DNA of 64,000 nucleotides from Myxococcales bacterium (lineage in GTDB: Bacteria > Myxococcota_A > Polyangia > GCA-2747355): positions 7,121 through 71,120 of the forward strand of contig JAGQIK010000493.1 of the NCBI GenBank assembly GCA_020431405.1, read 5' to 3'. The number at the start of each line of letters is the position of its first letter. Within the stretch, counting starts at the first letter, position 1. Of the stretch, positions 1 to 64,000 are shown one piece after another. A program made the position numbers and the translations under genes. Under the pieces are notes generated by a model. The model saw only the letters and a program-made list of their open reading frames with translations, ran no database searches and was not told the origin of the DNA.

Positions 1-761
1 TCGCGGCGCTGCGCGAGGGCCGGCGCAAGGGCGCGCGCGTGCTGTCGATCGTCAACGTGGTGGGCTCCACCATCGCGCGCGAGTCCGATGGCGTGCTCTA
101 CACGCACGCGGGCCCCGAAATCGGCGTCGCCTCGACGAAAGCCTTCACCACGCAGCTGGTGGCGATGGTGCTGCTCGGCATCCATCTCGGCCGCCGCACC
201 GGCACCCTCGACCACGAGCAGGCGCACGAGCTGATCACGGACCTGATGCGCATCCCCGAGCAGATGGTCGAGGTGCTCGATCACTCGGCGACCATCAACG
301 TCATCGCGCGCCGCTACGCCACCGCGCGTGACTTCCTGTATCTCGGTCGCGGCATCAACTATCCCATCGCGCTCGAGGGCGCGCTGAAGCTGAAAGAGAT
401 CTCGTACATCCACGCCGAGGGCTACCCCGCGGGCGAGATGAAGCACGGCCCCATCGCGCTGATCGACGAGCACATGCCGGTGGTCGTGATCACGCCGCGC
501 GGCTCGGGCTACGAGAAGATCGTCAGCAACCTATCCGAGGTTCGCGCGCGCGAAGGCAAAGTTATCGCCATCGCTTCGCGCGGCGATCCCGACATCCACG
601 ACGTCGTCGACGACGTGATCCAGATCCCCGACGTGCGCCCCGAGCTGCAGCCGCTGCTCACAGTGCTTCCGCTGCAGATCCTCGCCTACCGCATCGCCGA
701 CATTCGCGGCACGGACGTCGATCAGCCACGCAACCTCGCAAAAAGCGTGACCGTGGAATAG
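1..761 (+). CDS. glmS: Glutamine--fructose-6-phosphate aminotransferase, C-terminal SIS part (5' end outside window)
   Basis: ORF 39..761 continues in frame to base 3. SIS-domain sequence ([26 protein letters not shown]) and the family-typical C-terminus [11 protein letters not shown]. Confidence 0.93.
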
Positions 762-798
762 GATCGAAGGCTCCCTTGGCTGCTCTTGAGGGGGGCGT

Positions 799-3700
799 GT
801 GGGGGCCAGCGAAAAAAACGTCCGGCTCGAGACGCTCATCGGCGAGCGCGACAAGCTGCGCGCTCGCCTCGACTCGCTGCTGCAAGAGGCGGCCGAGCGC
901 GTGTGGTGTTACGAGTACCACCCGCCGATCAGGCTCGACGCGCCACTCGACGAGCAAATGGAGCGCTTCTTCAATGGCGTGCTCGTCGAATGCAACGAGG
1001 CGACCGCCAGGCTCTACGGCGCGGTGTCCACCGACGAGGTCATCGGGCGCACGCTGATCGAGAAGAATCAGCAGCACCACGAGCGCATTCGCCGCCTCTT
1101 TCTGTCCTTCGCCAAGAGCAACTACCAGCTCGTCGACGCGCTCAGCGAGGATCTGGCGCCTGACGGCTCGCGCCGTCTCTACACGACCAACGCGCACGCG
1201 ACGATCATCGACGGCGCGATGGTGCGCGTGTGGGGGCGCACGCGGGATATCACGGCGCTGCTGCGCACACGACAGGCGCTCGACGAGAGCCGCACGGCGC
1301 TTCGCGACTCCGAGTCGATGTTCCGCGCGCTCGTCGAGAACCTCGACGAGGTTGTCTACAGCCTCGCTCGGGACGGCATCCTCGAATACGTCAGCCCCGT
1401 GATCGAGCGGCGCTTCGACATGCACCCGAGCGACGTGCTCGGCAAGAGCATCTTCGATCTCGTGCACCCCGACGATCGCGACAAGTTCCGCGAGAACTTC
1501 GAGCGCGTGCTCGCCGGCAACAGCGAGGCGCTCGAGTTTCGCGGCTACGACTTGCACGGGAAGCTGCACTATTTGCGAGCGCGCAGCAGCCCACGCGTGC
1601 GCGACGGTGAAGTTGTGGGCGTCGATGGCGTCGTGCTCGACCTCACCGAGGCGAAGCACGCCGAGGAGGCGGAGCGCGAGCGGTGGCGCGCACACCGCGT
1701 GCTGCTCGGCAACCTGCCCGGCATGGCCTATCGCTGCAGCAACGACAGCGCCTGGACGATGCAGATCATCAGCGATGGGTGTCGTGCGCTGCTCGGCTAC
1801 GACCCCCGAGACCTGGTCGACGGCGCCGAGCTCAGCTACCGCGAGCTGATCGTGGCCGAGGACCGCGACTTCGTGCGTCGCGCGATCGACGAGGCGATCA
1901 GCGAGCGCCGCGCGTTCACCATCGAGTACCGCGTGCACACGGCGAGCGGCGACATCAAGTGGGTTTGGGAGAAGGGCACGCCCGTCTCTGGCGAGCAGGG
2001 CGACATCGAGGCGCTCGAGGGCTTGATCACCGACATCACGCAACGCAAGCACTCGGCCGAGCGCGCGCACCTTTACAACGAGCATCTGCTGCAGGTGACG
2101 GCGGTGTTGCAGCAGCTCGCCGTGACGCGCGACGTCGACGACATCGCGGCGATCGTATCGGCGGCGCTGCGAGACGTTTCGGACGCAGACGGGGCCACCT
2201 TCGTGCTGCGTGACGGCGAGATGGCCGACTACGCGCACGTGGTGGTGGGCGACGAGAGCCGCAGGGGCGGCCGCAAGCCGCTCGACGCGTCGCTCAGCGG
2301 CCACGTGATCCTCACCAAGCGGCCGCTGGTGATCGAGGATATGGCCAGCGCGCCGCCGCCGCGTTGCGAGGAAGGGGGCGCGGTCAAAAGCCTCGTCATC
2401 GCGCCCGTGCGCGTGGAGGCGCCCATCGGCGCCGTGGGCTGCTGGTGGTCCAGACCGCAAAAGATAACCAGCGAGCAGACGCAGCTGGCGCAGGCGCTCG
2501 CCGACGCCGCGGCGGTGGCCATCGAAAACGTGCGCAGCATGGGCGAGCTGGAGTCGAGCCGTGCGCGCATGCAAGCGCTCTACGATCATCTGCCCACCGC
2601 GACGCTGCTGTGGCGGCGCGAGGGCGAACATTTCGTGCTCGAGAGCTTCAACGAGAAGGCGCGCGAGATGGGCGCCGGGGACTCGCTGCGCGTGGGCGAG
2701 CCTGCGAGCGTGATGAGCGCGCGCTTCCCCGAGCTCGAGCCCGTGCTCGCGCGTTGCTTCGAGCGCAAGTTGTCGATCCGCCGCGAGGTCGAGGCGTTGC
2801 TGTCCAGAGAGCAGGTGCCGCGCAATCTGGTCGTCCACTACGGCTACGTGCCGCAGGACGTCGTCGCGATGCACATCGAGGACGTGACCGCGCAGCACCA
2901 GGTGCAGCAGCAGCTCAAGGCCTCGCAGCGGCTCGAGGCGGTGGCGCGACTGGCGGGAGGCATCGCGCACGACTTCAACAACCTGCTCAGCGTGATCATC
3001 AACTACGCAGAGCTCGCTTCGATGGCGCTGCGCGAGGCCGATCCGGTCCGCGCAGACCTCGACGCGATCATGGAGGCCGGTCAGCGAGCGGCTCGGCTGA
3101 CGCGCCAGCTGCTGGCGTTCAGTCGCAAGCAGGTGCAGGAGCTCGCTGTTGTCAACGTCAACGACATCGTCAACGGCATCGGGGCGATGCTGACGCGTAT
3201 GCTCGGCGAGGACATCCACATCGATCTCGTGCTCGACGAGCAGCTCGGACGCGTCGAGGCCGATCCGGCGCAGCTCGAGCAGGTGCTGATGAACCTCGCG
3301 GTCAACGCACGAGACGCGATGCCGCGCGGCGGTACGATGACCATCGAGACGCGCAACGTGCGGCTCGAGCACGGTCTTGGCGAAGTGCCTGCGGGCCGCT
3401 ACGTGGCGCTCTCGGTGAGCGACACGGGCGTCGGGATGGACAGCGAGACGCGAGAGCACCTGTTCGAGCCGTTCTTCACCACCAAGACCATCGACAAAGG
3501 CACGGGCCTCGGCCTCTCCACGGTGTATGGCATCGTCAAGCAGAGCGGCGGCGGCATCACCGTCGAGAGCACGTTGGGGCGCGGCTCGCGATTCGATGTC
3601 TATCTTCCGCAGGCCGACGAGCTGCCGCTGGAGGCGCCGGCGGCTCCGCGCGACAGCGCGCCGATGTTGGGGCGCGAGACGATCTTGCTGGTAGAGGACG

Positions 3701-4038
3701 AAGAGGGCGTGCGCCGCATCACGGAGCGCATCCTGCGCGCCGCCGGCTACCGCGTGCTGGTCGCGGCCAACGGCGGCGAGGCGCTGATGCTGTGCGAGGA
3801 GCACGGCGTGGAGATCGACCTGATGCTCACCGACGTGGTGATGCCGCGCGTCAGCGGGCGCGAGGTCGCCGAGCGCGCGCGCGGTGTCGTGCCCGGGTTG
3901 CCGGTGCTCTACATGTCCGGCTACACCGACGACGCGATCGTGCGCCACGGCGTAGGGCGCGACACGTCGTTTCTGAGCAAGCCCTTCGACGCCGGCACGC
4001 TCACGCGCAAGGTGCGCGAGGTCCTCGATAAGGCCTAG
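799..4038 (+). CDS. Hybrid sensor histidine kinase (multiple PAS, GAF, HisKA, HATPase, C-terminal receiver)
   Basis: GTG start. PAS/PAC-like segments and a GAF-like segment. H-box GGIAHDFNNLLSVI, N-box LMNLAVNARDAM, G-boxes DTGVGM / GTGLGLS. Receiver ILLVEDEEGVRR...DLMLTDVVMPRVSG...SKPF. Confidence 0.9.
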   Translation: MGASEKNVRLETLIGERDKLRARLDSLLQEAAERVWCYEYHPPIRLDAPLDEQMERFFNGVLVECNEATARLYGAVSTDEVIGRTLIEKNQQHHERIRRLFLSFAKSNYQLVDALSEDLAPDGSRRLYTTNAHATIIDGAMVRVWGRTRDITALLRTRQALDESRTALRDSESMFRALVENLDEVVYSLARDGILEYVSPVIERRFDMHPSDVLGKSIFDLVHPDDRDKFRENFERVLAGNSEALEFRGYDLHGKLHYLRARSSPRVRDGEVVGVDGVVLDLTEAKHAEEAERERWRAHRVLLGNLPGMAYRCSNDSAWTMQIISDGCRALLGYDPRDLVDGAELSYRELIVAEDRDFVRRAIDEAISERRAFTIEYRVHTASGDIKWVWEKGTPVSGEQGDIEALEGLITDITQRKHSAERAHLYNEHLLQVTAVLQQLAVTRDVDDIAAIVSAALRDVSDADGATFVLRDGEMADYAHVVVGDESRRGGRKPLDASLSGHVILTKRPLVIEDMASAPPPRCEEGGAVKSLVIAPVRVEAPIGAVGCWWSRPQKITSEQTQLAQALADAAAVAIENVRSMGELESSRARMQALYDHLPTATLLWRREGEHFVLESFNEKAREMGAGDSLRVGEPASVMSARFPELEPVLARCFERKLSIRREVEALLSREQVPRNLVVHYGYVPQDVVAMHIEDVTAQHQVQQQLKASQRLEAVARLAGGIAHDFNNLLSVIINYAELASMALREADPVRADLDAIMEAGQRAARLTRQLLAFSRKQVQELAVVNVNDIVNGIGAMLTRMLGEDIHIDLVLDEQLGRVEADPAQLEQVLMNLAVNARDAMPRGGTMTIETRNVRLEHGLGEVPAGRYVALSVSDTGVGMDSETREHLFEPFFTTKTIDKGTGLGLSTVYGIVKQSGGGITVESTLGRGSRFDVYLPQADELPLEAPAAPRDSAPMLGRETILLVEDEEGVRRITERILRAAGYRVLVAANGGEALMLCEEHGVEIDLMLTDVVMPRVSGREVAERARGVVPGLPVLYMSGYTDDAIVRHGVGRDTSFLSKPFDAGTLTRKVREVLDKA

Positions 4039-4103
4039 CGACGTTGTTCGCCGCGCCGGACGCGGTTATGTTTGTCGCGATGGAAACGTCCCGATCTAGA
4101 TCG

Positions 4104-4469
4104 ATGGTGCGTGTGGCGCTGTTCGCGGCGGCGACCGCCGTGCTCGCTTCGTGGGGCTTCGCCGCCGAGGCGGCGCCCGGCCTGCTCGGCAAGTGGCGCG
4201 CGGTGAGGATCGAAAAGGGCGGCGAGCGCCGAGGGATGCCGCCCGGCGTGAGCTTGTTGCTCGAGTTCAAGCGCAGCGGCGAGTTCATCACGCGCATGCG
4301 GGTGCGCAGCAAAGGCAAGGTCGAGCGCGGCATCTGGAAGGTCAACGGCAAGCAGCTCGTCACGACTGTCGCCGGCAAGACCGAGAAGATGAGCTATCAC
4401 ATCGATAAGAAGACGCTGCGTTTGGACAACGAAGCGCGCAAGACCGTGTTGCTGCTGGAACGCCGGTGA
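4104..4469 (+). CDS. Small secreted beta-rich (lipocalin-like) protein, paralogue 1
   Basis: Signal peptide MVRVALFAAATAVLASWGFAAEA. The mature part aligns with the next gene (GLLGxWRxV...LEFKxxGxF...GxWxxxGxxL). The ORF opens at 4044; I chose the first Met before the hydrophobic segment as the start. Confidence 0.55.
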   Translation: MVRVALFAAATAVLASWGFAAEAAPGLLGKWRAVRIEKGGERRGMPPGVSLLLEFKRSGEFITRMRVRSKGKVERGIWKVNGKQLVTTVAGKTEKMSYHIDKKTLRLDNEARKTVLLLERR

Positions 4470-4509
4470 GCCGCGCCGTGAAAGGTAGGAACCTGTGACC
4501 CCAGATCGT

Positions 4510-4899
4510 ATGTCGCGGACTCGTCGTCTGCGGAGCATCTCTCTTCGAATCGCCATCAGCGCCGTGCTGCTGCTGGCGCTCGCCGGTGCCGCCGAGGCGG
4601 ATGCTGGCCTGCTCGGCAGCTGGCGGGTGGTGAGCATGTCGCGCGGAGGCCAGACCAAGAAGGTCCCCGATGACCGCAAGGCCACGTTGGAGTTCAAGAA
4701 GGGCGGCGTGTTCGTCACCCACGTCGAGTTCAAGGGCCGCAAGCGCTCCGACAAAGGCAGCTGGAGCGCCAAGGGCGACAAGCTGACGACGAAGCACCGC
4801 CGCGGCACCGAGACGGTGAGCTTCAAGATCAGCGGCTCCAAGCTCGTGCTCACCCATCCCAAGCACAAGGGCAAGATGAACCTCGTGCGCGTCAAGTAG
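4510..4899 (+). CDS. Small secreted beta-rich (lipocalin-like) protein, paralogue 2
   Basis: Signal peptide MSRTRRLRSISLRIAISAVLLLALAGAAEA. Same mature-region pattern as 4104..4469. A GTG at 4495 is an alternative start. Confidence 0.55.
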   Translation: MSRTRRLRSISLRIAISAVLLLALAGAAEADAGLLGSWRVVSMSRGGQTKKVPDDRKATLEFKKGGVFVTHVEFKGRKRSDKGSWSAKGDKLTTKHRRGTETVSFKISGSKLVLTHPKHKGKMNLVRVK

Positions 4900-4974
4900 C
4901 CGCGAGGTCGCTGATCTTGGGCCGTTGCTCGCCTCGCGCGAATGCGCTACGAAGCGAGTAGAGGCACACACGAC

Positions 4975-5919
4975 ATGACCGACGATAAACGCTCCAAAGT
5001 CATCATCATCGGCACCGGCCCGGCCGGATACACTGCGGCGCTGTACACCGCGCGTGCCGAGCTCAAGCCCATCGTCATCGACGGCACGCAGCCCGGTGGT
5101 CAGCTGATGACGACCACCGAGGTGGAGAACTTCCCGGGGTTTCCTGACGGGCTTCAGGGCCCGGAGATGATGGCGCTGTTTCGCAAGCAGGCCGAGCGCT
5201 TCGGAACGCGTTTTGTTTCCGGCACGGTCACCAGCGTCGACTTCACCAAGCGCCCGTTCACGCTGACGGTCGACGAGCAGCACGAGTACAAGGCTGACGC
5301 CGTGATCGTTGCCACCGGCGCATCGGCGCGCTACCTGGGGCTCGAGAGCGAGCTCGCGCTGATCGGCTACGGCGTCTCGGCGTGCGCTACCTGTGACGGG
5401 TTCTTCTACCGCGGCAAAGAGGTCATCGTCATCGGTGGTGGCGACTCGGCGATGGAAGAGGCGACATTCCTGACGCGCTTCGCCGACAAGGTCACGATCG
5501 TGCACCGCCGCGGCGAGTTTCGCGCCTCGAAGATCATGCAGCGCCGCGCGCTCGATAACCCCAAGATCGATGTGCGCTGGCACAGCGACGTCGTCGAGGT
5601 GGTGGGCACTGCGCAGACCGGCGTCACCGGCGTGAAGATCAAGAACCGCGAGAGCGGCGAGATCAACGAGCTCAGCTGCCACGGCGTGTTTCTGGCGATC
5701 GGCCACAAGCCCAACACCGACCCGTTCGTGGGCAAGCTCGAGCTGCTCGACAACGGCTATCTCAAGGTCGAGCCGGGCGGCACGCGCACGAGCGTCGAGG
5801 GGGTCTTCGCGGCTGGAGACGTCGCCGACCATCACTACCGGCAGGCGGTGACGGCCGCGGGCACGGGCTGCATGGCGGCGATCGACGCCGAACGCTGGCT
5901 CGCAGAGCACGGCGGCTAA
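4975..5919 (+). CDS. trxB: Thioredoxin-disulfide reductase
   Basis: FAD fold IIIGTGPAGYTAALY, redox-active CATCDG, second Rossmann VIVIGGGDSAMEEA, AAGDVADHHYRQAVTAAGTGC. The ORF opens at 4942; Met at 4975 fits family length. Confidence 0.93.
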   Translation: MTDDKRSKVIIIGTGPAGYTAALYTARAELKPIVIDGTQPGGQLMTTTEVENFPGFPDGLQGPEMMALFRKQAERFGTRFVSGTVTSVDFTKRPFTLTVDEQHEYKADAVIVATGASARYLGLESELALIGYGVSACATCDGFFYRGKEVIVIGGGDSAMEEATFLTRFADKVTIVHRRGEFRASKIMQRRALDNPKIDVRWHSDVVEVVGTAQTGVTGVKIKNRESGEINELSCHGVFLAIGHKPNTDPFVGKLELLDNGYLKVEPGGTRTSVEGVFAAGDVADHHYRQAVTAAGTGCMAAIDAERWLAEHGG

Positions 5920-5982
5920 GGGCGAGGAAAGCGCGAGGCGCCTAGTTTCGTGTTACATATCGGGCATCGTCAGGAGCTGCCG

Positions 5983-6504
5983 ATGTCCGATGCACAGCCC
6001 GCACAGTCCGCGCCCGCTCCCGAGCTCGTCGACCTTCCGGTCGAAGAGATCATCGAGCATCTCAGCGGCAGCGATCTGTTCTCTGACCTCTCGCACGAGC
6101 AGCTGCGCCGGCTCGTGGCGATCGGTCGTATCGAGCGCTACAAGCGCAACCAGCACATCTTCAAGGAAGGCGACGCCGGCGACTCGTTCTGCTTGGTGAT
6201 CGAGGGCGCGGTGCGCATCAGCCGTCAGGTGCCGGGCATGGGCGAGGAGGCGCTGGTGATCCTGCGCCCGGGCTCGGGCTTCGGAGAGATGTCGCTGATC
6301 GAGGATGCGCCGCGCTCGGCGGACGCCATCGCGCACGAGACCACGCTGCTCTTCGTGGCCGGCATCAAAGGGCTCGAGGAGCTGCTCTTCGTCGACCGCG
6401 TGATGGCAGCAGACCTTCTGTGGAAGCTGATCCGGATCCTGTCCAAGCGGCTGCGCTCGACGACCGACAAGATGACGTTTCTCTCGGTGACAGGGAAGTT
6501 CTAG
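5983..6504 (+). CDS. Stand-alone cyclic-nucleotide-binding (CAP effector) domain protein
   Basis: FKEGDAGDSFCLVIEGAVRI...FGEMSLIEDAPRSADAIA pattern. SD-like CAGGAG lies 7 nt upstream of ATG 5983. Confidence 0.8.
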   Translation: MSDAQPAQSAPAPELVDLPVEEIIEHLSGSDLFSDLSHEQLRRLVAIGRIERYKRNQHIFKEGDAGDSFCLVIEGAVRISRQVPGMGEEALVILRPGSGFGEMSLIEDAPRSADAIAHETTLLFVAGIKGLEELLFVDRVMAADLLWKLIRILSKRLRSTTDKMTFLSVTGKF

Positions 6505-6506
6505 CG

Positions 6507-7007
6507 ATGGGACGCAGCAAAGAAGTCGACGCCTGGTTCAAGAGCTACGACAACCCGATGAAGCCCGTCGTGCAGCGGGTGCGCGAGATCATCCTCGCCG
6601 CCGATTCGCGCATGGACGAGTGCATCAAGTGGAAGAGCCCGACGTTTACCTACGAGGGCAATCTGGCGAGCTTCAATCCGCGCAGCAAGGCGCACGCGAG
6701 CCTGATGTTTCACACCGGAGCGCAGATCCCGGGGACGTTTCCCAGCCTCGAGGGCAGCGGGGACACGGCGCGGTTTCTGAAGATCGCGTCGCTGGAGGAG
6801 GCGGAGGGGGTGAAGGGGGAGATCGAGGCGATCGTCGCGGCTTGGGTGGAGTCAAAGTCGAAGACCGAGGGGGAGGCGAAGCCTAAACGGAAGGTTAAGG
6901 CCAAGGCCAAGGTCGAGTCGAAGTCGAAGTCGAAGTCGAAGTCGAAGTCGAAGTCGAAGTCGAAGTCGAAGTCGAAGTCGAAGTCGAAGAAGAAGGCTAA
7001 GAAGTAG
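6507..7007 (+). CDS. DUF1801/YdhG-like protein with a C-terminal (Ser-Lys)12 tail
   Basis: ATG 6507 lies 2 nt after the previous stop. VVQRVREIILAADSRMDECIKWKSPTFTYEGNLASF resembles the DUF1801 family. The tail is encoded by a perfect microsatellite. Confidence 0.6.
   Translation: MGRSKEVDAWFKSYDNPMKPVVQRVREIILAADSRMDECIKWKSPTFTYEGNLASFNPRSKAHASLMFHTGAQIPGTFPSLEGSGDTARFLKIASLEEAEGVKGEIEAIVAAWVESKSKTEGEAKPKRKVKAKAKVESKSKSKSKSKSKSKSKSKSKSKSKKKAKK
6918..6989 (+). repeat. Perfect (TCGAAG)12 hexanucleotide microsatellite inside a CDS
   Basis: 12 uninterrupted units read directly from the sequence; they encode (SK)12. Confidence 0.97.
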
Positions 7008-7100
7008 TGGGCGAGAGAATGCCCGTGGTGGGGGTGAAGCGGGGCAGGGTGGTGGCCAAAGGGTGAGAATCGCGAGCGGGTGAGTCGGCGAGGGGATTGC

Positions 7101-7132
7101 AGAGGCCTCCTGTGCACTACAGGAGGCCTTTT
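7101..7132 (+). terminator. Perfect 11-bp GC-rich hairpin plus T-run; its 3' arm contains the Shine-Dalgarno of the next gene
   Basis: AGGCCTCCTGT (7103-7113), loop GCACT, ACAGGAGGCCT (7119-7129), then TTT and ATG at 7133. AGGAGG at 7121-7126 is 6 nt from the ATG. Confidence 0.6.
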
Positions 7133-7572
<440 letters not shown>

Positions 7573-7576
<4 letters not shown>

Positions 7577-8754
7577 TCGACGCAGCGAGCGGCTTCTGCA
7601 CGGGCAGAGCGCAGCTCGGGGCGCCAGCGGAAGCGATCGATGGTCTTGCCTTCGAGGGCGTCGGCGACGAGCCGCCCGAGGATCGGGGCGAACTTGAAGG
7701 CGTGGCCGCTGCCGCCGGTGGCGACGGCGAGCCCCTCGCGCTCGGGGTGGCGCGCGATCCAGAAGTCGCCGTCCCAGCTGTCGGTGTACAAGCACAGGCG
7801 CGCGTAGCGCGGCCGCAGGCCGGCGAGCGCGGGCAGATAGCGCGCGAGGCCATCGCCGACGCGCGCGCGGTGTGCGGCGCTGACCTCGCGCGGCGCGTCG
7901 GCATCGATGACAGCGCCCGCGTCGTGCAGCGCCAGCTTGAGCACCCCCTCGCGCGGATGGATCGGAAAGCCGTAGAGACCCGTCGTCGCGATGTCGGCGG
8001 TGAAGAACGGCAGGCGCTCGTGCTGATAGTCGGCGGCCACCGCGTCGTCGACGCCGAAGTGAAAGAGCGCGTGACCGGTGGATCGTAGGCACGGCGCGAG
8101 CTCGGGCAGCAGCTTGGGGCTCCACGCACCCGCGGCGACGACGACCTCGTCGGCTAACAAAGTGTGTCCGCGCTCGTCCACCAGCCCCGTGACGCGCGAG
8201 CCGCGCTCGGCCAGCGCCGCGACGCGATACCCACCGCGCACCTCGACGCCGGCGGCCTGCGCGTCGCGCGCCAACCGCGCCACCACGCGCCCACTCTCGG
8301 CGTAGCCGCCGAGGGCGTGGAAGAAGCCGTCAACCCCAGCACCCCACGCCGGCACGCGCCGGTGCATCGCGGCTTCGTCGAGGCGCTCGACCTGGTGGCC
8401 GCGCGCGCGCAGCAGCTCGTAGCTGTCGTGCTCGAAGCTCCCGGGGCGCATCGGCTGGCTGGTGGCGACCAGCACGCCCACTTCGTGATAGAGCGGTTCG
8501 TCGCCGCCGCGCTGCCAGCGCGCCTGCAGATCGAGCCACGCCTCGCGCGCCTGCTCCATCAGCTCGGTGTAGAGCAGGTCGGCGCCGTACGTCATGCGCA
8601 CGGCCTTGCTGATGTCGCTGCTCGCCGCGTCGGCTGCCGGGATCTCGGCGCGGTCGACCAGCGTGACCCGCCGGCCACGTCGCCTCAGCTCGAGCGCCGT
8701 GCTGACGCCGAAGATGCCAGCACCGACCACGACCACGTGAGCATCGCGTGCCAT
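7573..8754 (-). CDS. FAD-dependent oxidoreductase, monomeric sarcosine/fructosyl-amine oxidase-like (DAO family)
   Basis: N-terminal HVVVVGAGIFGVSTALELRRRGRRVTLVD dinucleotide fold. C-terminal CLYTDSWDGDFWIARHP...VATGGSGHAFKFAPILG. Confidence 0.82.
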
Positions 8755-8784
8755 CAGGCGATGGTACTGCGATATGCTTGCCCC

Positions 8785-9327
8785 ATGCTCCGCTCCTGCG
8801 ATGTTCGTGTCATCTGCGCGGCCACCGTGGCGCTTCTGCTCGCCACCGGCTGCTCGTCGCGCGTCGAGAAGATCTGCAAGAAGATGGCGATCCTGATGGG
8901 GTCGAGCGCCGCCAGCGAAAAGAAGATCCGCCGCTGTATCAAGCGCGCCAAACGCGCCCAGCAGGCGATGCCCGAGCGCTTCGAGTGCCGCGCGCGCTGC
9001 ATCGAGTCATCGATCGATCGCACGGCCTTCAACGCCTGCAACGACAAGTGTGATCCAGCCGCCGCCGCTCGCCGCGCTGCCATCCGCGCCGCACGCGCGG
9101 CCGCCGCCAATCGCAGCTCGGGCGGCAAGCACACGGCGCTCGCGCTGCCGCGCGAGGTGCGGCGTAAGTGGTTCACCGAGTGCAACGCCAAGTGTCAGCA
9201 CTTCATCAAGGAAAGCGGCACGCCCCAGGAGCGCGTCGAAGGCACAAAGAAGGCAGGCTTGTGTACGAAAGACTGCATCAAGCTCAACATCACGACCTAC
9301 ATGTCGAACCTCAAGAAGAAGAAGTAG
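8785..9327 (+). CDS. Lys/Cys-rich lipoprotein, unknown function
   Basis: MLRSCDVRVICAATVALLLATGC lipobox. Repeated C..C helical-looking motifs. The ORF is open from 8164, but only this part has a signal peptide (alternative ATG at 8761). Confidence 0.5.
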   Translation: MLRSCDVRVICAATVALLLATGCSSRVEKICKKMAILMGSSAASEKKIRRCIKRAKRAQQAMPERFECRARCIESSIDRTAFNACNDKCDPAAAARRAAIRAARAAAANRSSGGKHTALALPREVRRKWFTECNAKCQHFIKESGTPQERVEGTKKAGLCTKDCIKLNITTYMSNLKKKK

Positions 9328-9347
9328 CAGCGCTGGCGCCGCGACGC

Positions 9348-9899
9348 ATGCTGCGGCGCGCAGCCGCGGTGCTGCCGGTCTGCGCGGTGCTGTCGCTCGG
9401 CGCGTGCGCCACAGCCGCGCCCGACGCTCGCCTCGCGACGACGCTTTCGCATGCGCGGCCAGACGTGTGCATGAGCGAGGCGGCGAACGGCAATCGCACC
9501 TACAAGCTCACAGCGCTGCCGGTCTCGCAAAGCGCCATGGGGTTTGTCGCCGAGGCGCAGACGGTGGGCAAGCGCCCCGCGACGGTGGTGAGCATGTCGT
9601 TCGTGGTGCGCAGCCCCAACTGGCGCTACGACAAATGCAGCACGCTGGCGCTCGGCGGCGCTGGCCGCGTGCGCGACGTGGCAGCCGAGCGCGACGGCAA
9701 GATCGTCAGCGACGGCGTCGTCGAGACGATCAGCTGGAAGATGCGGGTCGAGCGCATCGCCGAGCTGCTCGACGAGAACAAGCTGCAGTTTCATCTCTGC
9801 AATGACAATGGGCCGATGCCAGCGCGCACGATCAAGGCGCTGCGCTGGTTGGTCTCGACGGCGAGGAAGGCGGCCGATCTGCCGCCGTGCAAGAAGTAG
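9348..9899 (+). CDS. Lipoprotein, unknown function
   Basis: MLRRAAAVLPVCAVLSLGAC lipobox signal, in frame within ORF 9168..9899. Confidence 0.5.
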   Translation: MLRRAAAVLPVCAVLSLGACATAAPDARLATTLSHARPDVCMSEAANGNRTYKLTALPVSQSAMGFVAEAQTVGKRPATVVSMSFVVRSPNWRYDKCSTLALGGAGRVRDVAAERDGKIVSDGVVETISWKMRVERIAELLDENKLQFHLCNDNGPMPARTIKALRWLVSTARKAADLPPCKK

Positions 9900-9940
9900 C
9901 CGCGAGAGCTCGCCGCGGACGACCGCTCTGCGCCAGCGAG

Positions 9941-10720
9941 CTAGTCGCTAGCGAAATGCAGCTCGGCTGACAGCGGCAGGTGGTCGGAGGGCTGCTCGCC
10001 GCTCGGCAGCGGCGTTTCAGCCTCGATGGCTGGCGGCATGATCGGCGTCGCGTCGAGCGCAGCGCTGACAAACAGGTGGTCGATGAGCTGGAGGCGCGCG
10101 TTGGCGTTGCAGGTTGCCGCGCCGCTGCCTGCGTGCACGCAGTGCAAGCCGCGCTGCTCGAGCGTCGTGACGACGTCGCTTCCCGGCGCCGCGTTGAGGT
10201 CGCCGCAGACAAGCCACGCTGCGCAGCCAGGGGCGCGCTGCTCGCGCGTGTCGAGAAGCTGCTCGATCTGCGCGACCCCGAGCTTGTCGGCGCGCGCGGT
10301 CCGCGGTGGGTCCCAGCGCAGGTGCGTGTTGGCTACGGCGAGCGCGCGCTGATCGGCCACAGCGCGCACGATGGCGATCTGCGCCAGGTGGCCGCTGTTG
10401 TCGGCGTAGTAGAGCGGCTCGGGTGTCTCGAGCTCGAGTGTCTCGCGGCGGGCGAACAGCGCGGCACCGTCAGGCTTTGATCGACCCTTCATCGCCAGCG
10501 CGCCCACGAAGTGGGGCGCCAAGCGCGCCTCGATCGCCTCGAAGACCTCGCGCTCGACCTCCTGCAAGCAGATCAGATCGTGGTCGGCGCCGAGCGCTCC
10601 GACGGCGTCGACGAGCGCCGGGTGACGCCAGGCCGGATCGAGGAAGCGCTGCTCGACGCGCGGGTAGTAGTCGCGTCTGATGTAGCGCGTCGCCAGCACG
10701 TTGTAGGTCACGACGCGCAT
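9941..10720 (-). CDS. Endonuclease/exonuclease/phosphatase (EEP) family protein, CCR4/nocturnin-like, no signal peptide
   Basis: MRVVTYNVL..., LICLQEV, VANTHL, VCGDLN, C-terminal SDHLPLSAEL. GAGG SD upstream. Confidence 0.8.
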   Translation of the reverse strand: MRVVTYNVLATRYIRRDYYPRVEQRFLDPAWRHPALVDAVGALGADHDLICLQEVEREVFEAIEARLAPHFVGALAMKGRSKPDGAALFARRETLELETPEPLYYADNSGHLAQIAIVRAVADQRALAVANTHLRWDPPRTARADKLGVAQIEQLLDTREQRAPGCAAWLVCGDLNAAPGSDVVTTLEQRGLHCVHAGSGAATCNANARLQLIDHLFVSAALDATPIMPPAIEAETPLPSGEQPSDHLPLSAELHFASD

Positions 10721-10740
10721 CGCTCGAGCCTCGGGGAGCT

Positions 10741-11568
10741 CTAGAGCTCTTCCTCGAGCTCCTCTAGCTCGCCCGCCATCGCAGCGATCATCATCATCGC
10801 GTCGGCGGCCGCGGCGGCGATCTCTTCGTCGTGATGATCGACGAGCTCGGCGAAGATGGCGTCTGCGTCGTCGGTGGGCATGCCGACAGCCGCTTCGATG
10901 GCGGCCAGGCGCAGGTCCTTTTCGGTGTCCTCGGCCACCAGCAGCGCCTCGATCACGGGCCAGGCAGCCTCGATCTCCCAGGCTCCTGCGGCCAGCAGCG
11001 CCTCGCCACGAAGCAGGTCGCTCTCGCTGTCGAGCGCCTCGAGGATCTCGGTCTCGAAGCCGGGCACCCAGCGCATACAGAAGACGGCCGTCAGCTGCCA
11101 GTCATGGTCGTCGTGGGCGAAGGCGTTGGCGATGGCCTCGGCGTGCCAGTCCTGTGGCGCGCGCACAGCAGCCTCGAGCGCGCGGCGCCGCAGCAGCGGC
11201 GGCTGATCCTCGTCGGCGAAGATCTCCATCAGCGTGTCGCAGGCGAGTCGGAACGTCTCGACGCTCAGCACGGCGTCCTCGCCGAAGTCCCACTCGCCCT
11301 CTTCGTCGAACTCCTGCAGCGCCGGTCCGAGCGCCAGCGCCGCCTGCGCGCGCACTTCGTCAGCGAGCCCTTCGTCGTCGAGCAGCGCGCAGAGCGCGGC
11401 GGCGGTGACGTCATTGAGCACGCCGCCGACAGTGACCAGCTGAGCGGCGAGCATCAGCTCGTCATCGTCGCGCTCGGTCGGCGTGCCGAGCACAGCGATC
11501 AGCGCCTCCGTCGCGGTCTCGGGCCACTCGATGGGGTCGGTCTGCTGCAGCAGGTCGAGGTCTATCAT
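10741..11568 (-). CDS. Highly acidic alpha-helical (HEAT/ARM-like) repeat protein
   Basis: Only the last 275 codons of the 1004-aa ORF 10741..13755 look coding. ATG 11568 has a GGAGG SD. Recurrent R..AL.A/AA..AL helices and a very high D/E content. Confidence 0.5.
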   Translation of the reverse strand: MIDLDLLQQTDPIEWPETATEALIAVLGTPTERDDDELMLAAQLVTVGGVLNDVTAAALCALLDDEGLADEVRAQAALALGPALQEFDEEGEWDFGEDAVLSVETFRLACDTLMEIFADEDQPPLLRRRALEAAVRAPQDWHAEAIANAFAHDDHDWQLTAVFCMRWVPGFETEILEALDSESDLLRGEALLAAGAWEIEAAWPVIEALLVAEDTEKDLRLAAIEAAVGMPTDDADAIFAELVDHHDEEIAAAAADAMMMIAAMAGELEELEEEL

Positions 11569-11612
11569 CTGGCGCCTCCGTCTTGGCTGTCGAACAAGCG
11601 CACTCGCCGATC

Positions 11613-13877
11613 CTACTGCCCGTCGGACTTCGGTGGAATAGGCGGCGCCTTGCGCGGGGGGCCGCGTGGCGGCGGCGTGGCGCCGAGGGTCGCCTGCGCC
11701 GCGGCGAGCCGGGCCTCGTCGCGTTCGACCTCGCGTGCGACGGCGTGCATCTCCGACAGCAGCCCATGTTTGTGGCGGTAGTTGATGTCGGTGCCGATCT
11801 TGCGCGCCCTCATCGCGGTGTAGCGGCGGATGAAGCGGTCGCGCTCGGCGAGCTTGCGCTTGAAGATGCGCCGCAAGTCGTAGGCGTCGCGGATCACGTA
11901 GGGCGTCAGCACGATCACGATGCTGGTGCGCTGGCGCGACTTGCTGCGGTGCTTGAACAGGTAGCCCAGGATCGGGATGTCGCCGAGCAGCGGCACCTTG
12001 CTCACCGTCTCGTTGAGCCGGCTTCCTTGCAGCCCGCCGACGATCGCCGACTGCTGGTCGCCGAGCACGAGCGTGGTCTTGGTGCTGCGTTTGGACGTCG
12101 CCGGTCCGAGCCCGTTGAAGTTGGGCGACGTGATGTCTTGGATCTCGGCCTCGAGCTGGATGCGCACCATGCCGCGCGCGCCGATGTGCGGCGTCAGCTT
12201 GACCTTGAGCGCCACGTCCTGCCGCTGCACGTTGACCGTCGGCAGCGCGAGACCCGCGACCCCGCCGCCGAGCCGGCCGAGCGCCCCCTGAAACGGCAGG
12301 TTTTGACCGACCGTGATCTCGGCCTGCTCGTTGTCGGTTGTCAGCAGGTGCGGCGCCGACAGCACGTTGACGTTGCTGTCCGTGCCGAGCGCCTGGAGCA
12401 TGATGCCGAGCCCGGGGATGTCGGCCTGTAGCCCGAGCAGCTCGGCCGAGCCGTCGACCAGCGCGCCGCGCACGCCGGCGCTGAGCCCCTGCAGGCTCGA
12501 CAGGTCGAGCAGCAGCGAGCCGAGGCCCGAGTGCTGCACGCCGCCGAAGATGATCGCTTGCGAGTCGCCGCTGCCGGCGATGCCGCCGCCGTGGTAGGCG
12601 ATGCCGAGCCGCTGCTCGTGGTTGACCGACAGCTCGAGGATCGCCATCTCGACGAAGACCTGACGGCGCGGGATGTCTAGCTTCTTGATCAGCGGCCGAA
12701 GGCGCAGAAAGTCGGCGAGGGTCGACGCCACCAAGAGGCTGCTCGTCGACTTGTCGGCCGAGATCTGGACCTGCTTGCTGAAGAGCGGCCCCTTCTTGGA
12801 CTTGGCACCCGCCGCGAGGTAGCGACGCAGTCGCCGCTGCACGGAGCGGCCGCGGCTTCGCGAACGGCTCGCCGCGCTCGACGTGCCGACCACCGACGAG
12901 AGCACCTGCGCGAGCGCTTCGGCGTCGGCGTGCTGCAGCTTGACCACGTGCAGCCTGCGCCGAGCGTCTCCTTTGGTGGGCTGGTCGAGCTCGTCGATGA
13001 GCTTGCGAATGCCGGCGAAGTCGGCGCCCCGTGCGATGAAGATCAGCGAGTTGAGCACCGGCTCGACAAGGATCTTCGACGCCGAGGGCAATCCGAGCAG
13101 CTTGGCGCTGCGTTCCCTGGCGAGCTTTGGGATGCGCGTGAGCGGGTTCTGGAAGAACAGCTGCAGCATCACCTTGTGAAGGTCTTCGGCGTCGAGGTGC
13201 TTGAGTGTGACCATCCACACGCCGTCCTGCGCGAGCGGCACGTCGAGCTCGTCGACGATCTTGACCAGGCGGCGAATGTTGTTGGCGCCGCCGGCGAGGA
13301 TGATCGTGTTGGACGGCAAGTGGTAGCTCAGCGCCGCGCGATGGTGCTTCATCTTGTTGAGGATCGGCAGCAGCGCGCGCGCGTCGGCGTACACCGGCCG
13401 CAGCACCTTGGTGATCACGCGATCGTCGCGTGGGAACGCGCGCGAGTCGATGCCGTAGTACTCGGTGTCTTGCATCACCAGGTTGTTGACCTGCGAGATC
13501 TTGAGCAACGGCCCCGACTTGATGACGCTCGCGCCTCCGTAAAACAGCGTGGCGACCACGAGCCTGAAGATCTGTCGCGGCGACATGGGCACCGACACGA
13601 AGACGTGCATGCTCGGCAGGCGCAAGTCGGGGCGCACGACGAAGCGCTTGCACGTCAGCCGCGCGGCCACGGCGAGCAGCTCGCCGAACGTCATCGTCGT
13701 CTTGAGCCCGTACTTGCCGAGGCGCACCAGCTTGTCGGGCGGCACTTTGGCGCACGAGGTGTACGCGAGCTCCTCGGCGCTCGGCCTGCTCGTCGTCTCT
13801 TGCGCGCGCGCGCGGGTCGGCATCGCGAATGACAGCGCGGCGGCGAGGACGAGGCTATGAGGCAGGCGCGAGGGCAT
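11613..13877 (-). CDS. gspD: GspD-type secretin (N0/N1-like domains plus secretin domain) with a basic/Pro-rich C-terminal extension
   Basis: Signal peptide. Repeated N-domain pattern (VKLKHADAE.L...L). Secretin core VPLLGDIPILGYLFKHRSKSRQRTSIVIVLTPYVIRD. Confidence 0.88.
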   Translation of the reverse strand: MPSRLPHSLVLAAALSFAMPTRARAQETTSRPSAEELAYTSCAKVPPDKLVRLGKYGLKTTMTFGELLAVAARLTCKRFVVRPDLRLPSMHVFVSVPMSPRQIFRLVVATLFYGGASVIKSGPLLKISQVNNLVMQDTEYYGIDSRAFPRDDRVITKVLRPVYADARALLPILNKMKHHRAALSYHLPSNTIILAGGANNIRRLVKIVDELDVPLAQDGVWMVTLKHLDAEDLHKVMLQLFFQNPLTRIPKLARERSAKLLGLPSASKILVEPVLNSLIFIARGADFAGIRKLIDELDQPTKGDARRRLHVVKLQHADAEALAQVLSSVVGTSSAASRSRSRGRSVQRRLRRYLAAGAKSKKGPLFSKQVQISADKSTSSLLVASTLADFLRLRPLIKKLDIPRRQVFVEMAILELSVNHEQRLGIAYHGGGIAGSGDSQAIIFGGVQHSGLGSLLLDLSSLQGLSAGVRGALVDGSAELLGLQADIPGLGIMLQALGTDSNVNVLSAPHLLTTDNEQAEITVGQNLPFQGALGRLGGGVAGLALPTVNVQRQDVALKVKLTPHIGARGMVRIQLEAEIQDITSPNFNGLGPATSKRSTKTTLVLGDQQSAIVGGLQGSRLNETVSKVPLLGDIPILGYLFKHRSKSRQRTSIVIVLTPYVIRDAYDLRRIFKRKLAERDRFIRRYTAMRARKIGTDINYRHKHGLLSEMHAVAREVERDEARLAAAQATLGATPPPRGPPRKAPPIPPKSDGQ

Positions 13878-13967
13878 GACTATCCAGTAGCCGAGATAGC
13901 AAGGCCGATGCCGCCGGAGCGGCTAGTCAACCATTGGAAACTACTAGGAATATGGGGTCTATCGCAA

Positions 13968-13980
13968 TGCCAAAATGGCA
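13968..13980. promoter_or_regulatory. Palindrome TGCCA-AAA-TGGCA, about 80 nt upstream of the -24 element at 14060 (possible activator site)
   Basis: Perfect 5-3-5 inverted repeat in the AT-richer divergent region. Confidence 0.25.
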
Positions 13981-14058
13981 GCGCGGAAGCGCCTCACGTG
14001 CCGATGTGTCTCATGTGACCAAAGCCGCGCCACGCTAGTCGCGTCGGCGACTTGTTGG

Positions 14059-14074
14059 GGGCACGGGCGTTGCA
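14059..14074 (+). promoter_or_regulatory. Sigma-54-type -24/-12 promoter match in front of the Tae4-like gene
   Basis: GGGCACG-GGCG-TTGCA versus consensus TGGCACG-N4-TTGCW, with exact GG-N10-GC spacing. The predicted TSS (about 14085) leaves a roughly 18-nt leader carrying AAGGAG. Confidence 0.45.
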
Positions 14075-14102
14075 CGGCGATCTCGCACACAAGGAGCGCG
14101 AC

Positions 14103-14537
14103 ATGACTCGGCAGCTGCCGCCCTTCGACCATATGTGGGGCTCGTACCCGACCTACGCCAAGGCGCTCTCGATGGGAGCCGGGCTCAAACAATGGAGCCG
14201 TCTAAAGAACACCTGCGGCGTGCGCGTTAGCTACTGCCTCAACTACTGCGGCCACCCCATCCCGGCCCACGCCTTCGGGCTGCGCACGTGGAAGGGCGTC
14301 GACAACAAGTACTACTTGCCCTGGATGCGCGACGTTGAAGTCTACCTGGCGCGCGCCTACGCCCCCGCCGAGCGTGTCGGCTCGCAGCACGACGTCTCCG
14401 GGCGCCGCGGTGTGATCGCTTTCGAAGGGGGCTTCGCCAGCGTCACCGGCCACGTGGACTTGTGGAACGGCTCGCAGGCTGCCAACAACGCCTACTTCGG
14501 CTACGGCAGCACGATGTTCTTCTGGGAAGCGGACTAG
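14103..14537 (+). CDS. Tae4-like (T6SS amidase effector family 4-like) peptidoglycan amidase, 144 aa, no signal peptide
   Basis: AAGGAG SD at 14091-14096. Motifs FDHMWGSYP, KNTCGVRVSYCLNYCGHPIP (Cys38) and TGHVDLWNGS (His117). Size and motif order match my recollection of the Tae4 family. Confidence 0.68.
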   Translation: MTRQLPPFDHMWGSYPTYAKALSMGAGLKQWSRLKNTCGVRVSYCLNYCGHPIPAHAFGLRTWKGVDNKYYLPWMRDVEVYLARAYAPAERVGSQHDVSGRRGVIAFEGGFASVTGHVDLWNGSQAANNAYFGYGSTMFFWEAD

Positions 14538-14557
14538 CGGCCGAGCGCGGCCGAGAG

Positions 14558-16258
14558 CTACTGCAGGATCAGGCTCGCGCGCGGCAGCACCACGACGTTG
14601 TCCGCCGCGATCGACTGGTTGCTGATCAAGTCGGTGAAGTAGCCCTTCTTGATGTGGTCGAGCTTGATCGTCTGCGACGTGTCAGAGCGATTGATCACCA
14701 CCACCAGCGTTTCCTTGCCGTCGCTGCGTGTGAAGGCGTAGACGTCGTCGGCGAGCCAAGCTTCTTTGCGCGCGCCGCGGCGCAGCGCCGGGTGAGCCGC
14801 GCGGATCTTGGTCAGCTGTTTGATGTGGTCGCGCAGTGCGAGCTGGTGCGGGTTTTCGCCGCCCCAGGTCATCATGCGGCGGTTGTCGGGATCGCCGGCG
14901 CCCGCCATGCCGATCTCGTCACCGTAGTAGATCAGCGGGATGCCCTGGATGCCGAACAGCAGCGTGAACGCGGTGGCGAGTCGCTCGTAGGGGCGCGCGT
15001 AGGTCGGCTGCGTCGGCCGGTTGTTCCACGCGCGCTCCTTGCCGCCGCCCCATTCATCCCACAGCGAGTTGTCTTCGGCGATGTGGATCGGCCGCGGCAG
15101 ATCGTGGTTGCCGATAAACGTGCTCATGATCGAGCCCGGCCCGTAGAACGTGTCGTTGCTGTTCATGAACGTGTCGAGCTCTTTGAGGCTGCCCTGGCGG
15201 CGCAGCAGCGTCTTGACGACTACCGCGCGCAGCGGGAAGTCGAACTGACCGTCGAGCTTGTTCGAGGGATCGACGTAGGCCTTGATCACGCCGCGGTCGC
15301 CGTCGAACGTCTCTCCGACCATGTAGAAGCGTCCGCCGGTGGTGCCGATGCCCTGCGACTTGAGCGCGCTGCGCAGATCCACCAGCCAGCTGTCCTCGAT
15401 GTGCTTGACCGCGTCGAGGCGGAAGCCGTCGATGCCCGTCTGCTTGACCCAGCCGACGGCGTTGCCCACCGAGAAGCTGCGCGCCGCGGGGACGGTGAAG
15501 TTGAAATCGGGCAGAAACGGGTCGAACCAGCAGCGAAGCCCATCCGAGCCGCCCCACGAGCAGCCGCCGCCGCACACGCACGTGGCGCCGTTCTTGTCGA
15601 GCGGCCAGAACCAGCCCTGGTTCTGCTGGTAGGTGGGCGACGTGTCGTGCACGTGATTCATCACGTAGTCGAAGATGACTTTGATGCCCGCCTTGTGCGC
15701 TTCGTCGACGACCTGCTTGAGCAGCGCCACGTCGCCGAGGCGCTCTTCGACCTTCGTCAGGTCCGCCGGCCAGTAGCCGTGATAGCCGGTGTAGTCGTGG
15801 CCATCGGTGCCCGGGTACTTGCCGTCGGGCGCGTCCACCGGCGAGCTGAGCCACAGCACGTTGACGCCGAGGTCGGTGAAGTAGCCCGACTTGATGCGCG
15901 ACAGCAGGCCGGCCAGGTCACCGCCCTGCCAGTTGGCGGCGGTCTCGACGTTGGGCTCGGGTTTGTTGTTGCTCGAGTTGCCGTCGTAGAAACGATCGAG
16001 CAGCACGAAGTACATCACGCCATCGCGCCAGTCGAACGTGCCGGGCGGCAGCGGCCCGTCGGGAAGCGGCGGCGGTCCGTCGGTCACCGGTGGTGTGCCG
16101 TCGGGTCTCGGGCCGTCGGTGCCGGGCGTGACGTTGCCATCGGCGTCGGCGGTGCCCGCGTCGCCCCTGAGCGCAGCGTCAAAGTACAGCGACGGCGGCA
16201 GCTCGGAGCAGGCGACGCTGGCGAGCGCGACCAGGGCGATGGTGAGGGTGCGGGTCAT
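14558..16258 (-). CDS. GH13 alpha-amylase family lipoprotein
   Basis: MTRTLTIALVALASVAC lipobox (Met66 of ORF 14558..16453). GH13 regions GFRLDAVKHI, YMVGETF, FIGNHDLPR. Confidence 0.88.
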   Translation of the reverse strand: MTRTLTIALVALASVACSELPPSLYFDAALRGDAGTADADGNVTPGTDGPRPDGTPPVTDGPPPLPDGPLPPGTFDWRDGVMYFVLLDRFYDGNSSNNKPEPNVETAANWQGGDLAGLLSRIKSGYFTDLGVNVLWLSSPVDAPDGKYPGTDGHDYTGYHGYWPADLTKVEERLGDVALLKQVVDEAHKAGIKVIFDYVMNHVHDTSPTYQQNQGWFWPLDKNGATCVCGGGCSWGGSDGLRCWFDPFLPDFNFTVPAARSFSVGNAVGWVKQTGIDGFRLDAVKHIEDSWLVDLRSALKSQGIGTTGGRFYMVGETFDGDRGVIKAYVDPSNKLDGQFDFPLRAVVVKTLLRRQGSLKELDTFMNSNDTFYGPGSIMSTFIGNHDLPRPIHIAEDNSLWDEWGGGKERAWNNRPTQPTYARPYERLATAFTLLFGIQGIPLIYYGDEIGMAGAGDPDNRRMMTWGGENPHQLALRDHIKQLTKIRAAHPALRRGARKEAWLADDVYAFTRSDGKETLVVVINRSDTSQTIKLDHIKKGYFTDLISNQSIAADNVVVLPRASLILQ

Positions 16259-16266
16259 CGACGTTC

Positions 16267-18168
16267 TCACTGCTTGACCAGAATGCGCGCGCCGAGGCAC
16301 GGCACGTCGACGTCGAGGGTGCCGTCCTGGCCGACGGTGAACGTGCCGCCCGCGCCGTCGGGCATCATGTCGGTAAGCTTGGTGCCGGCGGCGAAGCCGG
16401 TTTTCATCAGGTTCGCGCCGTCGCGCGTGCGCGAGCTCTTCTTGTCGTCGCACTGATGCGCGTTGACGGCGACCAGCACGTGGTCGCCTTCGTGCTGGCG
16501 TTCGAAGGCGAAGATGCCAGCGTCATCCTCTGTGCCGGTGTGGTCGGTGGACCAGCGGATCTCGAAGCTGCCGCGGCGCAGCGCGGCGTGCTCTTTGCGC
16601 AGCTTGGTCAGCCCGGAGATGCGCATGAACGTGTCGTTGGTGGTGTCGTACGGCGAGAGCCCGCGCTTGCGGTTGCCGAGCCACATGTCCTCGCGGTTGG
16701 AGGGGTCGTTGCCGCCGTCGAACTGCTGCTCGGTGCCGTAGTAGATGCAGGGGATGCCGACGGTGGTGAGTAGGTACGTCAGCGCGACGCCGAGGCGCTG
16801 CACGCCGTCGTCGCCCGTGTTGTTGAGGAAGCGCTCGACGTCGTGGTTGTCGATGAAGTTGACGAGCGCGTCGCGCGGCGCCACGCCGATGCCCGACTGG
16901 TGCGGGCGGTCGTGATAGAGGCGCACGCGGTCTTGATGCAGGCGCTCGATCTCGCGCGTTGGTCCGCCGTGTTTGAACACGTTGTCGAAGACGCGGTACT
17001 TCTGCGAGAAGTAGAACACCGAGTCGACCTGCTCGCGGTCGGTGTAGCTGGCCAGCAGGCTGTCGGCACCGGAGAACGCCTCGCCGAACATGAAGAAGGT
17101 CTTCTTGCCGAGCCCCACCGCGTGCGCGCGCATGGCTGGGCCGAACTGCTCCCAGAAGCCGTGCTCGACGTGCTTGAGCGTGTCGATGCGGAAGCCATCG
17201 AAGTCGCCGACCTCGATCCAGTACTTGAAGACGCCGATCAGCGCCTGGCGTACGTCGTCGCGCTCCGTGGCGAGATCCTTGAGGCCGCCCGGGAAGTCGC
17301 CCTTGGTCTCCTGCTCGCGCAAGTACGGGCACAGCTCGGTGTTGTTTTCGGGCGCCGTCGGACAGAACTCGCCGCCGAGCGGTGGCTTGTTCTCCCAGAC
17401 CGTGATGCGGCCGCGGCGGTGATACCAGGCCGGGTTCTGGAAGAACTCGGGCTGCACCGGCACGCGGCCGATCTTCGGCTGGTAGACCCACACGATCGGC
17501 GCGCGGCCGGCCTCGCCGAGCGAGGTGAAGGACTGGATGCCGCGGCTGTCGTAGTCCGGATCCCACTCGCTGGTGCGCGTGAGCTTGCCCGGGTTGTCGG
17601 GGTTGCGCGAGCCGTAGGAGGCGCCGCCGCCGCCGAACAGGATGTCGTCGGCGCGGCCGTTCATGTTGACGTCGTAGTAGAAGAGCGGCCCGATGTGGTT
17701 GGTGACGATGTCGAGGATCACCTTGAAGCCGTTGTCGTGCAGCTGATCGACGAGCTCCTGCATCTTGGCCAGATCACCGAAGTGCTGGTTGACCGACAGG
17801 AAGTCTTGCGTCCAGTAGCCGTGGTAGCCGGCGAAGCCCGCGTCCTCCTCGATGTTCTTGACCACCGGGCTGATCCAGATCGCCGTCACGCCGAGCTTCT
17901 TGAGGTACGGGATGCGCTTGATCAGGCCTTGCCAGTCGCCGCCGTGGTAGCGGCCCATGTGCGTGCGGTCGACGCCGAAGTCGTTTGAGTAGTCGCCGTT
18001 GGCGAAGCGGTCGACGAAGACCTGGTAGATCACCTCGTCGCGCCAGTCGGTGGAGCCGGGGGTGATCCTGCGCTCGCCCGCGATGCCGGGCTCGGGCGTG
18101 TGGCAGGCCGCTGCCGCGAGGGCACACGCGAGCGCTGCGAAGGTGATCTTCTTCATGCTTACGTCCAT
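16267..18168 (-). CDS. GH13 alpha-amylase family lipoprotein
   Basis: MKKITFAALACALAAAAC lipobox (start at 18168 or 18156). GH13 regions GFRIDTLKHV, FMFGEAF, FIDNHDVERF. Its stop is 8 nt from the next start. Confidence 0.88.
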   Translation of the reverse strand: MDVSMKKITFAALACALAAAACHTPEPGIAGERRITPGSTDWRDEVIYQVFVDRFANGDYSNDFGVDRTHMGRYHGGDWQGLIKRIPYLKKLGVTAIWISPVVKNIEEDAGFAGYHGYWTQDFLSVNQHFGDLAKMQELVDQLHDNGFKVILDIVTNHIGPLFYYDVNMNGRADDILFGGGGASYGSRNPDNPGKLTRTSEWDPDYDSRGIQSFTSLGEAGRAPIVWVYQPKIGRVPVQPEFFQNPAWYHRRGRITVWENKPPLGGEFCPTAPENNTELCPYLREQETKGDFPGGLKDLATERDDVRQALIGVFKYWIEVGDFDGFRIDTLKHVEHGFWEQFGPAMRAHAVGLGKKTFFMFGEAFSGADSLLASYTDREQVDSVFYFSQKYRVFDNVFKHGGPTREIERLHQDRVRLYHDRPHQSGIGVAPRDALVNFIDNHDVERFLNNTGDDGVQRLGVALTYLLTTVGIPCIYYGTEQQFDGGNDPSNREDMWLGNRKRGLSPYDTTNDTFMRISGLTKLRKEHAALRRGSFEIRWSTDHTGTEDDAGIFAFERQHEGDHVLVAVNAHQCDDKKSSRTRDGANLMKTGFAAGTKLTDMMPDGAGGTFTVGQDGTLDVDVPCLGARILVKQ

Positions 18169-18172
18169 AGGG

Positions 18173-19672
18173 CTAACGTATCAGCGAGAAGCTGTTGAGC
18201 CACCACTCGACCTGAATCCCGAGGTAGTGCTGCACCGCCTCGCCGTAGCGCTGATCTTCGACCGGGTAGCCCAGCTGCGCGCCGCGGTCGAGCACCGACA
18301 GCGTGTAGAGCAGCCGGATCTGCGGTCGGCTGTAGACGCCGCGCTTCCAGTTGAGCGTGGGCATCACGGTGAACTTGAAGACGGTCGGCTTGAGCTGCGT
18401 CTGCGTGCGCGGGTTGAGGCCGTCGGGGCGGCGGTGCTGGATCGACGCTTCGAATGCTTGGTGAAACCAGTCGGTGATGATCAGGTGCGGGCGCGCCGCG
18501 AAGACGAGCTCCCAGCCATCGTCGAAGTCGCTCTGCACGCCGTCGCCGTCGCGGAAGTAGCGCGCGTAGCCGCCCCAGGTGACGCCGAGCAAGCCGCGCT
18601 CGTAGTTTCCGGCCGCGGCGAGCACGATCTCGCGCGCGTCGGCGGAGGTCTTGTCGGGGCCGAGGCCGCGCGGCACAGCGAGGTCGCCGTAGGCGGCAAG
18701 CCCGCCGGCGAAGCGCGCCCAGAAGTTGAGGAAGCCGTTGTTCTGGCCGAAGGACCAGAAGCCCACCTGCGCGCCGACGACCCAGCCGGCGTCCTGCGGC
18801 AGCTCTTCTTCGATCAGCGGATCACCGGTTTCGCGGCGCGTACCGGAGGGCAGGTAGTGGATCTCGCCGTAGCCGACGATCTTCATGCACAGCTTGCCCC
18901 AGATGTTGTCGAACTGCTGGGTGATCTTGATGCTGCCGATGGTGCGCTGGCGATCGAGCACGTCCACCGGCTCGGTGCCAAACGTCGGCGCCGGCACGTC
19001 GAGCCGCTGCAGCTGAAACGGATCGTCGAGGCGGTTGACGCCGACGTGCAGGTCGATGCGCGTCTTGCTGCGCAGCTGGATGCCCGCGCCGCCGCCGATG
19101 GTGTTGAGGTTGTCGAGCGGCCAGTAGTCGAGCAGGTAGATGTCGTTGCCGCGATACATGCGCGAGCCGGCCCAGAAGGAGAGGCCTGGGATAAAGACGT
19201 TCTCGGCCTGTGCGAAGAGGTTGCGTACCGCCAGCGTCGCCTCGAACTTGCCGTTGTAGTGAAAGAAGTCTTCGAAGAAGGCGAGCGTGAAGGCGATGCG
19301 GAAGCGGAAGTTGTTCTTGCCGCGCTCGAGCACGTAGCCGAGGTCGAACTCGGCGTAGGGCGACTCCTCGAGGCGCGGGCCGTGCGAGACGACATTGAGC
19401 GACTTGGCTTTGGAGCCTTCGTCGAGGTCGCTCGAGATGCCCATGCGGCCGTAGGTGCCGAAGCGAAAGCCGCCGAGCAGGTCGAGCACGCGCTTGGTCA
19501 GCCCGCTCTGCGGCTGCTTTTGCATCAAGTCACCGCCCTTGCTGTCGCTGTCGGCGGGCGACGGCTTGGGCTGACCGGCTGTGGTGGCGGGCTGAGCTTC
19601 TGCGTGCGGCGCGGCGAGGAGCGTGAGCGACAGCAGAGCGAACGTGAAAGATATGGCGCGCGCGAGGTTCAC
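18173..19672 (-). CDS. Maltoporin/LamB-family carbohydrate porin
   Basis: GTG 19672 gives the signal peptide VNLARAISFTFALLSLTLLAAPHAEA. The mature part is FGTYGRMGIS...FWAGSRMYRGNDIYLLDYWPLDNLN, typical of sugar porins. Confidence 0.75.
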   Translation of the reverse strand: MNLARAISFTFALLSLTLLAAPHAEAQPATTAGQPKPSPADSDSKGGDLMQKQPQSGLTKRVLDLLGGFRFGTYGRMGISSDLDEGSKAKSLNVVSHGPRLEESPYAEFDLGYVLERGKNNFRFRIAFTLAFFEDFFHYNGKFEATLAVRNLFAQAENVFIPGLSFWAGSRMYRGNDIYLLDYWPLDNLNTIGGGAGIQLRSKTRIDLHVGVNRLDDPFQLQRLDVPAPTFGTEPVDVLDRQRTIGSIKITQQFDNIWGKLCMKIVGYGEIHYLPSGTRRETGDPLIEEELPQDAGWVVGAQVGFWSFGQNNGFLNFWARFAGGLAAYGDLAVPRGLGPDKTSADAREIVLAAAGNYERGLLGVTWGGYARYFRDGDGVQSDFDDGWELVFAARPHLIITDWFHQAFEASIQHRRPDGLNPRTQTQLKPTVFKFTVMPTLNWKRGVYSRPQIRLLYTLSVLDRGAQLGYPVEDQRYGEAVQHYLGIQVEWWLNSFSLIR

Positions 19673-19685
19673 GCGCAGCGGCAAA

Positions 19686-19700
19686 GCAACGATTATGCCG
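19686..19700 (-). promoter_or_regulatory. Sigma-54-type -24/-12 match in front of the porin-amylase operon
   Basis: Minus strand CGGCATA-ATCG-TTGCT with GG-N10-GC spacing. The -12 C is 13 nt from GTG 19672, which implies a leaderless mRNA. No SD is visible. Confidence 0.3.
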
Positions 19701-19751
19701 GGGATATCGCGCGAGAGATCCGGCGCGATCTCAACGCCGACGCCGCGGGCG

Positions 19752-19768
19752 CGTTGCCTTTTGCAACG
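19752..19768. promoter_or_regulatory. Palindrome CGTTGC-CTTTT-GCAACG, about 60 nt upstream of the -24 element
   Basis: Perfect 6-bp arms. The same GTTGC-N5-GCAAC core recurs at 25501..25515. Confidence 0.3.
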
Positions 19769-19832
19769 GCTGCCGCGTGGGCGGCGCGCGCGAGGCGTTG
19801 CGAAAGTCGGCGCGCTGCCGCAGGCTGAAACG

Positions 19833-20636
19833 ATGCACAGGATGGTGGTTGGAGGGCTGGTTTGGGGGCTCGCTGTCGCCGTAGTCGCGGCGCCGGGCGC
19901 GGCGGCGGCAGCGCCGGTATCGAAGCAGCTGATCCGCAAGCGCTGCACCAACTACGACCGGCACGTGTTGGCGCGCGGCAAGCTCGAGATCTCGCCGGTC
20001 AGCGGTGGCCAGCACGGCTATCTGGTGACGGTCGGCAAGGGCCGCAAGCGCTCGCGCTGGTTCGCGTACTTTCACAGCAAGCGCAAGTGCCGCGCGCTGC
20101 GCATCGGGCCGACGATCCGCGGACGGCTGGGGCCGGCGGGTGCGCAGGTGCGCGTGCTGGCCGGCAAGTGGCAGAGCAACGGCGGCCCCGAGGGCTCGGA
20201 GGGCAAGGGGGTGGTGCTGTGGGATCTCGGCGGCGGCAAGTACCACGCGCTGCTCGACGGCTGCGACTACCAGCACAAGCTGACCAAGGTGTCGCTGTAT
20301 CCCGGCAAGGCCGAGACGCTGCGCGTGATCTGCTACGAGAGCAATCAGACCGACTATTCCGCGACGATCGACTTCGCGCACTGGCTCGACGCGAAGAAAC
20401 CGAGCTGGGTCTTCAGCGCGAGCATCGGCCACGGCACCAACGCGCAGAACCCGCCAGTTCGCGCGCAAGGGTGGGTGCGCATCCGCCGCCGCGGCGTGCG
20501 GCCCGTGCTGCGTTCCTACCAGGCCTACGCGACGGATTCAGGCCGCGAGAACTGGCGCGTCACGGACCACGTATGGGATCCGAAGGCGCGCAAGTTCAAG
20601 CTCAGCCCCAAGCTGCTCAAGAAGAAAGACCTCTAG
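19833..20636 (+). CDS. Secreted basic protein, unknown function
   Basis: MHRMVVGGLVWGLAVAVVAAPGAAAAA signal-like N-terminus within ORF 19623..20636. The 3' end overlaps the convergent gene by 20 nt. Confidence 0.45.
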   Translation: MHRMVVGGLVWGLAVAVVAAPGAAAAAPVSKQLIRKRCTNYDRHVLARGKLEISPVSGGQHGYLVTVGKGRKRSRWFAYFHSKRKCRALRIGPTIRGRLGPAGAQVRVLAGKWQSNGGPEGSEGKGVVLWDLGGGKYHALLDGCDYQHKLTKVSLYPGKAETLRVICYESNQTDYSATIDFAHWLDAKKPSWVFSASIGHGTNAQNPPVRAQGWVRIRRRGVRPVLRSYQAYATDSGRENWRVTDHVWDPKARKFKLSPKLLKKKDL

Positions 20637-21735
20637 CGTCCTCGCCTCGCTGCGCGTCGTCGTGGCTATGGCCATGGGTGATGTAGTGGCAGAGCAGTTG
20701 GCGCATGCCGCGCGTGTCGACCAGCCCGCGCTGGTGCCGCGGCACGTGGAAGCGCAAGTCGGCCGTGTAGTAGCCGAGGGCGAGCACGCCCTGAATCGCG
20801 TCGCTGACGGCGCGCGCCTCGTCGGGCATCCCTAGCGAATGCTCGAGACACAGCGCGACGGCCGCCACGCTGCCGACGGGGTTGATCACGCGCGGGCCAT
20901 CACCGTCGTCGAGGATCGTCTCGGCACGTGTGGGCGCGTAGAGGTCGGTGCGGCCGCCGACGGTCGCCGTACCCTGCAGGCCGAGACTGCCTGCCAGCAG
21001 CGCGGCCTGATCGCCGAGCAGCTCGCCAAGCAGCGCCGACGTGACGATGACGTCGAAGCGGCGCGGGTGCTCGAGCAGTCGGCGGCCGGCGTCGTCGAAG
21101 GCGAGATGATCGACGCGTACGTCGGCGAAGCGGCGCGCCAGGTCGTCGACCACGCTGCGCCAGCTGGGGCCCGCGCTGTCGCTCGGACCGCGGTCGACGC
21201 AGGTCAAGCGGCGGCGCCGGCGCTGGGCCATCTGAAAGGCCGTGATCGCAGAGCGGCGCGCGCGTTCGACGTCGAAGAGGGCGTCGCGTTGTGGGCTGGG
21301 CGCGGCGGGCGGGTGGACCACCAGCAGATCGACGGCGCGGGCCAGCTCGGGGCGCAGCGCCGCGATGTCGCTCGACGACGGATAGGCGTGCACCGGCCGC
21401 AGCGTGGCGCCGGCGTCGAGGTCGAGCGCGAGGTGGCTGGTGGCGCGCGCGGTGGCGGCGCGGCGCGCGTTGATCGCGTCGGCGTCGGGGTAGCTTCGCG
21501 GCACGGCGTCGCAGGCGAACGCGATGAACAGCGCGTCGACGTCACGGGCGAGCAGGCGCGTCTCTTCCGGCAGCGCGTGGCCGCGCCGCGCCTGGGCTGC
21601 GGCGCCGAAGAGCGCGTCGATCAGCGAGAGCTGGTGGCCAAAGCGCGCGGCCACGGCCTCGAGCACGCAACGCACGACGCGGAGCTGGTCACGCCCGGCG
21701 CCGTCGCCGGCGAAGAGGGCGATGCTCTTGTGCAT
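20617..21735 (-). CDS. Isocitrate/isopropylmalate dehydrogenase-family protein with degenerate active-site motifs
   Basis: The fold-level pattern is retained (IALFAGDGAGRD, DVIVTSALLGELLGDQAALLAGSLG, INPVGSVAAVALCLEHSLG). The canonical YEPxHGSAPDIAG is replaced by YAPTRAETILDDGDG. Confidence 0.62.
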   Translation of the reverse strand: MHKSIALFAGDGAGRDQLRVVRCVLEAVAARFGHQLSLIDALFGAAAQARRGHALPEETRLLARDVDALFIAFACDAVPRSYPDADAINARRAATARATSHLALDLDAGATLRPVHAYPSSSDIAALRPELARAVDLLVVHPPAAPSPQRDALFDVERARRSAITAFQMAQRRRRRLTCVDRGPSDSAGPSWRSVVDDLARRFADVRVDHLAFDDAGRRLLEHPRRFDVIVTSALLGELLGDQAALLAGSLGLQGTATVGGRTDLYAPTRAETILDDGDGPRVINPVGSVAAVALCLEHSLGMPDEARAVSDAIQGVLALGYYTADLRFHVPRHQRGLVDTRGMRQLLCHYITHGHSHDDAQRGEDARGLSS

Positions 21736-21753
21736 GGACTTTCCCCTCCCGCG

Positions 21754-24700
21754 CTAGCCGTGGGCTTGCTGTTTGGCGCCGCAGTCTGCGACATCGATAA
21801 CGACAAACGAGGCGGCGCTCTCGGGCCAGCTGGCGAGCAGCCGGCGCGCGCGCGGCGATGCGGTGGCGTCGGCGAAGCGCTGCAGCAGCTGCCGAAGCTG
21901 GGTTTTGTGTTGGCTGTCGAGCGGGCGCGGCTCGATCCAGGCCGGCAACACCTCGCGCTGCCTCGGCGAGGCGGGCAGGTAGATGCGGCCGCCCGTGATG
22001 CTGGCGGCGAAGCCGCGCGATGGCGCTGAGAGGATCAGCCCGAGGCCGCAACGCATGCCTTCGAAGGCGCGCGTGCCGACCACCTCGGCGACGAGCGTGG
22101 CGCCGGCGTTGCGCGCGCCGAAACGCTCGGCTGCGCGCCCCGCGACATAAAGCTCGCCTCCCGACGCCGCATAGCCCGCGTCGTCGCCGACGAGCAGCAG
22201 CGGCGCCGCGGCGCGCAGTCCTGCGGGTGCCGTGACGATCACGCGCGCGCCTTCGCCGAGTCGCGCGGCGGCGAGATCGCCGACGAAGCCCTGATGGCGA
22301 AGCTCCGTGTGGCGCGCCGCGAAGGCCAGCCCGGTACGCGCGGGTCCGTCGTCGGCCGCGTCGCGTGGCGGTGGCGACTGCGCTGAGCTGACAAGCGGGC
22401 GTCCGGCCACTGGCCAGGCGACCAGCAGCGGAGACAGCGCGCGCGCGAGCTGCGCGTTGCCGCCCCGCGTCGTCTGTGCGCGAACGCGCAGCAGGTCTGC
22501 GCGTCCGACGAGCTCGCTGCAGCGCCACAGGCCCAGCCGCGCGAGCACGATGCGAAGCTCGCGCGCCAGCGCGCGGCCAGCCCAGCGCCGCGGCGTCAGG
22601 CTGTCGTTGGCCGCGGAGCTGGCGTGCGCGCCATCGCCGGCCGGTCCGCGTGCCACCAGCGAGACCTCGTCGGCGCCGAGCGCGATCAACGTCGCCAGCG
22701 CGCTGCCGTCGCGCGGCGCAGCCTCGACGCGCAGCCGCAGCGACGCGCGCGCGCCGCTCTTGACGAGCCAGCGATGGGCTTCAGCGAGCGACAGCTCGAG
22801 CGCCACGCCGGCGTGCCGAACGTGATCGAGGTAGTGCTCGTCGTTGCGCCCGCCGTAGCCGGCCAAGGTGATGAGGTCGGCGCCCGCTGCTACCGCCGCC
22901 GCCAGCAGCCGGTCGAGCTCGCCGACGCACGGCAGCCGCACCTCGATCTCGGCGGCGCCCGCACGCCGTTCGATCTCGGCGAGGCGCACCACGTCGCGTG
23001 CTCCGCGTGGGTGTGGGTGATCGGTGGGCGCGACGAGATCGATGCGTCCGCGCCGCACGTTCGGCGCGCGCGAGGCGTCGCGCATGATCACCTCGCGCAT
23101 GATCGCCGTCGAGCTCTGGCGCTCGAGCCACGCTCGCTCCGCGCTAACGTTCTCGCATTGAACTAGCTCGAGTCGATCGCGCAAGAGACTAGATGACTTC
23201 GGATCGAGCTCGAGCGGCGCCGAGCCTGCAGGGTGTACGCGCTGGCGCACGTCGTGCCAAAGGTCGCCGAGCGTGCGGCCGCCGAGCCTGAAGCGCGTGC
23301 CCTCGATGAAGTAGTCGACGACGTCCTCGTCGAGGCCCACCGCATCGAAGCGCGCGGCGCCGCGATAGCCGATCACCGACGTGAGGCCGGCGTTGGCGAT
23401 GGCGCGCCGCAACGTCTCGAGCAGCGCGCGCGTGGCGCGAGCCTGCGCTTGATCGGCGGCCGCGGCGGTGCGCGCGCCGCGCCGCGCCAGCGCCAGCAGC
23501 GCGAAGGGGTAGACCGCCGTCGCGCCGTAGGCGACGAGCGCCGCCACGTCGTGGCCTTCGTGCACCTCGCCGCACTCGGCGACGACGCTGACGCTGCGGC
23601 GCAGGCCGCGCGCACTCAGCGCGCGATGCAGCGCGCCGACCAGCAGCACCATCGGCAATGGCAGCCGCTCGCTGCTGGTGACGAGGGCGTCGCTGAGCAC
23701 GATCAGCCCGCGCCCTTCGGCAGCCGCCGCCGTCGCCTGCTCGATGACCTCGTGCATGCGCTGCTTCATCGCGCGCTCGTCGGCGGTCGCGTCGCAGGTG
23801 GCGTCCACGCGACACGCTTCGTCACGCAGTGCGAAGGCGCGCCACAGCGCGGCCATGCTGCGCTCGTCGAGCAGCGGATGGGACAGGGCGACCTGCCTCC
23901 CCTGTGCCGGACCGACGAACACGTCGAGCTCGATGCCGCGTCCTTCGTCGCTGGGGTCGACGATCACGCCGGTGACGCGCTGGTGCAGAAGCTCGCTGAC
24001 GCGCGCGGTGCCGTCATCGAGCAGCGCCAGCGACGCGCGACCCGCGAGGCCTTCGATGGGCTCGGCGCCGTCCGCGACGGTGCGCGCCAAGGCCGCGCGA
24101 CGCCTCTCGCTCCAAGCGAAACGACGAAGCGCAGGCTCGTCGAGGGTCAGCCGGGCGTGGGTGCGTCGCGCGGCGGCGGCCTCGCCGAGCTCGAGCAGCG
24201 TGCTGCTGTTGTCCGATGTGGTGTGCGGCTGCGCGGCCACGTCAGCGCGGCCCGGCAGCAGCAGACGTCCGCTGCCGGTGTCGGCGACGATCATCTCGCC
24301 GGCGGCGAGCTGACCGTCGACCACCACGTCGCCCTCGTCGATGAGACCACGCACGGGCTCGCTGCTGAGCACCACGCGGCAGGTGGCGCTGCTGGCGAAG
24401 CGCAGCGTGCGCTGACCGAGGCGGTCGACGGCGCCGACCAACATCTGCCCGTCGGTTCCCGCCACCGCGGCCGGGCCCTCCCACGCGCCGAGCGCGCCGA
24501 GACGCCGACGTTCGGCGTCGTAGCGTTGCCGCGCGTCGGCATCTGCGAGCGCTGGGCGCGGCGGTGGCAGCATGAAGCGCAGCCCTTCGGCGATGTCGCG
24601 CGCCGCGCCGCTGGTCGTCAGCCGCTCGAGCGTGCGGTCGAGCATCGCGCCCGAGGTCTGCAGGCGCGCGGTCGACACGGGCCGCGGCACGGCGCCGAGG

Positions 24701-25449
24701 CTGTCGGCGAGCGCGCGCCGGTTGGCGGTTAGACTGGCCAGCGCCCCATCAAAGGCGAGCCGCTGGCCTGGGCCGAAGACCCGCCAGGCGGCCAGCGCGT
24801 CGTGTGGCTCGGCGTCGGCGCGGCAGGTGTCCACCTGCACGATCACCACGCGCGCCGCCATTCGCTCGTCGGCGAGGTCGGCGAAGCAGCCCATCAGCTC
24901 GTGCGGCGCGACCGGCGCTCGATAGCGCAGCACGCCGGGCGCCAGCGAGCCGACCACCACCTCCTCGGCGTAGCGCGCTTGCAGCGACTCGCGCGCTGCG
25001 GCCAGCGCCAGGTCGAGCTCGCCGCGCGCCCGATGCCCACGTCCGATCAGCAGCTGCTCGCACCAGCTGTGGTGCTCGCCTTCGACGACGCGCCACGCCA
25101 GCGCCGCCAAGCCCTCGGCGCGCAGCAGCCGCGAGGCCGCATCGCGAACGTCGCGTGCCGCCGACGGCGTGAGCGACGCATCCGCGACCAAGGTACAGAT
25201 CGCGAGGCGCTCGTCCGGCTCGCCTTCGAGGCGCGTTTCGAAGAGCGCCGCCATCTCGCGCGGCCCGAGCGCGAGCAGCACGCCGCACTCGGCATGGCCG
25301 GCGCCTACGCGCACCTGGCTCGCCGCAGCGAGCGCTTCGCGCACCAAGCGCGGCGATGCCGGCGCGGTCAGCTCGGCGATGGCGACGATACCGCTGCTAT
25401 CTAGATGACGCTCGCTCACGCGAGGCGAGCTGAGCAAGATGCAGGCCAC
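21754..25449 (-). CDS. Glutamate synthase large-subunit (GltB)-like protein, 1231 aa, with catalytic and cofactor motifs degenerate
   Basis: GTG start. Central-domain pattern LIVLSDA...LVGALHRALSARGLRRSVSVVAECGEVHEGHDVAALVAYGATAVYPF. GXGXG-type C-terminal domain GDDAGYAASGGELYVAGRAAERFGARNAGATLV...ITGGRIYL. ITLAGYGGRNDE stands in place of ISGHDGGTGAS. Confidence 0.72.
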   Translation of the reverse strand: MACILLSSPRVSERHLDSSGIVAIAELTAPASPRLVREALAAASQVRVGAGHAECGVLLALGPREMAALFETRLEGEPDERLAICTLVADASLTPSAARDVRDAASRLLRAEGLAALAWRVVEGEHHSWCEQLLIGRGHRARGELDLALAAARESLQARYAEEVVVGSLAPGVLRYRAPVAPHELMGCFADLADERMAARVVIVQVDTCRADAEPHDALAAWRVFGPGQRLAFDGALASLTANRRALADSLGAVPRPVSTARLQTSGAMLDRTLERLTTSGAARDIAEGLRFMLPPPRPALADADARQRYDAERRRLGALGAWEGPAAVAGTDGQMLVGAVDRLGQRTLRFASSATCRVVLSSEPVRGLIDEGDVVVDGQLAAGEMIVADTGSGRLLLPGRADVAAQPHTTSDNSSTLLELGEAAAARRTHARLTLDEPALRRFAWSERRRAALARTVADGAEPIEGLAGRASLALLDDGTARVSELLHQRVTGVIVDPSDEGRGIELDVFVGPAQGRQVALSHPLLDERSMAALWRAFALRDEACRVDATCDATADERAMKQRMHEVIEQATAAAAEGRGLIVLSDALVTSSERLPLPMVLLVGALHRALSARGLRRSVSVVAECGEVHEGHDVAALVAYGATAVYPFALLALARRGARTAAAADQAQARATRALLETLRRAIANAGLTSVIGYRGAARFDAVGLDEDVVDYFIEGTRFRLGGRTLGDLWHDVRQRVHPAGSAPLELDPKSSSLLRDRLELVQCENVSAERAWLERQSSTAIMREVIMRDASRAPNVRRGRIDLVAPTDHPHPRGARDVVRLAEIERRAGAAEIEVRLPCVGELDRLLAAAVAAGADLITLAGYGGRNDEHYLDHVRHAGVALELSLAEAHRWLVKSGARASLRLRVEAAPRDGSALATLIALGADEVSLVARGPAGDGAHASSAANDSLTPRRWAGRALARELRIVLARLGLWRCSELVGRADLLRVRAQTTRGGNAQLARALSPLLVAWPVAGRPLVSSAQSPPPRDAADDGPARTGLAFAARHTELRHQGFVGDLAAARLGEGARVIVTAPAGLRAAAPLLLVGDDAGYAASGGELYVAGRAAERFGARNAGATLVAEVVGTRAFEGMRCGLGLILSAPSRGFAASITGGRIYLPASPRQREVLPAWIEPRPLDSQHKTQLRQLLQRFADATASPRARRLLASWPESAASFVVIDVADCGAKQQAHG

Positions 25450-25500
25450 GGGAGCCTAGCGGCGAAGCCGTGGGATATCGCGGGTAGGTGCGGCGTGCGT

Positions 25501-25515
25501 GTTGCGATGTGCAAC
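25501..25515. promoter_or_regulatory. Palindrome GTTGC-GATGT-GCAAC, about 60 nt upstream of the GltB-like start
   Basis: Perfect 5-bp arms with the same core and spacing as 19753..19767. Confidence 0.25.
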
Positions 25516-25651
25516 GTGTACGAGGAACGAGCGCGCGTTCCCGCACGGCTGTCTCGCGATGGATACGCTTGTTGATGTAACAACCGCGCCGTGCTGCGGT
25601 CACGTTCGCAGCGCCGAGGCACGAGAGTTCGGTGGATTGGAGCGCCGCAGG

Positions 25652-25747
25652 CTTGCGGCGCGACCGCGAGCGTAGCGAGCGACATCGGGGGTGAGGCGGC
25701 GACGAGCCGCCTCTAGCCGCCGAGGGGGGCTGGGACAGCCCCCCTAG
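25652..25747. repeat. Intergenic structured repeat, copy A (three stem-loops; second copy at 62917..63001)
   Basis: Hairpins at 25652-25670, 25693-25713 and 25724-25744 (loop GGGAC). The linear core GCGACCGCGAGCGTAGCGAGCGACATCGGGGGTGAG is nearly identical in copy B. Confidence 0.8.
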
Positions 25748-25767
25748 AGATGACTCTGGGCGTCGGG

Positions 25768-25785
25768 CAAGCGCGAATGCGCTTG
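25768..25785 (-). terminator. Hairpin immediately after the atpE stop (CAAGCGC-GAAT-GCGCTTG)
   Basis: 7-bp stem 9 nt downstream of the stop at 25794. No T-run. Confidence 0.35.
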
Positions 25786-25793
25786 TTCGACGA

Positions 25794-26126
<333 letters not shown>

Positions 26127-26182
26127 TTTCAGAAGCTCCTCGCAGGCGCCGCATGGCTGCGACACAGCGTTGTTAGCGACGG

Positions 26183-26959
26183 CTAGTGCTCTTCGTGAGC
26201 CATCGCTTGGTCGATATAGATCATGCTGAGCAGGGTGAAGACCAGCGTCTGCACCACGCAGACGAGGATGCCCAGCACGTAAAACGGCAGCGGAACCAAG
26301 ATCGGCACCAGCAGGAAGAAGGTGCCGAGGACCTTGTGGTCGGCGAACATGTTGCCGAGCAGACGCAGCGACAGCGAGATCGGCCGGATCAGGTGGCTGA
26401 TGATCTCGATCGGCAGGATCAGCGGCGTGAGCCACCAGATCGGCCCCAGGAAGTGCTTGAAGTAGCTCATCCCGCTTTCTTTGACGCCGACGATGTGCGT
26501 CATGAAGAAGACCAGCAGCGCGATGCCGAAGTTGGTCTTGAGCGTATCGGTGGCCGGAACCATGCCGGGCACCAGGCCGATGATGTTGTTGAAGAGGATG
26601 AAGAAGACCAGCGTGCCGAGCAGCGGCAGAAACTTCTCCGCCTTCTCGCGCCCCATCACGCCTTCGCCGATGGACAGCGTGGCGTCGATGATCAGCTCGA
26701 ACAGGTTGCGCACGCCGAAGCGCGACTCTGGCACCAAGCGGTCGTCGCGGCTCGCCGCCACGCGGCGCCGGTAGGAGAGGCCGAGCAGCGTCAGCAGCAG
26801 CACCACGACCACACCGATGACCACGTGGATCATGGTGAAGTGCGTGCGGCCGAGACCGACCACCTCGAGCTTCCAGTGCCGCTCGAGGTATTTGCCTGCC
26901 CATTCCTGCAGGTTCCAGTAAGCCGGGATCAGGTGGATCCAGGTGGTGTGCTCACCCAT
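26183..26959 (-). CDS. atpB: F0 ATP synthase subunit a
   Basis: IRPISLSLRLLGNMFADH (essential Arg motif), multi-pass hydrophobic profile. Confidence 0.9.
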   Translation of the reverse strand: MGEHTTWIHLIPAYWNLQEWAGKYLERHWKLEVVGLGRTHFTMIHVVIGVVVVLLLTLLGLSYRRRVAASRDDRLVPESRFGVRNLFELIIDATLSIGEGVMGREKAEKFLPLLGTLVFFILFNNIIGLVPGMVPATDTLKTNFGIALLVFFMTHIVGVKESGMSYFKHFLGPIWWLTPLILPIEIISHLIRPISLSLRLLGNMFADHKVLGTFFLLVPILVPLPFYVLGILVCVVQTLVFTLLSMIYIDQAMAHEEH

Positions 26960-26967
26960 CGATTACC

Positions 26968-27405
26968 TCACGGCTCCTCGGCCCCGCGAGAGGAGGGCTC
27001 GGGCTCTGACGCCGCGCGTAGGACAAGCCGCAGGCCTTCGACGAAGATAGAAAAGACGACCAGCGAGACGCCGATCAGCAGCGCGGTGCCGGACAGCGGC
27101 ACGAAGCGCATCACGATGAACAGCGCCGTGCCCATCAAGCCGAACTTGAGCATCAGCAGCATCACCAGGCCGCTGCGCTTGGGCGCGCCGTCGGGGTTGT
27201 TCTTGAGGATGCCGCTCATCAGCCAGCGCAACGCGTAGAAGTTGGCGCTGCCGAGCATGCCGCCCACCAGCAGACCGAGCGTCACGTCAGCGGTGGTGAT
27301 GAAGAGCGAGATCAGCGTCGCCGTCGCGGTCAGCACCAGCGCCAATCGCTCGACGATCATCGTCGGTCGCTTGGCTGGCAGGCTGTCTTGACGCGGCTCG
27401 GTCAT
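26968..27405 (-). CDS. atpI: ATP synthase protein I-like small membrane protein
   Basis: Position upstream of atpB. Four hydrophobic segments. ATG 27405 overlaps the previous stop (ATGA). The ORF is open further upstream, but that part looks non-coding. Confidence 0.55.
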   Translation of the reverse strand: MTEPRQDSLPAKRPTMIVERLALVLTATATLISLFITTADVTLGLLVGGMLGSANFYALRWLMSGILKNNPDGAPKRSGLVMLLMLKFGLMGTALFIVMRFVPLSGTALLIGVSLVVFSIFVEGLRLVLRAASEPEPSSRGAEEP

Positions 27406-27644
27406 TTTTCCGATTGCTGGTCGCTGCTCTCGTCGTCGTTTTCGCGGGCTTCCCGAAGTCCCATCTGCGCCACCCGGACAATCGCTCGTACCGCCACCGC
27501 GATGCCCAGACCAAGACCGCCCAGCAGGTACGCTGTCTTGTGCCCGTAGCGCTCGCCAAGCCACCACCCTGCCGCCGTACAGACCCCGATAGCGATCCCC
27601 ATCTCGAGCCCGACCGCGCTGTAACGCATGGCACTGCGCCACAT
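27402..27644 (-). CDS. AtpZ/AtpR-like small membrane protein (F0F1-ATPase 'gene 1' family)
   Basis: Two TM segments YSAVGLEMGIAIGVCTAAGWWLG / LLGGLGLGIAVAVRAIV. It is the first gene of the atp F0 cluster. Confidence 0.55.
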   Translation of the reverse strand: MWRSAMRYSAVGLEMGIAIGVCTAAGWWLGERYGHKTAYLLGGLGLGIAVAVRAIVRVAQMGLREARENDDESSDQQSEK

Positions 27645-27688
27645 TTTCTTGGCGTCGGGATCGATAAAGCCCCCCTACAACGCCGCGC

Positions 27689-27718
27689 TGGATAGCACAC
27701 GGGTTGTCGTCTGGTCAA
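27689..27718 (-). promoter_or_regulatory. Sigma-70-like promoter candidate for the atp F0 cluster (TTGACC-N18-TATCCA)
   Basis: Read on the minus strand between the hemL stop and the atpZ-like start. The -10 is weak. Confidence 0.3.
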
Positions 27719-27772
27719 CGCGTTGCGTAATAAAACGCGGGCCGATCAGGAAGGGCTGTTTTTGTTGTTATA

Positions 27773-29086
27773 TCAGGCGCTTGCGGTGCCGCTGGCGACC
27801 GCCGCGCGCAGCGCTTCGCGCCCTGCTTCGAGGGTGCGGTCGAGGTGCGACTCGAGGTGCGCCACCGAGACGAAGCCGGCCTCGAACTGCGAGGGCGCCA
27901 GGTAGATCCCGCGCTCGAGCATCTCGTGATGAAAGCGCGAAAAGAGGGCGGTATCGGAGCGCTTGGCCGAGGCGAAGTCCGTCACCGGACCTTCGTTGAA
28001 GAAGGCCGTGAACATCGAGCCCACCTGGTTGACCGTCATCGGCACGCCGATCTCTTCGGCGGCGCCGAGCATGCCTTTGCACAGCCGCGCGGTACGCGAC
28101 TCGAGCTCGGCGTAGGGGTTATCGCGCTCGAGCAGCTCGAGCGTGGCGCGCCCGGCAGCGACGGCGAGCGGATTGCCCGACAGCGTGCCGGCCTGGTAGA
28201 CCGGCCCGTCTGGCGAGACCTGGTTCATGATCTCGGCCTTGCCGCCGTACGCCGCCGCCGGCAGACCGCCGCCGATGATCTTGCCCAGACACGTCAGGTC
28301 GGGCGTCACGCCGTAGCGCGCCTGCGCGCCGCCGAGCGCCACGCGGAAGCCGCACATCACCTCGTCGAAGATCAACAGCGCGCCGTGCGCGCGCGTCAGC
28401 TCGCGCAGCCCCTCGAGGTAGCCCGGCCCCGGTGGCACGCAGCCCATGTTGCCCGGCACCGGCTCGACGATGATCGCGGCGATGGCCCCTGCGTGCGCCT
28501 CGAAATGCGCGCGCACGGCGTCGAGGTCGTTGAACTCGACGAGCAGCGTGTCCTGCGCGGTGCCCGCCGGCACGCCTGCCGAGTCCGGCACGCCGAAGGT
28601 CGCGGCGCCCGAGCCGGCCTTGACCAGCAGCGCATCGACGTGGCCGTGGTAGCCGCCGATGATCTTGATGATCTTGTCGCGCTTGGTGAAGCCGCGCGCC
28701 AGGCGCAGCGCGCTCATGGTCGCTTCGGTGCCGCTGTTGACCATGCGCACTTTCTCGAGCGACGGCACGATGCGAACCAGCTGCTCGGCGAGGTCGACCT
28801 CGGCCTCCGTGCACGCGCCGAAGCTCGTGCCGCGCGAGGCCGCCTCGGTGACGGCAGCGATCACCGACTTGGGCGCGTGGCCGAGAATCATCGGACCCCA
28901 GCTGGCGACGTAGTCGATGTACTTGTTGCCGTCGACGTCCCAGATCTCCGGGCCCTTGGCGTGATGGATCACCACCGGCTTGCCCTGCACCGCGCGAAAG
29001 GCGCGCACCGGGCTGTTGACGCCGCCGGGGATAACCTTGGCGCCGCGCTCGAAGATCATCTGTGACTGGTCGCGTTTGAGCGCCAT
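27773..29086 (-). CDS. hemL: Glutamate-1-semialdehyde 2,1-aminomutase
   Basis: FERGAKVIPGGVNSPVRAF, SGTEATMSALRLARG, LIFDEVMCGFR, GKIIGGGLPAAAYGG. Confidence 0.95.
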   Translation of the reverse strand: MALKRDQSQMIFERGAKVIPGGVNSPVRAFRAVQGKPVVIHHAKGPEIWDVDGNKYIDYVASWGPMILGHAPKSVIAAVTEAASRGTSFGACTEAEVDLAEQLVRIVPSLEKVRMVNSGTEATMSALRLARGFTKRDKIIKIIGGYHGHVDALLVKAGSGAATFGVPDSAGVPAGTAQDTLLVEFNDLDAVRAHFEAHAGAIAAIIVEPVPGNMGCVPPGPGYLEGLRELTRAHGALLIFDEVMCGFRVALGGAQARYGVTPDLTCLGKIIGGGLPAAAYGGKAEIMNQVSPDGPVYQAGTLSGNPLAVAAGRATLELLERDNPYAELESRTARLCKGMLGAAEEIGVPMTVNQVGSMFTAFFNEGPVTDFASAKRSDTALFSRFHHEMLERGIYLAPSQFEAGFVSVAHLESHLDRTLEAGREALRAAVASGTASA

Positions 29087-29089
29087 GGC

Positions 29090-31618
<2,529 letters not shown>

Positions 31619-31684
31619 CTCGAGCGGTGAGGAACTGCGGTGAGCGTCGCGGATTCAACGCGGCTCGCGCCGCGAGGAATATCA

Positions 31685-31718
31685 GATTGATTTCGACCGC
31701 TGACGCGGTCGAATTACC
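31685..31718. repeat. Palindromic 34-nt motif, copy 1 (GATTGATTTCGACCGC-TGAC-GCGGTCGAATTACC); copy 2 at 56446..56480
   Basis: 11-bp arms with 1 mismatch around TGAC. About 30 of 36 positions are shared with copy 2, including the AT-rich flanks. Confidence 0.7.
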
Positions 31719-31831
31719 GCGATAACGGCGCAAGATCAACCGGCCCGCGACACCGCGCAGTCGCACAGCTGTCCCATGCGCGGCGGCCGTTCAGCAGTGC
31801 GCCAAGTGCCTGAAATCGTGGGCTCTGGCGC

Positions 31832-31846
31832 TGGCATATGGCGTGC
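31832..31846 (+). promoter_or_regulatory. Sigma-54-type -24/-12 match in front of the M23 lipoprotein gene
   Basis: TGGCATA-TGGC-GTGCT with GG-N10-GC spacing. The -12 C is 14 nt from ATG 31861 (leaderless geometry). No SD is visible. Confidence 0.3.
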
Positions 31847-31860
31847 TTCTAGCTGCCGCC

Positions 31861-34554
31861 ATGACTATCAAGCGCCTCTGTCTCGCCGTCTCCCTCGTCG
31901 TCGCCGCTTCCGCCTGCAACGACCCGTCGCCGCCCGCCGCAGCGGCGCTGTCGTTGCTCCAGCCGCACGACGGCGAGCTCGTGCGCGCCGGCGCGCGTCA
32001 GACCGTGATCGTTTCGGCCCCCGAGCACGACGCGGCCGACCTCGCGGTCAGCGTGCAGGGCGCGCAGCGCGCGGTCGACTGGCGGCGCGTGGACGAGGGC
32101 TGGGCGTTTGACCTCGACGTGCCGAGCGATGCGGGCGACGAGCCGCTGAGGATTGCCATCGCGAGCGCCAAAAACGCGCGCCCCGTTCGCCTGTCACTCG
32201 TCGTGCGCTCGCCTCGCGCCGTCGTGACCGCCAAGCTCGACGGCAGCGCGACGCAGATCACAGAGGGGGCGCTGACGATCGAGCTCGACGCGGGCGCCGT
32301 CGACACGGCGGGCGAAGCCGAGCTCGCGGCGTATACGCCGAGCGCGATCCCGGCCGTGGTCGAAGCCGGCGTCGCGGCGCTTTCGGATGTTTATCGGTTG
32401 CACCTGACGCAGCTGCCGGCAGCGATCAAGAAGCCGCTGCGCGTCACGCTCGCGCTCGACGCTCAGAAGCTCGCCGAGCTCGACAACGACGTGATCAAGA
32501 CCGTCTCGCTGCGCGTGATCTACGACACCAGCGGCGCCGATGACGATCCTGACAGCGATGGCGAGACGGTCGCCGCGCGGGCGTTGCCTGCCGAGGTTCG
32601 CCGCGACGCGAGCGGAAGCGCGCAGCTGGTGGCGGAGCTTCCGCCGCAGGCCTTCACGCGCAGCGGGTCGAGCAGCGCCAAGTTCCTCTTCACTATCGAA
32701 CAGGCGCCGCTTCGCATCCGACAAGTGCAGCTCTGCGAGCAGGGCGGCTCGGGCGAGTGCGTGTCGTTGCCGCACGGTGCCTTGCAGCTCGAGCAGAGCG
32801 GGCGCGCCACCAAGCTGACGGCCGAGATCGACTGGACATCGATGCCGCCAGCGACGGTCGACCCGCTGGCGAGCATCAAGCTCAACTCGCCCTTCAATCC
32901 CTATCGCGAGTTCAGCAAACGCATGCATTTGGGCGTAGACCTGAAGGCGATCGACGGTACGCCGGCGCTGGCGGTCTGGGATGGAGACGCCGTGGCGGTA
33001 CTGCGCAACGAGGACACCGGCATGCTCAGCGTCTCACTCAAATCGAGCGAGAAGCCAGACTTCACGGCGAAATACCTACATGTGAGCGACGTGACAGGTT
33101 TCACTGCGGAGTTCAAGCGCGGCGAGCGTATCGGCGAGCGCTTCACCAGCACGGAGCCGCTGACCCTCACCGACTTCGAGCTGCTGCTCATCACCTCCGC
33201 CGTCTACGCACCCGTCAGCGGCACCTACACGCTCGCCTGTCGCGGCCACGCGCTCGAACAACCCTGGTGGTACGAGCTGCAGTATCCCAATCGGACGCTC
33301 TGCTCGGTGACCGTCACCTCGGGAGGCACGACACGCACCATCGACCAGATCTACCGGCTGCGCGATGGCAAGTTCCGCCGTCAGGTCAAAGCGGGCGAAG
33401 AGCTCGCCAAGACCGGGCGTAGCGGCACCAAGGCGCCGCACCTGCACTACGAGGTGCACTACACGCGACGCGGCAGCTACGCGCTCGACCCATCGCTCTT
33501 TCACACCAGCATCTCGTCAATAACGAAGCTCAACCCCGACGGCGGGGCGCCGCCGCGCTCGCCGGCGATGCGGTTTGGCGCGGCGATCGCGGGCGCGGTG
33601 ATCAGGAGCGCCGTTCTCGGCGTGGACGAAAAGAAACAGCCCACCGAGCTCGCGCAGTGCCCCGTGGTGGGCGGCGATGTGCACGCCCAGCCGGTCAAGC
33701 TGCTCGGCCCCGGCAACGTCACGCGCGCGAGCTTCGAGCTCGGCCGCTGTCTGCACGACATCCTCTGCGGCGACGCGGCTGTCGCGAGCAACCTCGATGT
33801 GACCTTCGGCGCGCAGACGTACTGGGCCCCCGGCTCGTGGGAGAAGAACAAGAACGAGTGGGCCGCCCTCTTCGATTTTGTCGCCGATCCGCGCAGCGCC
33901 AAGGTCACCTGCTCGGCCGACCCGCTGCCGAAAGATCCGCCGCCGCCGCCGACAACGCCCGGCGATTGGACCGAGACCACCACCGCCGACGCGAGCTACA
34001 CGACAGGACCCAAGGCCGGCGACACGCAGACGCGCAGGATCGTGCGCTCTGTGGTCGGCAGTACGATGACCACGACCACCACCACCAGCGATGTGATCAT
34101 CGTCGAGGGAAAGAACAACCAGCCGGGCTGGACATTCACGCTGGACTCCGTCTCGACGGTGACCAAGAGCTACGACGGCCAGCAGACCATCACCACCGTG
34201 ACGCGCGTGCAGCAGACGTTCGTCAATCAGAACGGCGACGGCAAGACCAACAGCACTGACAACACGACCACACAGACGTCGAGCTGCCCGACGCCTGCGA
34301 CGTGTCGCGCGATGTTCGCGTCGCCAGGCCTCGAAGGCCCGTTGCGCGACAAGCCGAGAAACCCGACCTGCCGTTGGCTCGGCCCCGGAAAGGCGGCGAT
34401 GATCGGCACCGACGGCAGCGTCTACAAATGGACCACGCAGGGGGCCGACCACACCCTCGCCGAGAGCTATCAGTGCTCGAACTGCGGCGGCAAGCCGACG
34501 AGCAGCTGCCAGTGCGTGTTCGTCAACAACGCACCCTACGCGCTCTGCCAGTAG
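31861..34554 (+). CDS. Large lipoprotein with an M23 (LytM-type) metallopeptidase domain carrying an internal insertion, plus a Thr-rich C-terminal region
   Basis: MTIKRLCLAVSLVVAASAC lipobox. HxxxD motif MHLGVDLKAIDGTPALAV. HxH motif GRSGTKAPHLHYEVHY, about 170 aa later. Confidence 0.78.
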   Translation: MTIKRLCLAVSLVVAASACNDPSPPAAAALSLLQPHDGELVRAGARQTVIVSAPEHDAADLAVSVQGAQRAVDWRRVDEGWAFDLDVPSDAGDEPLRIAIASAKNARPVRLSLVVRSPRAVVTAKLDGSATQITEGALTIELDAGAVDTAGEAELAAYTPSAIPAVVEAGVAALSDVYRLHLTQLPAAIKKPLRVTLALDAQKLAELDNDVIKTVSLRVIYDTSGADDDPDSDGETVAARALPAEVRRDASGSAQLVAELPPQAFTRSGSSSAKFLFTIEQAPLRIRQVQLCEQGGSGECVSLPHGALQLEQSGRATKLTAEIDWTSMPPATVDPLASIKLNSPFNPYREFSKRMHLGVDLKAIDGTPALAVWDGDAVAVLRNEDTGMLSVSLKSSEKPDFTAKYLHVSDVTGFTAEFKRGERIGERFTSTEPLTLTDFELLLITSAVYAPVSGTYTLACRGHALEQPWWYELQYPNRTLCSVTVTSGGTTRTIDQIYRLRDGKFRRQVKAGEELAKTGRSGTKAPHLHYEVHYTRRGSYALDPSLFHTSISSITKLNPDGGAPPRSPAMRFGAAIAGAVIRSAVLGVDEKKQPTELAQCPVVGGDVHAQPVKLLGPGNVTRASFELGRCLHDILCGDAAVASNLDVTFGAQTYWAPGSWEKNKNEWAALFDFVADPRSAKVTCSADPLPKDPPPPPTTPGDWTETTTADASYTTGPKAGDTQTRRIVRSVVGSTMTTTTTTSDVIIVEGKNNQPGWTFTLDSVSTVTKSYDGQQTITTVTRVQQTFVNQNGDGKTNSTDNTTTQTSSCPTPATCRAMFASPGLEGPLRDKPRNPTCRWLGPGKAAMIGTDGSVYKWTTQGADHTLAESYQCSNCGGKPTSSCQCVFVNNAPYALCQ

Positions 34555-34573
34555 CGTGTCTTAGCTTTTGGCT

Positions 34574-36547
34574 CTAGCTCGAGCTGGCGGCGCTTGCCGC
34601 TTGCTCGTCTTCGGCGGTGCCGGCCGCCGCGCGCTGCGAGCCTTCGCCATCGGCCGTGTCGGCGGTGGCGATGTCGTCGAGCGGCGCAGACGAGGTCTTG
34701 CCCGAAGCACCATTGCCGCCCGAGCCATTGCCAGCGGGGGGCATGCTGCCGTCGCCCGGGATCGTCGCCGCCGACGCCGACACCTCGGCGTCTGCCTCGG
34801 CGAGGCGCTGCGCGGCGCGCGTCTTGGGCGTCCCCGGGTCGGTCAGCTCTTCGTGCGTCAGCATCTGACCGTAGTCGACGTCGTCGTCATCGTCGTCGAG
34901 CTCGGGCGCCGACGTAAAGACGGCCGTCTCGCGGCGATGCCGCTCCTTCTTCACTGCGACCGTGCGCGGGTGCAGCGTCTCGTTGGCGTCGCGGATCGCG
35001 TCGGCGTCCGCGCCGGCGAGCACACCGTCCTCGCTCTCGGCGCGCGCGTTCATCACCTCGAGGAAGATGTCAGCGATCTCGACGTCGAACTGCGTGCCGC
35101 GGCAACGCTTGATCTCGGCCAGCGCCGCGTCCATCGGGCGCGCCTGGCGATAGGCGCGGTCGGAGGTCATCGCGTCGAAGGAGTCGGCCACGGCGATGAT
35201 GCGGCCGAGCAGCGGGATGTCTTCTCCGGCTAGTCCCTGCGGGTAGCCGTTGCCGTCCCAGCGCTCGTGGTGGCAATAGACACCGGGCACCAGGTCGCGC
35301 AAGAACGGGATCGGCTCGAGGATGCGCTTGCCCTTCTCGGGGTGCGTGCGCAGCAGCGCGAACTCCTCCTCGGTGAGCTTCTCGGCCTTGTTGAGCTTCT
35401 CGGTGGGAATGCCGATCTTGCCGATGTCGTGGACCTGTGCCGAGAGCACGACGCGGTCGACCATCTTGGCGTCGAGGTTCATGCCCTCGGCGATGAGCTT
35501 CGAGTAGATCGAGACACGCTCGGAGTGACCGCGCGTGTAGTTGTCGTTCTCCTCGATGGCGTTGGCGAAGCCGACGATGGTCTGGCGGAAGTTTTCTTCG
35601 AGGCTCAGGTTGGCCGCCTCGAGGTCCTGGTTGGACTGCAGCAGGTTCTCGTAGAGGCTGGCGTTCTCGATGCTGACCGCGGCGCGGCTGCCCATGATCG
35701 CCAGCATCTTGCGCTGGCCTTCAGTGAACTTGAAGCCGCGCTGGTAGCTGTACGCGTTGAGCATGCCGATCACGCGATGCCGCTCCTTGAGCGGGATCGA
35801 GCAGAACGACGTGATGCGCTTGGAGCGCGGCGGGCGCTTGAAGAAGCGGTTGTTCTGCGCGCCATGTGCGAGCAGCGGGCGGTCTTCTGCGTAGAAGCGC
35901 AACACCTCTTCGATGTTGAGCTCGCCGCAGAGGTCTTCCTCGTCGGCGCCCTCGATGTTGCAGCGGCGCAGCCGCTCGCCGAAGTAGTGCTCGTCGTCAC
36001 CGTCCTGCAGCATCAGCGTGACCATGTCCGCCTTCATCTCTTCGAGCGTCGTGTCGATGACGAGATTGAGGATATGGTCGAGGCTGAGGCTCTGGCTGAT
36101 GGCCTCGGAGATCTTGTAGAGCGAGAGCGCCTCTTTGAGGCGGATGTTCTCGAGCTGCAGGCGCTGTCGGTCGAGACCGCGCTGGACGATGTGCACGACT
36201 TCCTCGACCTTGAACGGCTTGAGGATGTAGTCGTAGGCACCCTTCTTCATCGCTTCGATCGCCGTCTCGACGGTGCCGAAGCCGGTCATGATGACCGTGA
36301 GCACGTTGAGGTTGTGCTCGTTGATCTGCTCGAGCAGCTCCAGACCGCCCATGTTGGGCATCTTCAGGTCGGAGATGACGAGGTTGTAGGAGCGTCGCTT
36401 GAGCTCGGCGAGCGCAGCTTCGCCGTCCTCGACCGTGCGGACGAGGAAACCCTCCATAGTTAGAAAATCGCTTAGAATCTCGCGGATGACTTTCTCGTCG
36501 TCGACGACGAGTACCCGCGGGGCTTCTTCGTGGAGACTGTACTCCAT
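34574..36547 (-). CDS. Response regulator with REC, GAF and HD-GYP domains (RpfG-like c-di-GMP phosphodiesterase) and a roughly 170-aa acidic low-complexity tail
   Basis: VLVVDDEKVIREIL...LVISDLKMPNMGG...KPF. HSERVSIYS...VHDIGKIGIP...HHERWDGNGYPQGL. Confidence 0.9.
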   Translation of the reverse strand: MEYSLHEEAPRVLVVDDEKVIREILSDFLTMEGFLVRTVEDGEAALAELKRRSYNLVISDLKMPNMGGLELLEQINEHNLNVLTVIMTGFGTVETAIEAMKKGAYDYILKPFKVEEVVHIVQRGLDRQRLQLENIRLKEALSLYKISEAISQSLSLDHILNLVIDTTLEEMKADMVTLMLQDGDDEHYFGERLRRCNIEGADEEDLCGELNIEEVLRFYAEDRPLLAHGAQNNRFFKRPPRSKRITSFCSIPLKERHRVIGMLNAYSYQRGFKFTEGQRKMLAIMGSRAAVSIENASLYENLLQSNQDLEAANLSLEENFRQTIVGFANAIEENDNYTRGHSERVSIYSKLIAEGMNLDAKMVDRVVLSAQVHDIGKIGIPTEKLNKAEKLTEEEFALLRTHPEKGKRILEPIPFLRDLVPGVYCHHERWDGNGYPQGLAGEDIPLLGRIIAVADSFDAMTSDRAYRQARPMDAALAEIKRCRGTQFDVEIADIFLEVMNARAESEDGVLAGADADAIRDANETLHPRTVAVKKERHRRETAVFTSAPELDDDDDDVDYGQMLTHEELTDPGTPKTRAAQRLAEADAEVSASAATIPGDGSMPPAGNGSGGNGASGKTSSAPLDDIATADTADGEGSQRAAAGTAEDEQAASAASSS

Positions 36548-36757
36548 TCGATTTGTTCGAGGCCCCCCACGAGCAATCGCCCAACCCTCCTCGCGGCGGA
36601 GCGGCGCTCGCTATCATCGGTGCCGCGCTGGCAGAGGGAGCACTTTCCCACCTACGCAGCGCGCACGTGCTTGTCCAAGACTACTAAATTTAAACTCTAA
36701 ATGGCGATGCCGTCAACGGCTGGGATCAGCGATGGTATCCGCGGCTCTCGTGCAAAC

Positions 36758-38374
36758 TCACGTATTTATAGCCGCGCGGGCCTGAGGGGGCGGCTCGTCT
36801 TCCTCGTCCACGCTCGGCCGAAGCTCCGGAAACCACGAGTAGAAGACCATCAGCTTGCGCCGTCGAGACGGTTCGAGATAGTCGAGGTTGTCGCCGCGGT
36901 CGATGATCTCCCAGAAATCCTTGTTCTCCACGGCGAGGATCTCCTCGCGGATCGAGATCAGCCGCGTCAGCGGCTCGTCGGCCATGTCCTCGAAGATCAG
37001 GCGCGCTAGCTCGTCGGCGCCCACGTCGAGATAGTAGGTCGCCAGCTTGATCTGCGCCTTGCGCACGCCGCGCAGCGAGCGCTCCTCCGACTCGGTCTCG
37101 GGCGCTTTGTCGACCTCGAGGAAGGTCTCCAGCAGGCTCCACTCGTTGACCGATTTGACCTCGTGGGCCACCTCGCAGAGGCGGCACATGTCGTAGGCCG
37201 CCGTCTCGGTGACGAACGACAGCCCGCGAATGTTGGCGGTCTGGCCGTAGTACTTGAAGTGCTGCGCGAGGTCGATGACCTCGTCGTTCCAGCCGGCGTG
37301 CAGCACGGCCTCGGCGAGCTGCCGATACTGGTGCAGCGTGTTGTACGCCGTGCGCACGTCCTTGGCGTTGATCGCGGCGCGCAGGTACGTGTTGAAGAAC
37401 TTGATCGCCAGCTGCAGCATCGGGTGATCGCCGCAGCGGATCGCCGCCTCGGCCATGTAGCGCGTGTTGATCGCCACCAGCTGGTTGATGTCGCGCATGC
37501 CGTTGAGGCACTCGATATAGATCGTCTGGTACTGGCGCAGCGCCGCGAACTCGAGCCAGGTGTGGCCCGCCGAGAGCGCCTCGACGCTCTGCTCGGCCAT
37601 CACGGTGAAGTCCGGGTTGCGCATCAGGCCGCCGCCGATGACGAACCACGACTCGTCGAGCTCGCGCTTGCGCTCGGTGTAGTTGACGGCGAGGTCCTTG
37701 AGCGCGTCCACCGTGCGCGAGGCGATGATGCGGTCCTTGTTCTGCACCGAGTTGATCGCCACGTCGGCGAGCTGCTCGATGCCGTTGAGCACGCTGGCTT
37801 GGCGGTCGTCGACGGTGCGCCGCTCGCGCCGATCGCCGACGGCGTCCGCGAGCGCCTGCTCCTGCAGGCGCATCACGATGCGCTCGGGGTCGAGGAACGC
37901 GAAGACGTAGACGAAGTAGGGGATCAGAACCAGGATCGACGCCGTCATCATCGCCACCGTCACGCCGATCAGCACGTGCGGCACGAACTGCGAGTGCACC
38001 ACGAAGGTGCTCCAGATGCAGTGGATCGAGGTGATGACGAAGAACGACAGCACCAGCAGGTTGGTGCGGTCGCGAAAGAACATCTCGGTTACGCGCGGCG
38101 TGTAGCGCGTCGCAGACAGCTGCAGGACGATCGAGACGACGGTGATGGCGATACCGAGGATCGCGACGACGACCTCCGGCAGGTTGCCCAGCGCGCTCTG
38201 CATGTCGCTGGCGCGATAGCCCGTGATCGTCGCCCAGAAGCCGACGCCCTTGGGCCCAAGCCAGGCGTGCACGGCGACGAGCAGCGCGAACCACGCCAGC
38301 GCGATGCCGCCGAGCAGCAGCACCGGGTAGACCCAGACGCGCCGGCGGTCCTGCTGCGGTTGTTCTGCGGCCAC
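36758..38374 (-). CDS. DUF2254-family membrane protein
   Basis: GTG start. ITVVSIVLQLSATRYTPRVTEMFFRDRTNLLVLSFF matches the family's conserved TM2-3 region. Large soluble C-terminal domain. Confidence 0.68.
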   Translation of the reverse strand: MAAEQPQQDRRRVWVYPVLLLGGIALAWFALLVAVHAWLGPKGVGFWATITGYRASDMQSALGNLPEVVVAILGIAITVVSIVLQLSATRYTPRVTEMFFRDRTNLLVLSFFVITSIHCIWSTFVVHSQFVPHVLIGVTVAMMTASILVLIPYFVYVFAFLDPERIVMRLQEQALADAVGDRRERRTVDDRQASVLNGIEQLADVAINSVQNKDRIIASRTVDALKDLAVNYTERKRELDESWFVIGGGLMRNPDFTVMAEQSVEALSAGHTWLEFAALRQYQTIYIECLNGMRDINQLVAINTRYMAEAAIRCGDHPMLQLAIKFFNTYLRAAINAKDVRTAYNTLHQYRQLAEAVLHAGWNDEVIDLAQHFKYYGQTANIRGLSFVTETAAYDMCRLCEVAHEVKSVNEWSLLETFLEVDKAPETESEERSLRGVRKAQIKLATYYLDVGADELARLIFEDMADEPLTRLISIREEILAVENKDFWEIIDRGDNLDYLEPSRRRKLMVFYSWFPELRPSVDEEDEPPPQARAAINT

Positions 38375-38444
38375 GACAAACAGTCTAAATCCAAGTCTCT
38401 ATCGAAGTCTAAGGACTCGGTGCCGCTGCTCACGCGAGGTTGCA

Positions 38445-38487
38445 GGCGGGGCGTGCACCCCCGCCGACGTTCGAGCAACCGCTCGAA
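38445..38487. promoter_or_regulatory. Two strong inverted repeats upstream of the 38518 -24/-12 match
   Basis: GGCGGGG-CGTGCAC-CCCCGCC (38445-38465) and TTCGAGC-AACC-GCTCGAA (38470-38487), between divergent genes. Confidence 0.3.
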
Positions 38488-38517
38488 ATGAGGTGCCGCG
38501 AGGCCGCACGGCTCGGA

Positions 38518-38532
38518 TGGCACGAGGTCTGC
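38518..38532 (+). promoter_or_regulatory. Sigma-54-type -24/-12 match in front of the repeat/beta-helix lipoprotein gene
   Basis: TGGCACG-AGGT-CTGCT. Caveats: it overlaps an alternative in-frame ATG (38517), and an SD-like GGAG (38538-38541) lies between it and ATG 38547. Confidence 0.3.
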
Positions 38533-38546
38533 TCTGTTGGAGCGGC

Positions 38547-40757
38547 ATGTCATTCATGCGAAGTGCCCTTCTGTCGCCGCCGAGGCGAGCGTCGCTGCTC
38601 GCGCTCGTCACGGTCGCGCTCGCGCTCGTCGTCGGCGTCGGTTGTCTGGGAGAGGTCGGCGGCGTAGGCGACGACGGAGACGACCGCGCAGCGTTTGCCA
38701 ACAACAAGACCACCGCCTTTCACGCCGTCGCGCCTTATCGGCGCCTCGACACGCGCGGTGGCACCAAGCTGCAGGCCAAGCGCGCATACTGCGTCGCCAT
38801 CGCCGGACGCGACGGCATCCCGAGCTCCGTGCGCGCGGTCGCGCTCAACATCACGGTGGTCAAGCCGGGCCAGGCGGGGCACCTCGTCGCTTTCGCGCGC
38901 GGCGCGCGTCAACCCGAGACCTCGACGCTCAACTTCGCGGCCGGTCAGATCGCCGCCAACGGCACCATCGTCGGCGTAGGCAGCGGCGGGCAGGTCTGCT
39001 TCTACAGCATCGCCACCACCGACTTCGTGGTCGACGTGCTGGGCTACTTCGGCAGCGCCGCGGGCTACGTCGCGCTGGCGCCGTTTCGCCGCGTCAGCGA
39101 GCGTGGCAGCAAGCGCGCCCGCTCGCAGAGCACGCGCTGCTTTCGCGTGGCCGGCCAGAACGGCATCCCGAGCGACGCGCGCGCCGTGGCGCTCAACCTC
39201 ACCGCCGCCGCGGCGACCGGCGCAGGTTTTGTGACGGCCTATCCCAAGGGGCAGTCGCGTCCCGGGACCTCCAACCTCAACTACCGCGCAGGCGGCGCCA
39301 CCGCCAACGGTGCGCTCGTCGAAGTGGGCGAGGGCGGCCAGATCTGCGTCTACGTCATGACGGCGACGGACCTCATCGTCGACATCAACGGCTACCTCGG
39401 CGCCGGCGCCGACTATCGCGCGATCAAGCCGCTGCGCAAGACCGACAGCCGCAGCGGCTCGCAGGTGCTCGACGGCGCCACGCGCTGCTTCACGGTCGCC
39501 GGTGCCAACGGCATCCCCAAGAAGGCACGCGCGGTGGCCTTCAACGTCACCGTCACGCAGCCGCTGTCGGCCGGGCATCTCGTGGTGCGCCCGGCGGGCC
39601 GCGCGCAGACGGCGACCTCGAGCCTCAACTTCGCCGCCGGCGAGACGCGCGCCAACAACGGCATCGTGGCTCTCGGCGACCGCGGCCGCCTCTGCATCTA
39701 CACGCGCGCGACGACACACTACATCCTCGACATCGTCGGCTACTGGCCCGACAACGGCACCTCGCCGGCTCCGCTTTCCCACCCGCGCACCTACGCCGTG
39801 TCGAGCGCGGCCGCGCTGCTCGACGCGCTCGAGACCGCCGTCGCGGGCGATCGCGTCGACGTGGCGCCCAGCGCCTCGATCAACCTCACCGACCACAAAG
39901 AGATCGCCATCGCCGGCGGCGTGACGATCACCGGCGGCCGCAACGGCAGCCGCGCCGGCGCGCTGCTCTACTCCAACAAGCGCGACACGCTGCCGGCCAG
40001 CAAGACCTGGAACCTGCTGCGCACGGCAGGCGCCAAGGTCACGCTCAGCGGCGTGCGCCTGCGCGGCCCCGACGGCACCATCGCCGACTACGGCATCTTC
40101 TACGCCACCGGCATCAACATCGCCCACGACGACGGGCGCGTGGAGGGCAGCGAGCTCTACAACTGGCCGGGCGCTGGCGTCGCCGTCGCCGCAGCCAACG
40201 CCGTGGTGCGCAAGAGCTCGATTCACGACAACATCCGCACGGGGCGCGGCTATGGCGTCGTCGTCGGCAAGACCACCACGCCGGCGCTCATCGAGCACAA
40301 CGCCTTCCGCCGCAACCGCCACGCCGTCGCGGGCAGCGGCTACGGCAGCTACACGGTGCGCTTCAATCGCTTCCTCGACAGTCCCACCGCCGGCATTCAT
40401 TGGGTCGTCGACATGCACGGCGTCAACGAGCACACCCTCGATAACTCCACCAAACAGGCCGGCGTGCTGATCCACGTGCACAACAACGACTTCGAGTATC
40501 GAGGCCACGGCATGGCGTTCGTCGGCATCCGCGGCGTGCCCGCGCAGGTGGCGATCATCGAGAACAACTGCGTCGCGATCACCAGCAGCAGCTGGGTCAC
40601 GCAGGCGATCATGACGGTCTACCCGTCGCCGGTGAGCGGCATGTCGTGCTACGAGAAGTCGGGCAAGTGGCTCTGCCATACGCCGCGCTCGGGCTCCGCG
40701 TTGCAGAACATCGTGGTGCGTGGGAACCGCCTCGGCCAGCCGCAGGGCTGTCGCTGA
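38547..40757 (+). CDS. Lipoprotein with three tandem repeats of about 115 aa followed by a right-handed parallel beta-helix (pectate-lyase-like) domain
   Basis: MSFMRSALLSPPRRASLLALVTVALALVVGVGC lipobox. Repeats share R(R/K)xD(T/S)R...GIP...ARAVA(L/F)N(I/L/V)T...SxLN(F/Y)...AN...(V/I)D(V/I)xGY. C-terminal NxxxxxxxI/V repeats (IHDNIRTGRGYGVVV...). Confidence 0.6.
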   Translation: MSFMRSALLSPPRRASLLALVTVALALVVGVGCLGEVGGVGDDGDDRAAFANNKTTAFHAVAPYRRLDTRGGTKLQAKRAYCVAIAGRDGIPSSVRAVALNITVVKPGQAGHLVAFARGARQPETSTLNFAAGQIAANGTIVGVGSGGQVCFYSIATTDFVVDVLGYFGSAAGYVALAPFRRVSERGSKRARSQSTRCFRVAGQNGIPSDARAVALNLTAAAATGAGFVTAYPKGQSRPGTSNLNYRAGGATANGALVEVGEGGQICVYVMTATDLIVDINGYLGAGADYRAIKPLRKTDSRSGSQVLDGATRCFTVAGANGIPKKARAVAFNVTVTQPLSAGHLVVRPAGRAQTATSSLNFAAGETRANNGIVALGDRGRLCIYTRATTHYILDIVGYWPDNGTSPAPLSHPRTYAVSSAAALLDALETAVAGDRVDVAPSASINLTDHKEIAIAGGVTITGGRNGSRAGALLYSNKRDTLPASKTWNLLRTAGAKVTLSGVRLRGPDGTIADYGIFYATGINIAHDDGRVEGSELYNWPGAGVAVAAANAVVRKSSIHDNIRTGRGYGVVVGKTTTPALIEHNAFRRNRHAVAGSGYGSYTVRFNRFLDSPTAGIHWVVDMHGVNEHTLDNSTKQAGVLIHVHNNDFEYRGHGMAFVGIRGVPAQVAIIENNCVAITSSSWVTQAIMTVYPSPVSGMSCYEKSGKWLCHTPRSGSALQNIVVRGNRLGQPQGCR

Positions 40758-40792
40758 AGCGCTCCATGGCGCCGATGCTGTAACGTCTGCGC

Positions 40793-42592
40793 ATGCCCAC
40801 ATCGCACCTGCAGCGCGCCGCCGCCGCTGCGCACGCCGTCGACCATCAACAGATGCTGCACGCGCTGCTCGACGCGTGGCGTGCCTGCCGCGACGCGCGC
40901 ATCGCCGCGCTGATCGAGGCCAGCGACGCGCGCGTCGCGCCGCTGTTGGCGCCGCTCGATACGCGCGCGGGCGAGCTCGCCTATCACGAAGCCTGGGTGC
41001 GCCTCGCCAGCGCCGAGCGCGCCCTCGACGTGCCGAGGCTGCTGCCCGGTCTCTTTCGCCGCCCGCTGGGCCAGCACTTCGTGCGCCGCGTGGAGCAGAT
41101 CGCCGAGCGCCCCGACGACCCGCGCATCGCCGCCGCCCTGGCGCAGATGGTGCTCGAGCCGCCCGCGACCTCGCGCTCGATCTGGTACGCGTGGCACGTG
41201 ATCATCGAGCGGCTGGTCGCCATCAGCGACCCGAGCACGGTCGCACCGCTGCGCGCGCGCCTGGCCGAGCCCAAGGGGGAGTCGCTGTTCTGGCCGATGC
41301 TCTACGAAAAGATCGAGCAAGCGCTCGCTGCGCTGCCCGGCGAGCCTCCGCCGCTGTCGAGCGCCGCGCGCGCCGCGCTCGACGAGGCGACGTCGGCGCT
41401 GGCCGCGATGCCTGCTGCGCGCGCCGACGAGCTCGCCGCACCCGCGGCGGCGCCAGCGAGCGATCTCGACGCGCTGCTCGCCGCCGTCTACGCCGACCCG
41501 GCGTCCGACGAAGCGCGCCGCGTCTACGCCGACGCGCTCTCGGAGCGCGGCGACCCCCACGCCGAGCTGATCCAGCTGCAGCTCGCGCCGCCCAGCGCCG
41601 AGGCCGAGGCGCGGGCCGAGGCGCTGCTGGCCGAGCACGGCGAGCGCTGGCTCGGACCGCTGCGCGCGGCGCTCGAGCCGAGCGAGACCCGCTTCGAGCG
41701 CGGCTTTCTCGCTCGCTGCGAAGTGGGCTTCGGCGCCGACAGCGCGCGCGACGAGCTGCTCGCCGAGCGCGGCTGGTCGACCGTCAGCGAGCTCTATTCG
41801 GACGACCCCGCGGTGCTGCGCAGCGCGGCGTTTCGCGGGCTGCACACCATCGGCGGTTTCGAGGCCGCGCTGCTCGCCGAGCTCGCCACGGCTGATCCGC
41901 CGCTCGACGTGGCGACCCTCGCCGCGGTGCGCCTCGAGTCGCTGCCGCACGAAGGGCTCGCCGGCCTGCGCACGAGCACGTTTTCTGGCCTCCCGGCGGT
42001 GCGCGTGCTGCAGCTGGTGGGCATCGACTACTACGACTCGCGCCAGATCAACGCGCTGCTCGACAGCCTCTCCGGGCTAGAGCTCGTGCGACGCCTCGAG
42101 CGCCTCGAGGTCTCGGTGCCGGCCTACGACGGTGCGCCCTCGGCGAGCGCGCTGTTCGCCGCGCTGCCGGGCTTGCGCCTGCTGACCGTGCATCCCGACT
42201 TCTATTACTGCGTCACGCTGGTGCGTGCGGACGACGGCAGCGTCGGCCTGCGCGTGGTGCAGCTCATCGCGCCCTTTCGCGACGCACGCGATGACGCCGA
42301 CATGCTGGCGGCGTCGCTCGTCGCGCACCTCGCGACGCGGCCCGACTGGCTTGCCCTCGACTACGCCGGCGAGCCGCGCCCGGCGGACGAGATCGACCCA
42401 CACTACGATCGCATCGTCGAGGTGCTGCGCGCTCGCCGCGACCTCGCGCCGCTGCGCGGGCTGCCGCTGACGCTGCCGCGCGACGATCCGCAGCCGTGGG
42501 CGCGTCACCTCGGGTCGTGGTCCAGCGAGGACGACCGTCGCAAGCGGCAAAAGCGCCTCGCGCGCGCTCGCGCCCGCGCGCGGCGCGGGTGA
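40793..42592 (+). CDS. TIGR02996-motif (repeat-companion) protein with a leucine-rich C-terminal region
   Basis: LLAAVYADPASDEARRVYADALSERGDPHAELIQLQLA matches the TIGR02996 signature as I recall it. Confidence 0.6.
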   Translation: MPTSHLQRAAAAAHAVDHQQMLHALLDAWRACRDARIAALIEASDARVAPLLAPLDTRAGELAYHEAWVRLASAERALDVPRLLPGLFRRPLGQHFVRRVEQIAERPDDPRIAAALAQMVLEPPATSRSIWYAWHVIIERLVAISDPSTVAPLRARLAEPKGESLFWPMLYEKIEQALAALPGEPPPLSSAARAALDEATSALAAMPAARADELAAPAAAPASDLDALLAAVYADPASDEARRVYADALSERGDPHAELIQLQLAPPSAEAEARAEALLAEHGERWLGPLRAALEPSETRFERGFLARCEVGFGADSARDELLAERGWSTVSELYSDDPAVLRSAAFRGLHTIGGFEAALLAELATADPPLDVATLAAVRLESLPHEGLAGLRTSTFSGLPAVRVLQLVGIDYYDSRQINALLDSLSGLELVRRLERLEVSVPAYDGAPSASALFAALPGLRLLTVHPDFYYCVTLVRADDGSVGLRVVQLIAPFRDARDDADMLAASLVAHLATRPDWLALDYAGEPRPADEIDPHYDRIVEVLRARRDLAPLRGLPLTLPRDDPQPWARHLGSWSSEDDRRKRQKRLARARARARRG

Positions 42593-42604
42593 TAGGCTGT
42601 CTCG

Positions 42605-43372
42605 ATGGCGAACGCTCTCGTCAAGCTCGTAGCCGCGCTGGCTGTCATCACGCTCGGCGCGCCCGGATCCGCGAGCGCCTTCCAGTGCCAATCGCGGCCG
42701 CGCGTGCGCGCCGTCTATCCGCGCCCGGGCGGCGAGCTTCCGCTCGATGCGCGCCTCTTCGTCGCCGTGCACGGCAGCCCCATCGAGCGCGGCAAGCTGC
42801 GCCTCGTCGTCGGCCGCGCGCCCACGCGGTTTCGTATCCACACGAGCTCGCAGAGCAGCACGCGCCTGATGGCGCTCGAGCTGCTGCGCCGCCCGCGCGT
42901 CGGCGCGCGCTACCGGCTGACCTACAAAGGACGCGAGGTCGCCAGCGGGCGCGTTGGCAAGGCGCTCGCGAAAGACGTCGCCGCCGCCACGCCTTGGGTG
43001 CGAAGCGCCCGCGTCGAGGTCGGCAAGCCGTATATTCCACGCGGCCGCGTATCGCCCAAACGCGCGCGCTCGCGCGGGCGCACGCTGGCGCTCGTCGCGC
43101 TCGAGCGCGCCCCCGAAGACAAGGGGCGGCCGCTCGCGCCCATCGCCGCCTACGTGGTGGAGGTCTCCGTGTTGCGGCCCAAGCGCGCACGCGCCACGTT
43201 CTGGCGCGTGGTGCGTGGCCCCGGCGCTACACGCTTGGCGCTCGCCGCGTTGCGCGCGTGCAGCGACATGCTGCCGGCGCCGATCCGCGGCAGCTACATG
43301 ATCAAGCTCGAGGCGGTCTCGCCCACGGGACGCGTCAGCCACCCGCTCGTGCTCGGCGGCGCGCTCAGATAA
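42605..43372 (+). CDS. Secreted Arg-rich protein, Ig-like N-terminal domain, paralogue 1
   Basis: Signal peptide MANALVKLVAALAVITLGAPGSASA. Architecture parallels 43432..44196. Confidence 0.45.
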   Translation: MANALVKLVAALAVITLGAPGSASAFQCQSRPRVRAVYPRPGGELPLDARLFVAVHGSPIERGKLRLVVGRAPTRFRIHTSSQSSTRLMALELLRRPRVGARYRLTYKGREVASGRVGKALAKDVAAATPWVRSARVEVGKPYIPRGRVSPKRARSRGRTLALVALERAPEDKGRPLAPIAAYVVEVSVLRPKRARATFWRVVRGPGATRLALAALRACSDMLPAPIRGSYMIKLEAVSPTGRVSHPLVLGGALR

Positions 43373-43431
43373 CGCCGCGCTCGGCGGCCGCCGCGCACAA
43401 GATCCAGCGGCCGCCACCGTATGAACGTCCC

Positions 43432-44196
43432 ATGAGCGCCACCACCATCGCCGTCGCCTCGTTTTTGTTGCTTGTCGCCGCTGGCGCCGTCGCCCCCGCG
43501 CCGGCCCGCGCCGACTGCGCCGCGAAGGCCGATACTTTCTCTCCACCGCGCGGCGCCCGTGACGTGCCGACCAACGTCAAGCCGTTCATCGCGCTCTACG
43601 GCTACGGCCGCGCGCAGGTGGTCAAGCTGCTGCGCGCCGGCGCGTACCTGCGCGCCAAGGGGCATCGCGTCAAAGTCACGCCGCGCGCCTATACCGGCTA
43701 CGCCACCGAGTCCGTCGTGCTGAGCCCTGCGAGCGCCCTGCGCCCCAACACCACCTACTCGCTCGACGTCACGACGCCGCAGGGCGCGCGCCTGCTCAGC
43801 TACAGCTTCACCACCGGTGCGAGCCGCGACACGCGCGCACCGGGCTCGCCTTCGCCGCGCAACGTCAAGCACACCTACACCAGGTTCGGCTGCGGCCCCG
43901 CCGACCGCATCGCCTTCGAGCTCGCCGGCGCGCTGTCGGACGACAAGACGCCGGCCAAGGCGTTGCGCCTGCGCTTCGACGTGGTCGAGCGCGCGCCCGG
44001 GCGCAAGCCGCACAAACGCGTCGTCGTCGCGCTGCCGGGCTCGCGCTCGCTGGGCCACGGCATGTGCGCTGGCAACGCCGAGCTGCGCCCGTGCGCGACG
44101 TACGACTTCCGCGTCTCGGTGGTCGACTACGCCGGCAACATCAGCGCGCCGAGCCCCAAGCTCTCGGTCAAGACCAAGTGCCGCCGCACCCCGTAG
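43432..44196 (+). CDS. Secreted protein, Ig-like (SbsA/Big_5-like) N-terminal domain, paralogue 2
   Basis: Signal peptide MSATTIAVASFLLLVAAGAVAPAPARA. FSPPRGARDVPTNVKPFIAL...LRPNTTYSLDV. C-terminal YDFRVSVVDYAGNIS. Confidence 0.5.
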   Translation: MSATTIAVASFLLLVAAGAVAPAPARADCAAKADTFSPPRGARDVPTNVKPFIALYGYGRAQVVKLLRAGAYLRAKGHRVKVTPRAYTGYATESVVLSPASALRPNTTYSLDVTTPQGARLLSYSFTTGASRDTRAPGSPSPRNVKHTYTRFGCGPADRIAFELAGALSDDKTPAKALRLRFDVVERAPGRKPHKRVVVALPGSRSLGHGMCAGNAELRPCATYDFRVSVVDYAGNISAPSPKLSVKTKCRRTP

Positions 44197-44213
44197 CGCT
44201 TTAGAATGGCGAG

Positions 44214-44996
44214 ATGCTGCTCGCCATCGACACCGGAAACACCAACACCGTGCTCGGCGTCTTCGACGGCGAGCGTCTGCTGCGTCACTGGCGTATCGCC
44301 ACCAGCGAAGACCGCACCTCCGACGAGTACGCCATCGCGCTGCGCCAACTGTTCGAGCTCGCGGCGCTCTCGCCGGAGCTCGAGGCGGCGATCATCTCGT
44401 CGGTGGTGCCCGGCGCCGTCGCGCCACTGCGTCGCTGCTGCGAGCAGCACTTCGGCGTCGAGACGCTCGTGGTAGGCCCCGGCATCAAGAGCGGCATGCC
44501 GATCCTCGCCGAGAATCCCAAAGAGGTCGGCGCCGATCGCATCGTCAATGGTGTAGCGGCGTTCGAGCGCTTCGGGCGCGCCGAGCAGGATCTTGGTCTG
44601 ATCGTCGTCGACTTCGGCACCGCCACCACGCTCGACTGCATCAGCCCGCGCGGCGAGTACCTCGGCGGCGCCATCTGCCCTGGCGTGACCATCTCGGCAG
44701 ACGCGCTGTATCACCACGCCGCCAAGCTGCCGCGCGTCGAGGTGCAGCGCCCGCCGTCCGTGGTGGGCCGCAATACCGTGCATTGTCTTCAGGTTGGCAT
44801 CTACTACGGCTACGCGGCGATGGTCGACGGGCTCGTCACGCGCATGAAGGAAGAGCTCGGCTTCGCAGTGCGCGTGATCGCCACCGGCGGCCTGGCGACC
44901 CTCATCGGCGAGGCCTCGACGACCATCGACGAGGTCGACGATCTGCTCACCCTCGAGGGGCTGCGATTGATCTATCGCCGCAATCGCGCAGCCTAG
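44214..44996 (+). CDS. coaX: Type III pantothenate kinase
   Basis: MLLAIDTGNTNTVLGVF, VVDFGTATTLD, ATGGLA. Confidence 0.9.
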   Translation: MLLAIDTGNTNTVLGVFDGERLLRHWRIATSEDRTSDEYAIALRQLFELAALSPELEAAIISSVVPGAVAPLRRCCEQHFGVETLVVGPGIKSGMPILAENPKEVGADRIVNGVAAFERFGRAEQDLGLIVVDFGTATTLDCISPRGEYLGGAICPGVTISADALYHHAAKLPRVEVQRPPSVVGRNTVHCLQVGIYYGYAAMVDGLVTRMKEELGFAVRVIATGGLATLIGEASTTIDEVDDLLTLEGLRLIYRRNRAA

Positions 44997-45084
44997 TGAT
45001 CCTCCGCGATCCCTCTTCCCAAGCTCGAACCAACCTGTTTATAGTCCGAGACTTCCTGTCACACGACACGAGCGAGATCCACGA

Positions 45085-47145
45085 ATGAAACAGTATCCAG
45101 CGCAAGACATCCGGACGATCGCCTTTGTGGGGCACCAGAAGTGCGGCAAGACGTCGCTCGCCGAGGCGATCCTCTTCGACACCAAGGCGGTCAATCGCCT
45201 CGGCAAGGTCGACGACGAGAGCTCCAACCTCGACACCGAGCCCGAGGAGCACAAGCGCAAGTCGTCGATCCATCTCTCGCTTGGATACTGCGAGTGGGCC
45301 AAGAAGAAGATCAACTTCATCGACGCCCCCGGCGACGCCAACTTCGCCTCTGACGCCGACCAGGCGCTCTCCGCCGTCGACGCGGTCGTGCTCGTGGTCA
45401 GCGCACCCGACGGCGTGCAGGTCGGCACCGAGCGCGCCTGGGAGCAGACCGTGGCGCGCAACCTGCCGCGCGCGATCTTCATCAACAAGCTCGACCGCGA
45501 GCGCGCCAACTTCAACAAGGCGCTCGACGAGATCAACAGCACGCTCTCGCAGCAGGCGGTGCCGCTGCAGGTGCCCATCGGCAGCGAGGGCAGCTTCAAA
45601 GGGGTCGTCGACCTGCTGGCCAACAAGGCCTACACCTTCGGCGAGGACGGCCGCAAGGTCGAGGTGGGCGACGTGCCTGCCGACCTCGCCGATCAGTGCG
45701 AGGAGATGCGCGAGAAGCTGATCGAGGGCATCGCCTCGGCCGACGACGCGCTGCTCGAGAAGTACCTCGAGACGATGGAGCTGTCCGAGGAAGAGATCCA
45801 CCAAGGCCTCAACAAGGGCATCAGCTCCGGCGCCATCGTGCCGGTGGTCTGTGGCTCGGCCACCGTCAACATCGGCGTGCAGCCGTTGCTCGACCTGATC
45901 GCCAACACGTTCCCCTCGCCGGTGAGCCGGCCGCCGATCAAGACCGCCGACGGCAAAGAGCTTGCCCACGACGCGCCGATGGCGGCGCAGGTCTTCAAGA
46001 CGATCACCGCCGACATCGGCCGCATCGCGCTGCTGCGCGTCTGGTCCGGCGAGCTCAAGGCCGACAGCGACATCCTCAACTCGAGCCGAGACCGCTCGCA
46101 GCGCGTCGGTCAGCTGTACGCGATGATCGGCCACAAGCGCGAGTCGGTTCCGGCATTCGTCGCGGGCGACCTCGTCGGTATCGGCAAGCTCAAGGACACC
46201 GACACGGGCGAGACGCTCTGCGACGGCAACAACAGCGTCGTGCTGCCGCCGCCCGAGCGTCCCGAGCCGCTGATCACCTACGCCATCTCGCCCAAGACCA
46301 AGGGCGACGAAGAGAAGATGGCCAGCAAGCTGCACGACATCCTCGTCGAGGACATCTCGCTGCGCCTCGACCGCGCCGGCAGCGAGATCCTGCTGCGTGG
46401 CATGGGCCAGGTGCACGTCGACAGCGTCGTCGAGCGCCTCAAGCGCATGGGCGTCGAGGTCGAGCTGTCGCTGCCGACCATCGCCTATCGCGAGACGATC
46501 CGCGGCAAGGCCAGCGACGTCGAAGGCAAGCACAAGAAACAGTCCGGCGGCCGCGGCCAGTTCGGCGTCTGCTACATCGATATGGAGCCGGGCGACACCG
46601 ACGCCGAGGATCCGCTCGAGTTCGTCAACGCCATCTTCGGCGGCTCGATCCCCAAGCAGTTCATCCCGTCGGTGGAGAAGGGCATTCGCGCGCGCATGGC
46701 GCGCGGCGTCGTCGCCGGCTTCCCCGTGGTGGGCGTCAAGGTCACGCTCAAGGACGGCAAGTACCACAGCGTCGACTCCGACGGCCGCTCGTTCGAGATG
46801 GCCGGCTCCAAGGGCTTCCAGGAGGCGGTCAAGAAGGCGCGTCCGGCGCTTCTCGAGCCGGTGATGAACGTCACCGTCACGTGTCCCGACGAGAACATGG
46901 GCGACATCTTCGGCGATGTCAGCTCGCGGCGCGGCAAGGTGCTGGGCAGCGAGGCCAAGGGCAAGAAGCAGATCATCAAGGCGCAAGTCCCAGAGGCCGA
47001 GATGCTGCGTTACGCCATCGACCTCGAGTCGCTCACCGGCGGCCGCGGGTCGTTTTCGATGAGCTTCGCCCACTACGAAGACGTGCCCGCGCAGCTCGCC
47101 GAGGAGATCATCGCCAAGGCGCAGGTCGAGGAGGACGAGGACTAG
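45085..47145 (+). CDS. Elongation factor G paralogue (EF-G-like GTPase) with Asp replacing the catalytic His of the G3 motif
   Basis: G1 GHQKCGKTS, G3 DAPGDANF (canonical DTPGHVDF), G4 NKLD. Domains II-V are recognisable (HKKQSGGRGQFG..., GFPVVGVKVTLKDGKYHSVDS). Confidence 0.85.
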   Translation: MKQYPAQDIRTIAFVGHQKCGKTSLAEAILFDTKAVNRLGKVDDESSNLDTEPEEHKRKSSIHLSLGYCEWAKKKINFIDAPGDANFASDADQALSAVDAVVLVVSAPDGVQVGTERAWEQTVARNLPRAIFINKLDRERANFNKALDEINSTLSQQAVPLQVPIGSEGSFKGVVDLLANKAYTFGEDGRKVEVGDVPADLADQCEEMREKLIEGIASADDALLEKYLETMELSEEEIHQGLNKGISSGAIVPVVCGSATVNIGVQPLLDLIANTFPSPVSRPPIKTADGKELAHDAPMAAQVFKTITADIGRIALLRVWSGELKADSDILNSSRDRSQRVGQLYAMIGHKRESVPAFVAGDLVGIGKLKDTDTGETLCDGNNSVVLPPPERPEPLITYAISPKTKGDEEKMASKLHDILVEDISLRLDRAGSEILLRGMGQVHVDSVVERLKRMGVEVELSLPTIAYRETIRGKASDVEGKHKKQSGGRGQFGVCYIDMEPGDTDAEDPLEFVNAIFGGSIPKQFIPSVEKGIRARMARGVVAGFPVVGVKVTLKDGKYHSVDSDGRSFEMAGSKGFQEAVKKARPALLEPVMNVTVTCPDENMGDIFGDVSSRRGKVLGSEAKGKKQIIKAQVPEAEMLRYAIDLESLTGGRGSFSMSFAHYEDVPAQLAEEIIAKAQVEEDED

Positions 47146-47191
47146 CGTAGCCGGCGTCAGGCTATAAGCTTTCGTAGCTAACGGAGCGCGC

Positions 47192-48388
47192 ATGTCCCTC
47201 GACCGAACGCCACTCGACGTCAGCCAGCTTCCGCCGCAGGTCCAGCGCGTCTGCGCCCCCAACGTGCCGGGGCCAGCGCGCATGATGGCCGCGCGCGGTC
47301 TGGCGCCGATGGGTCCCAAGGACCTGATCACGGCGCTATACCAGCTCGGCCTCGATACCGACGCCAAGATCGCGCAGGCCGCCAAGCAAACGGCGGCCAA
47401 GCTGCCCGAGAACATCCTCGCCGCCGCGCTCGGCGAGGCGCTCGACGCACGCGTGCTCGACTTCTTCGCCGAGCACGCCGCCGACAAGCCGCTGCTCGCC
47501 GAGAAGATCCTGCTCAACCGAGCGGCGCACGACGAGACGATGGTCGCCATCGCGCGCTCGCTCGGCGAGCGCGAGGTCGAGATCCTCGCCGGCAACGCCG
47601 AGCGCATCGTGCGCTGCCCGCGCATCATCGAGGCGATCTACTTCAATAAGCACGCGCGCATGTCGACCGTCGATCGACTGCTCGAGTTCGCGGTCCGCAA
47701 CAAGCTGGTGCTCGAGGGCATCCCGCAGTTCAAGGCCATCGCCGCGAGCATTCTCGGCGAGGCCGCGGCGGAGCAGCCGCCGCAAGCGCAGCCACAGCAG
47801 CCAGCGGCCGCGCTGGTCAGCGCGCTTTCGTTGGGCGACATGTCGTTCGACGACGAGCAGATGGCGGCTTTCGACGACGACATCTTCTCCCAGGTGCTCA
47901 ACGACGACAGCTGGGATCAGGGTCCGGTCGGCACGCTCGAGTTCGAAGGCGAGCAGGACGACGAGAACAAGCAGAAGATCAGCGAGATGTCGGTGACGAA
48001 GAAGATTCGTCTGGCCAGCATCGGCAGCATCTTCCACCGCATGGTGCTCGTGCGCGACTCCAACAAGGCGGTCGCCATGGCGGCGATCGGCTCGCCTGGC
48101 GTGGGCGAGCAGGAGGCCGCGCGCTACGCAGCCAATCGCGGCCTCAGCGAGGAAGTGATCCGGTTCATCGCCAACAAGAAAGAGTGGCAGAAGAACTACC
48201 AGATCAAGGTCTCGCTGGTGAACAACCCCAAGACGCCGCTGCCCAGCTCGCTGCGTCTGCTCAAGCACCTGCGCCCCAACGACGTCAAGGCGCTGGCGCG
48301 CTCGAAGAACATCCCGGCGGCGCTGGCCAACGCCGCCAAGCAGATCCTCAGCCGCAAGTCCGGCGGCCCCAGCGGACGTCGCGGCTGA
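47192..48388 (+). CDS. Conserved-looking alpha-helical repeat protein, unknown function
   Basis: GGAG SD. Coding-like composition. Helical repeats flank an acidic Q/P-rich linker. Confidence 0.5.
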   Translation: MSLDRTPLDVSQLPPQVQRVCAPNVPGPARMMAARGLAPMGPKDLITALYQLGLDTDAKIAQAAKQTAAKLPENILAAALGEALDARVLDFFAEHAADKPLLAEKILLNRAAHDETMVAIARSLGEREVEILAGNAERIVRCPRIIEAIYFNKHARMSTVDRLLEFAVRNKLVLEGIPQFKAIAASILGEAAAEQPPQAQPQQPAAALVSALSLGDMSFDDEQMAAFDDDIFSQVLNDDSWDQGPVGTLEFEGEQDDENKQKISEMSVTKKIRLASIGSIFHRMVLVRDSNKAVAMAAIGSPGVGEQEAARYAANRGLSEEVIRFIANKKEWQKNYQIKVSLVNNPKTPLPSSLRLLKHLRPNDVKALARSKNIPAALANAAKQILSRKSGGPSGRRG

Positions 48389-48416
48389 GGCCGCGCGTTC
48401 GGCCACCGCTTCGCCG

Positions 48417-48983
48417 ATGATCACCTGGCTGCGCGACTTCGTCACGCGCGTCGGCGGCATGATCGTCGCGCCGCGCAGCACGCTCGAGGCGTTGCGTGAC
48501 GGGCAGCTGCGCGGCGGTCTGACGGATCTCGTGGTGCTGGCGCTGCTGCAGCTCGTCGCCATGCGCCTGCCCACCGTGGTCTCGCACGTGCTGTTCATGA
48601 ACGACGTCGGTTTCGCCGACGGGCTGCTGATGCTGCTCAACTTCGTCGCGCGCGGCCTCTTCATTCCGGTGCTGGCGACGCTCGCCGGAGCGGTGGTGGT
48701 CGGACTCGGCACGAGCTACTCGATCTTCGGCTCGCGCGAAGAGGGCGACCCCGAATCAGATGCTGCGAGCGACGCACCGCTGCCGGCGCTCGACTTCGCC
48801 GCGCTGTGCGCGCTGCCCGCCGTGGCGCTGCAAACCGTGGTCGCCCTGTGGGTGCGCCTCGGCGCGCCGACGCCGCCGCGCTACAGCATGATGGCCGTGG
48901 CGGCGCTGTGGTTCGTGGTGCTGCTGGTGCTGGCGCGGCTAACCGACCGGCGCGCGCAGCGCGATGGTGGCTCGACACCATGA
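48417..48983 (+). CDS. Multi-pass membrane protein (Yip1-like topology)
   Basis: Four to five hydrophobic segments. No recognisable catalytic motif. Confidence 0.4.
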   Translation: MITWLRDFVTRVGGMIVAPRSTLEALRDGQLRGGLTDLVVLALLQLVAMRLPTVVSHVLFMNDVGFADGLLMLLNFVARGLFIPVLATLAGAVVVGLGTSYSIFGSREEGDPESDAASDAPLPALDFAALCALPAVALQTVVALWVRLGAPTPPRYSMMAVAALWFVVLLVLARLTDRRAQRDGGSTP

Positions 48984-49020
48984 CTGCGTTTATGCTTCGC
49001 GAGCGAGAGCACGGGTTCTA

Positions 49021-49590
49021 ATGGAGCAGCGACGCGTCAAATCATTCGTCAGCGGCATGGCCGTGATGCTCGTCATCGCGGCGCTGGTCGTGATCAACGG
49101 CCGCTGGTCGCTCGAGCACTGCGGCAAGCTGCGCGGCCCGGTGCCGGGCAAAGACGCGCCGGCCTTTCAGCTGCCCAAGCCCGACGGCAAGACGCTGGTC
49201 AAGCTCGGCGATCTGCGCGGCAAGGTCGCGCTGCTCGACTTCTGGGCCACCTGGTGCAAGCCGTGTCTGCGCAAGATGCCCCAGCTCGAGGCGCTGCAGC
49301 GCGAGCTGGGCAAGCGCGGCCTGCAGGTGGTCGGCATCAACGTCGAGGGATCACCCGAGCGGGTGCGCCGCTTCATGGAGGCGCGCGCGCGCCGCTTCAA
49401 GGACGCCAAGGCGCCCGGCGTGATGATGCTCGTCGATGACGGCCGCGTCAGCGCGAGCTACGGCGTGCGCACCCTGCCGCACGTCGCCGTCGTCGACCGC
49501 AAGGGCAAGCTCGTGCACGTGCAGGTCGGCGCGCGCGGCCATGATCGCCTGCGTGCCGCCGTGCTCGCCGCGCTCGAAGACGGCAAGTAG
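49021..49590 (+). CDS. TlpA-like thiol:disulfide oxidoreductase (redoxin) with an N-terminal membrane anchor
   Basis: LLDFWATWCKPCLRKMP active site. Anchor VSGMAVMLVIAALVVI. Met at 49021 within ORF 48964..49590. Confidence 0.82.
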   Translation: MEQRRVKSFVSGMAVMLVIAALVVINGRWSLEHCGKLRGPVPGKDAPAFQLPKPDGKTLVKLGDLRGKVALLDFWATWCKPCLRKMPQLEALQRELGKRGLQVVGINVEGSPERVRRFMEARARRFKDAKAPGVMMLVDDGRVSASYGVRTLPHVAVVDRKGKLVHVQVGARGHDRLRAAVLAALEDGK

Positions 49591-49597
49591 CGTCCGT

Positions 49598-50635
49598 CTA
49601 GCGCCGCCGGCGTCGTCCGCGCGTCAGCAGCGCCAACGCGAGCAGCGAAAGGCACAGCCAGCCCGCGGTTGGCGGGCTCGACCGAGGGCTCGATCCGACG
49701 GAGCAGCCGCCGCTCGGTGCCTGGCCGTCGGGCGCGAGGCCAGGGCCCTGCGTGGCGAGCACGCACAGCCGCTCGCCGCCGGCGCCGGTCTCGCACGATG
49801 CGCCGGCGAACGGACAGCTGCTGTTGTCGCAGCGCTGCGTGCAGTAGCGCGTGTTGAAGGCCGAGTCTTGCAGACACAGCCCGCTGCTGCAGTCGGTGGA
49901 GGCGTTGCACAGCGCGCCGAACGAGCCCGCGCCGCCGCCGCCGCCAGGTGTGGGCGTCGGCGTCGTCGGCGTCGGCGGTGTGCCGCCCGGATCAGGCGTG
50001 CCCGGCGTGCCGCCGGGGTCGGGCGTCGTGCCGCCGCCGGCCGTCGCGGTGACGGCGACCGACGCTTGGCCGGCGTTGCCCGAGGCGTCTCGGGCCACGG
50101 CGGAGAGCACGTGCGCACCTGGCTCGAGCGTGATCGTGAACTCGTAGGGCGCTGCGTTGAGCGTCGAGACCGGCTGGTCGTCGACGCGCAGCTCCACCGA
50201 GGCGACACCTTGGTCATCGGACGCGTTGACGACGACTTTCACCGAGCCCGAGAGGCTCGCGCCCGCAGACGGCGAGGTGATCATCACCGACGGCGGCGTC
50301 GTGTCGCCGCTCGGCGGTGGGCCGGCATCAGGCGTGGGTGGTGGCGGCGTCGTGCCGCCGACGTTCTTGCGGCAGACCATGCCGAGGTTGCTGGTCTGGC
50401 AGAGGTCGCCGCCGGGACAGTCGCTGTCCTGGCTGCAGCTCGAGGAGCAATACGAGGCGGTCTTGGCGGTGTCGTACGCGCAGATTTGGGACGCACAATC
50501 GGTGTGCGTCGAGCAGGTCTGGCCGTAGGGGCATCCAGCCCCTCCGCTTCCGCCTCAGCCGGCAAGCGCGGCGCGCGCGCTGGCGAAGGTCAGGAAGAAC
50601 GACAGCAGGCTAGTGAGAAGGACGGCGGGGCGCAT
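49598..50635 (-). pseudogene. Cys-rich/Ig-like surface protein with a MYXO-CTERM-type tail; the frame is interrupted by an in-frame TGA at the predicted lipobox cysteine
   Basis: ATG 50635 gives MRPAVLLTSLLSFFLTFASARAALAG-TGA(50557-50555)-GGSGGAGCPYGQTCSTHTDC... in the same frame as ORF 49598..50380. The C-terminus is GGCSVG...WLCLSLLALALLTRGRRRRR. Confidence 0.6.
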
Positions 50636-50675
50636 CGTGTTCCTTGCTTCCAGCGGCGGCTGCACATACATGTGG

Positions 50676-50690
50676 GCAACCGACATGCCA
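50676..50690 (-). promoter_or_regulatory. Sigma-54-type -24/-12 match in front of the interrupted surface-protein gene
   Basis: Minus strand TGGCATG-TCGG-TTGCC. The predicted TSS (about 50664) leaves a roughly 28-nt leader carrying AAGGA 5 nt before the ATG. Confidence 0.45.
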
Positions 50691-50793
50691 GACAGAACCG
50701 CTGCGATTTCGCACGGAGTGGGTCGCGCCTGCGGTCAACGCCCCCCTGACGCGGTGGCTCGCCGCCCCCGCCAGCAGAGCTGGCGTGTCCCAA

Positions 50794-52158
<1,365 letters not shown>

Positions 52159-52185
52159 ACTGCTACCGCTGCTGTTGCTGCTCGG

Positions 52186-52665
52186 CTAGAAGCCGCGCGC
52201 CGTCGGCATGCCCGCGTCGGGCTGAAAGCAGACCGACAGGCACTGCGGGTCCATAAAGTCGATGGCCTTGGTGTTGAAGCCGAAGCAGGTGGCGCCGCCG
52301 CTGTTGTTGCAGTCGCTGAATGCCTCGCACATCTGCTGCGAGCCGCCAAAGGTGCAGCGCTCGCTGTCGCTCTTGCACTGCCAGCCGCTGGCCTCGATCA
52401 GGCCGAGCAGACACTTGGCGCAGTCGTCGGGCTTGAAGCCGCGGTCCTTGGCGCTGACGCCGAGCGCGCGGCACTCCGCGATGCAGCTGTCTTTCTGGCT
52501 GAAGCAGGGGTTGGTGTCGGGCACGCCGCAGACGGTGTTGCAGGTGTCCTCGACGGCGTCGCTGCTGCTGCAGGCAACCATCGGCAGCGAGGCGCCCACC
52601 ACAGCCAGCGCCGCGACGCCAGCCAACACGGACAGCACGCGAAAAACATGGGTAGAAGGCTTCAT
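52186..52665 (-). CDS. Cys-rich lipoprotein (16 Cys), unknown function
   Basis: Lipobox SLPMVAC. AAGGAG SD. Confidence 0.5.
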   Translation of the reverse strand: MKPSTHVFRVLSVLAGVAALAVVGASLPMVACSSSDAVEDTCNTVCGVPDTNPCFSQKDSCIAECRALGVSAKDRGFKPDDCAKCLLGLIEASGWQCKSDSERCTFGGSQQMCEAFSDCNNSGGATCFGFNTKAIDFMDPQCLSVCFQPDAGMPTARGF

Positions 52666-52723
52666 GGGCTACCGGCTCCTTGGCTCGATGGGTCTCTGCC
52701 ACGACCTGGCCGCGACCGTCAAG

Positions 52724-53521
52724 CTACTGGTCGCTGACGCGATACTCGTGCGACTGCGTGAAGGCCATCGCGATCACCAGCCACGCCAGCGTCACGCCGA
52801 GCACGATGCCCACCGAGAGGCCCACGCCGAGCTGCGGGTCAGCGCTCCAGCCGAGCTTCTGCGTCACGGGTTGATAGAGGCCGGCCACGTTGACCAGGTG
52901 AATGCCCATCGACACCACCTTGAGGCCGCCCGGGATCAGCCCCAGCGCCACGTCGACGAGCAAGACATAGAGCAGCATCGCGACGAATGGATAGGTCACC
53001 ACGAAGGCGCCGAAGGCCACCGCGACGGCGCCAAAATGCACGCACGCGAGCGTGATCGCGGCGAGACTGCGCCCCAGCGCGCCGAAACCGCCGCCGACCT
53101 GCGAGCCCATGCACGCCAGGTAGACCAGCACCACCGACGCCGCGCAGAGCACGATGCTCACGCCGAGCATGCCCACGTACTTGCCCGCCGGCAGCGCCCA
53201 GCGCGCGATCGGGCGTGCGAACAGATAGCCCAGCGTCTTGCCCTGCACTTCGTCGGCGACGCTGTTGGCCGCCTGCAGCGCCATCAACGTGGGCACCAGG
53301 TAGCGCACGTAGACCGGCACGACGATGTCGAAGAACACCAGGCCGCCGCGATCCGAAAGCAGCGCGAGCAGGCCCGCCAGCGGCGGCACGCACAACACGC
53401 CGATCAGCACCTTGTAGAGGTTGGCGCGGCGCGCGCGCTTGAGCGAGAGCGCGGCGATGAGCGCTACCACGGAGCCGGCCGACGGAAGTCGCGTCGCGGT
53501 CGTTTGTTTGCCTGCAGCCAT
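52724..53521 (-). CDS. ABC-2-type transporter permease
   Basis: Six hydrophobic segments. Immediately follows an ABC ATPase (2-nt gap). Confidence 0.65.
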   Translation of the reverse strand: MAAGKQTTATRLPSAGSVVALIAALSLKRARRANLYKVLIGVLCVPPLAGLLALLSDRGGLVFFDIVVPVYVRYLVPTLMALQAANSVADEVQGKTLGYLFARPIARWALPAGKYVGMLGVSIVLCAASVVLVYLACMGSQVGGGFGALGRSLAAITLACVHFGAVAVAFGAFVVTYPFVAMLLYVLLVDVALGLIPGGLKVVSMGIHLVNVAGLYQPVTQKLGWSADPQLGVGLSVGIVLGVTLAWLVIAMAFTQSHEYRVSDQ

Positions 53522-53523
53522 CG

Positions 53524-54486
53524 CTACTGCGCCACGCCTTTGGGCCCGCGGTCGCGGGTCAGGTAGTCGAAGACCGCCTGGAGGTTGTTGTCGGGGCTCG
53601 TCAGCGCGCGGATCTTGACGCCGTGCTCGAGCGCCAGCCGCGGCAGCAGCGGATAGCAGCTGTCGGGGTCGCGCGTCTCGATCAGCAGCGCGTCATCGGC
53701 GGGGAAGCTCAGCGCGTGCACCGAGCCGTCGCGCACGGCCTCGCTGGCCAGCGCGCGCGGGTTGTCGCAGTCGACGCGGATCTGGTGCGGGTGCTCGTCG
53801 ATCATCTCGCGGATGCGATAGACGTTGCCCTCGGCGAGCACCTGCCCCTTGTAGATGAGCAGGATCTCCTCGGTCATCGACTCGACCTCGTGCAGGATGT
53901 GGCTCGAGACGATGACCGTCTTGCCGGCGCGGCCGAGGTCGCGGATCAGCTTGACCACCGCGGCGCGCGCCACCGGGTCGCAGCCGGTGAGCGGCTCGTC
54001 GAAGAGCAACAGCTCGGGGTCGTGCACGATGGCCTGCGCGAGCTTGACGCGCTGCCGCATGCCCTTGGAGTACTGGCCCACGGGGCGATGGCGCGCGTCG
54101 GCGAGGCCGAGCCGATCGAGCGCTTCGCCGGCGCGCTTCTCGGCGCTGGCGGCGTCCATGCCCGAGAGGCGTGCCATCACGGTGACAAACTCGAGACCCG
54201 ACAGGTCGCCGTAGACGCCGTCGTGCTCGGGGCAGTGCCCGATGCGTGCGAGAAGCGCGCGGTTGCCCCAGATGCCCTCGCCGAGCACCGTGACCTTGCC
54301 CTTGGAGGGGCGCAGCGCGCCGCGCAGAAGGCGCAGCAGCGTCGACTTGCCGGCGCCGTTGGGCCCGAGCAGCCCCGTGACGCCGGCGTTGATGTTGGCG
54401 TTGATGTCGTTGACGCCGACGATGCGGCCGTACCACTTCGAGACGTGGTCGCAGACCACGGCGGGCGTCGTGCTCGCGGCGCTCAC
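53524..54486 (-). CDS. ABC transporter ATP-binding protein
   Basis: GTG 54486 overlaps the upstream stop (GTGA). Walker A GPNGAGKST, signature YSKGMRQR, Walker B LLLFDEP. The rest of ORF 53524..55251 is a frame artefact. Confidence 0.88.
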   Translation of the reverse strand: MSAASTTPAVVCDHVSKWYGRIVGVNDINANINAGVTGLLGPNGAGKSTLLRLLRGALRPSKGKVTVLGEGIWGNRALLARIGHCPEHDGVYGDLSGLEFVTVMARLSGMDAASAEKRAGEALDRLGLADARHRPVGQYSKGMRQRVKLAQAIVHDPELLLFDEPLTGCDPVARAAVVKLIRDLGRAGKTVIVSSHILHEVESMTEEILLIYKGQVLAEGNVYRIREMIDEHPHQIRVDCDNPRALASEAVRDGSVHALSFPADDALLIETRDPDSCYPLLPRLALEHGVKIRALTSPDNNLQAVFDYLTRDRGPKGVAQ

Positions 54487-55397
54487 GCGAAGACCTCGAC
54501 CTTCTCGAGCCGCGCGCGCAGCACCAACGCCGAGCCGAAACACACCGCGAGCAGCACGCCGAGCGGCGCGGCGACCGGTACGTCGTAGCTCGGCGTGACG
54601 CCAAACAGCCACTGCGCCACCAGCCGTAGGTCGGTAGGCAGCGAGATCAACGCCACGTAGGGCATGTCGGCAGTGGACGCCGTCGCCTCGCCCAGCGGCC
54701 ATGGCAAAAAGAACAGCGCCGCCCAGCCGCCCATCACGTGGCCCGTCTTCGAGGTCAGCGAGCTGAGCGCCAGCGCCGGCAGCGTCAGCGTGCCCGCGAA
54801 GAGCAGGGCGTACATCAGCACGGCGAGCAGGATCGGCAGCGACTTGAGCGCGTCGTCGCTGCCCGACGCCAGCGACAGGCGCATCACGCCGAGCAGAAAG
54901 CCCGGGCCCGCGGCGAGCACGGCGATCAGCGTGCTGATGGCGATCAGCTTGCCCACGGCGTAGTGGCTCTTGCTCACCGGGCGCGCGAAGTAGAAATGAA
55001 ACGCGCCCGTGCGCACGTCGTCCGAGATCGCCGGCGCCGCCACGAGCATGCTCATGGCGAAGCCAAACCACAGCTGACACCAGTAGACGCAGTTGTAGAT
55101 CCACTGCTCCGGCGGCGAGCCGAGGTTGTACTTGAAGCTGCTCGCCGCCAGCGCCTTGGCCGCCTGCAGCTTGAAGTACATCACCACCGCGCAGATCAGC
55201 AGCGGCAGCATGCCGACGATCAGCACCGCCTTGACCAGCCCGCCGCGCCAAAAGAGCGCCAAGTGCTGCTTGGCGAGCACCGCGTAGCGCCGCCGCGGCG
55301 GCAGGCGAGGGCCGTCGTAGCGCGCGTAGCCGAGGTCGCGGATGCCTGCGCTTTTGCTCTCGGCGATGCCTGCGCTTTTGTTCTCGGCGTCGGCCAT
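54483..55397 (-). CDS. ABC-2-like membrane permease
   Basis: Multi-pass membrane profile. ATG overlaps the upstream stop (ATGA). The N-terminus contains a duplicated AE(N/S)KSAGI octapeptide, encoded by a 2 x 24-nt tandem repeat at 55341-55388. Confidence 0.6.
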   Translation of the reverse strand: MADAENKSAGIAESKSAGIRDLGYARYDGPRLPPRRRYAVLAKQHLALFWRGGLVKAVLIVGMLPLLICAVVMYFKLQAAKALAASSFKYNLGSPPEQWIYNCVYWCQLWFGFAMSMLVAAPAISDDVRTGAFHFYFARPVSKSHYAVGKLIAISTLIAVLAAGPGFLLGVMRLSLASGSDDALKSLPILLAVLMYALLFAGTLTLPALALSSLTSKTGHVMGGWAALFFLPWPLGEATASTADMPYVALISLPTDLRLVAQWLFGVTPSYDVPVAAPLGVLLAVCFGSALVLRARLEKVEVFA

Positions 55398-56332
55398 CAG
55401 CTTGCCGCGCTCTTTCGTTGCGCCAACACGTCGAGGAACGCGTCCTCGAAGCTAGCTTTGCGCCGCTCGAGGTGGCGCACTTGCACGTTGGCGTCGAGCG
55501 CCACGCGAAAGATCGCGTCGGCGTCCTCGCCCGGAGGTACGCGTACCTGCAGCATGCCGCTGTCGAGGTCGAGCAGCGCCTGACAGCCGCCCGCCTCGAG
55601 CGCTTCGCGCAGCGTCTTCGCTTCGGCCGTGCCCTTGGTGCGCACCTGGTAGTAGTCGCTGTCCTTGCCCTGCATCGCGTCGATGCCGCCGTGGTGGATA
55701 AGCTCCCCCTCGGCGAGCACGATCACGCGCTCGCAGACCGCCTCGACGTCGCGCAATAGGTGCGACGAGAGGATCACCGAGCAGCCGCGCCGCTCGGGCA
55801 GCTGCTTGATCAGCGTCAGCATCTCGTCGCGCCCCTGCGGGTCGAGCCCGTTGGTGGGCTCGTCGAGCAGCAGCAGATCGGGGTCGTGCACGAGCGCCTG
55901 GGCGAGCTTGACGCGCTGGCGCTGGCCGGTGCTGTAGGCCTGCACCTTGAGGTAGCGCTTGTCGCCGAGGCCGGTGTATTCGAGCACGGCGTTGGCGCGC
56001 TGGCGCGCCTCGGCCGGCGGCAGGCCGCACAGCTCGCCGGCGTAGGCGCACGTGTCGACCGCGTCGAGCTTGGCGATGTAGCAGTCGTTCTCCGGCATGT
56101 AGCCGATGCGCTGGCGCAGCTCGAGCGAGCGCTGGGTTGGATCCTCGCCGAGCACGCGCACCGAGCCGGCGGTGGGCTTGACCAGCCCGAGCAGGATCTT
56201 GAGCAGCGTCGACTTGCCGGCGCCGTTGGGTCCGAGCAGCCCGATGCTGCCCGGCTCGGTCGACAGGTCCATCGTCTTGAGCGCGTGGACCGCCCCGTAG
56301 TGCTTGTCTACGCCTTGTAGTTCAAGAAGCAT
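55397..56332 (-). CDS. ABC transporter ATP-binding protein
   Basis: Walker A GPNGAGKST, signature YSTGQRQR, Walker B LLLLDEP. Confidence 0.9.
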   Translation of the reverse strand: MLLELQGVDKHYGAVHALKTMDLSTEPGSIGLLGPNGAGKSTLLKILLGLVKPTAGSVRVLGEDPTQRSLELRQRIGYMPENDCYIAKLDAVDTCAYAGELCGLPPAEARQRANAVLEYTGLGDKRYLKVQAYSTGQRQRVKLAQALVHDPDLLLLDEPTNGLDPQGRDEMLTLIKQLPERRGCSVILSSHLLRDVEAVCERVIVLAEGELIHHGGIDAMQGKDSDYYQVRTKGTAEAKTLREALEAGGCQALLDLDSGMLQVRVPPGEDADAIFRVALDANVQVRHLERRKASFEDAFLDVLAQRKSAAS

Positions 56333-56445
56333 CTCAGGTGCTTGCGCGCTCTTGACAGAGTCGGCTGATCAGGGTACGCACTGCGCCTCGGTGGCCGTGC
56401 GCGCGCGGCGTGCAGGATCGACCGCCGCTTGTATACAGTAGATTG

Positions 56446-56480
56446 GATTGATTCGGCCGCTGACGCGGCAGAATTCTACC
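56446..56480. repeat. Palindromic motif, copy 2 (GATTGATTCGGCCGC-TGAC-GCGGCAGAATTCTACC), 17 nt upstream of the rpsP ATG
   Basis: See copy 1 at 31685..31718. Confidence 0.7.
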
Positions 56481-56496
56481 CCACGGAGACTGTCAG

Positions 56497-56760
56497 ATGT
56501 CTGTAAAGCTGCGCTTGGCACGTGCCGGCGCCAAGAAACGCCCGGTTTACCGCGTCGTCGTCAGCGACACACGCAGCCCGCGCGATGGTCGCTTCATCGA
56601 GCAGATCGGACGATACGATCCAACGCTCGAGCCCGCTGTGTTCGAGATCAAAGACGATCGTCTCGAGCACTGGCTCAGCCACGGCGCTCAGCCCAGCGAG
56701 ACGCTCAACAAGCTGATCCTCAAGCGCCGTCGTGAAGCCGCCAGCGCTCCCAAGGCGTAG
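56497..56760 (+). CDS. rpsP: 30S ribosomal protein S16
   Basis: MSVKLRLARAGAKKRPVYRVVVSDTRSPRDGRFIEQIGRYDP. Confidence 0.97.
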   Translation: MSVKLRLARAGAKKRPVYRVVVSDTRSPRDGRFIEQIGRYDPTLEPAVFEIKDDRLEHWLSHGAQPSETLNKLILKRRREAASAPKA

Positions 56761-56991
56761 CCTCGGCAGCTCATAGCTTGGACGCGACCCGGCGCACATG
56801 TAGCCTGGAATGTCGCGTTATCTTTGCCTGATGGCTGGCGTTTGTCGCGCGCCAAGTCCATGCTGTTACTGTAAGGGAAGCTTTTTTCCGAGCTCCCAGC
56901 GGACTGGGGAGCCAACACACCAGCAGTCCGACAGCACGCGAGCCGTATGCGTGCCGTTTGTCGAGCAAACGACGGCAGTTAGAGGGCAGAG

Positions 56992-57240
56992 ATGAGCGAC
57001 ACCGGGTCCATGAGAGAATTGATCGAGTACATCGCTCGAGCCCTGGTGGACAAGCCCGACGAAGTCAACGTCAGCGAGGTCACCGGAGAGCAGACGTCGG
57101 TCATCGAGCTCAAGGTCGCCAAGGAAGACCTGGGCAAGGTGATCGGCAAGCAGGGCCGCACGGCGCGCGCCATGCGCACCATCCTCAGCGCCGCATCGAC
57201 CAAGATCCGCAAGCGGACGGTGCTCGAGATCATCGAGTAG
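56992..57240 (+). CDS. KH-domain RNA-binding protein (UPF0109/YlqC-like)
   Basis: [10 protein letters not shown]...[29 protein letters not shown]. Operon position between rpsP and rimM. Confidence 0.85.
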
Positions 57241-57285
57241 CTCCGCGGCCCCGGCCGCGCCCAGCGAATCACCGATCGTCGCGAC

Positions 57286-57810
57286 GTGCCCGAGGCCCAA
57301 GAGCACATCGAAGTCGGTCTCGTGACCAAGCCCCACGGCGTTCGTGGCGCCGTCAAGCTGCGCCTGCACAACCCTGACAGTGACGCGCTGTCGGACCTCG
57401 GCAGGCTGCACCTCGAGACCAGCAGCGGAGAGCGCCTGCGCATCGAGGGCATCGTCGCCCACAGCGCGGGCAGCCCCGTGGCGCGCGTCGAAGGCGTGGC
57501 GTCGATGGAGGACGCGGAGCGCTTGCGCGGCGCGCGCCTGCTGCTCGAGCGCGATGCCATCGCGCTCGACGATGACGAGTACCTCTACCAGGACCTGGTC
57601 GGCTGCAGCGTGCGCGATGGCGAGCGCGTGCTCGGCGTGGTCAGCGACGTCTTCAGCGCCGGCGCCTCGGACGTGCTCGTGGTGCGCGGCGACGACGGCG
57701 AGCGCATGATCCCGCTGGTGGAGCCATGGGTCGCCAAGGTCGACCTCGAGGCGCGTACTATCGAGGTCCACGGCGCCGCAGAGGCCTTCGAGCCGACAGC
57801 AGCAGGCTGA
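57286..57810 (+). CDS. rimM: 16S rRNA processing protein RimM
   Basis: GTG start. VGLVTKPHGVRGAVKL, PRC-barrel-like C-terminus. Operon position. Confidence 0.88.
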   Translation: MPEAQEHIEVGLVTKPHGVRGAVKLRLHNPDSDALSDLGRLHLETSSGERLRIEGIVAHSAGSPVARVEGVASMEDAERLRGARLLLERDAIALDDDEYLYQDLVGCSVRDGERVLGVVSDVFSAGASDVLVVRGDDGERMIPLVEPWVAKVDLEARTIEVHGAAEAFEPTAAG

Positions 57811-57819
57811 GCACGACTG

Positions 57820-59223
57820 ATGCGCTTCGACATCGTCACCATCTTTCCCGAGATCTTCGAGTCGTTCCTGTCGACGTCGTTGATCGGCAAGGCCGTGGAG
57901 GCGGGCACCATCGAGGTCAACCTGGTCGACCCGCGCGCCTTCACCGAAGACAAACACCGCAACGTCGACGACACGCCCTACGGCGGCGGCGACGGCATGG
58001 TGCTCAAGCCCGACCCGATCGTGCGCGCGCTCGAGTCGATCAAGCCAGGCAACGCCGCGCGGGCGGCGAGCGAAGACGCCGACGATGGCGCGGCGCCGCC
58101 CGAGCCCTGGCGTGTGCTGCTCTCGCCGCAGGGCGAGCCGCTCGCGCAGCGGCACCTCGACGAGCTGCTGCGCAAACGCCACCTGGTGCTGGTTTGCGGG
58201 CGCTACGAGGGCTTCGACGAGCGCGTGCGCAGCTTCGTGCACCAGGAGATATCTCTCGGCGACTTCGTGCTCAACGGCGGCGAGGTGGCGGCGATGGCGC
58301 TGGTGGACGGGGTCGCGCGTCTCGAGCCGGGCGTGGTGGGCAACGCGCGCTCGCTCGTCTCGGAGTCGCACGCCGACGGGCTGCTCGAGTACCCGCAGTA
58401 CACGCGGCCGCGCGTCTTTCGCGATCTCGAGGTGCCGGAGGTCCTGCTCTCGGGCGACCACGAGCGCATCCACCGCTGGCGGCGGCTGCAGATGATGCTG
58501 CGCACGCGCGAGCGGCGGCCAGACCTGTGGGGCGAGTTCACGCCGAGCGGTGACGACCTCGCCGAGCTGCAGAAGGCGGGGCAGGGTGGCGCCGATGGTG
58601 GCGGCGCGGCGGCGAGCGGCGCCGGGCGCGCCGGGCTCGACCGCGACGCGACGTTGGCGCTGGCGCGGCGCACGTACATCGCGCTTTTGCACCACCCGGT
58701 CTATGACCGCGGCGGGCGCGTGGTCACCACCGCCATCACCAACCTCGACCTGCACGACATCGCGCGCAGCTCGCGCACGTTCGGCCTCGCCGGCTACTTC
58801 GTCGTCACGCCGCTGTCGAGCCAGCAGGAGCTGGCCGAGCGCATCATGTCGCACTGGAAGGAAGGCCACGGCGCCGCCTTCAACGAGAACCGGCGCGAGG
58901 CGCTGGAGCTGATCGAGGTGCTGCCAGGGCTCGAGCAGGTGGTCGCCCGCGTCGAGGAGCGACACGGCGCGCGGCCCGTCACCATCGCGACGTCGGCGGT
59001 GCGGCGCCCCAAGCAGCTCACGCGCGCGCAGGTGCGAGACTTCATGGCGCGCGAGACGCCCGTGCTGATCATGCTCGGCACCGGCTGGGGCCTCGCCACC
59101 GAGGTGCTCGACCGCGCCGACCTGCACATGACGCCCATCGAAGGTCCCACGGATTACAACCACCTATCGGTGCGCAGCGCGGCCGCGATCATCCTTGACA
59201 GATTCTTCGGCATGCGCGATTAG
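57820..59223 (+). CDS. trmD: tRNA (guanine37-N1)-methyltransferase TrmD fused to a second, C-terminal SPOUT-like domain (Methyltrn_RNA_4-like)
   Basis: TrmD part (aa 1-240): MRFDIVTIFPEIF, YGGGDGMVLKPDP, LVCGRYEGFDERV, SLGDFVLNGGEVAAMAL. Gly/Ala linker. Second domain from about nt 58672: LLHHPVYDRGGRVVTTAITNLDLHDIARSSRTFGL... Confidence 0.88.
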   Translation: MRFDIVTIFPEIFESFLSTSLIGKAVEAGTIEVNLVDPRAFTEDKHRNVDDTPYGGGDGMVLKPDPIVRALESIKPGNAARAASEDADDGAAPPEPWRVLLSPQGEPLAQRHLDELLRKRHLVLVCGRYEGFDERVRSFVHQEISLGDFVLNGGEVAAMALVDGVARLEPGVVGNARSLVSESHADGLLEYPQYTRPRVFRDLEVPEVLLSGDHERIHRWRRLQMMLRTRERRPDLWGEFTPSGDDLAELQKAGQGGADGGGAAASGAGRAGLDRDATLALARRTYIALLHHPVYDRGGRVVTTAITNLDLHDIARSSRTFGLAGYFVVTPLSSQQELAERIMSHWKEGHGAAFNENRREALELIEVLPGLEQVVARVEERHGARPVTIATSAVRRPKQLTRAQVRDFMARETPVLIMLGTGWGLATEVLDRADLHMTPIEGPTDYNHLSVRSAAAIILDRFFGMRD

Positions 59224-59281
59224 TCCTAGTCCTCAGGGGCCGCGGGTCCCGTCAACAAGTGATTTCAGTAGGTAGGGTGCC

Positions 59282-59686
59282 ATGAGCAACGTCAGGCCGA
59301 TCATTCAGGAGCTCGAGCAGCGAGCGCCTGCGCCCGATTTCCCTGACTTCCGGGTGGGAGACACGATCCGCGTCCACGTCCGCATCGTCGAGGGCGACAA
59401 GGAACGTACCCAGGTCTTCGAGGGCGTCTGCATCCGTCGCCGGCACGGCGGCAACCGCGGCACCTTCACGGTACGCAAGGTCTCCTACGGCGTTGGCGTC
59501 GAGCGAACGTTCCCGTACTTCGCGCCGCGTGTCGAGAAGGTCGAGATCCGCTCGCGCGGCCGCGTGCGCCGCGGGCGTCTCTACTACCTGCGCGATCGTC
59601 GCGGCAAGGCGGCTCGTATCCGCGAGAAGATCCGCCCGTCGGACAAGCGCAAGAAGAGAGCCGGCAAGAGCAGCGACGGCCAATAG
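59282..59686 (+). CDS. rplS: 50S ribosomal protein L19
   Basis: [35 protein letters not shown]...TFTVRK. Confidence 0.97.
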
Positions 59687-59700
59687 GCCGCTGCCACCTC

Positions 59701-59732
59701 CGCCGCCTCACCGCACCGCCGCCTCACCGCAC
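59701..59732. repeat. Perfect 2 x 16-nt tandem repeat (CGCCGCCTCACCGCAC) between rplS and yraN
   Basis: Read directly from the sequence. Confidence 0.9.
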
Positions 59733-59758
59733 GGCGCCCGTCCCCACCGCCCAGCAAC

Positions 59759-60139
59759 ATGCCCGCCGACGGCCCCTCCACGCACGAGCGCGGCCGTCGC
59801 GGCGAGCAGATCGCCGTCGATCTGCTACGCCAGTCGGGCTACCGCATCGTCGAGCGCAACTATCGCTGGGCCGGCGGCGAGATCGATATCATCGCCGCCG
59901 AGGGCGACACGCTGTGCTTCGTCGAGGTGCGCACGCGCCAAGACGACGAGCGCGGTGACCCGCTCGAGACGGTCTCGGCGCACAAGCAACGCCAGATCGT
60001 GCGCGCCGCGCGCCTCTACCTCGCCGACCACGATGTCGGCGACAGCTACGTGCGCTTCGATGTGGTCGGCATCGTCTACGAGCCCGAGCCGCGCGCGGTG
60101 CTGATCCGCGGCGCCTTCGACGCGCCCAGCAACTGGTAG
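59759..60139 (+). CDS. yraN: YraN-family (UPF0102) endonuclease-like protein
   Basis: GRRGEQIAVDLLRQSGYRIVERNYRWAGGEIDIIAAEGDTLCFVEVRTR. Confidence 0.85.
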   Translation: MPADGPSTHERGRRGEQIAVDLLRQSGYRIVERNYRWAGGEIDIIAAEGDTLCFVEVRTRQDDERGDPLETVSAHKQRQIVRAARLYLADHDVGDSYVRFDVVGIVYEPEPRAVLIRGAFDAPSNW

Positions 60140-60164
60140 CGGAGCGCGCGCCTGAGCGATTGGC

Positions 60165-60181
60165 GGGCGCCTGAGGCGCCC
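60165..60181 (+). terminator. Hairpin GGGCGCC-TGA-GGCGCCC after yraN (no T-run)
   Basis: Perfect 7-bp stem 25 nt after the stop. Confidence 0.3.
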
Positions 60182-60201
60182 GGTTACCCGGAAACTAACA
60201 G

Positions 60202-60243
60202 GGCCTCAGGCCTCGGGCCTCAGGCCTGGGGTCACAGGCTTGC
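60202..60243. repeat. Six tandem heptamers (GGCCTCA-like) upstream of dusA
   Basis: GGCCTCA GGCCTCG GGCCTCA GGCCTGG GGTCACA GGCTTGC. Confidence 0.85.
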
Positions 60244-60441
60244 CCGCATGCACGTAGCACGCCTCGCAGCGCCGTTTTGCGGCGTCCCACGGGGTCCTCG
60301 ATGCGCGTGCGCGGCGCGAAGCGAGCACGACGTTTGCGTGCGCTCCCGTCCCCGTGACCCGTGGCCCGTGGCCAGCGATTGTAGAAGTGCGGGTCTCGGG
60401 CCCGCTTGCTACCGCGCAGCGCTGCTGCTATTCGTCCTGCG

Positions 60442-61560
60442 ATGAGCAGTTCCCTGACAGCGACGACGACGACGCGCCGCGGCCGACTGTGGCCGCTCTC
60501 CGTCGCGCCGATGGTCGATCGCACCGATCGGCACTACCGCACCTTCATGCGGCACATCACCCGGCGCACGCTGCTCTACACGCCGATGATCACCACCGGC
60601 GCGATCCTGCATGGCGACGCCGAGGCGCTGTTGGCGTTCGACGCGCTGGAGAAGCCGCTCGCCCTGCAGCTCGGCGGCGACGACCCCGAGGCGCTCGCCG
60701 CCTGCGCGCGTATCGCCGAGGCGCGCGGCTTCGACGAGGTCAACCTCAACGTCGGCTGCCCCTCGAGCCGCGTTCAGTCGGGCAGCTTTGGCGCCTGTTT
60801 GATGGCGCGCCCCGAGCACGTCGCCGACTGCGTCGCCGCGATGCGCGCCGCTTGCAGCCTGCCGGTAACCGTCAAGCACCGCATCGGCATCGTGCCGCAG
60901 CGGGCCCGGGCCCTTGGAGGCCGGGCCGGCGCGCTCGAGCGCTACGAAGACCTGCGCCGCTTCGTGCGCATCGTCGCCGGCGCCAACGCCGACCGTTTCA
61001 TCGTGCACGCCCGCGTCGCGATCCTCGGCGGCCTGACGCCCAAGCAGAACCGCAGCATCCCGCCGCTGCGCTACCACGACGTCTACCGCCTCGTCGCCGA
61101 GCACCCAGACCTCGCGTTCGAGATCAACGGCGGCATCTGCGACGTCGACGCCATCGACGCACAGCTCGCCGCCGGTGTCGCTGGCGTGATGATCGCCCGC
61201 GCCGCCTACGACGATCCGTATCTCTTCGCCGTCGCCGACGCGCGCTTCTTCGCTCCGCACGTGGCGCCCGCTGCGCCGCCGCGCCCCGATGTCGCGCGCG
61301 CCATGCTGCCCTACATCGAGCACTGGACCGCGCGTGGCACGCACCCCAACGCCATCACGCGGCACATGCTCGGCCTCTTCGCCGGCGTGCCCGGCGGGCG
61401 TCACTACCGTCGCGTGCTGAGCGACGCCGCTCAGCGCGGCCGCGTGACGTGCGACGACATCGAGCACGCGCTCGAGCGCACGCCCGCTGTCGAGAGCTCG
61501 TGCGACGGGAGGGCTTCAGGCGTCAGGCCTCAGGCTTCAGGGGCGTTCGCGAGCGCGTAG
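60442..61560 (+). CDS. dusA: tRNA-dihydrouridine synthase A
   Basis: LSVAPMVDRTDRHYRTFMR, LQLGGDDP, NLNVGCPS, VTVKHRIG, FIVHAR. Met at 60442 within ORF 60406..61560. The last roughly 15 codons are encoded by heptamer repeats. Confidence 0.9.
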   Translation: MSSSLTATTTTRRGRLWPLSVAPMVDRTDRHYRTFMRHITRRTLLYTPMITTGAILHGDAEALLAFDALEKPLALQLGGDDPEALAACARIAEARGFDEVNLNVGCPSSRVQSGSFGACLMARPEHVADCVAAMRAACSLPVTVKHRIGIVPQRARALGGRAGALERYEDLRRFVRIVAGANADRFIVHARVAILGGLTPKQNRSIPPLRYHDVYRLVAEHPDLAFEINGGICDVDAIDAQLAAGVAGVMIARAAYDDPYLFAVADARFFAPHVAPAAPPRPDVARAMLPYIEHWTARGTHPNAITRHMLGLFAGVPGGRHYRRVLSDAAQRGRVTCDDIEHALERTPAVESSCDGRASGVRPQASGAFASA

Positions 61561-61621
61561 CCGATTCGGTGCAGTGGGCCCGCACGCGATCCTGAAGCCT
61601 GGAGCCCGAAGCCCGAATCCC
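61512..61621. repeat. Direct (61512-61539) and inverted (61591-61621) GGCTTCA-type heptamer arrays forming a long hairpin across the dusA stop
   Basis: GGCTTCAGG (61512-61520) pairs with CCTGAAGCC (61591-61599), and further heptamers are complementary. The region lies between convergent genes. Confidence 0.8.
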
Positions 61622-61638
61622 GCGCGGCAACGCCGCGC

Positions 61639-62874
61639 CTACTGGCAGACGGTCGCCTTGCCGGGCGAGCCGTTGTCGCCCGCTGAGCCGGTCCACGGCG
61701 TCGTCTCCGCGCACCAATTGCTGAGCACGTTGTTGTCGAGCCCCGGTGACTTGAGCGCTGTCGACGAGCCCGACACGACGAACGTACCGCTGTAGTAGAC
61801 GCGGTCGACTTCGACGTTGCTGCCGTCGAGCATGATGATCTCGTCGCTGCCGTTGGCGAGCTGAAACGACGACGGATAGACGTACGCGATGTCGACGTTG
61901 CCGTTGGTGGCCTTGTTGCCGTTGAAACCGAGCACGGCGTAGCCGCCCGGCGCCACGATCACGTCGCTGGTGATGGTGAACTTGTTCTGCGCGCTGCCGG
62001 GCTGGTCTTGAATGGTGTAGTTGCGCATGTTGACCGGCGACGCCGTCGGGTTGTGAACCTCGAACCACTCGCCCACGCCGTCGGTGACGGCGCTGGGGTT
62101 GGCCATGATCTCGGTGATCACCAGCGGCCCGCTGGTGCCTGGCCCATCGGGCGAGGGGCCAGCGTCGACCGTCGAATCGCCGCTCGGCCCACCGTCGACG
62201 GTCGTGCCGGTCTTGGTGATCGTCAGCGTGTACGAGCCAAACTCGGTCGGGTCCCAGCTGTCGACGCCGATGCGATAGCTCTGCGTCGAGGTGACCTTGA
62301 GCGTGACGCGCTCGAGGTTGCCCGGCGTGATGTCGTCCGACGCGGCGATGCAGGCGCTAGCGCTGGTCGAGCACGACGAGATGACGTAGAGCGCCGGATC
62401 CCAGCTGGCGCTGAGCTTGATCTCGTAGGTGCCGGGGCTCAGCGAGATGTCGTAGAAGACGTCGTTGCCCGACGAGCCATCGACGAGCACACCACCGCAG
62501 CCGTTGAAGGGGAAGTCGAGGTGGTCAGCGGCGCAGGTGGTGGATCCGTTGACCGTCACCGAGGATCCCGTGAGCGTCAGCGTCGACGGCGAGCTGCACA
62601 CGTCGCCCGCGGGCGGCGCGCAGCCATCGGGCTTGGTCACGGAGTCGCTGAAGACCAGCAGGTCGCGACGCGCTTGGTCGGGCAGCGGGCCGCGGTCGAC
62701 GGTGGCGTCACCCGCAGCGTCCGCGGCGCCGTCGGGCGAGCCCGGTCCGTCGAGCGTAGCGTCGCGAGCACCGTCGATGCCCGTGTCGCGCTTGGTGTTG
62801 CTGTCGGGTGTGGAACCGCTATCGCCGCACGCGGCGAGCGCGAGGACCGTGAAGAACAAGGCTGCGTGCCGCAT
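61639..62874 (-). CDS. Lipoprotein with a PPC-like (pre-peptidase C-terminal) domain and a lamin-tail (LTD) domain
   Basis: MRHAALFFTVLALAAC lipobox. LTD signature LVITEIMANPSAVTDGVGEWFEVHNPT... Confidence 0.68.
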   Translation of the reverse strand: MRHAALFFTVLALAACGDSGSTPDSNTKRDTGIDGARDATLDGPGSPDGAADAAGDATVDRGPLPDQARRDLLVFSDSVTKPDGCAPPAGDVCSSPSTLTLTGSSVTVNGSTTCAADHLDFPFNGCGGVLVDGSSGNDVFYDISLSPGTYEIKLSASWDPALYVISSCSTSASACIAASDDITPGNLERVTLKVTSTQSYRIGVDSWDPTEFGSYTLTITKTGTTVDGGPSGDSTVDAGPSPDGPGTSGPLVITEIMANPSAVTDGVGEWFEVHNPTASPVNMRNYTIQDQPGSAQNKFTITSDVIVAPGGYAVLGFNGNKATNGNVDIAYVYPSSFQLANGSDEIIMLDGSNVEVDRVYYSGTFVVSGSSTALKSPGLDNNVLSNWCAETTPWTGSAGDNGSPGKATVCQ

Positions 62875-62916
62875 GAGCGCCTCGGCGAGTTGTCGTGGGA
62901 CTTGGAGCGTCGCGGG

Positions 62917-63001
62917 CTCGCGGCGCGACCGCGAGCGAAGCGAGCGACATCGGGGTGAGCCAGCCGTTAGGCTGGCGAGGGGGATGGGACATCCCCCTTA
63001 G
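62917..63001. repeat. Intergenic structured repeat, copy B (three stem-loops), abutting the stop of 63002..63445
   Basis: Hairpins at 62917-62935, 62959-62976 and 62979-62997 (loop GGGAC). Linear core GCGACCGCGAGCGAAGCGAGCGACATCGGGGTGAG. Confidence 0.8.
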
Positions 63002-63445
63002 CTAGATGTTCGGACACTTCGCCGTCTTGCCGGTGCAGTTGGTCTGCTGCGGGTCGACGTTGTTCTGCAGATTGATATCCGAACGGCACACGCACAGCTT
63101 GCAGCACTGCAGACCACCTTCGACGGTCTGACCGATGAGGCACTTGTAGCCCTCTTTGCAGGTCGGCGAGTCGTCGGGACAGTCGGAGTCGGAGTCGCAC
63201 GGCTTGGTGCAGACCGGCGACACGGTGGTCTTGAAGATCGCGTACTTCATGCAGAGGCGCGAACGACAGTCCGTCGCCTGCGTGTTGATCTGGACGTTCT
63301 GGTTTTGGTCGGTGTCGTCCGTGGCGCCGATGTCGCACGGGATGCCGACATCGTCGGGCTCGCAGCCGATGGCGGCGACGACGAGGGTGGCGGAGGCTGC
63401 GAGTGCGGCGATGACCAGGATCGCCTTATCTTTCGCGCGCTGCAT
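63002..63445 (-). CDS. Cys-rich lipoprotein, unknown function; visibly lower GC than its neighbours
   Basis: MQRAKDKAILVIAALAASATLVVAAIGC lipobox (Met34 of ORF 63002..63544). AAGGAG SD. 18 Cys in the mature part. Confidence 0.55.
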   Translation of the reverse strand: MQRAKDKAILVIAALAASATLVVAAIGCEPDDVGIPCDIGATDDTDQNQNVQINTQATDCRSRLCMKYAIFKTTVSPVCTKPCDSDSDCPDDSPTCKEGYKCLIGQTVEGGLQCCKLCVCRSDINLQNNVDPQQTNCTGKTAKCPNI

Positions 63446-63574
63446 GCGGAGATTGCTCCTTGGGAAGGTCCCACGTTTGGCCGCGACAGGTGTCTTTAAT
63501 GACGTGTGTCTCGACGCCCTACACGACCGCTCGGGCGCGAGCATCTTACACTCTGTCGCTCTCCAGTCAAGCGA

Positions 63575-63701
63575 GGTCCCACCCGGTACGCACTTGATTT
63601 TGCTTGCGTCCCTTCGAAGCGCGGTGCTACCGTGCGCAGACTTTACGTAGGGTTTGAACCCACCTTTGTGCCGTTATTGACGGACAAAAGCGGGTGGGAC
63701 C
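63575..63701. other. Long-range 11-bp inverted repeat (GGTCCCACCCG / CGGGTGGGACC) enclosing internal hairpins; possible structured RNA or regulatory region
   Basis: Arms at 63575-63585 and 63691-63701. Inner hairpin CTTTGT-g-CCGT-TATTG-ACGG-ACAAAG at 63664-63689. A third GGTCCCAC copy is at 63467-63474. Confidence 0.35.
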
Positions 63702-63758
63702 GGCGACGTCTTAACTGCCACTTCCTTTCGGATGTCGACCGAACCAACGAGGAGATCC

Positions 63759-64000
63759 ATGAGACTGAGCATTGCTGCGCTGCTCACTGCGTCGCTCGTC
63801 GCGTCCCCCGCGATGGCGCAGAAGGCAGACTTCGAGTTCGCGCCCGAGACCGTCGAGAAGAGCGGTCCGGCCTCGAAGACGATGCAGAAGGCGCTGAAGC
63901 TGTACGAGAACAAGGACTACTACAGCGCGAGCATCGAGCTGCACAAGGTCATCGAGGGCGAGACCGGCGACAGTGACGCGAACAAGCAGCGCGCTGGCTT
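63759..64000 (+). CDS. Secreted TPR-like protein, N-terminal part (3' end outside window)
   Basis: GAGGAG SD. MRLSIAALLTASLVASPAMA signal peptide. ALKLYENKDYYSASIELHKVIEG is TPR-like. The frame is open to the end of the window, so it is absent from the ORF track. Confidence 0.5.
   Translation, partial: MRLSIAALLTASLVASPAMAQKADFEFAPETVEKSGPASKTMQKALKLYENKDYYSASIELHKVIEGETGDSDANKQRAG

Follow-up and report, generated by a model that had tools for sequence, protein, structure and literature searches.

Tae4 is a textbook type VI secretion system (T6SS) toxin, defined by the pairing of an effector with its immunity protein. In the enzymes of Enterobacter cloacae and Salmonella Typhimurium (EcTae4 and StTae4; 4hfk, 4hfl, 4hff, 4j30 and 4jur), the catalytic triad has its Asp at position His+11, flanked on both sides by an essential Cys (PMC3695027). 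The importance of the C-x3-C Cys and of Asp residues in Tae4 was reported in the same study, together with the finding that the canonical disulfide, which is made in the periplasm, is required for toxicity (PMC3695027). In the second Tae4 type, the triad Asp is found at His+2, i.e., Asp135 in SmTae4 and Asp133 in AtTae4 (PMC6277958); these two enzymes, from Serratia marcescens (Ssp1/Ssp2, 4bi3/4bi4) and Agrobacterium tumefaciens (6ijf), keep the C-x3-C disulfide. The genes of the Enterobacter/Salmonella type overlap a downstream tai4 and adjoin hcp, tssC and FHA/tagH, an arrangement recovered in the present analysis (L049, L053 and L054), and SmTae4 and AtTae4 have been shown to be T6SS substrates, encoded in T6SS clusters with an adjacent Tai4/Rap immunity gene.

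Cytoplasmic NlpC/P60 and CHAP enzymes with γ-glutamyl specificity, e.g., YkfC and Gsp amidase, are also established. YkfC possesses N-terminal SH3b domains, and its gene shares an operon with those for a dipeptide epimerase and a transporter. The YkfC-type γ-D-Glu-L-Lys/mDAP endopeptidases are cytoplasmic and immunity-free, and YkfC is among the structural homologues listed for StTae4 (PMC3695027). The gene described here lies in a 64-kb window, i.e., the whole stretch of myxobacterial DNA that was analysed (64,000 nt), and encodes a Tae4-family protein that departs from the characterised effectors in several respects (Table 1).

Table 1. The Tae4-family gene, its predicted functional residues and its flanking features, in window positions
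Feature	Positions	Strand	Remarks
Orphan GspD-type secretin	11613..13877	-	Pfam Secretin, Secretin_N x3
Divergent intergenic region, Tae4/secretin, 225 nt	13878..14102		No coding ORF
Shine–Dalgarno AAGGAG	14091..14096	+	6-nt spacer to ATG 14103-14105; read from sequence
Tae4-family gene, monocistronic	14103..14537	+	144 aa, single domain, pI 9.0, 16.2 kDa
Codon Cys38, predicted catalytic nucleophile	14214..14216	+	Aligned to EcTae4 Cys46 and StTae4 Cys44
Codon His117, predicted catalytic base	14451..14453	+	Aligned to EcTae4 His128 and StTae4 His126
Codon Asp119 (His+2), predicted third triad residue	14457..14459	+	SmTae4/AtTae4 type
Codons Ala126-Ala127-Asn128-Asn129-Ala130	14478..14492	+	Against Cys-Ser-Asp-Asp-Cys of EcTae4
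Gap to convergent amylase, 20 nt	14538..14557		Too short for any gene
GH13 alpha-amylase	14558..16261	-	Convergent; amylase-amylase-LamB maltodextrin cluster to 19951

The gene, its fold and its putative active site

The Tae4 ORF is a real, expressed-type gene, as seen from its strong Shine–Dalgarno sequence, its GC3 of 0.89 (0.91–0.93 in the adjacent genes), a composition native to the surrounding DNA, and identical metagenome copies. The identical protein was found on four independent metagenome contigs (samples ERZ28655542, ERZ28655136, ERZ27309265 and ERZ28656026), each with the same amylase downstream; the gene differs by 0–1 nt among these contigs (one synonymous change, G48T), which is too little variation for dN/dS. 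The product is basic, and its pI of 9.0 was counted in favour of an effector.

The resemblance of the product to Tae4 is far beyond chance. Pfam Tae4 (PF14113) was matched with 56.9 bits against a cutoff of 27 (E = 2.9e-15), residues 35–129 aligning with profile positions 2–110 of 125, and a family profile built in this analysis was matched with 162 bits. Among the Tae4 chains in the PDB that were matched by sequence using HMMER, EcTae4 and StTae4 were the best (E = 1.7e-15). Since a single-sequence AlphaFold run gave a pLDDT of only 28, an AlphaFold2 model from an 89-sequence MSA was used instead (pLDDT 92, pTM 0.87). The top 11 Foldseek matches of this model in the PDB are Tae4-family chains only (TMq 0.76–0.86, best E = 1.7e-12), with TMq values of 0.80–0.86 for EcTae4/StTae4 and 0.76–0.77 (E about 1e-7) for SmTae4 and AtTae4. 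Nothing significant was returned beyond the Tae4 family, the next match having E = 0.26, and no YkfC-like match was seen; NCBIfam and PHROGs gave no match to the protein. The profile and the predicted fold support a Tae4-family papain-like (NlpC/P60) amidase, which by homology would cut the γ-D-glutamyl-meso-diaminopimelate bond of the peptide stem.

The protein carries the motifs F8..MWGSYP16, K35NTC38GVRVSYCLNYCGHPIP54 and T115GH117VDLWNGS124. HMMER alignments to 4hfk, 4jur and 4j30 place Cys38 and His117 on the catalytic pair, and the equivalents of both residues are catalytic in characterised Tae4 (PMC3695027). Their columns are conserved as Cys in 146 and as His in 149 of the 150 family representatives. 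The Asp position of the Enterobacter/Salmonella type (His+11) is occupied by Asn128, whereas Asp119 corresponds to the triad residue at His+2 (G-H-x-D) in SmTae4 and AtTae4, with which the protein also shares its single-domain size. This column is Asp in 102 of the 150 representatives and in 40 of 59 Tai4-less loci. The predicted triad Cys38–His117–Asp119 would be of the Serratia/Agrobacterium type, with a putative geometry. Among 24 family positions checked, 18 are kept, including N36, C38, R41, S43, N47, G65, Y71, G103, F107, G116, H117, D119, W121, Y131, F132 and W141. Position 74, which is R/K in 137 and Arg in 131 of the 150 representatives, is Trp uniquely in this protein, and the exchange of this near-invariant Arg could alter substrate binding; the protein also departs from the family at V75, G87, P89, D113 and A114.

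The C-x3-C motif expected after the catalytic His is absent. In the alignment with EcTae4, 'gsqaannayf' stands against 'gnicsddchf', showing that Ala126 and Ala130 replace both disulfide Cys residues, in contrast to SmTae4 and AtTae4. The motif is likewise lost in most Tai4-less relatives. Such a loss would suit an enzyme operating in a reducing compartment.

The original prediction of a Tae4-like amidase, encoded by a 144-aa ORF with a strong Shine–Dalgarno sequence, was borne out by the Pfam match and by an MSA-based model that matches solved Tae4 structures alone (TM up to 0.86). The three motifs that it quoted were found exactly, and its catalytic pair, Cys38 and His117, agrees with the alignments. 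However, its reading of the active site overlooked the third triad residue at His+2, and its motif description, correct as written, overlooked the loss of the conserved disulfide pair. The gene codes for a genuine, and probably active, Tae4-family peptidoglycan amidase.

Genomic context and export signals

The 53 window proteins scanned with Pfam, which are essentially all GC3-supported genes, include no member of a T6SS family, and phmmer searches of the six-frame 64-kb window with Pfam-verified Hcp, TssC, VgrG, PAAR and FHA/TagH seeds gave no match. A Tai4 HMM, whose seed was verified as PF16695 and which finds 30 ORFs in proteobacterial loci, did not match the six-frame window either (--max, best E = 3.6). 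The ORFs in the 225-nt gap are 34–77 aa long, with GC3 values of 0.54–0.76 and no hydrophobic N-terminus; a hidden immunity gene in the gaps was ruled out, since the gap ORFs are non-coding by GC3 and the Tai4 HMM is negative. In a separate comparison, 70 small ORFs located beside Tai4-less relatives were run against the window, where the matches were confined to response regulators and one antisense artefact. Thus, in contrast to SmTae4 and AtTae4, this gene is accompanied neither by an immunity gene nor by any T6SS gene in the 64 kb.

The 225-nt region showed no Rfam match and no sigma-70-like consensus, the 20-nt gap showed no intrinsic terminator, and scanning both gaps for promoter or terminator consensus sequences and for repeats gave nothing over background. 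The secretin is the first gene of a secretin/HEAT-like/EEP-phosphatase string (HEAT_2 and Exo_endo_phos downstream), and its best homologues (44–47% identity) come from Myxococcales and 'Deltaproteobacteria' MAGs, which marks the host as Myxococcota-like. A link between the secretin and Tae4 was rejected, because the nearest GspD homologue sits in a full gspC-M (T2SS) operon that is without Tae4. None of the related Tae4 loci has a secretin neighbour, and the adjacency is therefore no evidence for an export route. Other window genes were considered as well. An EEP gene follows Tae4-PGB in L091, but it has no similarity to the EEP gene of the window, and the link was rejected. A DUF2254 gene in the window is 42% identical to a gene near Tae4 in L086-88, and an EF-G paralogue is 41% identical to a gene after Tae4-PGB in L010/L018/L026; synteny was rejected here too, as two independent events stand against about three expected by chance.

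A signal peptide or lipobox was sought in the protein, including its longest possible in-frame extension, and none is possible. This extension, starting at TTG 14052 downstream of a stop at 14016–14018, would add 17 non-hydrophobic residues, and Kyte–Doolittle hydropathy averaged over 15 residues peaks at 0.25 within the first 50 residues, showing that no signal peptide is present. Pfam also found no PG-binding or SH3 module in the protein.

These results agree with the earlier description of a gene that has no signal peptide, no immunity gene or gap ORF that could encode one, no T6SS context, and a convergent amylase 20 nt away (last base of the Tae4 stop codon at 14537, end of the amylase gene at 14558). 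The divergent 225-nt region and the secretin starting at 13877 were also correctly described, the secretin being an orphan GspD paralogue.

A Tai4-less branch in Myxococcota and Acidobacteriota

A word-indexed homology search returned only the protein itself, and the relatives discussed here were obtained from an exhaustive HMMER search. In protein-level searches, identity stayed at or below 49% along any aligned stretch, or about 43% where the match covered most of the domain, and the nearest relatives by identity and tree position (34–43% identity) belong to the Myxococcota and Acidobacteriota. No positional orthologue of the locus was found; the degenerate pattern of a genome scan misses the V-T-G-H of this protein, so that orthologues could escape that scan.

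In a set of 85 related loci, Tai4 is present at about 27 proteobacterial loci, in most cases along with the C-x3-C motif, and 16 of these about 27 loci have T6SS genes. When about 58 Tai4-less relatives were searched in the same way, no T6SS gene turned up in the ±10 kb around any of them, and all Myxococcota and Acidobacteriota loci examined are without both Tai4 and T6SS genes. The Tai4-less, T6SS-unlinked layout is thus the rule for a large Myxococcota/Acidobacteriota branch. Because the same layout is found throughout this branch, it is unlikely that such genes were merely rearranged away here. The case that the original prediction had named against itself, i.e., orthologous loci with immunity and T6SS genes, was not encountered, as the branch relatives have neither.

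The motif G-H-x-D-L-W is shared with uncharacterised proteins such as those of Minicystis rosea (DSM 24000, CP016211, L013) and Paraliomyxa miuraensis (SMH-27-4, L015) and with P0003, P0154, P0193 and P0174/P0201, the last pair being Tae4-PG_binding_1 proteins. A Tai4-less homologue is also carried by a complete acidobacterial genome, CP065003. As in the present case, the Myxococcota/Acidobacteriota relatives mostly have no C-x3-C motif and no signal peptide, and they sit in scattered housekeeping neighbourhoods. Unlike these relatives, the protein has Trp for the conserved Arg74 and no PG-binding/SH3 domain, and near its N-terminus it reads 'GAGLKQWSRLKNTC' where they have 'IGGxVDAxWIxNTC'.

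Many Myxococcota/Acidobacteriota loci encode signal-less proteins, some of which are fused to a PG-binding domain. Many Myxococcota Tae4-PG_binding_1 proteins (e.g., L014, L016, L018, L019, L026 and P0201) begin at the Tae4 domain, with no N-terminal extension possible. The many signal-less Tae4-PG_binding_1 proteins of Myxococcota suggest that a non-Sec route must exist for the branch. Close relatives have PG_binding_1 or SH3 fusions, or lipoprotein/signal peptides, which points to peptidoglycan as the target of the branch.

At least two paralogues occur in at least three MAG assemblies (L016/L024, L026/L038 and L027/L033), and the neighbourhoods of Tai4-less loci are variable and without conserved synteny, a combination that amounts to effector-like population genetics. 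Clustering of the neighbours gave only Ser/Thr kinases, about as frequent as chance would predict in Myxococcota, one cluster resembling histidine kinases, and genes confined to particular lineages. A recurrent partner family beside Tai4-less Tae4 was rejected.

Function, delivery and significance

The reading favoured here, with a probability of about one half, is that the gene encodes a peptidoglycan amidase of the Tai4-less branch and that this enzyme is a cell-wall-degrading effector leaving the cell by a non-Sec route; its bond specificity, activity, export and target are the parts that we infer. Such an antibacterial or lytic effector would be made in the cytoplasm, where it would be unable to reach the producer's own wall, and would get out without the help of a Sec signal. 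The simplest assumption would be that it travels as orphan cargo of a T6SS whose genes lie in another part of the genome; another contact-dependent route or release by lysis may serve as alternatives. A distant T6SS is feasible, since T6SS genes have been reported in Myxococcales, Polyangiales and Nannocystales (PMC10196010). Against the effector reading stand the absence of T6SS genes from the 64 kb and from ±10 kb of the relatives, the absence of the immunity gene that T6SS amidases normally need against sister-cell fire, and the lost disulfide and Trp74 in place of Arg.

The main rival is a cytoplasmic housekeeping γ-D-glutamyl-diamino-acid amidase acting on free murein peptides, or on another γ-glutamyl amide, comparable in function to Bacillus YkfC or E. 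coli MpaA, which would need neither export nor immunity. This explanation, although unlikely, accounts well for several observations: no signal peptide is possible, the periplasm-dependent disulfide is gone, the missing immunity gene is expected, and the gene is monocistronic and native in composition amid housekeeping and carbohydrate-use genes, its nearest stand-alone relatives likewise having housekeeping genes around them. The protein would also share the papain-like superfamily and the bond class with YkfC. However, it is a 144-aa single domain without SH3b or an epimerase/transporter operon, and the significant Foldseek matches are T6SS Tae4 effectors only. No murein-peptide catabolism or uptake genes were seen beside this gene or its relatives, and no related locus has a peptide transporter, L-Ala-D/L-Glu epimerase, Mpl, LdcA or AmpG-type recycling genes. 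Furthermore, the nearest relatives by distance include extracytoplasmic PG_binding_1 fusions and lipoproteins, and a recycling enzyme would not typically have several paralogues per genome, nor occur so patchily and in such variable contexts.

Machines that span the envelope are often served by peptidoglycan hydrolases of their own, and developmental lysis occurs in myxobacteria. An autolysin acting on the producer's own wall, for instance during lysis that is developmental or programmed, or to remodel the wall around an envelope machine such as the adjoining secretin, would agree with the predicted amidase fold, the apparently intact triad and the divergent promoter region common to the Tae4 and secretin genes. 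It would have to reach the periplasm by a holin-like or leaderless route, and this explanation is improbable: the protein lacks a signal peptide, the neighbourhood has neither a holin nor a phage-type gene (PHROGs negative), no other Tae4-like locus adjoins a secretin, and the T2SS operon of the nearest GspD homologue is without Tae4.

It is similarly a long shot that the signal-less, Tai4-less Tae4-like proteins of Myxococcota, including the PG_binding_1 fusions, are wall-degrading cargo of non-T6SS contact-dependent prey killing, for which the Tad-like Kil apparatus, the needle-less T3SS* or a secretin-based system would be candidate routes; delivery only into prey would explain the absence of an immunity protein. 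A decaying or neofunctionalised effector remnant, no longer an active amidase and hence tolerated without immunity, is very doubtful: the protein is a long-branch member of the family tree with a low family-profile score (162 bits, compared to roughly 155–216 for 119 other matches listed), the departures at position 74 and elsewhere and the lost disulfide, but Cys, His, Asp(His+2) and other core positions checked are retained, the full-length ORF has typical coding GC3, a strong Shine–Dalgarno sequence and a model pLDDT of 92, the disulfide loss and missing Tai4 are common to dozens of relatives, and a long branch is expected from a deep-branching host lineage, in which even GspD shares no more than 47% identity with any known protein.

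In Myxococcota and Acidobacteriota, a large branch of Tae4 has thus kept the catalytic machinery but lost its immunity partner, its linkage to the T6SS and the disulfide that depends on the periplasm. Its members often have no export signal, including some that carry a fused peptidoglycan-binding domain. A PF14113 match alone should therefore not be annotated as 'T6SS effector'. If cytoplasmic, the protein would be an example of a toxin fold recruited into housekeeping. If exported, the branch would matter because, to our knowledge, the lytic effectors of contact-dependent myxobacterial killing have not been identified, and it would point to an uncharacterised strategy of delivery and self-protection in bacteria known for prey lysis.

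Family membership, fold and catalytic residues

Judged by its sequence, modelled fold and predicted catalytic residues, the 144-aa query protein belongs to the Tae4 family. Its sole Pfam match is Tae4 (PF14113; E=2.9e-15, 56.9 bits against a curated cutoff of 27), the family named in the original prediction, and in the PDB it matches significantly in sequence only the Tae4 chains of Enterobacter and Salmonella (E down to 1.7e-15). AlphaFold gave a pLDDT of 28 on the single sequence, and a pLDDT of 92 with a pTM of 0.87 when an 89-sequence homologue alignment was supplied. The expected likeness to solved Tae4 structures was found by Foldseek against the PDB, in which the first eleven matches to the query model were all Tae4-family effectors (StTae4 of Salmonella Typhimurium, EcTae4 of Enterobacter cloacae, Serratia Ssp proteins and AtTae4 of Agrobacterium tumefaciens; TM-scores 0.76-0.86), the next match having E=0.26.

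Cys38 and His117, the proposed catalytic pair, align with StTae4 Cys44 and His126, both of which are essential by mutagenesis (PMC3695027), and their columns hold Cys in 146/150 and His in 149/150 family representatives, supporting their predicted role. Two triad geometries occur in the family, with the Asp either at His+11 between two cysteines (Ec/St) or at His+2 (SmTae4 of Serratia marcescens and AtTae4) (PMC6277958). The query reads G-H117-V-D119, i.e., it has the Asp at His+2, the commonest state in the family (102 of the 150 representatives), while Asn128 occupies the Ec/St triad-Asp position and Ala126 and Ala130 replace both flanking cysteines. These cysteines are needed for Ec/St Tae4 toxicity (PMC3695027) and are disulfide-bonded in EcTae4 (PMC3695027) and AtTae4 (PMC6277958). 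The query retains 18 of 24 family positions checked, the most striking departure being residue 74 (codon 14322-14324), where it alone among the 150 representatives has Trp, against Arg/Lys in 137. Position 113, usually Asp in the family, is Ser. From the alignment, Trp74 and Ser113 may have cost the protein a salt bridge or changed its substrate pocket.

A word-indexed homology search returned only the query itself. When 1.84 billion cluster representatives were searched exhaustively with HMMER, 414 matched at E<=1e-3, none more than 49% identical over the matched stretch or more than about 43% over most of the domain. In the sources, proteins of this kind are called hypothetical or 'peptidoglycan-binding protein', or bear the transferred name 'T6SS amidase effector Tae4'. 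The neighbouring secretin has its best homologues in MAGs of Myxococcales and 'Deltaproteobacteria', at just 44-47% identity, so the host is a deep-branching, uncultured Myxococcota-like organism. Because the host is so isolated, the long branch of the query should not be over-read as fast evolution. An identical protein is encoded on four short metagenome contigs, each time with the same amylase downstream, the gene copies being <=1 synonymous base apart.

The best-scoring relative (P0002, 448 aa) is Cys-rich and has three tandem Tae4 domains with acidic Thr/Glu/Asp linkers between them, and a related form, P0010 (176 aa), has a single domain and a signal peptide. The unusual N-terminal motif of the query, GL(K/R)(Q/K)W..KNTC, is present in both, and they may be eukaryotic dae4-like genes. 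A full-text literature search for Tae4 with Myxococcus, for PF14113 and for dae4/domesticated amidase gave no paper with these terms in title or abstract, and a few passing mentions. A C-terminal Tae4 domain was also seen in two giant proteins, of 3,443 aa (in Lyngbya confervoides) and 7,065 aa (P0081), which is a polymorphic-toxin-style deployment outside the T6SS-cargo architecture.

The locus and its neighbours

The ORF, its Shine-Dalgarno sequence and the motifs originally described are all present, and the gaps to the convergent GH13 amylase gene (20 nt) and to the divergent secretin gene (225 nt) measure as claimed. Taken alone, the locus looks like an ordinary small gene. Its GC3 of 0.89 is the same as that of its neighbours (0.91-0.93), base composition reveals no island around it, and the flanking gaps contain neither an Rfam family nor a consensus promoter or terminator. 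The claim that neither gap encodes an immunity protein stands, as the upstream-gap ORFs (34-77 aa, GC3 0.54-0.76) have no hydrophobic N-terminus. The reading frame can be extended by 17 polar residues at most (in-frame stop at 14016-14018), and N-terminal Kyte-Doolittle hydropathy peaks at 0.25 over 15 residues, which together exclude a Sec, Tat or lipoprotein signal, as had been supposed.

Coordinates of features in the window and at the loci of Tae4 relatives
Feature	Position	Strand	Remark
Tae4-like ORF	14103-14537	+	ATG start, 144 codons
Shine-Dalgarno AAGGAG	14091-14096	+	six nucleotides before ATG
Maltodextrin-use cluster	14558-19951	-	two GH13 alpha-amylases, then LamB-type maltoporin
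Secretin string	9941-13877	-	GspD-type secretin (754 aa, weak N0 domain), HEAT-repeat-like protein, EEP-family phosphatase/nuclease
Peptidase_M23-segment protein	31843-34551	+	903 aa
Shared-neighbour candidate, DUF2254	36761-38374	-	
Shared-neighbour candidate, EF-G paralogue	45085-47142	+	
trmD-PF09936 fusion	57820-59220	+	467 aa
Tae4-PG_binding_1 fusions	about 10001-10740 in most		L011, L014, L016, L018-L021, L026, L030, L037, L089, L091
Lipoprotein gene next to Tae4	9306-9980		L085; 224 aa
Giant protein with C-terminal Tae4 domain	17-10348		L047

Pfam scans of 53 window proteins, covering essentially all GC3-supported genes, found housekeeping and envelope functions (including gyrA, atpB, a gltB-like gene, EF-G, a rimM-trmD-rplS cluster, coaX and ABC transporters) and no T6SS family. 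Pfam-confirmed Hcp, TssC, VgrG, PAAR and FHA/TagH sequences likewise gave no match when searched against the window in six frames, upholding the reported lack of T6SS context across the 64-kb window, and a Tai4 HMM found no gene for this cognate immunity protein in the window. The direct surroundings consist of the maltodextrin cluster on one side and the secretin string on the other. One of the two amylases is apparently a lipoprotein, and the amylase-amylase-LamB cluster forms a starch-uptake module of the outer membrane, here in a Myxococcota-like genome. Elsewhere, within a khpA-like/rimM/trmD/rplS cluster, trmD (tRNA m1G37 methyltransferase) shares one ORF with a further SAM-dependent RNA methyltransferase domain, and a protein encoded divergently from gyrA, with a short Peptidase_M23 segment as its only recognisable domain, is a potential further wall-active enzyme.

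The divergent neighbour has a Secretin and three Secretin_N domains, and neither gspC nor gspE-M lies near it. A secretin-based export route suggested by this adjacency is unsupported, since the nearest GspD homologue (45% identity) sits in a complete gspC-D-E-F-G-H-I-J-K-L-M T2SS operon without a Tae4 gene, and no other Tae4-like locus examined has a secretin neighbour. T2SS substrates require a signal peptide, so the leaderless query fits this route poorly in any case.

Tai4-linked and Tai4-less loci

Searching by profile and scanning 185,579 species genomes yielded 261 loci, 80 of them retained. As the query's own V-T-G-H falls outside the pattern used for the scan, true orthologues in this collection may be missed. 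The best loci belong to Nannocystales, Polyangiaceae, Minicystis rosea, Paraliomyxa miuraensis, other Myxococcota, Bryobacterales and Pyrinomonadaceae, followed by Proteobacteria including Enterobacter. After ORF calling in 85 fetched loci, the genes flanking Tae4 were clustered, the largest cluster being a 117-147-aa gene that overlaps the 3' end of the Tae4 gene and that Pfam identifies as Tai4 (PF16695). An HMM of this cluster matched 30 ORFs in about 27 of the 85 loci, all labelled proteobacterial, and none in any Myxococcota or Acidobacteriota locus. Genes for hcp, tssC, vgrG, PAAR or FHA/tagH lie within 10 kb in 16 of the ~27 Tai4-linked loci and in 0 of ~58 Tai4-less ones. The C-x3-C motif tracks Tai4 linkage, in that C-x3-C with Thr at His+2 occurs in 15/26 linked loci and Asp at His+2 without C-x3-C in 36/59 unlinked loci.

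In a neighbour-joining tree, the query stands on a long branch beside Tai4-less leaves (87/100 bootstraps), and the 15 sequences nearest to it are all Tai4-less Myxococcota proteins. Independent Pfam-annotated neighbourhoods (+-10 kb) of six Tai4-less relatives (P0193, P0154, P0201, P0174, P0187, P0224) contained unrelated housekeeping genes and no T6SS or Tai4 family. The lone arrangement is thus a property of the whole family branch, and these loci make it unlikely that adjacent immunity and T6SS genes were simply rearranged away here. Two window genes resemble neighbours of relatives, namely a DUF2254 gene (42% identical to its counterpart in L086-L088, which lies two genes upstream of Tae4 there) and an EF-G paralogue (41% identical to the gene directly downstream of the Tae4-PG_binding_1 fusion in L010/L018/L026, Polyangiaceae). 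These two events were rejected as synteny, as by our estimate chance would give roughly three.

Lipoprotein or Sec signals occur in some branch members (L009, L012, L025, L036, L042) and SH3 (PF08239) or PG_binding_1 (PF01471) modules in others, all of which are hallmarks of peptidoglycan enzymes working outside the cytoplasm. No signal peptide is possible in many Myxococcota members, both ~145-aa stand-alone forms and a recurrent fusion of about 240 aa with N-terminal Tae4 and C-terminal PG_binding_1; in L014, L016, L018, L019 and L026 the maximal ORF starts at the Tae4 domain. No T6SS or Tai4 gene lies within 10 kb of the Myxococcota fusion loci, and for a leaderless protein to carry a wall-binding module implies that it leaves the cell by a non-Sec route. 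At least three MAG assemblies hold >=2 paralogues. A few Tai4-less loci (L085, L057, L008, L060) have an adjacent same-strand gene for a small lipoprotein or signal-peptide protein, that of L085 lying 21 nt upstream of the Tae4 gene without a Pfam match, and such genes could be a new, non-Tai4 immunity family. No homologue of these candidates is encoded in the window, and many other Tai4-less Tae4 genes are, like the window's, monocistronic between convergent or divergent neighbours.

Probable role and export

Characterised Tae4 effectors have a disulfide pair, a Tai4 partner and T6SS linkage, whereas the query has none of the three. We put at roughly 0.5 the probability that it is an exported effector. 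The gene would make an active gamma-D-Glu-mDAP peptidoglycan amidase, with the triad Cys38-His117-Asp119 predicted from the alignment, that would do no damage inside the cytoplasm of the producer and, after leaderless export, would act on the walls of other cells. To our knowledge, the T6SS is the only export route demonstrated for the Tae4 family. As T6SS genes have been reported from Myxococcales, Polyangiales and Nannocystales (PMC10196010), the economical reading of the route would be orphan cargo of a T6SS encoded far from the Tae4-like gene. However, T6SS linkage is absent across the whole branch, no immunity gene would guard against fire from sister cells, and the periplasm-formed disulfide is lost. 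The same three observations favour the main rival, a cytoplasmic gamma-glutamyl peptide amidase serving, e.g., murein-peptide catabolism, which nevertheless seems rather unlikely given the lack of linkage to recycling genes, the wall-binding fusions among the nearest relatives, and the paralogy and variable context within the branch. An autolysin, the other role first proposed, and a decaying relic of an effector are both improbable.

The pattern across the branch raises a testable question, namely how Myxococcota deploy immunity-free, leaderless wall amidases.

What the first reader, a model, noticed from the sequence alone, without database searches (positions are those of the whole stretch)
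20617..25449. Co-oriented pair of apparent pseudoenzymes: a GltB-like protein and an isopropylmalate-dehydrogenase-like protein
The 1231-aa protein keeps the recognisable order of glutamate synthase large-subunit domains. These are an Ntn-amidotransferase-like N-terminus, a central domain (LVGALHRALSARGLRRSVSVVAECGEVHEGHDVAALVAYGATAVYPF), a TIM-barrel region and a GXGXG C-terminal domain.

The canonical catalytic and cofactor motifs are replaced:
- AFDGALASLTAN stands where LAHNGEINT is expected.
- No HxRFSTNT motif is present.
- ITLAGYGGRNDE stands where ISGHDGGTGAS is expected.
- I see no 3Fe-4S Cys triad.

Nineteen nt downstream lies a 372-aa IDH/IPMDH-fold protein, also with eroded motifs:
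- FAGDGAGRD for LPGDGIGPE.
- LLGELLGDQ for LFGDILSDE.
- YAPTRAETILDDGDG for YEPxHGSAPDIAG.

Two large, intact, co-transcribed ORFs of degenerate central-metabolism folds suggest neofunctionalisation (a scaffold, a regulator, or new chemistry) rather than decay.
Basis: partly seen in the sequence, partly recalled or inferred. Interest (0 to 1): 0.65.

Follow-up and report, generated by a model that had tools for sequence, protein, structure and literature searches.

The report
Dead GltB-like and LeuB-like gene pair
Two adjacent genes in an uncultured wastewater bacterium encode full-length but catalytically dead copies of glutamate synthase and isopropylmalate dehydrogenase that still look like translated proteins; what they do is unknown and no other sequenced organism has the pair.

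Summary
Both ORFs lie on the minus strand: a GltB-like ORF of 1231 aa (21754-25449) and an IPMDH-like ORF of 372 aa (20617-21735).

**GltB-like protein.**
- It keeps the four GltS domains in order and in one reading frame.
- It has 0 of 9 key catalytic or cofactor residues; all nine are invariant in 31 of 36 full-length homologues, and the other five differ only by an alignment gap at Cys1 or Ser for the GGTGAS Thr.
- About 125 aa of the FMN barrel and the 3Fe-4S cysteines are gone.
- The central domain is the best preserved part.

**IPMDH-like protein.**
- It keeps the fold: pLDDT 83, TM 0.8 to IPMDH structures.
- It has lost Tyr139, Lys185, Arg94, Arg132 and the NAD loop.

**Signs that both are still translated genes.**
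- All homology sits in a single frame, although composition alone predicts about 10.6 stop codons.
- Codon periodicity is retained.
- A GGGAGGGG ribosome-binding site sits in the 18-nt gap between the genes.
- Variants are biased towards synonymous changes (8 of 13, P=0.01).
- Identical contigs were recovered from eight DNA runs.

**Limits.**
- Both proteins sit on very long branches with drifted amino-acid composition.
- No orthologue of either was found in any collection.
- None of the five closest intact GltBs has an IPMDH neighbour.
- FMN-less GltB derivatives arose independently at least four times elsewhere.

**Verdict.** This is most likely a weakly constrained pseudoenzyme pair with a binding or regulatory role. 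Slow decay remains a serious rival.

The parts
21754..25449 (-). GltB-like ORF, 1231 aa, GTG start. All four GltS domains are colinear, but no catalytic or cofactor motif is left.
24259..25392 (-). Ntn-amidotransferase-like domain (residues 20-397). Ser19 replaces Cys1, and the glutamine-binding Arg, Asn and Asp are all replaced.
   Evidence: Pfam GATase_2, E=1e-18. Motif table. 52% of conserved columns are kept. AF2 pLDDT is 65-86 for residues 16-205 and 29-45 around the former active site.
23329..24108 (-). Central domain (residues 448-707), the best preserved part of the protein.
   Evidence: Pfam Glu_syn_central, E=1.7e-41. 67% of conserved columns are kept. pLDDT is 80-93.
22657..23040 (-). 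Remnant of the FMN/synthase barrel (residues 804-931, profile positions 175-303 of 369). The N-terminal half, the FMN phosphate motif and the 3Fe-4S cysteines are lost.
   Evidence: pLDDT is 21-55.
21967..22323 (-). C-terminal GXGXG beta-helix remnant (residues 1043-1161). The first turns are missing.
   Evidence: Pfam GXGXG, E=2e-17, profile positions 47-165 of 190. Alignment.
21743..21750 (-). Shine-Dalgarno sequence GGGAGGGG, 7 nt upstream of the ATG of the IPMDH-like gene, inside the 18-nt gap between the genes.
20617..21735 (-). IPMDH-like ORF, 372 aa. The Iso_dh fold is kept. The catalytic Tyr/Lys pair, two substrate arginines and the NAD loop are lost.
25433..25448 (-). Sigma-54-like -24/-12 element, TGGCCTGCATCTTGCT. 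It overlaps the first codons of the ORF as drawn and is the only match in the window. It may be chance.
   Evidence: 1 match, 0.67 expected per window.
25724..25744 (-). GC-rich hairpin (9-bp stem as read from the sequence, 10 pairs in the predicted fold, 3-nt loop, no T-run) just downstream of atpE. It probably separates the atpIBE unit from the pair.
   Evidence: -24.4 kcal/mol, z=-3.5.

Best explanation
The two genes form a small operon that encodes two non-catalytic descendants (pseudoenzymes) of central-metabolism enzymes.

**Shown.**
- The GltB-like protein can no longer hydrolyse glutamine, bind FMN or 2-oxoglutarate, or hold the 3Fe-4S cluster.
- The IPMDH-like protein lacks the Tyr/Lys catalytic pair and the NAD loop.
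- Both reading frames are nevertheless intact, keep coding periodicity and show variation biased towards synonymous changes.

**Inferred.**
- They are translated and kept under weak purifying selection for a role that needs the fold and not the chemistry.

**Most likely mechanism (speculative).**
- The role is binding or regulation.
- The best preserved module, the GltS central domain, acts as a docking surface. In Bacillus subtilis that same domain of GltA inserts into the cleft of the dehydrogenase GudB, and the dead C1A mutant still binds.
- The target would be the co-encoded IPMDH-like dimer or a real enzyme.
- The IPMDH-like protein keeps Arg104, Asp217 and Asp245, with Glu at position 241. 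It might therefore still bind a metal or a dicarboxylate without turning it over.
For: **Loss of catalysis.**
- The GltB-like protein has 0 of 9 key residues; all nine stand in 31 of 36 homologues, and the other five differ only by an alignment gap at Cys1 or Ser for the GGTGAS Thr (motif table).
- Only 29% of conserved FMN-domain columns are kept, and 34 are deleted.
- In the IPMDH-like protein, 5 of 8 core residues are replaced; all are invariant in 13 homologues. Their roles are as given in PMC9041340.

**Maintenance.**
- All tblastn homology lies in one frame, with no out-of-frame remnants.
- Many lineage-specific indels are all in frame.
- Composition predicts 10.6 stops where none is seen (P=2.5e-5).
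- GC1/GC2/GC3 is 0.79/0.55/0.87.
- A Shine-Dalgarno sequence precedes gene 2.
- Eight synonymous against five non-synonymous variant codons, P=0.01, pN/pS about 0.23.
- Contigs from RNA runs match both ORFs, exactly or nearly so for the GltB-like ORF and at about 97% identity for the IPMDH-like ORF.
- The IPMDH-like model has pLDDT 83 and TM 0.80-0.83 to IPMDH structures. Its low-confidence stretches within the fold are the three former active-site loops, and the C-terminal tail (residues 357-372) is also low.

**Precedents.**
- An actinobacterial-type clade of FMN-less GltBs keeps its shared architecture at 44-50% identity.
- The GltA central domain docks onto GudB, and the C1A mutant still binds (bioRxiv 10.1101/2021.04.12.439528).
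- The central domain is the best kept part here.
Against: - No orthologue of either protein was found anywhere, so conservation over time cannot be shown.
- The branch is very long.
- The amino-acid composition is the most GC-drifted in the window: A+R+G+P is 0.41-0.43, and K+N+I+F+Y+M is 0.07-0.09.
- The remnant of the FMN barrel and the first beta-helix turns are not confidently foldable (the alignment had only 7 sequences).
- The variant test rests on 13 codons from one sister population. For the GltB-like gene alone it is not significant (4:4, P=0.15).
- RNA-run contigs are at the same low depth as the flanks, so DNA carry-over cannot be excluded.
- The full-length large protein is absent from the protein collection, although the small one is present. 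The source record may not call it a gene.
- The docking mechanism is an analogy only.
Confidence: 0.5

Rival explanations
1. The genes are relics in slow decay. The lineage no longer needs this gltB copy and this leuB copy. Both genes lost function and are eroding, and the ORFs simply have not been broken yet. They have no present function.
For: - Catalytic sites are completely eroded, with large deletions.
- The branch is the longest in the tree.
- Composition has drifted towards the genome's GC bias.
- Both neighbours are degenerate at once.
- No orthologue exists elsewhere.
- Comparable degenerate GltBs sit exactly at ancestral gltB positions in other lineages. One sits in trpA-lgt-[gltB*]-pyk without gltD. 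Another sits next to the yhcC-like gene, with an intact gltBD 7 kb away. That pattern is what a displaced relic would look like.
- The FMN remnant has low pLDDT.
Against: - Neutral decay deep enough to leave 36-39% identity to the nearest intact relative should have produced frameshifts and stops. None is seen, all homology is in one frame, and composition predicts 10.6 stops.
- GC2 of 0.52-0.55 against GC3 of 0.87-0.89 shows that coding periodicity is not erased.
- A strong Shine-Dalgarno sequence is retained.
- Variants are enriched for synonymous changes.
- The actinobacterial-type degenerate clade has persisted to 44-50% identity with intact ORFs.
Confidence: 0.3
2. The proteins carry out new chemistry. 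One or both are still enzymes with a different reaction. Ser19 could act as an Ntn nucleophile in a hydrolase. The IPMDH-like protein could use its remaining metal and carboxylate ligands for a reaction that does not need NAD.
For: - A Ser stands exactly at the Cys1 position.
- The IPMDH-like protein keeps Arg113, Asp214, Glu238 and Asp242, which correspond to T. thermophilus positions 104, 217, 241 and 245.
- The genes are organised like an operon.
Against: - Every other residue of the glutaminase site is replaced, and the region is predicted with pLDDT 29-45.
- Half of the FMN barrel is deleted.
- The general acid/base pair and the NAD loop of IPMDH are gone, and the loops that carried them are low-confidence.
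- There are no conserved relatives that would define a new active site.
Confidence: 0.1
3. The locus is an assembly or binning artefact: a chimeric or error-laden metagenome contig that mimics degenerate genes.
For: The window comes from a metagenome-assembled contig of a low-abundance organism, at depth of about 3-6.
Against: Independent short contigs from eight DNA runs match with zero differences across both ORFs. They cover the junction between the genes (21668-22071, 21565-21756) and the deletion site (22938-23224). Errors would give frameshifts, not in-frame motif replacement.
Confidence: 0.02

Closest known systems
Glutamate synthase large subunit (GltB/GltA/GlsF; NCBIfam NF008730; PDB 7MFM, 1LLW, 1EA0)
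   Same: It has the same four domains in the same order (glutaminase, central, synthase, beta-helix; PMC8097209). E=4.6e-65 to 7MFM chain G. It shares clade-specific motifs (GAWEGPA, VDRxG, ALGADEVSL, AFExM) with a stand-alone GltB clade: P0044, P0001, P0002, P0046 and P0047.
   Different: It has 0 of 9 key residues. About 125 aa of the synthase barrel, the FMN phosphate motif, the 3Fe-4S cysteines and the first beta-helix turns are missing. It is 1231 aa against about 1450-1550. It scores 306 bits against a cut-off of 1047. No gltD is adjacent.
3-isopropylmalate dehydrogenase (LeuB; TIGR00169; PDB 3U1H, 1HEX)
   Same: It has the same fold (TM 0.80-0.83) and 31-36% identity. Arg104, Asp217 and Asp245 are kept. 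The C-terminal half, which includes the FDVIVT...GD region, is well conserved.
   Different: Tyr139 is deleted, Lys185 is Arg, Arg94 is Ala, Arg132 is His, Asp241 is Glu, and HGSAPDIAG reads RAETILDDG. It scores 154 bits against a cut-off of 353.
Other FMN-less GltB derivatives in databases, e.g. 'glutamate synthase central domain-containing protein' WP_377154528.1 of Pseudaeromonas sharmana, and unnamed 1285-1360-aa proteins at trpA-lgt-[ ]-pyk loci
   Same: They have the same pattern of loss. The N-half of the synthase domain and the Fe-S cysteines are deleted. The glutaminase fold, central domain and beta-helix are retained. Length is 1260-1360 aa with intact ORFs.
   Different: They arose independently on the NJ tree. 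They have no IPMDH-like neighbour. Some keep the glutaminase residues: P0174 keeps Cys, Arg, Asn and Asp. The window's protein is the most eroded overall (45% of all conserved columns kept), although P0189 keeps fewer of the central and synthase-domain columns.
B. subtilis GltAB-GudB counter-enzyme complex
   Same: It is a precedent for a non-catalytic, binding role of a GltS large subunit. The central domain docks into the inter-domain cleft of a dehydrogenase, and the dead C1A mutant still binds (bioRxiv 10.1101/2021.04.12.439528). Here the central domain is the best preserved module, and the co-encoded partner has a two-domain dehydrogenase fold.
   Different: GltAB is a fully active enzyme, and its partner GudB is an active glutamate dehydrogenase of an unrelated fold. 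No interaction has been tested here.
Regulatory beta/gamma subunits of eukaryotic NAD-isocitrate dehydrogenase (IDH3)
   Same: They are paralogues of the same Iso_dh fold that serve a regulatory rather than a catalytic role (my own knowledge). They appear among the PDB matches.
   Different: IDH3 beta and gamma pair with a catalytic alpha subunit and bind allosteric ligands. No catalytic partner is encoded next to the window's protein, and its sequence is closest to LeuB, not IDH.

Membership tests
Glutamate synthase large subunit (GltB) | Four-domain architecture: Ntn-amidotransferase, central, FMN/synthase, GXGXG beta-helix | tested here: met
   All four Pfam domains are present in order and in one frame, although the last two are truncated.
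Glutamate synthase large subunit (GltB) | N-terminal Cys1 nucleophile and glutamine-binding Arg (HxRFSTNT), Asn-Gly (HNGEINT) and Asp (SDS) | tested here: not met
   The four positions read Ser, Ala, Asp and Ser. All four residues stand in 33 of 36 homologues; the other three show only an alignment gap at Cys1.
Glutamate synthase large subunit (GltB) | FMN and 2-oxoglutarate site (QGAKPGEGGQ, GGTGAS, DGGxxTG) in a complete (beta/alpha)8 barrel | tested here: not met
   The motif block is deleted, and the others read GRNDEH and EAAPRDG. Only profile positions 175-303 of 369 match.
Glutamate synthase large subunit (GltB) | Three-cysteine ligand set of the 3Fe-4S cluster | tested here: not met
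   No Cys stands at any of the three columns; 36 of 36 homologues have CCC.
Glutamate synthase large subunit (GltB) | Score at or above the NCBIfam NF008730 equivalog cut-off | tested here: not met
   306 bits against 1047.
Glutamate synthase large subunit (GltB) | Electron-donor partner (adjacent gltD, or ferredoxin dependence) | tested here: inconclusive
   No gltD was found among the window genes scanned against Pfam, which were most but not all of its ORFs. The closest intact clade also lacks an adjacent gltD. The rest of the genome was not available.
3-isopropylmalate dehydrogenase (LeuB) | Iso_dh fold | tested here: met
   Pfam E=4.6e-43. AF2 pLDDT 83, TM 0.80-0.83 to IPMDH structures.
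3-isopropylmalate dehydrogenase (LeuB) | Catalytic Tyr139 and Lys185 (T. thermophilus numbering; PMC9041340) | tested here: not met
   Tyr is deleted and Lys is Arg182. Both are invariant in 13 homologues.
3-isopropylmalate dehydrogenase (LeuB) | Substrate arginines 94, 104 and 132, and metal ligands Asp217, Asp241 and Asp245 | tested here: not met
   Ala103, Arg113 (kept), His141; Asp214 (kept), Glu238, Asp242 (kept).
3-isopropylmalate dehydrogenase (LeuB) | NAD-binding loop E-P-x-H-G-S-A-P-D-I-A-G | tested here: not met
   It reads A-P-T-R-A-E-T-I-L-D-D-G, with pLDDT below 50 at residues 272-279.
3-isopropylmalate dehydrogenase (LeuB) | Score at or above the TIGR00169 equivalog cut-off | tested here: not met
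   154 bits against 353.
Pseudoenzyme (non-catalytic homologue kept by selection) | Loss of residues essential for the ancestral reaction | tested here: met
Pseudoenzyme (non-catalytic homologue kept by selection) | Evidence of purifying selection or long-term retention | tested here: inconclusive
   **For:** a single frame, no stops where 10.6 are expected, coding periodicity, and 8:5 synonymous to non-synonymous variants. **Against:** no orthologues for dN/dS.
Pseudoenzyme (non-catalytic homologue kept by selection) | The protein is expressed | tested here: inconclusive
   Metatranscriptome contigs match both ORFs (exactly or nearly so in the GltB-like ORF, about 97% in the IPMDH-like ORF), but at the same low depth as the flanks. 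DNA carry-over is possible.
Pseudoenzyme (non-catalytic homologue kept by selection) | A demonstrated non-catalytic function | not testable with these tools
   This needs pull-downs, a knockout or a structure.

The most novel reading that the evidence does not exclude
GltS large subunits that have shed the FMN/Fe-S synthase core but keep the central domain could be a recurrent, so far undescribed class of regulatory proteins. They would dock onto dehydrogenase clefts, as GltA does on GudB. In this window one such protein would be caught together with its dedicated, equally dead, dehydrogenase-fold partner, making a two-pseudoenzyme sensor or regulator of nitrogen or branched-chain amino-acid metabolism.
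Probability: 0.1. Interest if true: 0.75.

Novelty: new variant of a known kind. Interest (0 to 1): 0.42.

Why it matters
Pseudoenzymes are well known in eukaryotic signalling and much less charted in bacterial central metabolism. I found no paper describing a non-catalytic GltB or LeuB derivative.

The side result may matter more than this one locus. FMN-less GltB derivatives with intact ORFs arose at least four times. They lost the same parts and kept the same parts, including the central domain. If these proteins are functional, that domain has a role beyond lining the ammonia tunnel, and the GltAB-GudB complex suggests what that role could be.

If they are relics, they are a useful warning. 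In GC-rich genomes, large dead genes can pass as intact ORFs and be annotated as enzymes, which inflates metabolic reconstructions of uncultured organisms.

Tried and rejected
**Searches for orthologues or a syntenic pair all came back empty.**
- Word-indexed search of 5.8 billion proteins: best hits were 33% identity for the large protein and 36% for the small one.
- Full HMMER scan of 1.84 billion cluster representatives: best hit 39%, an intact enzyme.
- Genome collection.
- Metagenome contigs, with both proteins as queries.

**Searches that were poorly spent.**
- A neighbour-anchored genome scan with HemL returned only relatives at or below 62% identity, from many phyla. It gave no synteny and no taxon.
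- The third homologue search, with an alignment of degenerate GltBs, did not return them. Contig look-ups worked on ids from the representatives search anyway.

**Other negative results.**
- An exact look-up of the small protein's contig failed.
- Rfam found no family in the window.
- The sigma-70 scan found no promoter in the region around the pair (19900-26200).
- PADLOC found no defence family.
- Literature searches for GltB or LeuB pseudoenzymes found nothing relevant.

**Ideas considered and rejected.**
- That ORF length alone shows function. Antisense ORFs of up to 499 aa occur in this GC-rich region. I therefore used in-frame homology and composition-based stop expectation instead.
- That gltB-leuB adjacency is ancestral. 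Five intact relatives lack it.
- That the locus is an assembly artefact. Exact contigs came from eight runs.

**Not attempted.**
- dN/dS against distant homologues, because substitutions are saturated.
- A multimer structure prediction, because no tool or quota remained.

Full report
**1. What is there**

The two ORFs lie on the minus strand.
- The first runs 21754-25449: 1231 aa, GTG start.
- The second runs 20617-21735: 372 aa, ATG start.

The genes are separated by 18 nt. That gap holds GGGAGGGG 7 nt before the ATG. No minus-strand terminator-like site lies between them.

Upstream there is a 344-nt spacer. It begins with a strong hairpin just after atpE (-24.4 kcal/mol, z=-3.5). The pair therefore looks like its own two-gene unit.

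Downstream, a convergent gene of unknown function overlaps the 3' end by 20 nt.

The neighbourhood is ordinary core chromosome:
- gyrA, hemL and atpI-atpB-atpE on one side;
- a LamB-like porin, two alpha-amylases and a secretin on the other;
- further away EF-G, coaX and rimM-trmD.

The window comes from an 86-kb contig of a low-abundance organism in activated sludge or wastewater.

**2. The GltB-like protein**

Pfam finds the four GltS domains in canonical order:

| Domain | Residues | E-value | Note |
|---|---|---|---|
| GATase_2 | 20-397 | 1e-18 | |
| Glu_syn_central | 448-707 | 1.7e-41 | |
| Glu_synthase | 804-931 | 3.5e-15 | profile positions 175-303 of 369 only |
| GXGXG | 1043-1161 | 2e-17 | |

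The order matches the domain map of the Azospirillum enzyme (PMC8097209).

The NCBIfam GltB model scores 306 bits against a cut-off of 1047.

A tblastn of the nearest intact relative against the region places all homology in one frame. The relative's residues 782-971 have no counterpart in any frame.

The motif table shows these changes:

| Canonical feature | In the window's protein |
|---|---|
| Cys1 | Ser19 |
| HxRFSTNT | replaced, with a 6-aa insertion |
| HNGEINT | FDGALAS |
| SDS | TSG |
| QGAKPGEGGQ block | deleted |
| GGTGAS | GRNDEH |
| DGGLRTG | EAAPRDG |
| 3Fe-4S cysteine positions | no cysteine |
| first beta-helix turns | missing |

Nine key residues were scored in 36 full-length homologues. 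Thirty-one carry all nine, and the other five differ only by an alignment gap at Cys1 or Ser for the GGTGAS Thr. The window's protein has none. The assignment of roles to these motifs rests on my knowledge of the GltS structures.

I then scored 224 columns that are at least 90% conserved in those homologues. The window's protein keeps 101 of them:

| Domain | Conserved columns kept |
|---|---|
| Glutaminase | 52% |
| Central | 67% |
| Synthase | 29% (34 deleted) |
| Beta-helix | 56% |

Its nearest intact relatives keep 93-100%.

An AlphaFold2 model was built from a shallow 7-sequence alignment, so it carries limited weight.
- It is confident for the N-terminal half of the glutaminase domain (pLDDT 65-86).
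- It is confident for the central domain (80-93).
- It is poor for the former glutaminase site (29-45) and for the synthase remnant (21-55).

**3. The IPMDH-like protein**

Pfam Iso_dh matches at E=4.6e-43. The LeuB equivalog scores 154 bits against a cut-off of 353.

The AlphaFold2 model is good: pLDDT 83, pTM 0.85. It superposes on IPMDH structures with TM 0.80-0.83.

Within the fold, its low-confidence stretches are residues 148-151, 186-188 and 272-279; the C-terminal tail (residues 357-372), beyond the conserved fold, is also low. The three internal stretches are the loops that in real enzymes carry Tyr139, follow Lys185 and bind NAD.

The residue table uses T. thermophilus numbering, with roles as summarised in PMC9041340. 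The mapping was checked by motif spacing. All listed positions are invariant in 13 homologues.

| Position | In the window's protein |
|---|---|
| Arg94 | Ala |
| Arg104 | kept |
| Arg132 | His |
| Tyr139 | deleted |
| Lys185 | Arg |
| Asp217 | kept |
| Asp241 | Glu |
| Asp245 | kept |
| EPxHGSAPDIAG | APTRAETILDDG |

**4. Gene or fossil?**

*Evidence for a maintained gene:*
- The reading frame is unbroken, and co-linear homology runs from residue about 17 to about 1218.
- This lineage carries many more indels than its relatives, including deletions of 14-48 aa, and all are in frame.
- From the ORF's own position-specific base composition, 10.6 stop codons would be expected in 1231 codons (P of none = 2.5e-5). 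For the small ORF 2.8 would be expected.
- Codon periodicity is intact: GC1/GC2/GC3 is 0.79/0.55/0.87 and 0.78/0.52/0.89.
- A strong ribosome-binding site precedes gene 2.
- Two metatranscriptome runs contain a sister population. It differs at 14 listed sites in 13 codons. Eight changes are synonymous and five are not (P=0.01 against the 27% expected; pN/pS about 0.23).
- For the small gene alone the split is 4:1. For the large gene alone it is 4:4, which is not significant.
- RNA-run contigs match both ORFs, exactly or nearly so in the large ORF and at about 97% identity in the small one. Their depth equals that of the flanking genes, so DNA carry-over cannot be excluded.
- Contigs from eight DNA runs match exactly and show no variants, which rules out assembly error.

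*Evidence against:*
- The branch is the longest in the tree.
- The amino-acid composition is the most GC-drifted in the window. A+R+G+P is 0.41-0.43 and K+N+I+F+Y+M is 0.07-0.09. Housekeeping neighbours show 0.21-0.37 and 0.19-0.27.
- The full-length large protein is not in the 15-billion-protein collection, although the small one is. Only a 161-aa fragment of the large protein is present.

**5. Relatives and synteny**

No orthologue of either protein was found in any collection.
- The nearest GltB relative is 39% identical and fully intact.
- The nearest LeuB relative is 36% identical and intact.

On an NJ tree, the window's protein is the long-branched sister of a clade of stand-alone GltBs: P0044, P0001, P0002, P0046 and P0047. 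It shares clade-specific motifs with them. None of these five loci has a gltD or an IPMDH-like neighbour. The adjacency is therefore unique to this window.

**6. A wider pattern found on the way**

The representatives search also brought up other GltB-like proteins of 1260-1360 aa. They have lost the same parts: the N-half of the synthase domain and the Fe-S cysteines. They keep the rest.

They fall in at least three further, separate places on the tree.
- **Pseudaeromonas sharmana** (WP_377154528.1, named "glutamate synthase central domain-containing protein"). It sits beside the yhcC-like radical-SAM gene, with an intact gltBD 7 kb away.
- **A three-member clade at trpA-lgt--pyk loci without gltD.** From memory, that gene order is actinobacterial. 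Its members are only 44-50% identical to each other yet share the architecture, so the degenerate form has persisted for a long time.
- **A protein next to a LysR-type regulator gene**.

None has an IPMDH-like neighbour.

**7. Mechanism**

*Shown:* neither protein can carry out its ancestral reaction.

*Inferred:* they are translated and weakly constrained.

*Most likely role (speculative):* binding or regulation through the surviving folds.
- The one experimentally grounded lead is the B. subtilis GltAB-GudB complex. There the central domain of GltA docks into the inter-domain cleft of a dehydrogenase.
- The catalytically dead C1A mutant still binds (bioRxiv 10.1101/2021.04.12.439528).
- That entry, 7MFM, is also the best PDB match of the window's protein.
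- Here the central domain is the best preserved module, and the co-encoded partner has a two-domain dehydrogenase fold.
- No interaction was tested.

*Rivals:*
- Slow decay of relics: 0.3.
- New chemistry: 0.1.
- Assembly artefact: 0.02.

**8. Verdict**

- The "pseudoenzyme" reading is well supported.
- "Neofunctionalised rather than decaying" is favoured but unproven.
- The idea of a conserved functional pair has no comparative support.
- I rate this a new variant of a known kind, of moderate interest.

Noticed in passing
L084 10001-13798; L086 2781-6638; L087 2143-6057; L085 8001-11975: FMN-less, Fe-S-less GltB derivatives of 1260-1360 aa with intact ORFs occur in at least three other, phylogenetically separate lineages. 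They often sit at the ancestral gltB position: next to yhcC in Pseudaeromonas with an intact gltBD 7 kb away, and in trpA-lgt-[ ]-pyk without gltD. They show the same pattern of domain loss as the window's protein.
   Followed up: partly
window 25433-25448 (-): TGGCCTGCATCTTGCT fits the sigma-54 -24/-12 spacing (TGGC-N7-TTGCW). It is the only match in the 64-kb window (0.67 expected). It overlaps the first codons of the GltB-like ORF. If real, translation would start at the GTG of codon 11 (25417-25419).
   Followed up: partly
window 25794-27644 (-): An atpI-atpB-atpE cluster stands alone without the other ATP synthase genes. The c-subunit ORF has an N-terminal, signal-like extension. Metatranscriptome contigs pile up on atpE with many mismatches, probably from other organisms.
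   Followed up: no
window 40793-43372 (+) and 7573-8754 (-): Three other ORFs share the pair's drifted composition (GC1 0.74-0.80, A+R+G+P 0.42-0.46). Two have no Pfam match (599 aa and 255 aa). One is a DAO-family oxidoreductase. The signature of low constraint is therefore not unique to the pair.
   Followed up: no
window 57820-59223 (+): This 467-aa ORF matches both tRNA_m1G_MT (TrmD) and a C-terminal SAM-dependent RNA methyltransferase domain (Methyltrn_RNA_4), directly after rimM.
   Followed up: no
window 14052-14537 (+): A lone Tae4-family (type VI amidase effector) ORF lies between the secretin gene and the amylase genes. No T6SS genes were seen among the window genes scanned against Pfam.
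   Followed up: no
P0041, P0042 (alignment A4): A separate small group of IPMDH-like proteins from other organisms has a degenerate N-terminal GDGIGPE motif and a degenerate HGSAPDIAG loop. It keeps the Arg, Tyr, Lys and Asp core, so it may be another divergent branch of the fold.
   Followed up: no
window 19623-20636 (+): A convergent ORF has no family match. It probably starts near 19830 with a signal peptide. Its 3' end overlaps the 3' end of the IPMDH-like gene by 20 nt.
   Followed up: no
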